NCBI GenBank assembly: GCA_028826165.1
Contig: JAPDFW010000069.1
Coordinates: forward strand, 62,001-126,000
Direction: 5' to 3'
Length of the DNA stretch: 64,000 nt
Source: Anaeramoeba ignava BMAN
Lineage: Eukaryota > Protista > Anaeramoebae
Made by a program: the position numbers and the translations under genes. Of this stretch, positions 1-64,000 are shown piece after piece. The notes beneath the pieces were generated by a model. It saw only the letters and a program-made list of their open reading frames with translations. It ran no database searches and was not told the DNA's origin. Numbering within the stretch: position 1 is the stretch's first letter; each line of letters opens with the position of its first letter.

Positions 1-1
1 A

Positions 2-112
2 CCTTATCAAAATTATCAACCAAGATCTAATTATTCAAATCAAAATAGAGGAAGACAAACTCCAAGAAATCCTCCTCATAATATGCCTAATATTAATCCA
101 AACCAAAAATAA
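2..112 (+). CDS. 3' end of an upstream PABP-like RRM paralog (partial)
   Basis: Reads PYQNYQPRSNYSNQNRGRQTPRNPPHNMPNINPNQK*. The first ~40 nt are nearly identical to 7809-7850 in the P/Q/Y linker of the paralog at 5651-8499. Confidence 0.75.
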   Translation, partial: PYQNYQPRSNYSNQNRGRQTPRNPPHNMPNINPNQK

Positions 113-467
113 TTTTTTTCAAGAAAACTTAGTTTCATTTCATTTCTTTTAAATTCAAATTCAATTAAATTCAAATTCAAATTCAATCAAATTCAAATTA
201 AATTAAATTAAATTCAAATTAAATTTAAATTCAAATTCAAATTCAAATTCAAATTAAATTCAATTCAAATTCAAAATTAAAATTAAATTCAAATTCAAAA
301 TTAAATTCAATTCAAATTAAAATTAGTGCTCCATCAAAAAAAAAAAGAAATTAAAAGAAAACAAGAAAAAAAATCAAAAAAAAATAATAAAAAGCAAACC
401 AAACCAAATCAAATCTTTTTTTATATTTTGTGTTTTTGTTTTTGTTTTCAAAAAAAAAAAATCAAAA

Positions 468-2069
468 TTATTTTCTTGAACGATTTACAGAGAATGGATA
501 AGAATAAGGATACTTATTTGAATTTTTGTTTTTTTGATTTTGATTTTGATTTTGATTTTGATTTTGATTTTGATTTTGATTTTGATTTAGATTTTGATTT
601 CGATTTTGATTTTGATTTTGATTTTGATTTTGATTAAAACCAAAATTTGAATGAAAAGAATTTTTTTGAGGATTAGATTTAAAATGAGATTGATGAGCAT
701 TTTGTTGTTCAGTAAAAGAATTATGTTGATTTTCAAATTGTTGATTTTTAGCCATTTGAAGTTGTTGTTCATAAAACTTCATTTTTTGAGAATTTTGAAA
801 ATTTTGAGAATTTTGGGAATTTTGAGAATTTTGTAAATTTTGATAATTTTGATTTGAAAATTCATTCAAAGAATTATTTTTTCTTGAATCAACATTATCA
901 AAAGCTTTCTGACCAGCAACCATATTTTGGTAAACAACAGGCTGGGAAAGAAGATCCGATAAGAGCTGACGGTAGCTTTCGAGTTCATGCTTTTGGTTGA
1001 TGCGGTACTGTTTCTCTAGTTCCAACTGGGATTTTAATTGGTGAATAAGATCAGTTAAATCTTCTCTAGTTTTTATAAGTTCCTCGCGTTCTGACTTTGC
1101 TTCTTCGATTTCCTGAAGCAATTTAACACGGGTCTGTTGGGGTCCGATATTCGGCATATTCCAGAGATCCTGGGTCTGTTCGCCCTGTTGGTGATTCTTG
1201 TGTCGCATCGTGTTGTTTGGCTGTTGGGGTGGCACTCGCGTCACCCCATCTTGTCGACTGTTTGATGGGAAATCCTTGATGCTGATATCCGTTCGATTGC
1301 TTGCTTGTAATCCCAAACACACTCTCCATTGGATTGCGTGAGTGCATTGCGTCAACTCCTCTTCCAGTTTCTTCAGTTTGATTGGCAAATTGATCCATTT
1401 CAGAATGAAATAATGTTTGTTGACTTGTTTCGGGAAAACGAAGTGGTTGATCCAAATGAGAGAAATCTCCGCTCTCTTGTAAATATCCTTTGTTCGCAAA
1501 GTTCTCTTGTTGAAATTCTCCTTGATTTCCTTGTTCAGTGTTTAAATTATGTGTAAAATATTCGCTGTTTGAATTCATTTTCCAAAAGTTGTTTCCGTTT
1601 TTTTTTTTTTTTTATTATAAAAAATAATTGCTTGTTTTAATTTGTTTTGGATTTTTTTCGCATAAATGAAGTTGTGTTACTTTAATTGATCAGGCTTTGT
1701 ATTATTAAATGGTTGTTGTTGATATTCAAATGAGTCAATTATCATTCCTTGTAAATTGTCAGTTTCTCCAAAATAATCGTCTTCAAAAGACTCGTTTTCT
1801 GGATGCCTGAATGAATAATATTCCCACATGTTTTGTTTATTTTTTTTTAGTTTTTTGATACAGTTTTTATTTTATTTTTATTTTATTTTTTTCTTTTATT
1901 TTTTTTTTATTAACTTTTAAATTGAAAAATTTAATAAGAAAAGTAAGAAAAATTTTATATTTTTTATATTTGTTTTTTTGTTCTATTTACCTTACGCTAA
2001 AGAATTTCTTAATTCTTCTATTCTTTCAAGATCTGTTTCTGAAAAAGAATCAGTTTGAAAATATGACAT
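468..2069 (-). CDS. Uncharacterised coiled-coil, N/Q-rich protein; spliced, with an unresolved frame switch
   Basis: Proposed exons 2069-1996 (MSYFQTDSFSETDLERIEELRNSL), 1806-1681 and 1564 onward, joined in frame by GT-AG introns. This frame stops at 1123, while the coiled-coil (KLLQEIEEAKSEREELIK...LELEKQYR) lies in the +1 frame ending at 468. Confidence 0.55.
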
Positions 2070-2215
2070 TTAATTTAAAAAATTAAAAAAGGAAAAATTA
2101 AAATTAAAAAAAAGAAAAAAAATGAAAAAAAATTTAAATTAAAAAAAAACTTTTTTTATTCATTTTTTTTTCCTTTTTTATTTAGTCTTAAAAAAAAAAT
2201 TTTTTTAAAATACAA

Positions 2216-5200
2216 ATGAATAATCAAAATCAATTAATAAAATCCCAAAATCAAATTGAAGAAAAAGGAATGAAATATTTAACTTTGTAAATTAAATAAA
2301 AAAATTAATCATTTAAAATTAAAAAAAATTAATCATTTAAATTTAAAGACATGTTTCAAATCTTCCAGAAAATGTTACTGATTCAACACTTCTTTATTTA
2401 TTTACATCTTTTAATGCAATTTCAGCTAAAGTTGCAAAAGGAATAAATGGAAAATCAAAAAGATATGGATATGTTAATTTTTCAAATTCAAAAGATGCAA
2501 AACAAGCAAGACAAAATTATGATGGAGGAGAATATCAACAAAAAATACTTAGAATTACTCCTAAAATTCCTTTTCAGTTAATTTCTATTTTTATATATTT
2601 TTTTTTGATTTAAATTTTTATTTTAAAAATTCCTTTTTTTAATTTATTTTTTATTAGTGAATTAAAATCAAATAGAAATAATGTTATTGTAAAAGGTCTT
2701 AAAAAAGATTGGTTTGAAGTAGATCTTCGAGAAATTCTTTCAAAAAAGATTTCTTATTGTGATATTATTTCAATTAAAGTTCCAAGAACCCAAACTGGAG
2801 AATCAAAAGTAAAATTTCATTTTTATAAAAATTTAAAATAAATAAATTAATTCAAATTAATAATAATAATAATAAAAGGGATATGGAATGGTAAATTTTT
2901 CAACTGAAGAACAAGCAAAAGAAGCAATTAAATTAACAGGAGAAGTAATTGATGGTCAAACAATGTATAAAATTAAAATCAAAATCAAAATCTAAATCTA
3001 AATCTAAATCTAAATCTAAATCTAAATCTAAATTAAAATCAAAATTAAAATCAAAATTAAAATCTAAATCTAAATCTAAATCTAAATCAAAATCTAAATT
3101 AAAATATAAATCTAAATCTAAATCTAAATCTAAATCTAAATCTAAATCTAAATCTAAATCTAAATCTAAATCTAAATCTAAATCTAAATTAAAATCAAAA
3201 TCAAAATCAAAATCAAAATCAAAATCAAAATCAAAATCAAAATCTAAATTAAAATTAAAATTAAAATCTAAATCTAAATCTAAATTAAAATCAAAATCTA
3301 AATTAAAATCTAAATTAAAATCTAAATTAAAATTAAAATTAAAATTAAAATTAAAATTAAAATCAAAATTAAAATTAAAATCAAAATTAAAATCAAAATT
3401 AAAATTAAAATCTAAATTAAAATTAAAATTAAAATCAAAATCAAAATCAAAATCAAAATCTAAATCTAAATCAAAATCAAAATTAAAATTAAAATCTAAA
3501 TCTAAATCTAAATCTAAATTAAAATCTAAATCTAAATTAAAATCTAAATCTAAATCAAAATCAAAATCTAAATTAAAATATAAATCTAAATCAAAATCTA
3601 AATCTAAATCAAAATCTAAATTAAAATCTAAATCAAAATCAAAATCAAAATCAAAATCTAAATCTAAATCAAAATCAAAATCAAAATCAAAATTAAAATC
3701 TAAATCTAAATCTAAATCAAAATCAAAATCTAAATTAAAATCTAAATTAAAATCAAAATCAAAATTAAAATTAAAATCTAAATCTAAATCAAAATCTAAA
3801 TCAAAATCTAAATCTAAATCAAAATCAAAATCTAAATTAAAATCTAAATCTAAATCAAAATCTAAATCTAAATCTAAATTAAAATATAAATCTAAATCTA
3901 AATATAAATCTAAATATAAATCTAAATCTAAATCTAAATCTAAATCTAAATCTAAATCTAAATCTAAATCAAAATCAAAATTAAAATCAAAATTAAAATT
4001 AAAATCAAAATCAAAATCAAAATCTAAATCAAAATTAATAGCGAAGTTGAACGTTATCAAAATTCTGAAATTAGAGATGATCAATCAAAAAATAATTATA
4101 AAAGAATTTATATTAAGAAATTCCCTGAAAATTACACACAAGAAGATTTACTAAATTTATTCCAACAATTTGGAAATATTGATAAAATTGAAATATCAAA
4201 ATTTGGAAATGCACAAATTTCACATGCATTTATTGATTTTTCAAAACATAAAGAAGCAGTATTAGCTATTGAAAAAATGAATGGAAAAAAAATTGGAATT
4301 CAAGAAATTTATGTTGGAAGAGCAATGAAAAAAGCAGAACGTAAACGCTTTCTTCAAAATTCGCTCACCAAAAAACAATTTTTACATCAAAATAATACAA
4401 TTCAATTCCAATTTTCAGAAGTTGAACAAGTAAAAGATTTTGATTCAGTAAAACTTCGAGAAGAATGTTTAAAAATTGAACCAAAACCACAAATTTTTCA
4501 ATCAAAAATGTATTATAATAAAGATAGTGGAAGACCAGAAACAGGATTTGTTACTTTTGAAAATATACAAGATTTTAAAAGAGTTTTTAATTATTTTGAA
4601 AGTAATCCACCAAGTTATTATCAAGTGAAGAAATTTGAAAAATTTGAAATAAAAAATGAGAAACAAATTGAAAAACAAAATCTAAATCTAAATCTAAATC
4701 TAAATCAAAATCAAAATCAAAATCAAATTGAAAATCAAAATCAAAATCAAAATCAAAATCAAAATCAAAATCAAAATCAAAATCAAATTGAAAATCTAAA
4801 TCAAAATCTTTATGATTATCCTCTATATCCATATCCATCATATCCATATCCATATCCATATCCATCATATCCATATCCTCCATATCCATATCCATATCCA
4901 TCATATCCATATCCTCCATATCCATATCAAGATTTAGATAAAAATCAAAACTCAAACCAAAATTTATATTCAGATCAAAATCAAAATTCATATCAAAATC
5001 AAAATTCATATCTAAATCAAAATTCATATTTAGATCAAAATTCATATTTAGATCAAAATTCAAATCAAAATATAAATCAAAACCAAAATTTATATTTAAA
5101 TCAGAATATAAATCAAAATTCATATCTAAATAAAAATCAAATTCAAAATCAAAATTTATATTTAAATCAGAATATAAATCAAAATCAAAAACGAAACCAA

Positions 5201-5326
5201 ATTCAAATTCAAAATCAAAATCTAAATCAAAAACGAAACCAAAATCAAAATCAATTTAAATTTGATAAATTTATGAAAGACTTAGATCAAATTTCAAAAC
5301 AAAAAAAAGAAAATAAAAGAAAATAA
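2216..5326 (+). CDS. PABP-like 4xRRM RNA-binding protein, copy A (5 exons), with N/Q and PY-repeat tail
   Basis: Four GT-AG introns rejoin LHVSNLPE, KRYGYVNF, VIVKGL, KGYGMVNF, IYIKKFP, HAFIDF and TGFVTF (RNP2/RNP1 motifs). The YVGRAMKKAER linker is PABP-like. No MLLE domain seen. Confidence 0.8.
2965..4041 (+). repeat. Intron 4 of PABP-like A: 1.08 kb mixed hexamer array (AAATCT/AAAATC/AAAATT)
   Basis: Bounded by GTATAA...TTAATAG with strict 6-bp phase; it generates the spurious SK and DL/DF ORFs. Confidence 0.9.
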
Positions 5327-5429
5327 AAGAAAATAAAAGAAAAGAAAAGAAAAGAAAAGAAAATTAAGTTATTTTTTCTTTTGTTTTTTTTATGGTTTTT
5401 TAAAAGAAAAAAAAAAGAAAAAAAGTGGA

Positions 5430-5543
5430 AAAGAAAAAGTGGATAAATTTGTATTTGAACCAACAAAATCACCTTGCATTGAATGAACAATTCTTCTTCT
5501 AGATAAAAATATAATAATCATAACAGTAACTAAAATTGAAATT
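5430..5543 (-). pseudogene. Duplicated 3' fragment of the membrane-protein gene at 8617-10153
   Basis: Nearly identical to ~8600-8715 (ISILVTVMIIIFLSRRRIVHSMQGDFVGSNTN) but truncated at ~5543, with the TGA stop changed to TTA. Confidence 0.75.
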
Positions 5544-5650
5544 TAATTTTAATTTAATTTAAATTAAAAAAAGAAAAAAGAAGACACTTTTTTTTTTTCA
5601 TTTTTTTCCTTTTTTTTTTTATTAATAATTTTCAACTTAATAATTCAATA

Positions 5651-8499
5651 ATGCAAACCACAAACACAAAATCAACCACAACAACAACCACAACAACAAT
5701 TAGCACAAACACAAACACAAAACACAAACACAAACACAAACACAAACACAAACACTGTAAATATAACGAAAATTAAAAATAATTAAAATTAAAAATTAAA
5801 ATTAATTTTAAAATTAAAATTAAAATTAAAATTAAAATTAAAATTAAAATTAAAATTAAAATTAAAATTAAAATTAAAAATAAAATTAAATCTAAAAAAA
5901 AGTCATGTTGGAAATCTTCCAGAAAATGTTACTGATCAACTTCTATTGCAATTATTTGCATCTTTTAATCCAATTTCAGCTAAAGTTGCAAGAGATCAAA
6001 ATGGAAAATCAAAAAGATATGGATATGTTAGTTTTTCAAATCCAAAAAATGCAGAAGATGCAAGAGAAAATTATGATGGAGGAGAATACAATGGTCATAT
6101 TCTTAGAGTTACTCCTAAAATTCCTATTAAGTAATTTAAATAATCTTAATTAATTTTAAATAATCTTAATTAATTTTAATTTAAATTTTATTAGTAAATT
6201 GAAATCAGGTAAAAATAATGTTATTGTAAAAGGTCTTAAAAAAGATTGGTTTGAAGCAGAACTTCGAGAAATTCTTTCAAAAAAGATTTCAAATTGTGAT
6301 ATTATTTCAATTAAAGTTCCAAGAACTCAAAATAAAGAATCAAAAGTAAATTTTCATTTTTATAAAAAATTTAAAATAATAAATTAATTCAAAATAATAA
6401 TAAAAGGGATATGGAATGGCAAATTTTGTAAGTGAAGAACAAGCAAGAGAAGCACTTAAATTAACAGGAGAAGTAATTGAAGGTCAACCAATGTAAATAT
6501 TCAAAATTTAAAATTAAAATTAAAATTAAAATTAAAATTAAAATTAAAATTAAAATTAAAATTAAAATTAAAATTAATATTTAAAATTTAAAATTAAAAT
6601 TAAAATTAAAATTAAAATTAAAATTAAAATTAAAATCAAAATTAAAATTAAAATTAAAATTAAAAATTCAAAATTAAAATCAAAATTAAAAATTAAAATT
6701 AAAATTAAAATCAAAATTAAAATTAAAATTAAAATTAAAATTAAAATTAAAATTAAAAATTAAAATTAAAATTAAAATTAAAATTAAAATTAAAATCAAA
6801 ATTAAAATTAAAATTAAAAATTTAAAATTAAAATTAAAATTAAAATTAAAATTAAAATTAAAATCAAAATTAAAATTAAAATCAAATTAAAAATTTAAAA
6901 TTAAAATCAAAATCAAAATTAAAATTAAAATTTAAATTTAAATTTAAATTAAAATAAATTAATAGTGAAGTTGAACTTTATTTAGATTCTGAATTTAGAG
7001 ATGAACAATCAAAAAAAACTTATAAAAGAATTTATATTAAGAAATTCCCTGAAAATTACACTCAAGACGATTTACAAAATTTATTCCAACAATTTGGAAA
7101 AATTGATAAAATTGAATTATCAAAATTTGGAAATGCACAAATTCCATATGCATTTATTGATTTTTCAAAACATGAAGAAGCAGAATTAGCTATTGAAAAA
7201 ATGAATGGAAAAAGAATTGGAATTCAAGAAATTTTTGTTGGAAGAGCAATTAAAAAAGCAGAACGTAATCGTTTTCTCGCACAACAAAGAATGAGAAGAC
7301 CAGGTTTAATCAGAACAAACACCATCAAATTTGTATTTATTAATAATGAGAAAATAATGATGTTTGATTCAGCAACAATTCGAGAAGAATGTTTAAAAAT
7401 TGAACCAAAACCACAAATTTTTTCATCCAAAGTATTTTATAATAAAGATACTGGAAAACCATCAACAGGATTTGTATGTTTTGAAACAACATTTGATTGT
7501 GAAAGAATATTAAGATTTTTCCAACAAAATCCACATCCTGATTATCAAGTGACAAAACATGAACCAAATATGCACCCAAATCCACAACCAAGAGGAGGAT
7601 ATTATCCAAGACAACCACCACATTTTAACCCTTATTCACAAGGATATCCACCAAATCAATATCCACCAAATCAATATCCACCAAATCCACAATATCAAAG
7701 ATTTACATTCGATCAATCAACTAATCAACAACCACCAATCAAAAATCCTCATCCAAACCCAAGATCTTTTTCTCCAAATCAAAATCCAAATCCAAATTAT
7801 CAACCAAGACCTTATCAAAATTATCAACCAAGATCTAATTATTCGAACCAAAAATTTTCATACAAACAACCAAATAAAAATCAAAATCAAAATGAAAATC
7901 AAAATCAAAATCGAAAATCAAAATCAAAATCAAAATCAAAATCAAAATCAAAATCAAAATCAAAATCAAAATCAAAATCAAAATCAAAATCAAAATCAAA
8001 ATCAAATTGAAAATCAAAATTGAAAATCAAAATCAAAATCAAAATCAAATCGAAAATCTAAATCAAAATCAAAATCAAAATCAAAATCTTTATGATTATC
8101 CTCTATATCCATATCCTCCATATCCCATATCCATATCCATATCCATCATATCCATATCCTCCATATCCATATCCTCCATATCCATATCCATATCCATATC
8201 AAGATTTAGATAAAAATCAAAACTCAAACCAAAATTTATATTCAGATCAAAATTCATATTTAAACCAAAATACAAATCAAAATTCAAATCAAAATTCAGA
8301 TCAAAATTCATATTTAAACCAAAATTTATATTCAGATCAAAATTCAAATCAAAATTTATATCTAAATCAAAATCAAAATCAAAAACGAAATCAAAACCAA
8401 AATCAAAATCAAAAACGAAACCAAAATCAAAATCAATTTAAATTTGATAAATTTATGAAAAACTTAGATCAAATTTCAAAACAAAAAAAAAGAAAATAA
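5651..8499 (+). CDS. PABP-like 4xRRM protein, copy B (5 exons; apparent homopolymer frameshifts)
   Basis: Same four intron positions and RNP motifs as copy A, then a P/Q/Y linker and a copy-A-like PY/NQ tail. Exon 1 reads as a QP/QT repeat in the correct splice phase if two single A's are removed; further slips occur at ~7910-8130. Confidence 0.72.
6493..6965 (+). repeat. Intron 4 of PABP-like B: AAAATT hexamer array
   Basis: Bounded by GTAAAT...TAATAG; 473 nt versus 1077 nt at the same position in copy A. Confidence 0.88.
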
Positions 8500-8616
8500 A
8501 AGAAAATAAAAGAAAATAAAAGAAAAGAAAAGAAAATTAAGTTATTTTTTCTTTTGTTTTTTTTATGGTTTTTTAAAAGAAAAAAAAAAGAAAAAAAGTG
8601 GAAAAGAAAAAGTGGA

Positions 8617-10153
8617 TCAATTTGTATTTGAACCAACAAAATCACCTTGCATTGAATGAACAATTCTTCTTCTAGATAAAAATATAATAATCATAACAGT
8701 AACTAAAATTGAAATTGAAAGTAAAAGGATTGTAATTACAAGAGTTGCTGTAACTTTTTCATCTGAAGGAGAAGGATTTGTTAAACTAACTCTAATAGAA
8801 AGTGTTTGATTTTCTGTTTGATTGTTATTAAAAGAATAAATAAGCTGAATTACCTAAAATTTAATTTTGGATTTTAATTTTAATTATAATTTTGGATTTA
8901 ATTTTAATTTAAATTTAATTTTGATTTAATTTTGATTTAAATTTAAATTTGATTTAATTTTGATTTAAATTTAATTTAAATTTGATTTAATTTTAATTTA
9001 AATTTGATTTAATTTTGATTTATTTTAATTTAAATTTTGATTTAAATTTAAATTTAATTTTAATTTTTTAAATTTAATTTTTTAAATTTTTAATTTTGAT
9101 TTAATTTTGATTTAAATTTAAAATTTAATTTTTTAATTTAAAATTTAAATTTGATTTTTAAATTTTGATTTTAATTTTAATTAAATTTTTAATTTTTAAT
9201 TTAATTTGGATTTAATTTTAATTTAATTTTGATTTAATTTTTGATTTAAATTTAATTTAATTTTTGATTTTAATTTAAATTAAATTTAATTTAAATTTAA
9301 TTTAAATTTAATTTAAATTTAATTATAATTTTGATTTTAATTTAAATTTTGATTTTGATTTTGATTTAAATTTGATTTAATTTTGATTTGAATTTAATTT
9401 TGGATTTAAATTTGATTTAATTTTAATTTAATTTCAATTTAAATTTTAATTATAATTTTGATTTCAATTTAATTTTAATTATAAATTTGATTTGATTTAA
9501 ATTTAATTTTGATTTAAATTTAATTTAATTTAAATTTAAATTTTGATTTAAATTTAAACCAATTTTGATTTAATTTTGGATTTAATTTTGATTTGATTTA
9601 ATTTTGATTTAATTTTGATTTAATTTTAATTTAATTTTAATTTTGATTTAATTTTGATTTGATTTAATTTAAATTTGATTTAATTTAAATTTGAATAGAT
9701 ACTTGGGCTGTATTATCTTTTGTTCTGCTTTTGTCAATAGTAGAAGATATTTTACAACCAGAATAATAAGTATTTTTTCTTAAATTTAATTGATATTGAG
9801 AAGTTAAATTAGGAAATTGAATTCCTTTAGAGAAAAAAACATCTTGGTCACAATCCTCTGCAAAAATATTTAAATCAAGTTTTGCACCATCTTTTGTTAA
9901 TGAGAAATAAAAATATGTTTGATTACCAGTTGTTTGAAATTCTAGTTTATTATCTCCAACAAATAATTCATTTGGTTGGACTTTATTGATTTATAAAGAA
10001 TGAAAAAAAGATAAAATTTGATAAAAATTTGTTTTAATTTTAATTTTAATTTTATAAATAAATTTTAATTTTATAAATGAATTTTGATTTTTTACTTATT
10101 TGGGTAAAACTGGAAATAATAAAAAATGAAAGAATAAAGAAAATGTAAAACAT
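8617..10153 (-). CDS. Type I membrane protein (signal peptide, ~140-aa ectodomain, one TM helix, short tail); absent from the ORF track
   Basis: Exons 10153-10096, 9980-9703 and 8853-8617 splice in frame: MFYIFFILSFFIISSFTQ...TATLVITILLLSISILVTVMIIIFLSRRR...NTN*. Confidence 0.8.
8854..9702 (-). repeat. Intron filled with degenerate AAATT/AAATC repeats
   Basis: GTATCT...TTTTAG on the minus strand, ~850 nt of low-complexity sequence. Confidence 0.8.
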
Positions 10154-10236
10154 TCTTTTTTTTTTTTTAAAAAGAAAAAAATGAAAAAAATGAAAAAAAT
10201 AATATTTTTAATTTAATTTAATTTAATTAATTTTTA

Positions 10237-13200
10237 TTAGTTATTTTTTAATTGATTATAACAATCATTGCAAACTCTTGTTGGTTTAAAAAAATGTAAA
10301 TCTATTATTTGGATCTTATTTTGAGTACATTCTTTACAAACAACTCTTCCACATTTTCTACAATGATGTTTTCTCATTTTCACACTAAATATCTTATTGC
10401 AAACTTGACAAGAATTAACTTCTTTATCTTTAATCCAATGAGTTGTAATTCCTTCTTCAGGTAAAGACCAACATAAAACTTTTCCATCAAAATGACCTGA
10501 AAAAAACTTTGAATTATCATTAGAAACAAATAATTTAGTAACAGAACTTAGAGATTGAGTTGTTTGCCAAATCAATTTTAATTCTCTAATTTTTATATTT
10601 TCTTTTGTATCTTCTTTTATATCTTCTTTTGTTCTTAAATGCTCAATCTGCCAAAAACATATTTTCCCATTTTCATGCCCTGTTATATATAAATGATTAT
10701 TATTCCATTCAGAAAATCGTGTCATTGTAACAGAACTAATCTTTTCTAATACTGGTTCATTTGTAAATATTTTAGAAACTAATTCATATCCATTAATTGT
10801 CAAAATTCGAATTTCATTTCCTGAACAAACTATAATTTCTCCACTCAAATTATTCATACTCAATCCTGATATTTCATCTTGAAATCCTACAAATTGCCGA
10901 ATAAAACGAAGTTTGTTTAAATCCCAAATAATACAAGTTTGATCTTTTGATCCTGAAATAATAATCCCAAAATTTCTCGAAATAAATAAACAAGTGATTT
11001 TGTTTAAATGTCCATAAAATCTTTCTAATAAATTAAAATCTTGTGTTTTTTTCTCAGATTTCTTGCTTTCAATTCTCCACAAATTCACAACATAATCCTT
11101 GCCTCCTGTTGCCATATATTCTCCACAAGATGAAACAAACAAACATGTAATTTCTGATTCAAAATGAAGTCCTTCTTGTGATGATAATAGTTTATCTCCA
11201 TCAAGAGAATAAATTCTTATCGAAAAATCAATATTTTTCCATGATAAATACTTGCTCACAACACCATTTGGAGCAAGCAATATATTCTTATAATTCCCAA
11301 CAGAAAAGGTTTTATCTCCAAATGAGAAAATATCTCCAATAGGCTCATTTAATTCTTTAACAACACTAAATTTCAAATAATTTGGATAAGAAAAAATTCC
11401 AAGATTAAAATCATCAGAATATTCAGTTGATAATGTGAAAAATTTCTTTTGTTTCTTGGGATGAGCCTTCTTAAAAAGCTGTCGTGGTGTTTGTCCAAAA
11501 TTATTGATTTGTGATAATATTGATTCCAATTCAACTCGATCTTTAATCTTATTGATATTAACAGCTCCTTCATAAGTTAAATAATAAAAAACATTCAGAG
11601 CTTGAACAGCTCGTTTGCCTCTTTGTTTATATCCAAATATCAAATCAATCCATTCATTCAAATGCTCAGAAACATAATCAGATTCCAATGCTTGTCTATT
11701 AATTCTCACAAATTCATAAGCATCTTTATGTGACCAAGGCGGAAGAGTAACACCATCAACTAAATCATTTGATTGTTTTTTCCCAAAATAAAATTTGTTC
11801 TGGTTCATTAAAAATTCAGGAAGATAGAAAAATTCTGGTATAAGCTCCTTCACATCAGACATTGTTACTTTACTTGCTGATAAAAATGTTTTCTGAACTG
11901 AATGGAAAAGTCTTTCTGGATGATCAAATTTTCCTCCTTGAAGATGAACAAATTGAGTTGTAAAAGGTTCCAAACGAATTAAGTAATAAAGAACAATACC
12001 AGCAGAAGAATAATGTGCTCCATAATGGAATTTGGGGATAATTGGATCTTCCCACATTTCATATCTTGTTCGAAATTCATTGGCTCGATTCTCTCCAAGT
12101 GCTCCCATTGGTTTGGATAAATCACGATATATTTTGCTATCTTTGAGATTTATTGTTTCACTTTCATAATCTGCTATAACCCATGGGAAAACAGGATATT
12201 GAGTTAAATCGTTGTATGTTCTTCCAGCCATTAAATTTAATATCATCAAATATTCAAAATTAGATATTTCTCCATTAACCCATTTTTGTGTTGATGAAGA
12301 TTTCGATAATTCCCGAATTGCATAAATCATTTCACTTTCAAATTTATATCCTCGATTTTCGTTCTTTTTGGTTGATATTAATGATAATATTTGTGAAAAA
12401 ATTTCATTTCTTTGTTTCACATTAAAATAAAACAGATAATTGCGTCCATCACCAGAAAAAACTTCTAATGCAATAGGTTGTAATAGATATCTTCTTTTCA
12501 CAACGCCTATCAAATCCGAAATTGGCAATTTTATGCATTTATGCCCAATAATTGAGCTTTTCTGTTTATCATAATTATCATACATTTCAGGAACATTTGA
12601 TTTTTCTTTGGCAGTCCATGAATTTGTAAATGGTTCTTTATTACTATATTCCTCAATTTCAAAAGCAATCAATTTATTTGATAATAATCCACTTAATTTT
12701 TCATCAATTTCAATAATTTCTTGATTAGAAGATACTGCATAATTATCAATTATATAAAGATTATTTGAGCATATGAGTAACAAAGCTGGTTGTGATTCAA
12801 GACCAATAACTCTTGAACAATTATATTTGCGCAATATTTGATGATCTCCTTCTTCAAGCATACGCAAAACTCTTTGATCTTCTTCTTCTTCTTCTTGATT
12901 CTCTTCGTTTATATTTTCATTTTCATTTTCATTTTCATTTACATTTTCTTTTACATTTACATTTTCATTTATATTGATATTTTCATTTTCATTTATAATT
13001 TCTTTTGTATTTTCATTCTCACTTTCATTTTCACTACTTTCATCATCACTATCTCCATTTAATTTCTTTTTATTCAAAAATGAACTGTTATCCATAGAAC
13101 TGAGTTTCTTAGAAATTAAATCTTTCTTTTCTTCATTTTTTTTCTCATCTTGTTCTGGATTATCATCCAATTCTTCATCATATCTTGCACATTCTTTATA

Positions 13201-16200
13201 ATCTCTGAAATTGAAATTTTTTTCAAGCCTCATTCTCATTCGTTCAGGCCCTTCATTTGTATCCAATTTCCATTTTGCATCTTGATCTTGTTTTTTAGAT
13301 CCCCAAATTCCTCGTTCTCGAGTAAATTCTTTTTTGAATTTTTCCCATTCAAATACTATATATTGATGCATATCATTTAATTTTAATCTCTCGTTTTGAT
13401 TTCGATTTGATTCAAAATTGGCTAATTTTTCAATATGAAATTTCCCATAATCTTGAAATCTTTTGTGTATTTCTTGATCTCCTCGATCCTTTTTTCTGCG
13501 ATTTTTAAGCCGAGTTTTTCTTCGACTAATCCAAGAATTAACTTGTTCCAAGTTGTTTTTATTTTTAATTTCTTTGTAAAATTTCCACGCTTTTACAATA
13601 TGATAATTAAATGCCTGATGAATTTCTTGTTCATTTTGAATTAAATAATCAATAAACTCCTTCTCATTTGACATGTATTCAAGCATTGTTGAAAATAGGT
13701 TTTTTGTTTCCTTATTATCGTTTTTATAAACAAACAATGGTTTTATATTTTCATTTTGTGATTTTGCAAAATATTTCCAAATTTCAAAAGTTTTAGCAAT
13801 AATTTCATCTTCTCCTGAACGTAATAATCGATATAAACTCAAACAAAAGCATGAAATGAATTCAACATCTGAATTGTACGGATTCATAACAATGTTCTTC
13901 TCTTTCAAAATTAAAAGTAATAATTTCATCAATTCATCTTTATGGAAAGTCTTGAAACTCAAAATAAATAAAATAGCTTGATTCAATCCTTTATATAAGG
14001 ATTGCAAGCCAGTATTTTGATGTTTACTTGATTTGAAATTGATTAAATCCTCAATTTTGGCTAATGTATCTCCAATTATCAATTTGATCATTGTAACAAA
14101 AAATTGAAATATAAAACGATTCTTTCTTTGGAAAATTTCATTGTTCATTTTATCCACTACAAGTTGAGAAAACTTAGAAATGTTATTTGAAAATTTGGAG
14201 CTTGAAAATCTTTCTCTTCTTATATTAACTTCAAGATGTTCCATAATAGAAATGAATAGATCCTGTTCAAAACTTGGAATGATCTGTTCAGGAACATAAT
14301 TAGGTGGAGAATCAAGAATAGATTCAATAATATGATGAGATTTTTGATCATTAGAAATGCTTTGAGTTGCTAATCTTGTGAGAAAATCAAAAATTAACAA
14401 TGTTGTTGGATGATTGAAAATGATTCTTTTTAATCTCTTATTTATTATTTGAGATTTTGGATTGATTTGAATAATATCAAATTCATTTAGAAACTCATCT
14501 TGTTTTAGAGATTCTTTTGATTTTGATTTTGATTCGTTTTCTTCATCCAATTTTGGTTTCTGTTCATTTTCTTGTTCAATTTGTTTTGTTTGATCTTTAA
14601 ACAAGGGAATTTCTTGACTTTTTGAGGTTTGATTTTGAGATAATTCTGTGTTTATTATTTGTTGTTTATCTTTAGTATCTTTCTCAATCTGAGATGAATC
14701 TTCTTTTGATTGGTTGTTGTTATTATTATTATTCAATGATTCATCAACTTCCATTTGAATTTCAGAGTAATTAATAAATATAATTTCAACTAATGCTTCA
14801 ATAAATTCTAGTTTTTTGAAAGTATCTCTGAAGTTCGGATAATTATTAAAGAAACTGATTAAAAATTTAATAATTTCGTTTTGTTGTTGAATTTGTAATT
14901 GTAAAATTTTTGGTAATTTTTTGGAATAGGGAGAAATATGACTTCTTTGTGTAATTGATCTTGTTTCACTTTGTCTTCTTTTACTTCTTCTTTTCTTTAT
15001 TTTAGGAAAAACATAAACTTCTTCAAGTTCATCATTTTTTGTAATTGTTTTTCTACGAACTTTTTTAAATAAATAAGGAAGTGTTTTTGCTAATTGTAAT
15101 AAGTTTTGTTGTAAATCTTTTTCATTTTCTTTTTCATTTTCTTTTTCATTTTCATTTTGATTTTGATTTTGATTTTGATTTTGATTTTCATTTTCATTTT
15201 CATTTTCTTTTAAATTTTCTTTTTTTCTTTGTTCTTTTTCTTTTTTGATCGTCTTTTTGATTTTCGATGTTTTGATTCCCTTCTTAATTTCCTTTTTTTT
15301 TGATATTCCTCATGAAATTGTAATTCTTCATTAATACATTTCCTTTGACTTTCCCTTAATAAAGTTAAAATTAGGAAAAATGCTTCAGAACAATAAATTT
15401 GTGAAGTCTTCTTGAAAATTGATGAATTATTTAATAAAACTTCTTTGAAATTTGTTTCTTTGACTTCGAAATTTTCTTTGTCTAAAATTTCAGATACTCC
15501 AAAAAGTAAACAAAATAAATAATAATAAAAGTTTGAGTTTTGCTCAATTTTGGATAATATTAATGTAAGAATTGGGAATCCATAATTCTGTTTGAATTTC
15601 TGGAAAAATAAAGGATATATTAACAATAATGCTGTTGTTAATTTTAGTGCTTTTGTTTTTGTTGATAATGCTTTGGAATGTTCAATTATAGAAAGTGCAA
15701 AATTTGGAGTTAAAATTTTCACAATTAACTCATGGTTATTTTCTTTGGTTCCATTTTTAACTATTAATCCAAAAATCATATCTAATAACAATCCATGAAT
15801 TTTTGCAAATATATTTTGAAATTTTGTGTTTTCTGGATCACTTTTTTCTTGTTTGTAATTTAAAGTGGATGTTATAAATGTTTGAAAAAGAGAAAATTCA
15901 TCAGAAATTAAGGAATGATTAAATATTAAATCTAACAGAGAAACTATTTTATTGATAACAGAATCATCAAATATATTTTCTCGAAGTAATTTGAATAAAT
16001 ACTTGACAAATCTGAGTTTTCTTAATTGATTAATATTAAAATCTTGGTTTTTGTTATCAATAGAAATGAAAGTTTGGAATTTTGCGAAAAAATATTCTTG
16101 AACTAAATTTGATGTTTTGCTCCATATTTCTTGATCAAAACAAACAATTTCAATAATACCAAGGTTTTTAATTAAAGATGAAATGTTTGTACTTTCTTGA

Positions 16201-19200
16201 GTTCCAATCAATTCAAAAAGTAAATTGATGATATTTACATTTATGAAATGTGAATTTTCTTTTAAAAAATGAGACATGATTTTATATCCATTCATTCTTT
16301 CAAATTCTTTTAAGTTTGTGTAATTTAAATTAATTAAATTAACTAAAATTGCGAATAGTTGTTGGAAATGAATTTCTGTTGTAATTTTTTCAAATAATAA
16401 AAAGCAAATAATCGGTCCTCCAATTTTAGATATTTGCATAATAGCTCCTTTAGAGAGAAAAGCATTAGCATTTCCTGAAAGAATTCCATATGGTTTCCCA
16501 TTCAAAATTGCAAGATTTTGTATTGATAATGATTGTTTCAAAAAATTCTCATTTTTGTAATTGGATTCTTTATTTTGAGAATTTATTTCTTCAATTTTTT
16601 CATTTTCACTTTCATTTAAAATATTTTCCAATACTTTTTTTGTATGAATTGGACTCAAACAAAAAATCAATTTTTCATTTACTATTGGAATAGAAGCTAT
16701 TGAAAGATCCAATTGTTTCATAATATCTTCAAAATTTTCTCCATTTTTGAAAAGATTATCAACAATATAATTATTAACAATTTGAAAATTTGTAAATTGT
16801 GAAAATGGATTGATAAAAGATCCTGAATAATTAGGTCCAAGTAAAAATATTTTTTGAATATCTTGCAAACTTAAAGCAGATTCATAAAGAAAGCATGATC
16901 CTAATTTCCATTTTATATGGGGTGGATTTTCTGAAATGTTTTCATTTCCTTAAAAGAAAAATTATTTATTAAAATTTAAAATTTAAAATTAAAATTAAAA
17001 TTGAAATTAATTACCAATAACAAATTTAAAAGGAGATTGGATTGAATTTGGATAGTTAATTTTGCGAGTTTGTTTAGAAGAACCATCAACAAATAATGTA
17101 ATTGAAGATTGTGTAAATTTATGTTTAGAATGAACAATAACAGCATGATACCAATGAAATTCTCGAAATTTAAATTTGTCAAATGAAATGGAAGAATTTG
17201 AAGATGAAGTGATCGATAATTTTCCATTAGAAATTGAGAATATCATTTCTAGTTGATTTTTGGAAGAAAAAACGCTAAAAAGGTTAATAGGTTGATTTTC
17301 CTTTTTTTGAGTGAAAATTTCGCCGAAAGAATCAAAATATATCCAAAATGATAAAGAATATGAAGAAGAAGGAGGCCACGATTTATCATTTGAATATTCC
17401 AGAGACAATTTGGCATTTGATGATTCTTGGAGATCAAATTCAATAAAAGAAGGTTGATTTCCATCATGAATCATTGATTTGAATGCTGATAAAATTGAAT
17501 TTGGAATGTTTTTGTTTTTCTTAAATAACCGGAAAAACTTGCGAAATTCTTTGATTGAGGAATTGCTTGTTTGAATCATTTGAAGAAAGTTTGTTAGAAC
17601 TGGATTCAATAAATTATCTTCATCGAAAAGAAATTCTTGATATTTTTTCATCAATAAAGTCGAAATTTTCACAGAATTCATTTTGGTTTTGTTTATATGA
17701 TTAACATGAGCAAGAACGAGTATTTTTGTCATTAACTCAGCTGCAGATTCTAATGGTATATCCTTCATCAAATCTACAACAACCATAATTGGATGAGGAA
17801 AAACAATTTTCAGTTTTGATGAATCAGGAACAAGTGTGTTGTTTGTATGAAGTAATTCATTTGATAGTATTGATAAATCAAGTAACAAACAAAATAGATG
17901 ATATTTTTGTGAATTTTTGAGTAAACTATGGAAATTTCCTGAGCGAGTAATTGAATTAACCAATTTTTCATGTGTGTAAATGTGATGGAAATGTATTTGA
18001 TTGATTTTTGAATCTGATAGTGAACAAATGATCATTTGGAATAAATTTTGAAGAAATTGATTTTGTGCTTCAATATTTTGAATTTTCACTAAGCTTTCTG
18101 GAAGTATTTTGTTGAAAATGATTTCATAACCTTGAATTTTTTGGAAATGAACTTGTGAGGTTTGGTTTTTTTTAAAGATTGAAGTTAAACAAATTAAAAA
18201 TGCTGTATATAATGATAATTGGGTTATTTTCATTGAAGATATTTCATCAAGAATTAACTTAATAATATCAAGTTTTTGTGCTTTATCTTGTATTGCGAGA
18301 CTTTCAATCAATGATAATACTAATTGTTGATAATTTTTCAATTTGATCAATTCAAATAATAAATTAATTCCTTTCTTTTCATAAAGTAAGTTCATATTTT
18401 CCAAATTATCATTCACAAAAAATTCAATAGTTTGAATATAAAAGATGATTAAATTTGTTGATTGAGATTTCTTTTGGTATCTATATTTGTTTTGAGAAAT
18501 TTCTTTTTGAATATAAGTGTAAATTGAATTAAATAAACCAAGTTGGAATATTATTGTTTTGAATTCATTTTTGAATGATATTAAGTCCTTAAAAAGATTT
18601 GTGATTAATTGAACAACCTCAATTTTGGGATTGTTTTTAAATAATTGTATTAAAACTTTTAAATCTAATTTAGGTGTAATTTGGAGGGAAGAAGCAACAA
18701 ATTTGATAATTTTAAGCAAATCAACCTATTTTTTTTAAATTTTAAATTTATTTTAATTTTAAATTTATTTTAATTTTAAATTTATTTAAATTTATAATTT
18801 TACTTGAATTTCATTTTCATATAAAGGAAATTTTGCAAGAACCAATTCAATAACTTTGGATTGACTCATCACATAATAATTATGTGGATTTTTTTGAAGA
18901 ATTAAGAATAATTGTTGAAGAGTAAATAACGATAATTGTTTAAATGAAGAATTTGCTGAAAGTAAGAAAATATTAGATAAAATTTGCAAAGCATCAGTAT
19001 TTTGAATTGAAAAATTTGTATTGATTTCTTTTTCTTGATCAAAAATGGATTTAATATTAAAATCTCCACAAAAAACAAGAGATGAAATATTTTTGATAAT
19101 TGATTCCAAATCTGATATTGAAGTTGATTTGTTATGAAGCATATCAGCTACAATTTTTCCAAATAATTTATATCCTGATAGTTTTATAAATTCATCAAAA

Positions 19201-22200
19201 AATTTATGAGTTTTTGGAAAAGAAGAAATGAGTAAATTAATAATAAATGAAATTGAGTTTGAAATTCTGAATGAACTTAATTTTGATGTTTCTGAAAGTG
19301 TTTCAAGTTGAATTTTAATTATGTTTTTTGTTTGGATATAAAAAATCAAATTTTCATTCATAAATTGTGATAAAATTAATTGAGAAACATTTTGAAGTTT
19401 TTTAATTAGATAATTTTTGTTAGAATTAGAGTTTATAATTTCGAAAAGGATTATTAATGTATCAGATTGAATAAGTTGATCAATAGATTTTTGATTTTTA
19501 GAATTTTCTTGAAGAATATCAACAAATAAAAGAATAAAATCATTTTCTGTTTCATTTCTATTTTCATTTTCTATATAAAAATAATAATAATAATAAAAAT
19601 AAAAACTTCAATTTGTTTTTAAATAAATTAAATATAAATAACACAAACTTTCTTGATTATTATTTTCTTCATAAGAAATTTGATTTAAATCAAATTGAGA
19701 GAATAATTTTAAAAAATTTAATAAATTTAAAGTTAACTTTGAATTTAGAAGAGATTCAATATTAATTTCTTGTTGTGATAATAAAAGAAGTGTTGCAGAT
19801 AATTGAAAGTAATAGATATTATTTTGATGATTTATTGGGAAATTAATAATTTTAGAAAGTAAATTAGGATCAGAAGAATTGATTTCTTTTGTTAATTTAA
19901 TTAATAAATTGATGAAATATTTTGCAATAACGAAAGAGAAATTTCTAGTATCACCAAATCTTTTTTTAATATAAATTTTATTAAATAATTTTATAAATAA
20001 TTTTATAAATAATTTTATATTTAATTTTATAATTAATTTTATAAATAATTTTATAAATAATTTTATAAATAATTTTATAAATAATTTTATAAATAATTTA
20101 ATAAATAATTTTATAATTAATTTTATAAATAATTTAATAAATAATTTTATGAATAATTTTATAATTAATTTTATATTTAATTTTATAAATAATTTTATAA
20201 ATAATTTTATAATTAATTTTATAAATAATTTAATAAATAATTTTATGAATAATTTTATAAATAATTTTATAAATAATTTTATAAATAATTTTATAAATAA
20301 TTTTATAATTAATTTAATAAATAATTTTATAAATAATTTTATAAATAATTTTATATTTAATTTTATAATTAATTTTATAAATAATTTTATAAATAATTTT
20401 ATATTTAATTTTATAAATAATTTTATAAATAATTTTATATATAATTTTATAAATAATTTTATAAATAATTTTATAAATAATTTTATAAATAATTTTATAA
20501 TTAATTTTATAATTAATTTTATAAATAATTTTATATATAATTTTATAAATAATTTTATAAATAATTTAATAAATAATTTTATATTTAATTTTATAAATAA
20601 TTTTATAATTGATTTTATATTTAATTTTATATATAATTTTATAAATAATTTTATAATTAATTTTATATTTAATTTTATATATAATTTTATATTTAATTTT
20701 ATAAATAATTTTATATATAATTTTATAATTAATTTAATAAATAATTTTATAATTAATTTTATAAATAATTTTATAAATAATTTTATAAATAATTTAATAA
20801 ATAATTTTATAAATAATTTTATAAATAATTTTATAAATAATTTTATAAATAATTTTATAAATAATTTTATAAATAATTTTATAAATAATTTTATAAATAA
20901 TTTTATAAATAATTTTATAAATAATTTTATAATTAATTTAATAAATAATTTTATAATTAATTTAATAAATAATTTAATAAATAATTTTATAATTAATTTT
21001 ATAAATAATTTTATAATTAATTTTATAAAATAATTTTATAAATAATTTTATAAATAATTTTATAAATAATTTTATAAATAATTTTATAAATAATTTTATA
21101 ATTAATTTTATAAATAATTTTATAAATAATTTTTATAAATAATTTTATAATTAATTTTATAAATAATTTTTTAATAAATAATTTAATAAATAAATTTATA
21201 AATAATTTTATAAATAATTTTATAAATAATTTTATATTTAATTTTATAATTAATTTTATAATTAATTTTATAATTAATTTTATAAATAATTTTATAAATA
21301 ATTTTATAAATAATTTTATAAATAATTTTATAAATAATTTTATAAATAATTTTATAAATAATTTTATAAATAATTTTATAAATAATTTTATAAATAATTT
21401 TATATTAAATTTTATAAATAATTTTATAAATAATTTTATAAATAATTTTATAAATAATTTTATAAATAATTTAATAAATAATTTAATAAATAATTTTATA
21501 AATAATTTTATAATTAATTTAATAAATAATTTTATAAATAATTTTATAAATAATTTTATAAATAAATTTATAAATAATTTTATAAATAATTTTATAAATA
21601 ATTTTATAAATAATTTTATATTTAATTTTATAAATAATTTAATAATTAATTTTATAAATAATTTTATATTAAATTTTATAAATAATTTTATAAATAATTT
21701 TATAAATAATTTTATAAATAATTTTATAAATAATTTTATAAATAATTTTATAAATAATTTTATAAATAATTTTATAAATAATTTTATAAATAATTTTATA
21801 AATAATTTTATAAATAATTTTATAAATAATTTTATAAATAATTTTATAAATAATTTTATAATTAATTTTATAAATAATTTTATAAATAATTTTATAAATA
21901 ATTTTATAAATAATTTAATAAATAATTTTATAAATAATTTTATAAATAATTTTATAAATAATTTTATAAATAATTTTATAAATAATTTTATAATTAATTT
22001 TATAAATAATTTTATAAATAATTTTATAAATAATTTTATAAATAATTTTATATTTAATTTTATAAATAATTTAATATTTAATTTTATATTTAATTTTATA
22101 AATAATTTTATATTTAATTTTATAAATAATTTTATAAATAATTTAATAAATAATTTTATTATTAATTTTATAAATAAGTTTTGTTTTAGATTTCTATTTT

Positions 22201-22507
22201 TGTTTTGGGGTGTGTTTTACTCTGTAATAGAATTATTTTCTTGTGAACAAAAAAGTTCATAAAACATAACAACTATTTGATTTAAAAGATTTTTTTGAGA
22301 ATTTTTATCATTTAATTGAGAAAATTCATTCCATAATTGACGAATTTCTTGAATTTTTTGAAGATTTAATAATTTAGAATCGATATTTTTAGGTTTTGTA
22401 TTTTCTTCAAAAATTGTTTTTTCATTTGAATTTGAAGTTTTTTGATTTTTATTTTTCTTATTTTTCTTTTTATCTTTATTTTTAATTAAATTTCTAAACC
22501 AACTCAT
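10237..22507 (-). CDS. Large BEACH protein (ARM, ConA-like, PH, BEACH, WD40, FYVE); WDFY3/ALFY- or LvsA-like
   Basis: Exons 22507-22221, 19959-19649, 19570-18804, 18725-17015 and 16948-10237, with one probable missing A near 15220. BEACH motifs GRTYNDLTQYPVFPWV, HYGAHYSSA, DVKELIPEFFY and WIDLIFGYKQRG; WD40 repeats; FYVE motif WIKD...RKHHCRKCG...RVC. Confidence 0.92.
19960..22220 (-). repeat. 2.26 kb intron of a 12-bp tandem repeat (ATAAATAATTTT on +)
   Basis: GTAAAA...AAAAAG boundaries join ITE|FGDTRN in frame; roughly 180 units with point variants. Confidence 0.92.
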
Positions 22508-22658
22508 TTAAAAACAAAATACAAGAAAATTGGAAAAAAAAATTGGAAAAAAAATTGGAAAAAAAATGATTTTTTGATTTTTTCATTTTTTTGATTTTTT
22601 TCATTTTTTGATTTTTCATTTTTTTCATTTTTTCATTTTTTTCAAATTGAATAAAAAT

Positions 22659-23697
22659 ATGAAAATTATTTTTTTGATTTTGCTTTTTTTGATTTTCAAT
22701 TCAATTACAGTTTCAGGAATAAAAACATTTCAAGTATTAATTACTGGATTTGGACCATTTTTAAATTACACAACAAATCCATCAGAATTAGTATCACAAA
22801 ATTTAAGTTCGACATGCAAAGGGTTTAATATTGAAGGATATGAACCGTTTCAAGTGTGTTATGAAGGATGGGTTGTTGATGTCAATGAAACTGGTGTTCA
22901 AAAAGTGCAAAAATATCTTGAACAAAATGGTACAAAATGGGATGCAATTATTCATCTTGGTTTGGATGATCCTGCTCTGGAATTGCATATAGAATTGATT
23001 GGTGCAAATATTAAAGCTAGTGCTTCTCGTTCTTCATTTGATCCTATTGTTGTTGGTGGTCCAAATATTATCCCTTCTTCTTTTAATCTTCGTCAGTTTA
23101 ATATTCGTGATTTATCTTCTTTATCCAAAGTTTTTGATCAACAGAATGAAATATTTTCAAGAGATGCAGGTAAATTTTAAATTAAAATCAAATCAAATTT
23201 AAAATCAATATTAAATCAAATTTAAATCAAAATTAAATCAATATTAAATCAATATTAAATCAATTTTAAATCAAATCTAAATCAATTTTAAATCAATTTT
23301 AAATCAATTTTAAATCAAATTTAAATCAAATTTAAATCAAATTTAAATCAAATTTAAATCAAATTTAAATCAAATTTAAATCAATTTTAAATCAATTTTA
23401 AATCAATTTTATATCAATTTTAAATTAATTTTAAATCAATTTTAAATCAAATCTAAATCAATTTTATTTTAATTTTTTATTTGAATAGGAACTTATTTTT
23501 GTAATGAAATTTATTATAGAACTCTTTATGTTGTTCATGAAACTCCAATTTTAATTCAAAATGGATTTCTTCCTGTTTTATTTATTCATTTAACTGATTT
23601 CCTTATTTTTAATTTAGCTCAAGATATTCGAATGGTTACTGAAATTTCTGGTTATCTTATTGCAACATCTTATCTTCCTTATGAACCAAATTTTTAA
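22659..23697 (+). CDS. Pyroglutamyl peptidase I (peptidase C15) with N-terminal signal peptide; 2 exons
   Basis: VLITGFGPF..NPS, IHLG, and SRDAG|TYFCNE across intron 23170-23488, then FIHL; the Glu/Cys/His triad appears intact. Hydrophobic N-terminus MKIIFLILLFLIFNSITVSG. Confidence 0.88.
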
Positions 23698-23778
23698 AAA
23701 AAAAGAAAAGAAAAAAAGAAAAAAAAGAATAAAAATTGATTTTTGATTTGATTTGAATTTTTATTGTTTCTGTTTTGT

Positions 23779-23811
<33 letters not shown>

Positions 23812-23830
23812 TCTTTTATTTTTTGTTGTT

Positions 23831-26800
23831 TCATTTAAATCCAATAGGTAAATCAATCTTCATCTTATGATTTGTTGTGGATTCATTAAGATTTAATCGA
23901 GATTTACCCTTTTTCCCAGCTTTTAAAATTTTGACATCTTTTCCAAAAATTTTCGCCTTTCCGGCATGAACCAAATCCATAGCAAAATCAACAGATTCAG
24001 GATTAGCAAAAGTAACAAAAGCATATTGAACAGAACCCAAAATCTTATGCCTTTTCTTATGAGTTTTCAAGACAACACGTTCAATAACACCGCAACGATG
24101 AGAATAGAAAAGTTTCTTAACATGATCTTCATTTACACCATAAAGAAGTGGAGTAACATAAATGGTTCGTTCCAGAACTTCTGTATGAGTGACCTCGATA
24201 TGATGAGACATGTCCCAGTTAAACTCTCTTGATTGGGAAACTTGAGTAAGAATTGTGGAGATATTAACAAGTCCTAGTTGTGTGATCTTATTACTTGCAA
24301 GTGAAAGAAATTTGAGATTGCATTTGTTTTCGGGTGAGGCAATTGTTTGTGCAAGTTGAGAAGCACCTGAATCTTTGATGAGATTAAGCTTGAGACGGAG
24401 CGTGAGAAGGGAGGAGTTTTGGGCGAGGACTTTGGAGAGGATCTTAGCGCCTCTGTCGCGGATTCGGTTGAGACCAAGATCCAGAGTGTGGAGATTTTTG
24501 TTCTCGGCTAGCGCTTTCTCAAGGGATTCAATACCGGAAACATCGATGAAGTTTCCGTAGAGATTGAGGATCTGGAGATGTGTGTTGGACTTGAGAACAG
24601 AAGCAAAGGCGGCTGCGCCTGTAGAGCCGAGAGAGTTGCAAGTCAAGTCGAGATGAGTTAAAGTAATATTTGACAGCAATCCTCGGCAAAGTGATTTGAC
24701 ACCGTGTCTTCCAATGTTGTTGTTCGAGAGATCCAAAAACACAAGGTTTGTGTTCTTTGCGAGATTGTCTCCAATCGCTGTTGCTGCTTCGGTTCCTAGA
24801 CCGCAGGAAACGAGGCTCAAATGCACAAGAGGGAGAATATTGAGCAATTTTGAGCCGATGATTTTCCCATAGAGCTTGCGTATTCCTCCCGAATTCAAGC
24901 GATTCTTGTCGAGAATAAGTTCTCGAAGTGCAGAGGGTTTGACTTTCTTGGGGAATTGTGCGCGGGCTTGCTCAATACGAGTGCATAAGGTTTCAAGACC
25001 TGATCCAGTGATTGAGTTTGATTTCAAATTGATTTTTTCAATTGAAGAATTATAAGCAAGCATTTCTCCAATAGCACTTAAATGGGAATCTGATATTCTG
25101 CAGAAGGATAAGTCGATTTCTTTGAGAGTATGATTTTTGGCGAGGGAATCCATGACTGGTTTTGTGATTGCAAATGCGACGCCTGATTTATTTAGACGTA
25201 AAGTTTTCAAAGAAATTGTTAAATCAAAAAGTGTGCAAAACGCTTTCGATAAATTTTCTGTTGTTGTTATTCTCCCGCCGCGTTGATCAGCAAGATCAAG
25301 AACCTGCATATTTGAGTTGTATGCGGCACACTCAACAATTTCAGCGAGCCCAATGCCTGAGATGTTATTATGGGCGACTCTGAAAACTTCGAGATTGCGT
25401 TTTACTAAGAGAACTTTGGAAACATCTTTGCATCCCTCATCGCCAATATTGCATCGAGAGATATCCAAGTGCCGCAGATTGGGGAACTGTTCGTGACGAC
25501 AGAGAACTTTGGCCAGACGAGAAACACCTAGATTGCCCAGGGAGCCGTTGCCGCCGATCAAAAGCATTTCGAGATGATTTCCTGATAATGTTTCGTCGAA
25601 AAGCTCGCGCAATGCTGAGCTATCTATCCCGCAGTCCCACATGTCCAGAGTGCGAAGAGACTCCGAGTTGTGTCGAAGTCCCTTGATAAGAGCCTTGAAA
25701 ATCTTTGCGTTCATTGCGCTTTCTCCTTTGATGATTTTCAAAGTGGAAAGCTGAGTTAGAGAAGTAAGTAAAACTGTCAAAAAATTATATCGTGTTTTTA
25801 AGTTTGTGGGCTGGAATGTGGTGAATTCAAAGCTGCGAATGATCGGGTTCGAGAGTTGCAGAAGACGGTGCAAAAGCGCGAAATTGGGATTGTCATTGAG
25901 TTTGGAGATGAAATCTTGGAGATTATTCTGGACATAAGCGTGGCGCCATGGGAATTTTATATCTTGTGGTGCGTCCTGAGGAAGAGCCTTAAGACCCCAA
26001 CGCTGATCACAAAGCTCTCTGAACATCAGCTCATCTTCGATAAGAGCCTCCTGTTGAGACTCGTTGTCTTGGTCGATGAACCGCTCAAGAGAAAAAAGAT
26101 CTTCCATGCGCTGTTTCGCTTCGTTGTCTTGGTTCGTTAAAGACGCTCTTTCCCCATGATACCCTTTCTCTCGACTCCCGTTCAATCCCTCAGAGATGTA
26201 TTCAAAGACGTCCTTCGGCTTCTCTATCCCCAATGCCGAAAAAAATTGATCATAATTCGATATGTTTTTGATCAACTTGATTTTTTGAACGAAAATTTCC
26301 TCGTTCTCCAGTGTTGGGAAGCCGTTGTTTTTGTTGTACTGCACAAGAGCGTTTTCGACAGAGAACTTGGGCTTGATTGAGTGGGCAATATCTTTGAGAA
26401 AGTGGATGTGGAAAAGAAGGAATTTGTTGCCAATTGCTGAAGCCTCAAAAGATTTTTCAATAACATCATTTTTGGAAAATTTAGTTGTTGTTCCGTTTTT
26501 GATTAATTCCAATTGCTGAATCCAGGGGAACTTGCGGATGATCCAGTAAATCTGTCTGTCGCGACTTTCCTCAAGATAGAAATCCCTTATTTGCTCCCAG
26601 GGAGTTCCTGTGATTGAGAGAAGCGAGAGGAAATCACCCAAACTAGGTGTCGCATCTTTTTCGCGTTTTTTGGGGTTTTTGATAAAGTTTTCAATGCGGT
26701 TGCGCGCTTCTTCAACAATGCCCGGATACTTGCTGCAAAATGCCAAGAACAGATGATGGATTGCGCAGTATCCTTGGAGATCTTTGATTGAGCCGTGGAT

Positions 26801-27979
26801 GCTCCCTTTCATCACATTTGTCACCATTGTGTTCATCAGCTTCGGAATCACTGCGAGAACAAACGACTCTTCAAAACGACTTGATGTGCCAGCAACAATC
26901 AGACTCAATGCGCGCTCCGCAAGATGCATTGCTTTATTCATGTTATTTTCGTTGATAATCAAAGGCATCCAATGAGTAAACGGTCCGCCGCTCGGAGATT
27001 CTCTCACTTTCATGTTCATAAAAGCGCGCAAAGAGAGATAATCAAAGAAGCAATTAATTGAGGAGATGTCATTTGAGCGCGGATTGCGGATGAAATTCAG
27101 TCCAACGCCAATCGCATCCTCTTCAAAAGTCTGTCGAGTAAAAAAACATCTCAATTGTTGTTTTTGAAGAATTTCTCGAGATTTTTGGGGAATATTAACA
27201 CCAGATGAAACTGGCGGCCAAGGTGTGCTTGGCGGGTTATGCTTGCAATTTGGATCAGGACATTTTGTGCGCAGAGATTGCTTTACAGCCCATTGAACAG
27301 ATCCGAGCCAGTTTTTCTTCTCCTCTTCATAACGACTTGAATCTGTCAAATTTTCAAGTGCCACGTCAACATTTGGTTCAAGTAAGAAAGTTTGGATATG
27401 AAGTAAAAGAGTGGAAATTGAGAAAGCAGGCGACCAACCTTCCGCAGAATTATCGATGGTGTTTTTGGAGTAATCGAGAGCAATGCTCATTGCTTGGGAA
27501 ATATTAACGGCCTGACCGAGCGCGCAGGGATGCTTGAGTCTGACAAGCGAAGTAATAAGTGGCGGTTTTTGGGGGTAATCATTAGTGAATGTAAGTGTGA
27601 AATGAAAGATCCCCCCTTCCCAAGGGGTATCTGGAGGACCCATTATATTTGCATGCCAAATAAACAGATTATCCCCAAGAGGTTGAGCGTTGATGTATGG
27701 AATCGGGTTCTCGTTGATTTCCTTAAGATCACGCATCAGCCGTTTTGATGCTGTTGTTTTTTTCTTCCCCATTGATCCTTTGGGCAATGTTGATGTTACT
27801 GTTGTTCGCTTTTGATACCGAAACCCTTTTCTTCGTCTTCTGGGTGGTGTTGCTGTTGGTGATATTACAATTCCTGGTAATGTTGGTATTGGTAATTGAT
27901 TGAATTGTGGTGAATAATTGAATGATTGTGGAAGTTTTGATTCAGGAACTCTACGTGGTTTTGCTCTTCTTCTTCTCAT
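23831..27979 (-). CDS. Multidomain protein: UBC/E2-fold domain (catalytic Cys absent), uncharacterised domain, RI-type LRRs, C-terminal RRM; single exon
   Basis: KRLMRDLKEI..WHANIMGPPDTPWEGGIFHF..YPQKPP..WSPAFSI; many LxxLxLxxNxI repeats; IYVTPL...YAFVTF. Confidence 0.85.
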   Translation of the reverse strand: MRRRRAKPRRVPESKLPQSFNYSPQFNQLPIPTLPGIVISPTATPPRRRRKGFRYQKRTTVTSTLPKGSMGKKKTTASKRLMRDLKEINENPIPYINAQPLGDNLFIWHANIMGPPDTPWEGGIFHFTLTFTNDYPQKPPLITSLVRLKHPCALGQAVNISQAMSIALDYSKNTIDNSAEGWSPAFSISTLLLHIQTFLLEPNVDVALENLTDSSRYEEEKKNWLGSVQWAVKQSLRTKCPDPNCKHNPPSTPWPPVSSGVNIPQKSREILQKQQLRCFFTRQTFEEDAIGVGLNFIRNPRSNDISSINCFFDYLSLRAFMNMKVRESPSGGPFTHWMPLIINENNMNKAMHLAERALSLIVAGTSSRFEESFVLAVIPKLMNTMVTNVMKGSIHGSIKDLQGYCAIHHLFLAFCSKYPGIVEEARNRIENFIKNPKKREKDATPSLGDFLSLLSITGTPWEQIRDFYLEESRDRQIYWIIRKFPWIQQLELIKNGTTTKFSKNDVIEKSFEASAIGNKFLLFHIHFLKDIAHSIKPKFSVENALVQYNKNNGFPTLENEEIFVQKIKLIKNISNYDQFFSALGIEKPKDVFEYISEGLNGSREKGYHGERASLTNQDNEAKQRMEDLFSLERFIDQDNESQQEALIEDELMFRELCDQRWGLKALPQDAPQDIKFPWRHAYVQNNLQDFISKLNDNPNFALLHRLLQLSNPIIRSFEFTTFQPTNLKTRYNFLTVLLTSLTQLSTLKIIKGESAMNAKIFKALIKGLRHNSESLRTLDMWDCGIDSSALRELFDETLSGNHLEMLLIGGNGSLGNLGVSRLAKVLCRHEQFPNLRHLDISRCNIGDEGCKDVSKVLLVKRNLEVFRVAHNNISGIGLAEIVECAAYNSNMQVLDLADQRGGRITTTENLSKAFCTLFDLTISLKTLRLNKSGVAFAITKPVMDSLAKNHTLKEIDLSFCRISDSHLSAIGEMLAYNSSIEKINLKSNSITGSGLETLCTRIEQARAQFPKKVKPSALRELILDKNRLNSGGIRKLYGKIIGSKLLNILPLVHLSLVSCGLGTEAATAIGDNLAKNTNLVFLDLSNNNIGRHGVKSLCRGLLSNITLTHLDLTCNSLGSTGAAAFASVLKSNTHLQILNLYGNFIDVSGIESLEKALAENKNLHTLDLGLNRIRDRGAKILSKVLAQNSSLLTLRLKLNLIKDSGASQLAQTIASPENKCNLKFLSLASNKITQLGLVNISTILTQVSQSREFNWDMSHHIEVTHTEVLERTIYVTPLLYGVNEDHVKKLFYSHRCGVIERVVLKTHKKRHKILGSVQYAFVTFANPESVDFAMDLVHAGKAKIFGKDVKILKAGKKGKSRLNLNESTTNHKMKIDLPIGFK

Positions 27980-28184
27980 TTTGTTTATTTTCTTTTAAAG
28001 AAAAATGAAAAATGAAAAATGAAAAATGATTTTGTTTTGTTTGAAAGAAAGACGTAATTAAAATATTTTTGGATTATTGAAAAATTAAAATTAAAATTAA
28101 AATTAAAATTAAAATTAAAATCAAAATTAAAATTAAAATTAAAATCAAAATTTAATTATTTTTTTCATTTTTTTCTTTTCAAAA
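27980..28184. promoter_or_regulatory. 205-bp bidirectional promoter region between the pseudo-E2/LRR gene and the RCC1-BTB array
   Basis: Divergent ATGs, each preceded by TCATTTT motifs on its own strand. Confidence 0.6.
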
Positions 28185-29966
28185 ATGAATGATTGTTTAT
28201 TTTTTGGTTGGAATAAATATCCAAAACTTATCAAAAATAAACCAAATAAAATAACAAAACCAATTCAATTTAAATTTGAAAATGAAAATGAAAATGAAAA
28301 TGAAAAACAAATTAAACAAATTTCAACAGGAAATTATTCAATAATTTTCCTTTTTAAAAATGGAAAAGCAATAGAATATTTAAATGAAGAAGATTCAAAA
28401 CAAAATCCTCAAAAAATCCAAATTGAAGAAAATATTCAAAAAGTAACTGTTGGTGATGAAAATGAAGCTATTTTAACAAAAGAAGGAAATGTATTTGCCA
28501 AAGGAGAATATATTAATGCAGAAGATATATATGAATTTATCAATATTTCATCATTAATTGAAGATACAAATGATAGAATAATTAAAGATATTATTTCTGG
28601 AAACAATTCAATTTACTTATTAACTTCAAATCAAAATGTTTATGGAATTGGTTCAAATGATTTTGGTCAACTTGGCTTTGATTCTAAAACACTTGAAAAA
28701 ACAGAAAAACCAATTTTAATGATGAAAAATGTTTCTAAAATATTTTCAGGAAATTTCTCATATTTTGTTTTTCTTTTAAATTCAAATCAAGAATTATTTG
28801 GATGCGGATATAATGAATATGGTCAACTTGGATTAGGAGAAGCAACAAAAGAAGAATCAATCAAAAAATTAACCAAAATACAAAATATTCCAAAAGGTAA
28901 AATAATTGATATTCAATGTGGATTTACTCATTCAATAATGTTGATTGAAAATGAAAATGAAAATCCAAAAAGAAAACTTTATTCATGCGGTTATGACAGA
29001 TATAATGGACTTGGAAAAAATGGAATTAAAAATACTTATGAATTTACTGAAATCAAATCACCTTTATTTGAAAATGATGATAATATTCTTGATTTTTCTG
29101 TTGGATCTTCTCATAATTTGGTTTTAATTTCCAAAGGGAAATTAATAGTATTTGGAAATAATAATTTTGGTCAATTAGGAAATATAGATACAAAGTTTAT
29201 CAAAAATCCGATTCAAATTAAACTTCCTAAATTAAGATTTAATGAAGATATTTCCAATTATCATATTTCTTGTGGTGTTTACAGATCATTTCTTTATTAT
29301 TCTCCTTCTTCTTTTTCCAATTTTGAAGAAGATTTGATAAAATTATTTAGAAGAAAAGAATTTTGTGATATTTCATTTAAAACAGAAAATGGAGAAATAA
29401 TTAAAGCTCATAAATTAATATTAAAATATAGATTAAATCAAAATCAAAATGAAATTGAAAAACTTAAAGAAATTATTTCAAAAAAATCAATTAAAGAATC
29501 AAATCAAATATTTGAAATGATTTATTCAAACAGAATAATAAATCCAAAATTATATTCTGAAATTAAAGAAATTATAAATTCAAATGAAAAAATTGAAGAA
29601 ACAATGAAAAGAATTTATTTAAATGAAAATGAAAATGAAAATGAAAATGAAAAAGATTTTATTATTGAAAGAAAAGAAAAACAATATAAATTTCCAAAAT
29701 TAATATTAATAATGAGAAGTGAATTATATCGAGGAATGTTTTTATCTGTTACAGAAGATAAATCTAATAAAGTTACAGATTATAGTGAATTAAGTAATAA
29801 ATCATTTCAAATATTTGAATATTGGATTTATTCAAATCAAATTAAAGATGAAATTCAAATTACACAAGAAATAATTGACGAAATAGAAAGAGGAATTGAT
29901 TATTTTCAATTAAATCAAACAAATCCAAATTTATTTGATTTATTAATTAACAAATTTAATAATTAA
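28185..29966 (+). CDS. RCC1-repeat beta-propeller plus tandem BTB/POZ-like protein, copy 1
   Basis: GxNxxGQLG and IxxGxxHS repeats; FCDISF..IKAHKLIL and KDFII..FPKLILIMRSELYRGMF BTB-like motifs; intronless. Confidence 0.9.
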   Translation: MNDCLFFGWNKYPKLIKNKPNKITKPIQFKFENENENENEKQIKQISTGNYSIIFLFKNGKAIEYLNEEDSKQNPQKIQIEENIQKVTVGDENEAILTKEGNVFAKGEYINAEDIYEFINISSLIEDTNDRIIKDIISGNNSIYLLTSNQNVYGIGSNDFGQLGFDSKTLEKTEKPILMMKNVSKIFSGNFSYFVFLLNSNQELFGCGYNEYGQLGLGEATKEESIKKLTKIQNIPKGKIIDIQCGFTHSIMLIENENENPKRKLYSCGYDRYNGLGKNGIKNTYEFTEIKSPLFENDDNILDFSVGSSHNLVLISKGKLIVFGNNNFGQLGNIDTKFIKNPIQIKLPKLRFNEDISNYHISCGVYRSFLYYSPSSFSNFEEDLIKLFRRKEFCDISFKTENGEIIKAHKLILKYRLNQNQNEIEKLKEIISKKSIKESNQIFEMIYSNRIINPKLYSEIKEIINSNEKIEETMKRIYLNENENENENEKDFIIERKEKQYKFPKLILIMRSELYRGMFLSVTEDKSNKVTDYSELSNKSFQIFEYWIYSNQIKDEIQITQEIIDEIERGIDYFQLNQTNPNLFDLLINKFNN

Positions 29967-30180
29967 AATTAAAATTAAAATTAAAATTAAAATCAAAATT
30001 AAAATCAAAATTAAAATTAAAATTAAAATTAAAATTAAAATTAAAATTAAAATTAAAATTAAAATTAAAATTAAATTTAAAATCAAAATTAAAATTAAAA
30101 TTAAAATTAAAATTAAAATTAAAATTAAAATTAAAATTAAAATTAAAATTAAAATTAAAATTAAAATTAAAATTAAAATC
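29967..30180 (+). repeat. (AAAATT)n intergenic microsatellite
   Basis: Near-perfect hexamer run between RCC1-BTB copies 1 and 2. Confidence 0.9.
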
Positions 30181-30207
30181 AATTTTTCATTTTTTTCTTT
30201 TCAAAAA

Positions 30208-31976
30208 ATGAATGAAATTATATTTTTGGTCACAATAAATATCCAAAACTTATCAAAAATGAACCAAATGAAATAACAAAACCTATTCAATTTAAATTTG
30301 AAAATGAAAATGAAAATGAAAATGAAAAACAAATTAAACAAATTTCATCAGGAAATTATTCAACAATTTTCCTTTTTAAAAATGGAAAAGCAATAGAATA
30401 TTTAGATGAAGAAGATTCAAAACAAAATCCTTATAAAATCCAAATTGAAGAAAATATTCAAAAAGTAACTGTTGGTTATGATAATAAAGCTATTTTAACA
30501 AAAGAAGGAAATGTATTTGCCAAAGGAGAAAATATTAATCCAAAAGAATTTATCAATATTTTATCATTAATTGAAGATAAAAATGATATAATAATTGAAG
30601 ATATTGTTTCTGGAGATAGTTCAGTTTACTTATTAACTTCAAATCAAAATGTTTATGGAATTGGTTCAAATCAATTAAGTCAACTTGGTTTTGATTCTAA
30701 AACACTTGAAAAAACAGAAAAACCAATTTTAATGATGAAAAATGTTTCTAAAATATTTTCAGGAAATTCTTCACTTCATGTTTTTCTTTTAAATTCAAAT
30801 CAAGAATTATTTGGATGCGGAAATAATAGATCTGGTCAACTTGGATTAGGAGAAGCAACAAAAGAAGAATCAATCCAAAAATTAACCAAAATCCAAAATA
30901 TTCCAAAAGGCAAAATAATTGATATTCAATGTGGATTTACTCATTCAATAATGTTGATTGAAAATGAAAATCAAAATCCAAAAAGAAAACTTTATTCATG
31001 TGGAAATGACAGATATAATGGACTTGGCAAAAATGGAATTAAAAATACTTATGAATTTACTGAAATCAAACCATCTTTATTTGAAAATGATGATAATATT
31101 CTTGATTTTTCTGTTGGAGTTAATCATACTTTGATTTTAACAACAAAAGGGAAATTAATAGGATTTGGAAGAAATAATTATGGTGAATTAGGAATTGGAT
31201 ATACAAAGTTTACCAAAAATCCAATTCAAATTGAACTTCCTAAATTAAGATTTAATGAAAATATTTCTAATTATCATATTTCTTGTGGAGAATGTAAAAC
31301 ATTTCTTTATTATTCTCTTTCTTTTTCCAATCTTGAAGAAGATTTGATAAAATTATTTAAAAGAAAAGAATTTTGTGATATTTCATTTAAAACCAAAAAT
31401 GGAGAAATAATCAAAGCTCATAAATTAATATTGAAATATAGATTAAATCAAAATCAAAATGAAATTGAAAAACTTCAAGAAATTATTTCAAAAAAATCAA
31501 TTAAAGAATCAAATCAAATATTTGAAATGATTTATTCAAACAGAATTATAAATCCAAAATTATATTCTGAAATTAAAGAAATTATAAATTCAAATGAAAA
31601 AATTGAAGAAACAATGAAAAGAATTTATTTAAATGAAAATGAAAATGAAAATGAAAAAGATTTTATAATTGAAAGAAAAGAAAAACAATATAAATTTCCT
31701 AAATTAATATTAATAATGAGAAGTGAATTATATCGAGGAATGTTTTTATCTGTTACAGAAGATAAATCTAATAAAGTTACAGATTATAGTGAATTAAGTA
31801 ATAAATCATTTCAAATATTTGAATATTGGATTTATTCAAATCAAATTAAAGATGAAATTCAAATTACACAAGAAATGATTGACGAAATAGAAAGAGGAAT
31901 TGATTATTTTCAATTAAATCAAACAAATCCAAATTTATTTGATTTATTAATTAACAAATTTAATAATCAAAATTAA
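30208..31976 (+). CDS. RCC1-BTB-BTB copy 2; one T missing at codon 6-7 (assembly error or pseudogene)
   Basis: ATG at 30208; T5 run at 30223-30227 versus T6 in copy 3. The frame from 30228 is open and continuous with ORF 30732-31976. Confidence 0.82.
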
Positions 31977-32094
31977 ATTTAAAATTAAAATTAAAATCAA
32001 ATTTAAAATTAAAATCAAAATCAAATTCAAAATCAAAATTAAAATTTAAAATTCAAAATTCATTTTTTTCTTTTCAAAAAAATTAAAAAATAAA

Positions 32095-33267
32095 ATGAAT
32101 TCAAAACAAGAAATTAATTTTGAAGATTTTGGAAATGATGAAATTGAAACAGTAGTTTTTGATTGTGGAACTGAAACAACAAAAATTGGATTTGCAGGAG
32201 ATGATGCACCAAGAGCAGTTTTCCCATCCATAGTAGGAAGAATGAGACATGTTGGTCTTATGGGAGTTGGGATGGGGATGAAGGATGCTTATGTTGGAGA
32301 TGAAGCAATGTCTAAAAGAGGAATTTTGAATTTAAAATATCCAATAGAAAAAGGAATAATAACAAATTGGGATGATATGGAAAAAATTTGGCATCATAGT
32401 TTTTATAATGAATTAAGAGTTGCTCCTGAAGAGCATCCTTTATTATTTGCAGATTTTTGTTTAAATACAAAGGAAAACCAAGAAAAAATTACTCAAATTA
32501 TGTTTGAAACATTTAATGTTCCAGCTTTATATTTGGAAAAAGCAGAAATTTTTTCTTTGCTTGATTCAGGAAAAACATCAGGATTGATTCTTCAATCAGG
32601 AAATGATTCAACTTATTGTGTTTCTATTTTTGAAGGAGAAATTTTAAATGATTCATTTACAAAAATGGATTTTGCAGGAAAATCAATTTCGGATTATTTA
32701 ACTAAATTATTGAACCAAAAAGATGGTTATTCTTTTACTACTTTTTCTGAAAAAGAAATTGTTCAAAATATTAAAGAAAAACTTGGTTATGTTGCTTTGG
32801 ATTTCGAAGAAGAAATGAAAAAAGAAGAAAAACTAATTCAGAAAGATTATGAACTTCCTGATGGACAAATTATTCAAATTGGAAAAGAAAGATTTTTATC
32901 AACAGAATGCTTATTTAAACCTTCTTTGATTGAAATGGAAGAGGATTCGATCGACAAAATTCTTTACAATTCAATTATAAAAACTGAAGATGAAATCCAA
33001 AAAGAAATTATTGATAATATCATTTTATCAGGTGGAACAACAATGTTTTCTGGAATCAAAGAAAGATTAGAAAAAGAAATCAATCAACTAATCAAACAAG
33101 AAAAGAAAATTCAAATTATTTCACCTCCTGAAAGAAAATACTCAGTTTGGATTGGAGGATCAATTTTTGCTTCACTTTCTGGTTTTTTTAATTTATGTAT
33201 TTCATATCAAGAATATGATGAAAATGGACCAACAATAATCCACAAAAAAAACAAGAAAAATTTTTGA
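32095..33267 (+). CDS. Divergent actin paralog, intronless
   Basis: [72 protein letters not shown]. Confidence 0.92.
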
Positions 33268-33338
33268 TTGAATTGTCTTGAGAAATTATTTTCTTTCATT
33301 TTTCATTTTTCATTTTTTCATTTTTTACTTTTCTAAAA

Positions 33339-35096
33339 ATGAATGAAATTATATTTTTTGGTGAAAATAAATATCCAAAACTTATCAAAAATGAACCAAA
33401 TAAAATAACAAAACCAATTCAATTTAAATTTGAAAATGAAAATGAAAATGAAAATGAAAATGAAAAACAAATTAAACAAATTTCTTCTTCAAATGATTCA
33501 ACAATTTTCCTTTTAAAGAATGGAAAAGCAATAAGATATTCAAATCAAAATCCTTCAAAAATCCAAATTGAAAATATTCAAAAAGTAACTGTTGGTGATC
33601 AAAACGAAGCTATTTTAACAATAGAAGGAAATGTATTTGCCAAAGGAGAATATATTAATCCAGAAAACCCAAAAGAATTTATCAATATTTCATCATTAAT
33701 TGAAGATACAAATGATAGAGTAATTAAAGATATTGTTTCTGGAAGAGATTCAATTTACTTACTAACTTCAAATCAAAATGCTTATGGAATTGGTTCAAAT
33801 AATTGGGGTCAACTTGGAGTTGATTCTAAAACACTTGAAAAAACAGAAAAACCAATTTTAATAATGAAAAATGTTTCTAAAATATTTTCAGGAATTTCTT
33901 CACTTCATGTTTTTCTTTTAAATTCAAATCAAGAATTATTTGGATCTGGAAATAATGTACATGGTCAAATTGGATTAGGAGAATCAATAAGAAGAAAACA
34001 AATCAAAATCCAAAAGCCGACTAAAATCCAAAATATTCCAAAAGGCAAAATAATTGATATTCAATCTGGATATTCTCATTCAATAATGTTGATTGAAAAT
34101 GAAAATCAAAATCCAAAAAGAAAACTTTATTCATGTGGATTTTGGAAAGATAATGGATTTGGGAAAGATATGAGAAAATTTACTGAAATCAAATCATCTT
34201 TATTTGAAAATGATGATTATATTCTTGATTTTTCTGTTGGATCTTCTCATAATTTGATTTTAACATCTAAATCAAAATTAATTGGATTTGGAGATAATTA
34301 TAATGGTGAATTAGGAATTGAATATTCAAAGTTTATCAAAAATCCGATTCAAATTAAACTTCCTAAATTAAGATTTAATGAAGATATTTCTAATTATCAT
34401 ATTTCTTGTGGATTTCAAAAATCATTTCTTTATTATTCTCCTCCTTCTTTTTCCAATCTTGAAGAAGATTTGATAAAATTATTTAGAAGAAAAGAATTTT
34501 GTGATATTTCATTTAAAACCAAAAATGGAGAAATAATCAAAGCTCATAAATTAATATTAAAATATAGATTAAATCAAAATCAAAATCAAAATCAAATTGA
34601 AAAACTTCAAGAAATTATTTCAAATAAATCAATTAAAGAATCAAATCAAATATTTGAAATGATTTATTCAAACAGAATTATAAATCCAATATTATATTCT
34701 GAAATTAAAGAAATTATAAATTCCAATGAAAAAATTGAAGAAACAATGAAAAGAATTTATTTAAATGAAAATGAAAAAGATTTTATAATTGAAAGAAAAG
34801 AAAAAGAATATAAATTTCCAAAATTAATATTAATAATGAGAAGCGAATTATATCGAGGAATGTTTTTATCTGTAACAGAAGATAAATCTAATAAAGTTAC
34901 AGATTATAGTGAATTAAGTAATAAATCATTTCAAATATTTGAATATTGGATTTATTCAAATCAAATTAAAGAAGAAATTCAAATTACACAAGAAATTATT
35001 AATGAAACTAAAAAAGGAATTGATTATTTTCAATTAAATCAAACAAATCCAAATTTATTTGATTTATTAATTAACAAATTTAATAATCAAAATTAA
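33339..35096 (+). CDS. RCC1-BTB-BTB copy 3
   Basis: Collinear with copy 1; C-terminal half nearly identical. Confidence 0.9.
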   Translation: MNEIIFFGENKYPKLIKNEPNKITKPIQFKFENENENENENEKQIKQISSSNDSTIFLLKNGKAIRYSNQNPSKIQIENIQKVTVGDQNEAILTIEGNVFAKGEYINPENPKEFINISSLIEDTNDRVIKDIVSGRDSIYLLTSNQNAYGIGSNNWGQLGVDSKTLEKTEKPILIMKNVSKIFSGISSLHVFLLNSNQELFGSGNNVHGQIGLGESIRRKQIKIQKPTKIQNIPKGKIIDIQSGYSHSIMLIENENQNPKRKLYSCGFWKDNGFGKDMRKFTEIKSSLFENDDYILDFSVGSSHNLILTSKSKLIGFGDNYNGELGIEYSKFIKNPIQIKLPKLRFNEDISNYHISCGFQKSFLYYSPPSFSNLEEDLIKLFRRKEFCDISFKTKNGEIIKAHKLILKYRLNQNQNQNQIEKLQEIISNKSIKESNQIFEMIYSNRIINPILYSEIKEIINSNEKIEETMKRIYLNENEKDFIIERKEKEYKFPKLILIMRSELYRGMFLSVTEDKSNKVTDYSELSNKSFQIFEYWIYSNQIKEEIQITQEIINETKKGIDYFQLNQTNPNLFDLLINKFNNQN

Positions 35097-35155
35097 AATC
35101 AAAATTAAAATTAAAAATTCCAAAATTATTTTTTTCATTTTTTTTCTTTTAAAAA

Positions 35156-36928
35156 ATGAATGAAATTTTATTTTTTGGTTCAAATTCTTATCCAAAACTT
35201 ATCAAAAATAAAACAGATAAAATAACAAAACCAATTCAATTTAAATTTGAAAATGAAAATGAAAATGAAAATGAAAAACAAATTAAACAAATTTCATCAG
35301 GAGATTTTTCAACAATTTTCCTTTTTAAAAATGGAAAAGCAATAGAATATTTAAATGAAAATGATTCAAATCAAAATCCTTCAAAAATCCAAATTGAAGA
35401 AAATATTCAAAAAGTAACTGTTGGTAATAGAAATGAAGCTATTTTAACAAAAGAAGGAAATGTATTTGCCAAAGGATATGATATTAATCCAGATAATCCA
35501 AATGAATTTATCAATATTTCATCATTAATTGAAGATAAAAATGATAGAATAATTCAAGATATTGTTTCTGGTGCTTATTCAGTTTACTTATTAACTTCAA
35601 ATCAAAATGTTTATGGAATTGGTTTTAATGGATATGGTCAACTTGGTTTTGATTCTGAAACACTTGAAAAAACAGAAAAACCAATTTTAATGATGAAAAA
35701 TGTTTCTAAAATATTTTCAGGAAATTCTTCATTTCATGTTTTTCTTTTAAATTCAAATCAAGAATTATTTGGATGCGGTTATAATGATGATTGTCAAATT
35801 GGATTAGGAGAATCGAGAAAAGAATTAATGATCCAAAAGCCAACCAAAATACAAGATATTTCAAAAGGTAAAATAATTGATATTCAATGTGGATGGTATC
35901 ATTCAATAATTTTGATTGAAATTGAAATTGAAAATGAAAATCCAAAAAGAAAACTTTATTCATGTGGTTATTGGAAAGATAATGGACTTGGCAAATATGA
36001 AGATACTTATGAATTTACTGAAATCAAATCATCTTTATTTGAAAATGATGATAATATTCTTGATTTTTCTGTTGGATCTTCTCATACTTTGATTTTAACT
36101 TCCCATTTAAAATTTATAGTATTTGGATATAATTCTTATGGCCAATTAGGAACTGGAGATACAAATAATCAATTAATTCCAATTCAAATTGAACTTCCTG
36201 AATTAAGATTTAATGAAGATATTTCCAATTATCATATTTCTTGTGGATCTTACAAATCATTTCTTTATTATTCTCCTCTTTCTTTTTCCAATCTTGAAGA
36301 AGATTTGATAAAACTATTTGAAAGAAAAGAATTTTGTAATACTTCATTTAAAACCGAAAATGGAGAAATAATTGAAGCTCATAAATTAATATTGAAATAT
36401 AGATTAAATCAAAATCAAAATCAAATTGAAAAACTTCAAGAAATTATTTCAAAAAAATCAATTAAAGAATCAAATCAAATATTTGAAATGATTTATTCAA
36501 ATAATTCCAAAATAAATCCAAAATTATATTCTGAAATTAAAGAAATTATAAATTTAAATGAAAAAATTGAAGAAACAATGAAAAGAATTTATTTAAATGA
36601 AAATGAAAAAGATTTTATAATTGAAAGAAAAGAAAAAAAATATAAATTTCCAAAATTAATATTAATAATGAGAAGTGAATTATATCGAGGAATGTTTTTA
36701 TCTGTAACAAATGATACTTCTAATAAAGTTACAGATTATAGTGAATTAAGTAATAAATCATTTCAAATATTTGAATATTGGATTTATTCAAATCAAATTA
36801 AAGATGGAATCGAAATTACACAAGAAATGATTGACGAAATAGAAAGAGGAATTGATTATTTTCAATTAAATCAAACAAATCCAAATTTATTTGATTTATT
36901 AATTAAGAAATTTAATAATCAAAATTAA
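35156..36928 (+). CDS. RCC1-BTB-BTB copy 4
   Basis: Collinear with copies 1-3. Confidence 0.9.
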   Translation: MNEILFFGSNSYPKLIKNKTDKITKPIQFKFENENENENEKQIKQISSGDFSTIFLFKNGKAIEYLNENDSNQNPSKIQIEENIQKVTVGNRNEAILTKEGNVFAKGYDINPDNPNEFINISSLIEDKNDRIIQDIVSGAYSVYLLTSNQNVYGIGFNGYGQLGFDSETLEKTEKPILMMKNVSKIFSGNSSFHVFLLNSNQELFGCGYNDDCQIGLGESRKELMIQKPTKIQDISKGKIIDIQCGWYHSIILIEIEIENENPKRKLYSCGYWKDNGLGKYEDTYEFTEIKSSLFENDDNILDFSVGSSHTLILTSHLKFIVFGYNSYGQLGTGDTNNQLIPIQIELPELRFNEDISNYHISCGSYKSFLYYSPLSFSNLEEDLIKLFERKEFCNTSFKTENGEIIEAHKLILKYRLNQNQNQIEKLQEIISKKSIKESNQIFEMIYSNNSKINPKLYSEIKEIINLNEKIEETMKRIYLNENEKDFIIERKEKKYKFPKLILIMRSELYRGMFLSVTNDTSNKVTDYSELSNKSFQIFEYWIYSNQIKDGIEITQEMIDEIERGIDYFQLNQTNPNLFDLLIKKFNNQN

Positions 36929-37812
36929 AATTAAAATCAAAATTAAAATTAAAATTAAAATTAAAATTAAAATTAAAATCAAAATCAAAATTAAAATTAA
37001 AATTAAAATCAAAATTAAAATTAGAAATAAAAATAAAAATAAAAATTAAATTCAAAATCAAAATTAAAATCAAAACTAAAATTAAAATCAAAATTAAAAT
37101 CAAAATTAAAATTATAATTAAAATTAAAATTTAAATTAAAATTAAAATTAAAATCAAAATTAAAATTTAAATTAAAATTAAAATTAAAATCAAAATTAAA
37201 ATTAAAATTAAAATCAAAATCAAAATCAAAATTAAAATTAAAATTAAAATTAAAATCAAAATTAAAATTAAAATCAAAAATTAAAATCAAAATTAAAATT
37301 AAAATTAAAATTAAAATTAAAATTAAAATTAAAATTTAAATTATAATCAAAATTAAAATTATAATTAAAATTAAAATTAAAATTAAAATTAAAATTAAAA
37401 TTTAAATTAAAATTAAAATTTAAATTAAAATTAAAATCGGATAAAAAATTAAAATTAAAATTAAAATTAATAATCAAAATCAAAATTAAAATTAAAATTA
37501 AAATTTAAATCAAAATTAAAATTAAAATTAAAATTAAAATCAAAATTAAAATTAAAATTTAAATTAAAATTAAAATTTAAATTTAAATTAAAATTAAAAT
37601 TAAAACTAAAATTAAAATTTAAATTAAAATTTAAATTAAAATTAAATTCAAAATTAAAATTAAAATTAAAATTAAAATCAAAATTAAAATTAAAATTAAA
37701 ATTAAAATTTAAATTAAAATTAAAATTAAAATCGGATAAAAAATTAAAATCAAAATTAAAATTAAAATTAAAATTAAAATTAAAATCTAAAATTAAAATT
37801 AAAATTAAATTC
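36929..37812 (+). repeat. AAAATT/AAAATC hexamer array downstream of copy 4
   Basis: Begins at the stop codon. The rare variant AAAATCGGATAAA occurs twice (~37435 and ~37730), indicating an internal duplication. Confidence 0.88.
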
Positions 37813-37871
37813 AAAAATTTTTTTTCATTTTTTTCTTTTCATTTTTTTTTCATTTTTTTTTCATTTTTTTA

Positions 37872-40800
37872 ATGGCAAAACCAAGTAAATTTGATTACTT
37901 TTTTTTTCTCTAAATAGAATTTCCAAAAAAAATATTGGAATTAAAAATAATTTTTTTTTGAATAAAATTGAAAAATTAATATTAAACAATTGATTAAAAC
38001 AAATTTTAGGTTTAGGACCAAGAAAATTAGAAAGAAAAATATCAAGCCAAGTCTCAAATTGGAATTTAGTTGGTTCTCGATATGAACCACTTATTGTTTG
38101 TTATTAGAATTTTGTTTAAAATTAAAGAAAAAAAAAAGCATTTTTTTTTTAATATTTTAATATTTTAATATTTTAATAAAAATTAATAAATTTTTTTCGA
38201 TTGAACAGTTTTCTGAACAAGAAGAACTTGAAAAAAAGTTGAATGAAATTACTTCCAGTCTGCAATCTGAAGACTGGGAAACTCGAAACACGAGTATCAA
38301 AGGACTTCATGGTATTTTGAATGGAATAACAAGTGAAAATGCAACTGAATTCGTAATTTCACTTAAAAAAGTCAAATTTTCAACAACATTTTCCGAACTT
38401 GTTCAAGAAGAACGTTCCACAATTGCCAAAAATGCGTGCCGCCTCGTAGCACATGCCTCACGAGTTCTTGGCCGACATTTTGACTCATTGTTTGAGGGGG
38501 ATCTTTTCTACTCACTCTTGAAAAGAGTGCCTGTCAAAATCAAGGTGATTGCTGAAAGTGCACATTCCTGCATCAAACAAGTGATCAAGCAAACACCCTC
38601 TCCGAAGATCATCTCCGGCATTGAAGACACGATCAAGACCAGCAAGAGTGCGGTACAACGCGGATGCTGTGCAGAGTATCTTTTACTTCTCCTGAAGAAA
38701 TGGGATTCGAAAGTTTTCGAATCATTTTTGCATGAAATCCAAAATTCCGTTAAACTCACAATAGTTGATGCGAGAGAGAAAACTCGGTCTTGCGGAAGGA
38801 AATCTTTCTGGGAATTTTCTCGCGATTTCCCTGAACAAGCAGCCAAGATTTTTTCCGAATTGGATCCGCGAAATACCAAAACAATTCTCGAAGAGAAACA
38901 CGCACAAAACACACCTGATTCAAAAATTATGCAATTTTTGGGGGATCTTAAAATAAACCCAAATAAACAGACAAAAAAACACACCCCCAAAATTGACAGC
39001 TCTAAATCCAAAAAGAAATTGAGTATATCAAGTAGTCCTACCAAGCAGAATACAAAGAAACCCCAAGTGGTGCCATCGCCCAAAGTTTCGGGAAATTCCA
39101 AAATCAAAAAAACCCGCAAAACTCGTTCTTTGGCACCAATTCGCAAATCCACTGTGATTGCGACGAAAAAAATACCGAATTCAAATAGTCCCAAAAATGT
39201 CAATAATTCAAATAATTCAAATACTTCAAATAATTCAAATAATCAAAATTCAAATTCAGTTGATATCCGCACAATTGCAATCGGACTTAAATCAATCGAT
39301 GCGCGAACAAAAAACCAAGCGCTGGAAAACCTTCTTCATCTATCTTCGAGTGAAAACAGCACGCAACTCCAAGATAAAGAAGGATTCCAAAAAATGATAG
39401 AGCACTTGATCCGATTGATTTCGGACATGAGCATGAAGACCAAGCTTCTTGCTCTGAAAGTGACCAAAAACTTCATTGACAACTACACAGAGAACTTTGA
39501 GAAATCACTTGTTCCTGTTATTGAAGCATTGATTCCCCTTGTGAAGCTTCAGAAGCCGAAAATTGAGCAAATTATGCCTGAAATTTTCGATTTGATCCGA
39601 TCATGCTATGGAAGTTTGATTTTGATTCCCGCTTTTGTTCACGTCTTTAACGACCTCCCTCTTAAACATAAACACTCGGTTCTTCCTATCATGCTTGTCG
39701 TCTTTCGCGAAGACACGCAGAATTACTTTGGCTCTTCTGGAAGCACAAAAATTGTCATCCAAATGGCGCTTCCTCATCTCCAAAATAAAGATCAGCCAAT
39801 CCAAAGGCTTCTGGAAAATCTACTCCAAATTGTTGATGCTCATAATCACACAGATTTCATCAAACAAACCGATTCTCTGGTTGATCACGATAAAAAAATC
39901 ATTTATTCTGCTCTCGGATCTGAAAAGCCAGAAATCATTCAATCTTCTTTGAAAATTTCCAAACAAAAAAATCTTAAATTACAAACTACAAAATCCGAAA
40001 GCTCAAAACCTAAAAGAAATGACAAACAAGAAGAAAAAAAGAACGAAAAAAAAAATGTCAAAAAAAATGTAAAAAAAAATTTGCCAGTTCAAAAAACACA
40101 TAAATCTTCGAATTTAAAAACTTCAACAAAAACGAAGGTAATTGTGCAGAAAACACCATCAAAAAACATTACGAAAAAACAAGTTAAAAAAAAATCAGTG
40201 GCAAAAACAACAGCAGATGACAAAGAAGAAGCTGTTAAAAGCGAGACACTCCAAAATAATAACGTTCAGAAAGAGATCATTTCTTCTGATCTTATTACAA
40301 ACAAGGAAAATGAAAATAACGCAGACGAGATGAACGCAGAGAAGATTGAATCACTGCCAGAAATCGATGAAAAAATGATTGAAACAACAATATCCGCGCT
40401 TCTCATCTCTTTGACAGACAAGGACAATTCCGAACGCGGATTCGAAACACTCATTTCTCTCTCGCAAGAAAAAGTGGACAAAGTGTGGAACAAAACATTT
40501 GCGCTTGTGATTTTCCATTTGATGCATTTGTACTTTACAGAAGCGACCCAAGTGCAAAATATTTTGATTTTGGCAGATAGTTTAGCAAATAATCAAGAAG
40601 AATATTTCAAGCCTTGCACTTTGGAATTAGTGAAAGAGTTTTTCAAATCTTTCGAGAAAGTGTCGCCCACAAAACATCATGATTCCGCCCAGATTTTTTC
40701 CGTTATCTCAAGATCACTGGATCCGGAAACAGCAATTCATCAACTTTTAACATATATTGATCCAGCTCAACAAAATCATGTCATCTCAACAGCTTTGACT

Positions 40801-41181
40801 TATCTTGGCAAGTTTGTTCAATCTCTTGATAATCAAAAAGTTCGGCAGGTTTTGGATGTTTATTTCCACTTGATTATCAAGTATGTTTCTCATCCTCAAA
40901 TTTCTATTAGAAAAGCTGCTGTTTATTGTTTTGTTGATTTTTTTTCTGTTCTTGATCAAGCTTTATTTACTGATTATCTTAATCCAAAACTCCAAAATTC
41001 AAAAGATAATAAAGTTATTGTTTTGATTCAGCAAACAATTCGTGCTGAACAAGCAAAGAAATTAAAGAAAGAATCACAAGATGAAAAAAGCTCAATTCAA
41101 GAATTTGAAAATTTAAATGAAAATTTGAATGAAAATCAAAATTTGAATGAAAATCAAAATTTAAATGAAAATCAAAATTGA
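37872..41181 (+). CDS. CLASP-family (TOG/HEAT) microtubule-associated protein; 3 exons
   Basis: MAKP|SLGPRK...EPLI|FSEQEE joins ORF 38239. CLASP_N-like DWETRN, ERSTIAKNAC and DAREKTRSCGR; S/K-rich linker; C-terminal IRKAAVYCFV HEAT repeat. Confidence 0.82.
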
Positions 41182-42565
41182 AAATTAAATGAAAATTAAA
41201 ATTAAAATTAAAATGAAAATTGAAATGAAAATTTAAATGAAAATTTAAATTTAAATTAAAATTAAAATGAATATTAAAATTAAAATGAAAATTAAAATGA
41301 AAATTAAAATTAAAATTGAAATGAAAATTGAAATTGAAATTAAAATTAAAATGAAAAATTTAAAATCAAAATGAAAAAAATTAAAAATGAAAAATTTAAA
41401 TCAAAATGAAAATTAAAATTAAAAAAATGAAAATTAAAATTTAAATGAAAATCAAAATTTAAATTGAAATGAAAATTGAAATTAAAATTAAAATGAAAAT
41501 TAAAATTAAAATTTAAATGAAAATTGAAATGAAAATCAAAATGAAAATTGAAATGAAAATTAAAATGAAAATTAAAATGAAAATTAAAATGAAAATTGAA
41601 ATTGAAATTGAAATGAAAATTAAAATGAAAATTTAAATTAAAATGAAAATTTAAATCAAAATGAAAATCAAAATTAAAATGAAAATTGAAATGAAAATTA
41701 AAATGAAAATTGAAATGAAAATTTAAATGAAAATCAAAATTAAAATTAAAATGAAAATTGAAATGAAAATTGAAATGAAAATTGAAATGAAAATTGAAAT
41801 GAAAATTGAAATGAAAATTGAAATGAAAATTAAAATTGAAATGAAAATTGAAATGAAAATTTAAATGAAAATTGAAATGAAAATGAAAATGAAAATTAAA
41901 ATTAAAATGAAAATGAAAATTGAAATGAAAATTAAAATCAAAATTTAAATGAAAATTAAAATGAAAATTAAAATGAAAATTTAAATGAAAATTAAAATGA
42001 AAATTTAAATGAAAATTTAAATGAAATTAAAATTGAAATGAAAATCAAAATGAAAATTGAAATGAAAATTAAAATGAAAATTAAAATCAAAATTAAAATG
42101 AAAATTGAAATCAAAATTAAAATTGAAATGAAAATTAAAATGAAAATTAAAATTTAAATGAAAATTGAAATGAAAATTGAAATGAAAATTAAAATGAAAA
42201 TTGAAATTAAAATGAAAATTAAAATCAAAATTTAAATGAAAATTAAAATGAAAATTAAAAATGAAATTAAAATTGAAATGAAAATTGAAATGAAAATTGA
42301 AATTAAAATTGAAATTAAAATTTAAATGAAAATTGAAATGAAAATTAAAATTAAAATTAAAATTGAAATGAAAATTAAAATTAAAATTAAAATGAAAATT
42401 AAAATCAAAATTGAAATCAAAATGAAAATTAAAATGAAAATTAAAATGAAAATTTAAATTAAAATTAAAATTAAAATTTAAATGAAAATTTAAATGAAAA
42501 TTTAAATGAAAATTGAAATGAAAATTGAAATGAAAATTGAAATGAAAATTTAAATGAAAATTGAA
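41182..42565 (+). repeat. 1.4 kb AAAATG/AAATTG/AAAATT hexamer array
   Basis: Continues directly from the ENLNENQN coding repeat through the CLASP stop codon. Confidence 0.88.
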
Positions 42566-42764
42566 AGAAATCAAACGGAAAAAGTCTTTTTTTTCTGTTT
42601 ATTTCTTTTTTTCAAATCTTTTTCATAAAAGTACATTTTCTTTTTTAACTTTTTTTTTTAAAATTAATAAACAATTTTTCTTTTTAATTATTTAATCTTT
42701 TTATTTTTTTAAATATATAAATTTGTTTTCTAAAAATAATTTACAAGAAAAAGAATAAAAATTA

Positions 42765-43103
42765 TATTAAAATTGGATTTGAAATTGAAATTGGATTTGA
42801 AATTGAAATTGAAATTGAAATTGGATTTGAAATTGAAATTGAAATTGAAATTGGATTTGAAATTGAAATTGAAATTGAAATTGAAATTAAAATTGGATTT
42901 GAAATTGAAATTGAAATTGAAATTGAAATTGAAATTGAATTCAAAATTGGATTTGAAATTAAAATTGAAATTGAATTCAAAATTGGATTTGAAATTGAAA
43001 TTGAAATTGAAATTGAAATTGAAATTGAAATTGAATTCAAAATTAAAATTGAAATTGAAATTGAAATTGAAATTGGATTTGAAATTGAAATTAAAATTGA
43101 AAT
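42765..43103 (+). repeat. (TTGAAA)n array with TTGGAT variants
   Basis: Seen directly; produces LK/IS/NF artefact ORFs. Confidence 0.85.
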
Positions 43104-43477
43104 GTTTTTTTTCTTGTAAAAATATCATTTGATTTTTTGGTTTTTTTTCTTTTTAGTTCTCCTTTTTTTTTCAATTTGATTTTTATTTAGATTTAGATTT
43201 AGATTTTGATTTTGATTTTGATTTTGATTTTGATTATTTTGATTTTGATTTTGATTTTTATTTTGATTTTGAATTTGAATTTGATTTTTAATTTGATTTT
43301 GATTTAGAAATTGATTTTGATTTTGATTTTGATTTTGATTTTGATTTTGATTTTTATTTAGATTTTGATTTTGATTTAGATTTTGGTTTAGATTTTGATT
43401 TTGATTTTGATTTTGATTATTTTGATTTTGAAATTGATTTTGATTTTGATTATTTTGATTTTGAAATTGATTTTGAT

Positions 43478-44356
43478 TTAGATTTTTTGATTTAGATTTT
43501 GATTTTGATTTTGATTTTGATTTTGATTTTGATTTTGATTTTTATTTTGATTATTTTGAATTTGATTTTGATTATTTTGATTTTGAATTTGAATTTGATT
43601 TTGATTATTTTGATTTTGAAATTGATTTTGAATTTGAATTTGAATTTGATTTTTGTTTTGATTTTGATTTTTATTTTTATTTTTATTTTGAATTTGATTA
43701 TTTTGATTAAATTGATTTTTATTTTTATTTTTATTTTGAATTTGATTTTTCCTTTTTTTTTTAACTTGGTTTTGATTTTTGTTTTGAATTTGATTTTTAT
43801 TTTCATTTTGATTTGAAGATTCTGATCTTTTTTTCCTCATTTTCTCTTTTTTTGGTTCAAAATTTTCATTTAAATATTTCTTTTTCTTAATCCAAGAAAT
43901 TAATTCAGGAGTTGATTGACCTCTTTTAATCAAAGTTTCATTTGGTTCAGGCATTAATAAATATTTTGGGATTTGATTTGAATTTTTAGCATAATTTCGA
44001 GAATTATTTTTTAAATAGAGATAAATAACAACTCCAAAAGTAGGATTTTCCCTATTAATTGCTTGATTTGGATTAAGTGGTTGCATTAAGAAATCATCTA
44101 CACTTTCATCTGGTTGATCAAAATCAAAATCATCGATTGTTTCTTGTGCTAAATCTGCTAATAAACTTAAATTGTACTCCGCTATTTGTTTTTGTTGAAT
44201 TTGTGTGTTTATATTATTTGATTTTTCAATTTGTGTTTTTGTTATTTCTTCTTTTTGGAAATTGATATTTTGAAAATTTGAATCAATTATAAGTGAAGAA
44301 TCATCTTCTTCAGAATCATCTTTTTCATCAAAAGGAAATGTTGGAATTGAATTCAT
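43478..44356 (-). CDS. Hypothetical protein: acidic N-terminus, small globular segment, basic patch, N/Q tail
   Basis: TCATTTT motif upstream of the ATG; complex segment NPTFGVVIYLYLK...PELISWIKKKKYL. The true 3' end is uncertain because the repeat continues to ~43170. Confidence 0.6.
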   Translation of the reverse strand: MNSIPTFPFDEKDDSEEDDSSLIIDSNFQNINFQKEEITKTQIEKSNNINTQIQQKQIAEYNLSLLADLAQETIDDFDFDQPDESVDDFLMQPLNPNQAINRENPTFGVVIYLYLKNNSRNYAKNSNQIPKYLLMPEPNETLIKRGQSTPELISWIKKKKYLNENFEPKKEKMRKKRSESSNQNENKNQIQNKNQNQVKKKRKNQIQNKNKNKNQFNQNNQIQNKNKNKNQNQNKNQIQIQIQNQFQNQNNQNQIQIQNQNNQNQIQNNQNKNQNQNQNQNQNQNQNLNQKI

Positions 44357-44645
44357 TTAAATTAAATTAAAAAAATGAAAAAATAAAATAAAAAAAATGA
44401 AAAAATAAATTTTTTGAATGAATTTCGAAATGAACGAAAAATGTGTTTTGGTTTTTATTCAATTCAAATCAGAATTGTAAAAACTCTTTTTTGTTTTGTT
44501 TTGTTTTTTTTTTTGAATGGAAAGAAGAAGAAGAAGAAGAAAAAAAATAAAAATGAATGAAAGCTAAAAATGAAAATGAAAAAGAAAATGAAAAGAAAAA
44601 AGCAAAAAGAAAAAAGAAAAAAAAGAATTGCTAAATGCAATCAAA

Positions 44646-46012
44646 TTAAGAACTGCTTGTTTTTTTCTTATGTTTCTTGTGATGAGGAGATCCAAAACCA
44701 GTAACAGCAAGACCAAAACCACCCATTCCGAAACCCATTCCATTATCCATTCCAAAGTTCATTTGAGGTTGTTGAGGTTGCATACCAAATCCCATTTGAG
44801 GTTGCATTCCAAATCCCATTTGAGGTTGTTGTTGTTGCATACCAAATCCCATTTGAGGTTGCATTCCAAATCCCATTTGTTGTTGAGGTTGCATTCCAAA
44901 TCCCATTTGAGGTTGTTGTTGTTGCATACCGAATCCCATTTGAGGTTGCATTCCAAATCCCATTTGTTGTTGAGGTTGTTGTTGGAATTGTTGTTGAGCC
45001 ATTTGATCAACTGTAATTTGTGGTTGTTGATATTGGACTTGTGGTTGTTGTTGAACTTGTGGTTGTTGATATTGAACTTGGGGTTGTTGTTGAACTTGTG
45101 GTTGTTGTTGGATTGTAACTTGGGGTTGTTGATATTGAACTTGGGGTTGTTGTTGAATTGTAATTTGAGGTTGAATAGTTTTTTTATCTTGTTCAAAAGG
45201 CATTCCTTCAGGAAGATAATGAACTAACATGTGAACTTTGCCTATTTATTTAAAAAAATATTAAATTAAATTAAATAAAATTATATTAAATTAAAAATAT
45301 TAAATTAAAATTAAATTAAAAATATTAAATTAAAAATATTAAATTAAAAATAAATTAAATTAAAAATATTAAAATATTAAATTAAAATTAATTAAAAATA
45401 TTCAATTAAAAATATTAAATTAAAAATATTAAATTAAAAATAAATTAAATTAAATTAAATTAAAATAAATTAAATTAAAATAAAAATATTAAATTAAAAA
45501 TAAAAATATTCAATTAAATTAAATTAAAAATATTAAATTAAAATAAATTAAATTAAATTAAAAAAATTAAAATAAAAATATTAAATTAAAAATATATTAA
45601 ATTAAAATTAAATTAAAAATATTAAATTAAAAAAATTAAATTAAAAATATTTTTAATTACCTTTCTCTTTTGTTCCTGGTTTTCTTCCTTCACAATCTCT
45701 CCAAATATCATGAACTTTACGATCCAAAAATTGAGAAATTGGGAGACGAATAAAAGCCAAAAGATCATGAGCGCCAATTCTATCCCAATCAGAAATTCCA
45801 ATCAAAACTAAATCTTTATTTGGATCTTTAACTTTCAATTCAAAAGCTTCATTCCAAACTGGATCAAGTGTAGCTTTTTGAATCTTTGTCTTGTGGAATG
45901 GTCTAACTCCATTAATGGAAACAGTTGCATATGGATCACTTTTTCCTCCAATATCTGCTGATTTAAGTCCTTTTGCTTCAATTAATTTAACATGAATTGG
46001 TGTTGTTGACAT
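44646..46012 (-). CDS. C2-domain protein with Q/P and QMGFGMQP repeat tail; 2 coding exons
   Basis: IEAKGLKSADIGGKSDPY..TLDPVWNEAF..DWDRIGAHD (Ca-binding Asp pattern). Intron 45660-45242 joins KEKG|KVHMLVHY. Confidence 0.88.
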
Positions 46013-46286
46013 CTTATTTTTATTTTTTATTTTTTATTTTAATAAAAAGGAAAAAAAAATAAATAAAAATTAATAAATATTTTTTTTTTATAAATTAAGA
46101 ACTAAAATGAATAAATAAATAAATAATAATATTTTTTAATTTAAATTTTATTTATTTTTTCATTAAGTCAATTAATTTTTAATTTTATTTTAATTTTTTT
46201 GTTGTTTATTTTTAATTTTTTTTTAATTTTTTTGTTGTTTATTTTTATATTTTTTTTATTAAAAGAGGGGTATTTAAATATCTTAC
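46013..46286 (-). other. Probable 5'-UTR intron of the C2 gene
   Basis: GTAAGA donor at 46286, AG immediately before the ATG, and TCATTTT motifs at ~46400-46425. Confidence 0.5.
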
Positions 46287-47637
46287 TTTTGTGTGTTTTG
46301 TTGTGTTTAGTTTGTTGTTTTTTTTTTTTTAAAGAATTAAAAAATAAAAAAAAAAAGGAAAAATAAAGAAAAGAAAAATAAAAAGAAAAGAAAAATAAAA
46401 AAATGAAAAATAAAAAAAAAATGATTTTTAATTTTGATCTTTCTTTTAAAATTATAATTAAAAAATAAAAAAAAAATTTATTTTTTATTCAAAAGGGCAA
46501 AATAAAAAATTAAAATAAAAATAAATTAAACACGTGTAAATCCCAAATAAACAAAAAAAATTTAAAAATAATCTTTTTTTAAAATTTTAATTTAAAAAAT
46601 TAACATAAAAATCAAATCTTAATCAAAAAAATTAATTTTAAATTATATATTACTTTAAAATTTATTTTGTCCAATTTTTATTTTTTATTTAATTTCTTTA
46701 TTAAAAATTTAATTAAAAATTTAATTAAAAAAAAAAAAAGGAGAAAAGTCTGATTTTAAAATAATTTTCCACTTTTTTTAAAATAAAAATAAAATTAAAA
46801 TTAAAAATTAAGAAGATTTTATAGTTTAATTTTATGCAAAATTCTTTTAAAAAAAGAAGAAAAAAAAATGAGGAAAAAAAAAAGTGAAAAAAAGCAAAAA
46901 AAAAAAAAACAATTTCTTTCTTTTTTGATTTTGATTAAATTTTAAATTAATTAAATAATAATTTTGAATCAATCTATTTAAAAAAATTTGGAAAAGAAAT
47001 ACTTAATCAAAATTCACCTTTCAAAAAATAATCTTTAAAAATAAACATTTCTTTAAAATAAAATAATTAAAACAAGACTCTTTTTCATTTTGATCAACTT
47101 TAAAAAACGAACAAAAAAAAAAATTAAATAACAAAATTTAAATTAATTATATTTATATTTATATTTGTTTTTTTTGCCATTTGATCATAAATTAAAATAA
47201 AAATAAAAATTTTTTATAAAAGATTAAAACAAAATAAACTCTATTTTGCTCTCAAAAAATATCTAAAATAATCTAAATCAATAAACAACAATTTAAAGTT
47301 AAAAATTCAACCCCAAAACTTAAAAACTTTACATATTAAAAATTAATAAAAAATAAATTCAACTCTTTTTTTTAAAAAAATAGCAAAACATTTTAAATTA
47401 TTTTTTATTATTCAAATTTTCTCAACTAATAAATAAAATAAAATAAAATAAAATAAAAAAGTTGCGAAAACATAACAACAATCATTTTTTTTTCTTTCAT
47501 TTTTCATTTTTCATTTTTCTTTTCAATTTTTTATTATTCTTTTTCTTTTTCTTTTTCTTTTTCATTAAATTTTATTTTTTCATTTTGTTTACCATTTCAA
47601 TCCTTAATTAATTTTTTTCCTTTTTTTATTTAAACTT

Positions 47638-50600
47638 ATGACAACAAAAATACCCTCAAAACTTGGTGCACAAATATCTATTGATATTGTAAACAAAACA
47701 CACAAAAAAAAACAATTTTAATTTTAATTTTAATTTTTAATTTTAATTTTAATTTTAATTTTCTCAATAAAAAAAATTTTTTTTTTTATTAATTTTCTCA
47801 TTCAAACATTTTTCCTCTTTTTTTTTTCTTCTTTTTTTTTTAAAAATTTAATTAATCCAAAAAAAAAAAATAGTGTTTTGATGAAGATTTAATTTCTTTT
47901 ACAGAACCAATTCCATCACCAACTCATACAATTTTCTATCCACCAACTCCAAAAGAAGAAAGACCAATTGAAAGAAAACCAGAAAAAACGTTATTGAAAC
48001 AAGAAACAACACAATTCCCATCACAAATACACAATGAAGACAAACCGAAAAAAGAATCAGCACCAATCACCACTGAAAAATCACTTCTTCCAGATATTAA
48101 GACAATTTCATCTTTCAGAAAACCTTCTAATATTAATTATTATCCAACAAATAGGGATTTTTCTTTTAATCAACAAATCCCTTATTTTCTTTCCAAAAGT
48201 CAATATCCTTCCAATTTTATTCCTGATGAAAATCCACAGTTTTTCTATCCACAAATCCAAAATCAATACCCTATTGATAATCAAATGCAAAATTCAAATG
48301 TTTCTTATTCTCCTCAAAATTTCTCTTATTTTGGTTCTTCTCAAAAAGATTATCGAAATTTTCAATATTCAAATTATAATCGACCAAATTCTATGTGGGA
48401 ATCTGAGAATATTGTATCCAATTCTTTTCAACATTCGAATCCTGAAAAAGTAGAATTTTTAGAAAATGATTTCAATTCAGAAAATGATTTCAATTCACAA
48501 AATGATTTCAATTCAGAAAATGATTTCAATTCACAAAACGATTTCAATTCACAAAACGAAGAAACAAGCTCAAAATTTATTGATGTAATTTAATAATATT
48601 TGATTTTTTCCTAATAAAATAATTCATTTTAATTTTTACTTTAAATTTTAGATGTGTACAAATCAATTTCTATGTAGAGATTTACAACAACAATTAGAAA
48701 GATCAACAGATCCTCAATTTTGTGATGAATTGATTTATGAAATGAGAAATGATTTTATTGTTGTAATGACAACTAAATATGGCAATTATTTCTTTCAAAA
48801 ACTATTTGAGCATTGTACTGAACAACAAAGAGAGAAAATTATTAAAATTATTACTCCTCATATGGTTTCAATTTCACAAAATATTTATGGAACACGTTCA
48901 GTTCAGAAGCTTGTTACATTAATTACAACACAAGAACAAAAAAATATAATTTTCCCAGAAATTCATGCAAATTTATCTTCAATGATTTTCAGTCGTTTTG
49001 GATATCATGTTATTTTAAATTGTTTATATACTTTTCAACCAAAAGAAACAGAAGTAAATTTATTTCATTTCTATTTATTTATTTCAATTTATTTCAATCA
49101 ATTTATTTCAATCAATTTATTTCAATCAATTTATTTCAATCAATTTATTTCAATCAATTTATTTCAATTTATTTCAATCAATTTATTTCAATTTATTCCA
49201 ATTTATTCCAATTTATTTATTTCAATCAATTTATTTATTCATTTCAATCAATTTATTTCAATCAATTTATTTATTTCAATTTATTTAATTTATTTATTTC
49301 AATTTATTTAATCAATTTATTTAATCAATTCATTTCAATTTATTTCAATTTATTTCAATTTATTTCAATTTATTTCAATCAATTTATTTCAATTTATTTC
49401 AATCAATTTATTCCTATTTATTTATTTCAATCAATTTATTTCAATTTATTTCAATTTATTCCAATTTATTTATTTCAATCAATTTATTTCAATCAATTTA
49501 TTTCAATTTATTTATTTCAATTAATTTATTTCAATTAATTTATTTCAATTTATTTATTTCAATTTATTTATTTCAATTTATTTCAATCAATTTATTTATT
49601 CATTTTTATTTATTTATTTCAATCAATTTATTTCAATCAATTTATTTCAATCAATTTATTTCAATCAATTTATTTCAATTTATTTCAATCAATTTATTTC
49701 AATCAATTTATTTCAATTTATTTATTCATTTCAATCAATTTATTTCAATTTATTTCAATTCATTTCAATTTATTTATTTCAATCAATTTATTTCAATCAA
49801 TTTATTTATTTCAATCAATTTATTTAATTTATTTATTTCAATTTATTTATTTCAATTTATTTCAATTTATTCATTTCAATTTATTTATTTCAATCAATTT
49901 ATTTCAATTTATTTATTCCATTTATTTCAATTTATTTCAATTTATTTCAATTTATTTATTTCAATCAATTTATTTAATTTATTTATTTCAATTCATTTCA
50001 ATTTATTTATTTCAATTTATTTCAATCTATTTATTTCAATTTATTTATTCAATTTATTTATTTCAATTTATTTAATTTATTAAATTTATTCATTTTTATT
50101 TATTTCAATTAGTTTATTACAACATTCGTGAAAGAAAATTGTTATGCTCTTTCTCTTCATAAATATGGATGTTGTGTTTTACAAAACTGCATTTCTATGG
50201 GATCTGCTCAAGAAAAACGAGAGATTTTTAATCTGCTTTATGAACACATTGTGGCTCTTATTGAAGACCCATATGGAAACTATGTGATTCAACAATATCT
50301 CGAAGAAAGCAACTACAGTGAACAAATTATCTATAAACTTCATAATCAAATACTTCGTCTTTCTTTAAAAAAACACTCATCAAACGTTATTGAGAAATGT
50401 TTGCAATCTGAAGATGAAAACTGTCGCAACTTCGTAATAAATGAATTGATTTCTTCTCATTTAAACGTTAGAACCTTACTTCATGACAATTATGGAAATT
50501 ATGTGATCCAAACTGCAATTAAAATGGCTAATACTCAACAACTAACTAATCTTTCTTGTGCAATTTCTCCTTTAATTCCAACAGTTAAAAATCCTTCATT

Positions 50601-50706
50601 CAGACATAAATTAACCTCTATGCTTCAAATAAATAATACTCTTATTAATAACAATAAAAATAGTAATAGTAATAGTAATTACTTTATTGGAAAAAATATC
50701 AAATGA
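47638..50706 (+). CDS. Pumilio/PUF RNA-binding protein (8 repeats, Puf4/5-like pattern); 4 exons
   Basis: Repeats CRDLQ, NYFFQ, TRSVQ, YHVIL, CCVLQ, NYVIQ, SNVIE and NYVIQ. Introns at ~47689-47873, ~48585-48651 and 49054-50112 restore the frame. Confidence 0.9.
49054..50112 (+). repeat. 1.06 kb intron of degenerate ATTTATTTCAATCA repeats
   Basis: Bounded by GTAAAT...AATTAG. Confidence 0.88.
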
Positions 50707-51024
50707 AACAACTCGATTCAAAAAACAAACCAAATCAAGAAAAAGAGGAACTTTTATTTTTTTTTTTTTTAAAACAATGTGACTCTGAATTTTGAATTTT
50801 GAATTTTGAATTCTGCAAAAGGTTTCTATTTCCTGATTTAATGTTTTTGATTTTGATTTTGATTTTGATTTTGATTTTGATTTTGATTTTGATTTTGATT
50901 TTGATTTTGTTTTTGATTTTGTTTTTGATTTTCATTTTAATAAAAAAAAAATTAAATTTAAATTTTTCCATTTTTTTTCTTTCAATTAAAATTAAAATTA
51001 AAATTAAAATTAAAATTTTTTTAT

Positions 51025-52089
51025 ATGTTACAAACAATTTTCAAAACATCATTTATTAAGAAAACAACACAAACAATTATAAAGAAATTTATAACAACTA
51101 AAATGGGAGATTTAGGAAGATCAACAGTTGAAACAATAGATACTTATTATAACAACAGTGAAAAATTTGCAGCTGCATTTCTTTTACGAGAACCAGAAGT
51201 ACTTTCAAAAGAAAAAGCCAAAGAAAAAGAAGAAGTAGCATTTATTGAGAACAACACAAACAAAGCAATTCCATTTCTTTTGGATCGACTTGAAAAACAA
51301 AACATTGCATTTGAATCCGTTAAATATTTGATTGTAACTCACATTCATTTGGATCACGCTGGCGCAACATCACAACTTGTTCGCAAGCTTCCGAATGCAA
51401 CTGTAGTCGCTCATCCTCGTGCAGTGCCTCATTTGATCAACCCTTCTAAACTTATTGCTGGGGTTACTGAGATTTACGGGAAAGAAAATTTCGAAAAATT
51501 ATATGGAGAAATTTTACCAATTGAAAAAAATAGAATAAAATCTGTCGAAGATTATGAAACACTACAAATCGGCTCGAGAAACCTAACCTTCATCCACACA
51601 AGAGGTCATGCCAAGCACCATATGTGCGTCTACGATTCTGTCTCGAAAGGCATCTTTACTGGTGATAGTTTTGGTATTTCTTATCCCTTAATCAACAAGA
51701 AATGCCAAAACTTATCATCAATTCTTTTCCCTTCAACTTCCCCTATTGACTTTGAACCTGATCAGGCTCTTCTTTCTCTCGACAAAATTATCAACACTGG
51801 TGCTTCTCATGCCTATCTTACCCATTATGGGATTTGGGAGGATTTACAATTTGGAAAGAAGCTTATGACTCGAAATATTAATAAATTGAATGATATTCTT
51901 TTAAAAGCAAAAAAACTTAAATTAAAAGGTGAAAAATTACTCGAATTTTGTCAAAAAGAAGTTGATAATTTTTTCATTGAAATTCTCGCTCAAGAAAAAA
52001 TTGTTGATGATAAAGAAGCTTGGGAAAGACTTTATTTTGATAGAACTCTTAATGCAGAAGGAATTGCTTTTTGTGCAGAATTTAGATAA
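51025..52089 (+). CDS. Metallo-beta-lactamase-fold hydrolase with a putative organellar presequence; intronless
   Basis: Metal-ligand motifs THIHLDHAG, GHAKHH, FTGDSFG and LTHYG; K/T-rich, acid-free 26-aa N-terminal extension. Confidence 0.88.
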   Translation: MLQTIFKTSFIKKTTQTIIKKFITTKMGDLGRSTVETIDTYYNNSEKFAAAFLLREPEVLSKEKAKEKEEVAFIENNTNKAIPFLLDRLEKQNIAFESVKYLIVTHIHLDHAGATSQLVRKLPNATVVAHPRAVPHLINPSKLIAGVTEIYGKENFEKLYGEILPIEKNRIKSVEDYETLQIGSRNLTFIHTRGHAKHHMCVYDSVSKGIFTGDSFGISYPLINKKCQNLSSILFPSTSPIDFEPDQALLSLDKIINTGASHAYLTHYGIWEDLQFGKKLMTRNINKLNDILLKAKKLKLKGEKLLEFCQKEVDNFFIEILAQEKIVDDKEAWERLYFDRTLNAEGIAFCAEFR

Positions 52090-52378
52090 ACAAAATTAAG
52101 AAAAAAAATTTTAATTAAAGATTGATGATTAAATTTTTCTTTTCTTTTTCTTTTTTTTTTTTTCAACAAACAAAAGAATTAATAAAATAATTAATAAAAA
52201 TAAAAGAAAGAAGAAAAAAAAATTATTTTTTTCCAACTGTGACAAGTGGAAAAACTTATTAAAAACTTTATTAAAAAAAAAAAATTAAAAAAAAAATTCG
52301 TTTCAACAAAAAATTATTTTTTCATTTTTTTCATTTCTTTATTATTAATTATCAAACACAAAAAAAAAAAAGATAAAT

Positions 52379-52574
52379 GTAAAATTCTTATTATTAATTT
52401 ATTATTTTATTATTTTATTCAAATTACTAATTTTTAACAAAAAACAACACACTTTTAATTTATTTTATAAAAAAAAATCAATAATCCTTTTTTCTTTATT
52501 CTTTTTTTTGCTTTTTCCTTTTTTTTTTGCTTTTTAATTTAAAAATTAAAAAATTAAAAAATTTAATTAAATAG
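52379..52574 (+). other. Probable 5'-UTR intron
   Basis: TCATTTT motifs at ~52322, GTAAAA donor, and AATAG acceptor 12 nt before ATG 52587. Confidence 0.45.
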
Positions 52575-52586
52575 TAATCAATAAAA

Positions 52587-53840
52587 ATGGCAGAAGAAGT
52601 TTCAGAAAAAAAAGTAAGTGAATTCAACGTCACTCTTTTAAACCAAAGATTTGAAGAAGTTGAAAAAGATTGTCAAATCACACTCAATGAAAAAAAAATC
52701 ACGTTCACTTCCAAAAACGAAGAACACACAGATCAATTGATACAAAACAAAATAAAAACGCACCCCAAAAGATCAGGAGTGATTCAATTAACAATTTCAG
52801 ATCAAACATTAATTCTTGAATTTGAACCAGTTGAATCACTTAATGATTTCCTTGAATATATTCGTTTACAATCACTTGAGACTGAAGCACCACCCAACCA
52901 AGACGACGGCCAAACACCTAAGCCAACCGAAGACGAAATCAAGGAGAAGGATTTCACAGTCGATATTCTTGACAAGAAATTTGAAAAAGCAGCTGATGGA
53001 AAAATTCATTTGGATCAAAAAAATATTTCACTTTTTTTTGAAAGTCGAACTCATACTCATGAAATTGGAAAAGGTTTGAAACTCCGCGCACATCCTCAAA
53101 GAACAACAGTTATCCTTGTCAGCTTCGAGAAGAAACAAAGTGTATGTTCCCGTCTCAAAGAAACCTTTATTGTTTCCTTTGAAAGCGAAACTATTCGTTC
53201 TGAATTTTTCGAAATTTTCAAACATTTCTCTTCAATTTTACGTGAAACAGTTTCAAAACCTGAAGAAAAACAAGAAAAAACAGAAGAAAAGGAAAAGGAA
53301 GCCGAGAAAAAGGAGGACAATCAAGAACCTCTTCCTGAAGACGCACTCAGTTTTAATGTTTCTGTTATGAACAAGCAACTCGAGAAAATTGATGATGCTC
53401 AATTTATTTTTTCAAAAACAAAAATCAAGTTGTCATCCAATAAGGAATCTCATGAAGGCATCTTTAATAAGAAAACTAAAATCCAAAGATCAAACAAGGA
53501 TAAGGATGTTGTTAAGATCTCCATCTCTAAACCCAAAAAAAGTGCCTGGTCTTGCATGTCAATTGATTCGTTTATAATAAAAATGCAAAGTGAAGAAGAT
53601 GCTAATAATTTGATTTCAAATTATGAATCATTCCAAAAATTAATTCAACCTCAAGAAAAGAAACCAGAAAAGAAAGAAGATGAAAAAGAAGATGAAAAAG
53701 AAAAAGAAAAAGAAAAAGATGATGAAAAAGAAAAAGAAAAAGATGATGAAAAGAAAGATGATGAAAAGAAAGATGATGAAAAGAAAGATGATGAAAAGAA
53801 AGATGATGAAAAGAAAGATGATGAAAAAGATGACAACTAA
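52587..53840 (+). CDS. Uncharacterised protein with three ~90-aa PH-like repeats and a (DDEKK)n tail
   Basis: Three units start FNVTLL, FTVDIL and FNVSVM and end in a beta-strand plus amphipathic helix; 15-bp GATGATGAAAAGAAA repeat at ~53742-53827. Confidence 0.75.
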   Translation: MAEEVSEKKVSEFNVTLLNQRFEEVEKDCQITLNEKKITFTSKNEEHTDQLIQNKIKTHPKRSGVIQLTISDQTLILEFEPVESLNDFLEYIRLQSLETEAPPNQDDGQTPKPTEDEIKEKDFTVDILDKKFEKAADGKIHLDQKNISLFFESRTHTHEIGKGLKLRAHPQRTTVILVSFEKKQSVCSRLKETFIVSFESETIRSEFFEIFKHFSSILRETVSKPEEKQEKTEEKEKEAEKKEDNQEPLPEDALSFNVSVMNKQLEKIDDAQFIFSKTKIKLSSNKESHEGIFNKKTKIQRSNKDKDVVKISISKPKKSAWSCMSIDSFIIKMQSEEDANNLISNYESFQKLIQPQEKKPEKKEDEKEDEKEKEKEKDDEKEKEKDDEKKDDEKKDDEKKDDEKKDDEKKDDEKDDN

Positions 53841-54134
53841 TTTTTTAATTTTTTTTAATTCTTCTTGTTATTCAATTTCATTCTGAATTTCAAGTCAATA
53901 TGATCTTTACTTTTATTTCCCTTTTAATTTCTCTTTTTTTTTTTTTCTAATCCAAATTAATTTCAAAAAGAGAAAAAATCCAAATCAAATCCAAATCAAA
54001 TCCAAATCAAAAACATTCCTTTTTTTTTAATTCATTTTAATCAACAAAAGTTAAGTAAAAAAACAAAAGCAAAAATTTTATTTTTTATTTTTTTTTTCAT
54101 TTTTTTTCATTTTTTTCTTTTTTTATTTTTAATT

Positions 54135-60922
<6,788 letters not shown>

Positions 60923-61424
60923 TTTTTTTCAATTCAATTCTATTCAAATTGATTTTTTTGATTTTGATTTTTTTGATTTGATTTCAATTTGATTTTTCCA
61001 ATTTTTTTGATTTGATTTCAATTTGATTTCAATTTGATTTTTCCAATTTGATTTTTCCAATTTTTTTGATTTGATTTCAATTTGATTTGATTTCAATTTC
61101 AATTTGATTTCAATTTGATTTCAATTTGATTTCAATTTGATTTCAATTTGATTTCAATTTGATTTTTCTGATTTGATTTCAATTTGATTTTGATTTGATT
61201 TTCAATTTGATTTTCAATTTGATTTCAATTTGATTTAAAAAAAAAAAGAAATAAAACAAAAAACAACAAATTTTTTTTTTTCCTTTTTGATCAAAAACAA
61301 AATTAAAAAAGAAAAAAAATTAAATTATTTTTTATTCAACTTGCGAAAATTGAAAATTTATTTTTTTTCATTTATTTTTTTTTTCATTTTTTTTTTTATT
61401 TTTGATTTTTTTTTATAAATTCAA

Positions 61425-64000
61425 ATGGAAGCAATTTTAAAAAGACAAATAACAAGAACACGATCAGTTTTAGACACAGAACTAGATCAAAAAAGAAAAA
61501 AACAATTAGCACTTGAATATTTAACGCATTTACAAGAAATAAAAGAATGGATTGAAGAAGTTTTATCAATTGATTTAGGAAGTCCAGCCGATCTTGGCAT
61601 TTCTCTTCAAAACGGTGTTGTTTTAGCAAAAATAGCGTTAAAATTTTCACCACAATTTGTTGGTCAAATTGTTACCTCAAAAATTTTATCATTTAAACAT
61701 ACAGATAATATCAATTATTTTCTTGAAATGCAAAAGTTCTTTAAAATTCCTGATATTATTTTTTTTGAAGTTAACGATCTTTATTCTTTGAGTAACTTGA
61801 TTAATGTTGTTTATTCTATTTATTTTACTGCTGTTAAATTGAATAAAAAAGGTCTTGCTCCTCCTGTTAAATCTTTATCTGGTAAAGTTAAATTTACTCA
61901 AGATGAAGAAAAAAAAGCAATGAAACAATTAGAAAAAGCTGATGTTTCAAAAATTGAGAAAATTGCTGAATTACAAAAACCTAAGAAAAAAGAAGAAGGT
62001 TTTTTTCATCAAAATTCATTTATAAATTAAATTCAAAATCAATTTATCAAAATTAATTTATAAAATCAAAATTAATTTATAAAATCAAAATTAAAATCAA
62101 AATTAAAATCCATTTATAAAATTCAAATTTAATTTATAAAATCAAAATCAAAATTAAAATCAAAATCAAATTCAAATTAAAATCAAAATTAATTTATAAA
62201 ATTGAAATCAAAATTAATTTATAAAATCAAAATTAATTTATAAAATCAAAATATTCTTTTTTTTTTTTTAGTATGGAACGAATTCTATCAAGAAAAAGAA
62301 AAAATTTCTTCATTAATCACTATTCAATCAATTTGCAAAACTCTCATATCAAAAAATAAATTAAAAACAATAACTCAAACATTCCAATCACAAAAAAATC
62401 AAGAATCAATCAAGAATATTCAAAAATTCTTCAAACAATACAACTCCCAAAAAAAACTCAATGAAAAAATTCAATTCCTCAACAAAAACGAAGAAAATAT
62501 CTCAAAAATTCAACAATATTCAAAAGGATTCATTGAACAAAAACAATTAAACGAGAAAATGGAATTTTTGCAAAATAAAGAACAAGAAATCACAAAAATT
62601 CAACAATTTATGAAAGCATTTCTTGAAAAAAAGAAATTGAGAGAAAAAATGGAAATGCTCAAAAAAAATCAAGAAGAAATCATCGCAAATGAAATAATTG
62701 AGGAAAAAGAACAAGAAGAACACAAAAACGAAAAGCAAAGTAAGAAACAAAGCAAAAAGAAAAAACCACAAGGAATAACAAAAACAGCAGCAATCATTAT
62801 TCAAAAAAACATACGAAGAAAACTTATACAAAGAGAATCACGAAGGAAAAGAAGATATTATCGTTCACAAAAAAATCAAATCACAAAAATCCAAAAATTC
62901 TATAATCAAAAAATAGAACAGAACGAATTCATGAAAAAAAGAGAAGCAGCAATCACGATCCAAAAAATGTACCGAGGATATGCACCCAGAAAAATCAAAA
63001 GAACATTAACAAGCCCTGCAGAAATGACGCTTGAAGACTTGGGAAATGTTCTTCGGATGTTCCGAGTCAGAGCGTCGAAAATTTATGATAATGAAAAAAT
63101 TCGAACGAATGAAAAAATCAAGATGAGCCAAGAAGAGGATCTAACAGAACTTCGGGAAGCTTGGGTCAAGGAAATCCGACAAACACATGATCTCCAAAGC
63201 GATGTACAAAAATTGGATCGAAAAATTTCTTTACTTGTTAAAAATAGATTATCAATCGAGGAAATTGACAGCCAATCCTCGAAACAAAATAAACATGAGA
63301 AAACAAGCAAGGCTTTGATTCCCCCGCAATATCTTATCCATTATCAATACCTGTTCTATCTTCTCCAGACAGAACCCAAATATCTTGCAAGAACTCTTTT
63401 TTATATTCGACCGAATGAACTTGAAGGATTTGTTCAAACCATGATTTTGACTTTATATGGATATGCCTTCTCTCCGCGTGAAGAATACCTGCTCTTGCGC
63501 CTCTTCACGCTTTCAATTCGCGAGCAGATTTTCAAACAAAAAAAAGCGTCGGAATTCACAAAAGATGATCCAATTATCACAAAGATGTTTGTGTTCTATT
63601 TCCGCAGAGTTCAATATCAAACTTTCCTAAAGGAACTTTTGGAGCCGGTCATAATTAGTGTTCTCAAACAGGAAAGCCTTGTACTTGAATTAAACACATC
63701 GAAAATGTACCGCGCAATGATCAACAGCGAAGAGACAAGGACAGGAGAGAAGACCAAATTGGCCCAGACTGCGACTCACAACGAGGCGTTAAAGCACCAA
63801 GCAATCTCGGAAATTTACAACAAAAATCTGCGCGAATTGACGGATATTTGCCGCCAGTTCGTGACGCAGATCAGCAAGTCAATTCACACAATCCCGTATG
63901 GAATCCGTTTTATTTGCAAAGCTGTGAAACAGACAATTTTCGAAAAATTTCCTGACACAAAAGAAGAAGAGATTTCCAAAATCATTGGATACATAATTTA
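61425..64000 (+). CDS. IQGAP-like protein (CH domain, IQ motifs, RasGAP domain), 3' partial
   Basis: CH domain EIKEWIEEVL..LQNGVVLAK..FKHTDNINYF; intron 61999-62271; IQ motifs such as IQKMYRGY; YQYLFYLLQTEPKYLAR, YAFSPREEYLLLRLF and IPYGIRFICK. Confidence 0.9.

Follow-up and report, generated by a model that had tools for sequence, protein, structure and literature searches.

A family of more than 1,000 RCC1-BTB-BTB genes in Anaeramoeba ignava, a probable germline repertoire of intracellular binding proteins

Expanded ubiquitin-ligase adaptors as a form of intracellular immunity are a long-standing idea. Ligase adaptors typically swap heads while the BTB tail stays constant, and tandem BTB domains occur in IBTK, LZTR1, and RhoBTB. 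The F-box and MATH-BTB families of nematodes and plants are large birth-death sets in which a constant ligase-binding domain accompanies a positively selected substrate domain, and a role in degrading foreign proteins has been proposed for them (Thomas 2006, as cited in PMC8665587; PMC4063957). The WD40 propellers of Podospora NWD/HET-E proteins and the ANK and TPR domains of fungal NLRs combine concerted evolution with diversifying selection, which in the NWD proteins targets a small number of sites in each blade, at the propeller's binding face (PMC4986451). RCBTB1/2, IBTK (PMC4447969), LZTR1, and RhoBTB, which join an RCC1 or other propeller to BTB domains, are known or proposed Cul3 adaptors. 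The gene family described here resembles each of these systems; it is found in A. ignava, an anaerobic amoeba and thus a unicellular host, carrying bacterial symbionts, whose relative A. pumila hosts Dot/Icm-bearing Legionellales (10.64898/2026.04.11.717937).

The window, meaning the whole 64,000-nt stretch of DNA analyzed, contains four intronless RCC1-BTB-BTB genes on the + strand between positions 28185 and 36928. Copies 1 (28185..29966, 593 amino acids), 3 (33339..35096, 585 amino acids), and 4 (35156..36928, 590 amino acids) are intact. The four paralogs of the preliminary description are thus all present, but copy 2 (30209..31976) is frameshifted in the assembly: a T run at ~30222–30227 is one T short, which puts the ATG in a different reading frame from the remainder of the gene, itself open from there to the stop. 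The break may be an assembly error or mark a real pseudogene, and copy 2 was translated with an X placed at this position. Copies 1 and 2 are separated (29967..30208) by an (AAAATT)n spacer and then a T-rich stretch, of the kind that lies ahead of the ATG in almost all family copies. The array is interrupted by an intronless, divergent actin-like gene (32095..33267, + strand), absent from the preliminary description, that belongs to a separate expanded set outside the RCC1-BTB-BTB family. The BTB half is nearly identical among the four copies, as had been claimed, with 94–98% DNA identity compared to 88–92% for the propeller. A script regenerated nine of the ten loop motif lists of the preliminary description letter for letter, and for the sixth list the translation of copy 1 reads G-Y-N-E-Y, as originally written.

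Residue numbering for the family follows copy 4, in which residues 1–372 (35156..36271, + strand) form a seven-bladed RCC1-like propeller. This fold is indicated by Pfam RCC1/WD40_RLD matches and seven four-stranded blades, by AlphaFold pLDDT values mostly above 85, and by Foldseek matches to RPGR, RCC1, and HERC2 (TMt 0.75–0.8). Per-site entropy was computed in 131 paralogs, as the preliminary description had suggested, and hypervariability is confined to propeller loops: taking >2.5 bits as hypervariable, there are 27 such sites in the propeller and 0 in the BTB half, with mean entropies of 0.68 and 0.21 bits, respectively. The sites are residues 9, 11, 12, 50, 91, 92, 108, 140, 141, 159, 171, 191, 193, 209, 211, 224, 247, 248, 272, 274, 308, 309, 325, 327, 338, 365, and 366. 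A set of 48 largely independent sequences recovers the same variable sites (Spearman 0.84), and their clustering is not chance. In the AlphaFold model, they sit in the A-B and C-D loops, the two loop types per blade noted previously, although a third, weaker class occurs at C-D loop ends (for example, 171, 224, and 338). Aligned to UVR8, they coincide with tryptophan positions (GWRHT and related) that are interface residues in that protein (PMC4501546). The variable sites are therefore predicted to map to one face, as judged from strand order and the UVR8 alignment. The residues Y, W, F, D, and R make up 40% of those at variable sites but 15% in the remaining propeller; Y, W, D, and R account for the excess reported earlier, to which F adds hardly anything. 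All 131 loop strings differ, loop sites are nearly independent of each other (identity of 0.15 against 0.16 expected), and indels are almost absent from the loops. Each protein looks to present ~25–35 freely varying residues on a single modeled binding face.

The repertoire is large. A BTB2 DNA motif yields 1,248 genome matches and a propeller motif 1,093, with 0 for controls, placing the number of RCC1-BTB-BTB copies at ~1,100–1,250. This corresponds to ~7–8% of roughly 14,900 A. ignava genes, a total derived from the statement that 612 genes constitute 4.1% (PMC11550330). The copies are intronless and both dispersed and tandem (a second copy lies within 1.45 kb in 34 of 60 flanks), and share 92–96% DNA identity in the scaffold. 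About 10–12 of 30 unselected neighboring copies carry a frame break in the assembly, and some of these frameshifts may be assembly artefacts. The BTB-BTB tail is also joined to ankyrin, WD40, Ras, and armadillo heads, a variety that would be expected of an adaptor module. Expression of the RCC1-BTB-BTB subfamily is only suggested. Our literature search found no paper on this family, and the main text of the genome paper is silent on BTB and RCC1 (PMC11550330).

Using a tree-free estimate, we obtained pN/pS values of 0.585/0.273 for the A-B loops, 0.556/0.215 for the C-D loops, 0.072/0.089 for the rest of the propeller, and 0.028/0.075 for the BTB half, the last (ratio 0.37) bearing out the purifying selection proposed for this region. 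Loop pN thus amounts to 0.56–0.59 against a gene-wide pS of 0.09. Loop sites carry 9–19 codon alleles in 53 copies, compared to ~2–6 expected at neutral rates, and three residues favored by AT-biased mutation (K, I, and L) are 4–12-fold depleted there. The earlier picture of variable recognition coupled to a constant tail is well supported by the size of the family, the use of one loop set, and the loop pN. The dN/dS analysis suggested at that time fared less well: tree-based M1a/M2a comparisons yielded 2ΔlnL of 1171–1744 and ω of 5.1–5.7, but because the copies recombine so pervasively, this codeml-type value of ~5 is inflated and is not relied on here. Letting the silent rate vary freely at loop codons lowers ω there to 0.5–1.4, and part of the signal could therefore be local mutation. 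The data point to positive selection on the propeller loops and purifying selection on the BTB half; recombination, along with the elevated silent variation near the loops, makes the magnitude of ω uncertain.

Recombination is evident throughout the family. Beyond 10 nt, r2 equals 1/n, and this linkage equilibrium past ~10 nt indicates intense gene conversion. Among pairs of BTB dimorphisms, 440 of 465 display all four gametes, there are 25 dimorphic sites where clonal simulations yield 3–12, and a tree of the propeller disagrees with one of the BTB half (RF 94 of 100). A PHI-type test was weak (p 0.013–0.07), as expected if linkage survives at the shortest range alone; we relied instead on the four-gamete counts and on clonal simulation. 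Short segments are thus shuffled between dispersed and tandem copies. We consider it very likely that the copies spread via tandem and ectopic duplication, that gene conversion is frequent and homogenizes the scaffold while reassorting loop variants, and that selection for rare binding specificities maintains loop diversity.

Other origins of the loop diversity can be weighed against these data. A site-directed mutator or micro-conversion process could write loop-codon variants beyond what selection alone achieves, as all 11 of 11 four-fold sites located 1 nt from loop codons vary (∼30% farther away), silent sites up to ~7 nt from loops are also more variable, per-class fits place silent rates at 4–6 times background, and many loop changes are multi-nucleotide. 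However, silent alleles travel together with particular loop codons, and the halo of silent variation reaches as far as linkage does and is explained by hitchhiking; moreover, loop composition departs from mutational bias, and a pair of copies with 98.9% identity differs at 3 of 23 variable sites, each by a single base. We therefore regard such a process as unlikely, and quite doubtful the fuller picture of >1,000 antibody-like ubiquitin-ligase receptors with loop codons diversified by dedicated local mutation or micro-conversion and reshuffled genome-wide. A diversity-generating retroelement target was rejected, given that adenines in the framework between loops do not vary and that silent changes in the flanks affect A and T equally. 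It is very improbable that the family is a selfish or neutrally expanding repeat with relaxed loops. A dispersed, intronless family with over 1,000 members, a uniform scaffold, and many frame breaks would fit this description, but the BTB half is constrained, the loops are almost free of indels, and a loop pN 6–7 times the gene-wide pS is more than relaxation can produce; the pN/pS pattern already largely refutes it. Nor was a transposase domain found at the array or any terminal inverted repeat, LTR, or poly(A) detected by eye in 53 flanks, and we rejected a transposable element on these grounds. Polishing with cross-mapped short reads could conceivably have manufactured both mosaics and loop variants, since the assembly is a Pilon-polished Nanopore assembly (PMC11550330) and frame breaks are frequent. 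Mis-polishing should retain read-length linkage or shift copies toward consensus, and public reads assemble into contigs that reproduce copy-specific loop combinations with zero differences (30799–30897, 35756–35828, and 35881–35952), making an artefact extremely improbable.

The tail of copy 4 (36290..36922, + strand) consists of a reduced BTB1 (residues ~379–461) and BTB2 (~471–589). The BTB half had pLDDT values below 50 in a first AlphaFold model; with a deeper alignment, it is modeled with a pLDDT of 95 as a real double BTB with an N-terminal dimerization helix. The pair is predicted to form an intramolecular pseudo-dimer: a tethered BTB dimer superposes on 191 of its residues with Z 14.4 and rmsd 4.5, the top fold match being the tethered Miz1-BCL6 pair. 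The best PDB sequence matches of BTB2 are KBTBD4, KBTBD2, and SPOP, and at the level of fold, Cul3 adaptors and ZBTB-type BTBs are not told apart by the search. Both the phi-x-E motif and the 3-box contribute to Cul3 binding (PMC3616122). In an ungapped alignment, BTB2 lacks the canonical phi-x-E of the α3-β4 loop, reading T-[E/N]-D (36707..36715, + strand) with an invariant Asp520 opposite L-K-E of KBTBD4; BTB1 is devoid of the loop that bears this motif, and 3-box/BACK helices are absent from the model, in which the protein terminates at BTB2 helix 6. With its degenerate motif and missing 3-box, the tail is a putative Cul3 binder; the reading first put forward is partly supported, well so for variable recognition and a constant tail, with Cul3 binding and foreign targets as candidate functions. 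The same features, together with the Miz1-BCL6 match, could favor diversified binders that act without a cullin, the double BTB docking another constant partner or scaffold and the target being sequestered or relocated. We find this rather unlikely, as the α3-β4 region, the Cul3 contact region in known adaptors, is the best conserved across 103 relatives at ~33% identity, including a near-invariant Asp, and heads are swapped on the tail as in ligase adaptors. The genome contains ~8 cullin loci, counted without subtype. The targets could also be self proteins from expanded families, such as Rab/Ras GTPases or more than 100 divergent actins (one within the array), with the propeller acting as a GEF-like domain or degradation receptor. 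RCC1-like domains are known to bind small GTPases, and Ras-BTB-BTB fusions occur. Rabs are expanded in the genome (PMC11550330). Self targets would, however, predict stable orthologs of fixed specificity, as opposed to a pool in linkage equilibrium with every loop string distinct, and the relatives found in A. flamelloides are few and 25–28% identical; recognition of self is thus improbable.

Building on the size and fold of the family, the arrangement of its variable sites, the surplus of amino-acid changes, and the shuffling of segments found here, we propose a germline library of ~1,100–1,250 cytosolic binders, each a near-constant RCC1-type propeller on a constant double-BTB tail. It is somewhat probable that the tail brings in a cullin-RING ligase and that bound proteins are thereby ubiquitylated. 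Given such recruitment, the targets are likely to be rapidly evolving proteins of non-self or selfish origin, for example those of viruses or effectors that bacteria inject, and the library would probably serve to tag fast-changing foreign proteins for destruction. For the whole proposal, a ligase-coupled germline repertoire against non-self proteins, we judge the case to be evenly balanced. The family represents a single binder scaffold whose loops hold roughly 70 bits of diversity, and a natural map of the positions at which an RCC1 propeller may be randomized. If the tail does recruit a cullin, it would provide a clean system for studying expanded ligase adaptors as an intracellular immune repertoire.

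The family is distinct from the described systems in several respects. Compared to F-box and MATH-BTB families, the variable domain is an RCC1 propeller and the tail a double BTB, the >1,000 copies combine 92–96% scaffold DNA identity with linkage equilibrium, and they reside in a unicellular metamonad. NWD/HET-E proteins are encoded by ~10 genes, shuffle repeats within genes, and have an NLR/cell-death output (PMC4986451), whereas the blades of the A. ignava propeller differ from one another, exchange occurs at homologous positions of >1,000 genes, and the tail is a BTB pair. RCBTB1/2, IBTK, LZTR1, and RhoBTB, compared here without implying orthology, are low-copy and conserved with fixed substrates, and the A. 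ignava tail lacks a BACK/3-box. The seven-bladed fold is shared with the RCC1-like domains of UVR8 and HERC proteins, and the variable positions correspond to the interface tryptophan and arginine positions of UVR8, which are conserved in that protein but hypervariable in A. ignava.

The four paralogs of the Anaeramoeba ignava array (copies 1–4; window positions 28185–29966, 30209–31976, 33339–35096 and 35156–36928) are intronless and lie on the forward strand; their products each combine an RCC1-like propeller with two BTB domains on its C-terminal side. The loop motifs listed for them in a preliminary description, re-derived from the translations and by script, are correct. The reading frame of copy 2, which starts at 30209, is broken in the assembly by a T run at ~30222–30227 that is one T shorter than in the other copies. 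Among the matches listed for copy 4, 120/120 named homologs are A. ignava proteins (65–86% identity). Between copies 2 and 3 lies a divergent, intronless actin-like gene (32095–33267); more than 100 actin-like loci, many in tandem, are found in the genome with ~36–69% identity to it, and actins are not discussed in the main text of the genome paper (PMC11550330). Head-to-head with copy 1 is a gene (23831–27979, reverse strand; GC 42% vs ~20% genome-wide) whose 1,382-residue product joins an E2 ubiquitin-conjugating domain to LRRs and an RRM. An ORF at 20149–21033 was rejected as an artefact of a nearly pure A/T satellite of ~2 kb (19970–22000; GC 0.2%), and reverse-strand ORFs with DUF4704 and concanavalin-like domains (15210–18719) are probably exons of a neurobeachin/BEACH-type gene. 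A CLASP-like gene (38239–41181, forward strand) is situated downstream of the array.

Entropy above 2.5 bits is confined, in 131 full-length paralogs, to 27 positions, all in propeller loops and none in the BTB half, and the site ranking was reproduced by 48 largely independent sequences (rho 0.84). In an AlphaFold model of the propeller, whose RCC1 fold was confirmed by structure search, the variable sites map to the A–B turns (G-x-x-H) and the start of the C–D loops (G-x-N-x-x-G), with weaker ones at the C–D loop ends. The A–B and C–D loops lie on one face in any four-stranded blade. The single variable face that the preliminary description named as a sign of support is predicted from blade geometry, strand order in the model and a UVR8 alignment. 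In that sequence alignment, the variable sites coincide with the GWRHT tryptophans and arginines of UVR8, which are interface residues (PMC4501546). Indels are almost absent from the loops, whose strings are all distinct (131/131) and whose sites vary almost independently.

Selection was assessed on the 53 coding sequences that best match copy 1. The preliminary description had called for dN/dS above 1, and M2a was favored over M1a (2ΔlnL 1171–1744) with ω of 5.1–5.7 at 5–9% of sites, in a test that assumes a tree for copies that recombine. Tree-free pN/pS values were 0.585/0.273 for A–B loops, 0.556/0.215 for C–D loops, 0.072/0.089 for the rest of the propeller and 0.028/0.075 for the BTB half; the loop classes were defined after entropy had been seen, a post hoc choice partly answered by a held-out set. 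Loop pN is 6–7 times the gene-wide pS and more than twice the local pS, each loop site carries 9–19 codon alleles in the 53 copies vs a neutral expectation of ~2–6, and the loops hold less K, I and L, and more Y, D, E, R, W and S, than AT-biased mutation would predict. Relaxed constraint cannot yield this pN excess, allele number or residue bias. The family is real, large and under diversifying selection; its mechanism beyond binding is inferred.

Frequent gene conversion across the family would assemble the loop diversity, a reading drawn from the near-independence of loop sites together with several measures of linkage. Beyond ~10 nt, linkage equilibrium holds between framework dimorphisms (r2 0.019 = 1/n), and all four gametes are present for 440/465 pairs of BTB dimorphisms. 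When clonal descent was simulated on the fitted tree, 3–12 dimorphic sites arose vs 25 observed, with a mean r2 of 0.083 vs 0.019. The BTB and propeller trees are discordant (RF 94 of 100), and in one tandem pair a 335-nt identical tract lies between fully diverged loops. The main unexplained feature is a halo of raised silent polymorphism within ~7 nt of loop codons, for which the accounts are hitchhiking and a local mutator. A mutator acting at loop codons may raise variation there, and with the silent rate left free in the fits, ω at these codons is 0.5–1.4; however, hitchhiking within this same short range of linkage accounts for the halo, and no burst of change is seen at the loops of a pair that is 98.9% identical.

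In the 42.8 Mb assembly, a 26-nt BTB2 motif has 1,248 matches and a 25-nt propeller motif 1,093, with 0 for the reversed patterns used as controls. The family is dispersed, and its members often sit in tandem (34/60 flanks contain a further copy within 1.45 kb); the flanks consist of (AAAATT)n satellite and, ahead of the ATG, a T-rich stretch, and no terminal repeats were seen in the flanks inspected. About 10–12 of 30 unselected neighboring copies contain a frame break, either assembly error or pseudogene, which are indistinguishable in a Nanopore assembly polished with Pilon (PMC11550330). EukProt records for two older family members have transcript-assembly names, and sequencing runs X4 and X5 yielded contigs that match copies 2, 3 and 4 exactly over stretches specific to each copy. 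Neither run is recorded as RNA; both look RNA-like because their actin signal is very deep, and their depth is unreliable. The two runs only hint that the subfamily of copies 1–4 is expressed. A hydrothermal-vent metagenome (run X6) contains BTB-half and propeller pieces with 0–6 differences to window positions 30185–36100, which suggests that a wild relative carries the family.

From a deeper alignment, the two BTBs of the tail are predicted (pLDDT 95) to pack dimer-like in one chain. The proposal that these proteins are Cul3 adaptors agrees with the BTB fold and with KBTBD4, KBTBD2 and SPOP being among the PDB sequences closest to BTB2, but the φ-x-E position of BTB2 reads T-[E/N]-D and the predicted tail structure lacks a 3-box after BTB2; both elements contribute to Cul3 binding (PMC3616122). 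Across relatives, conservation is highest in the segment around the φ-x-E position, suggesting from sequence one common partner, and the genome has ~8 cullin loci. The tail probably works like a cullin adaptor, and is only a candidate member of the Cul3 class. Older, more divergent RCC1-BTB-BTB genes are present in A. ignava and A. flamelloides, and among 90 relatives the same tail carries ankyrin (47), RCC1 (23), WD40 (8), Ras (6) and also armadillo heads. Ras-family GTPase heads on this tail (proteins P0157, P0165, P0202 and P0209) occur in both Anaeramoeba species, in an architecture like that of RhoBTB.

The family is not mentioned in the main text of the genome paper (PMC11550330), and in the available part of its supplement the same PANTHER names appear only in a gene-transfer table. 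What is new in A. ignava is the pairing of an RCC1 scaffold with a double-BTB tail, together with the size of the family and its near-free reassortment. Its logic matches that of the nematode F-box and MATH-BTB adaptors (PMC4063957, PMC8665587), and per-blade selection and concerted evolution are shared with the NWD propellers of Podospora (PMC4986451).
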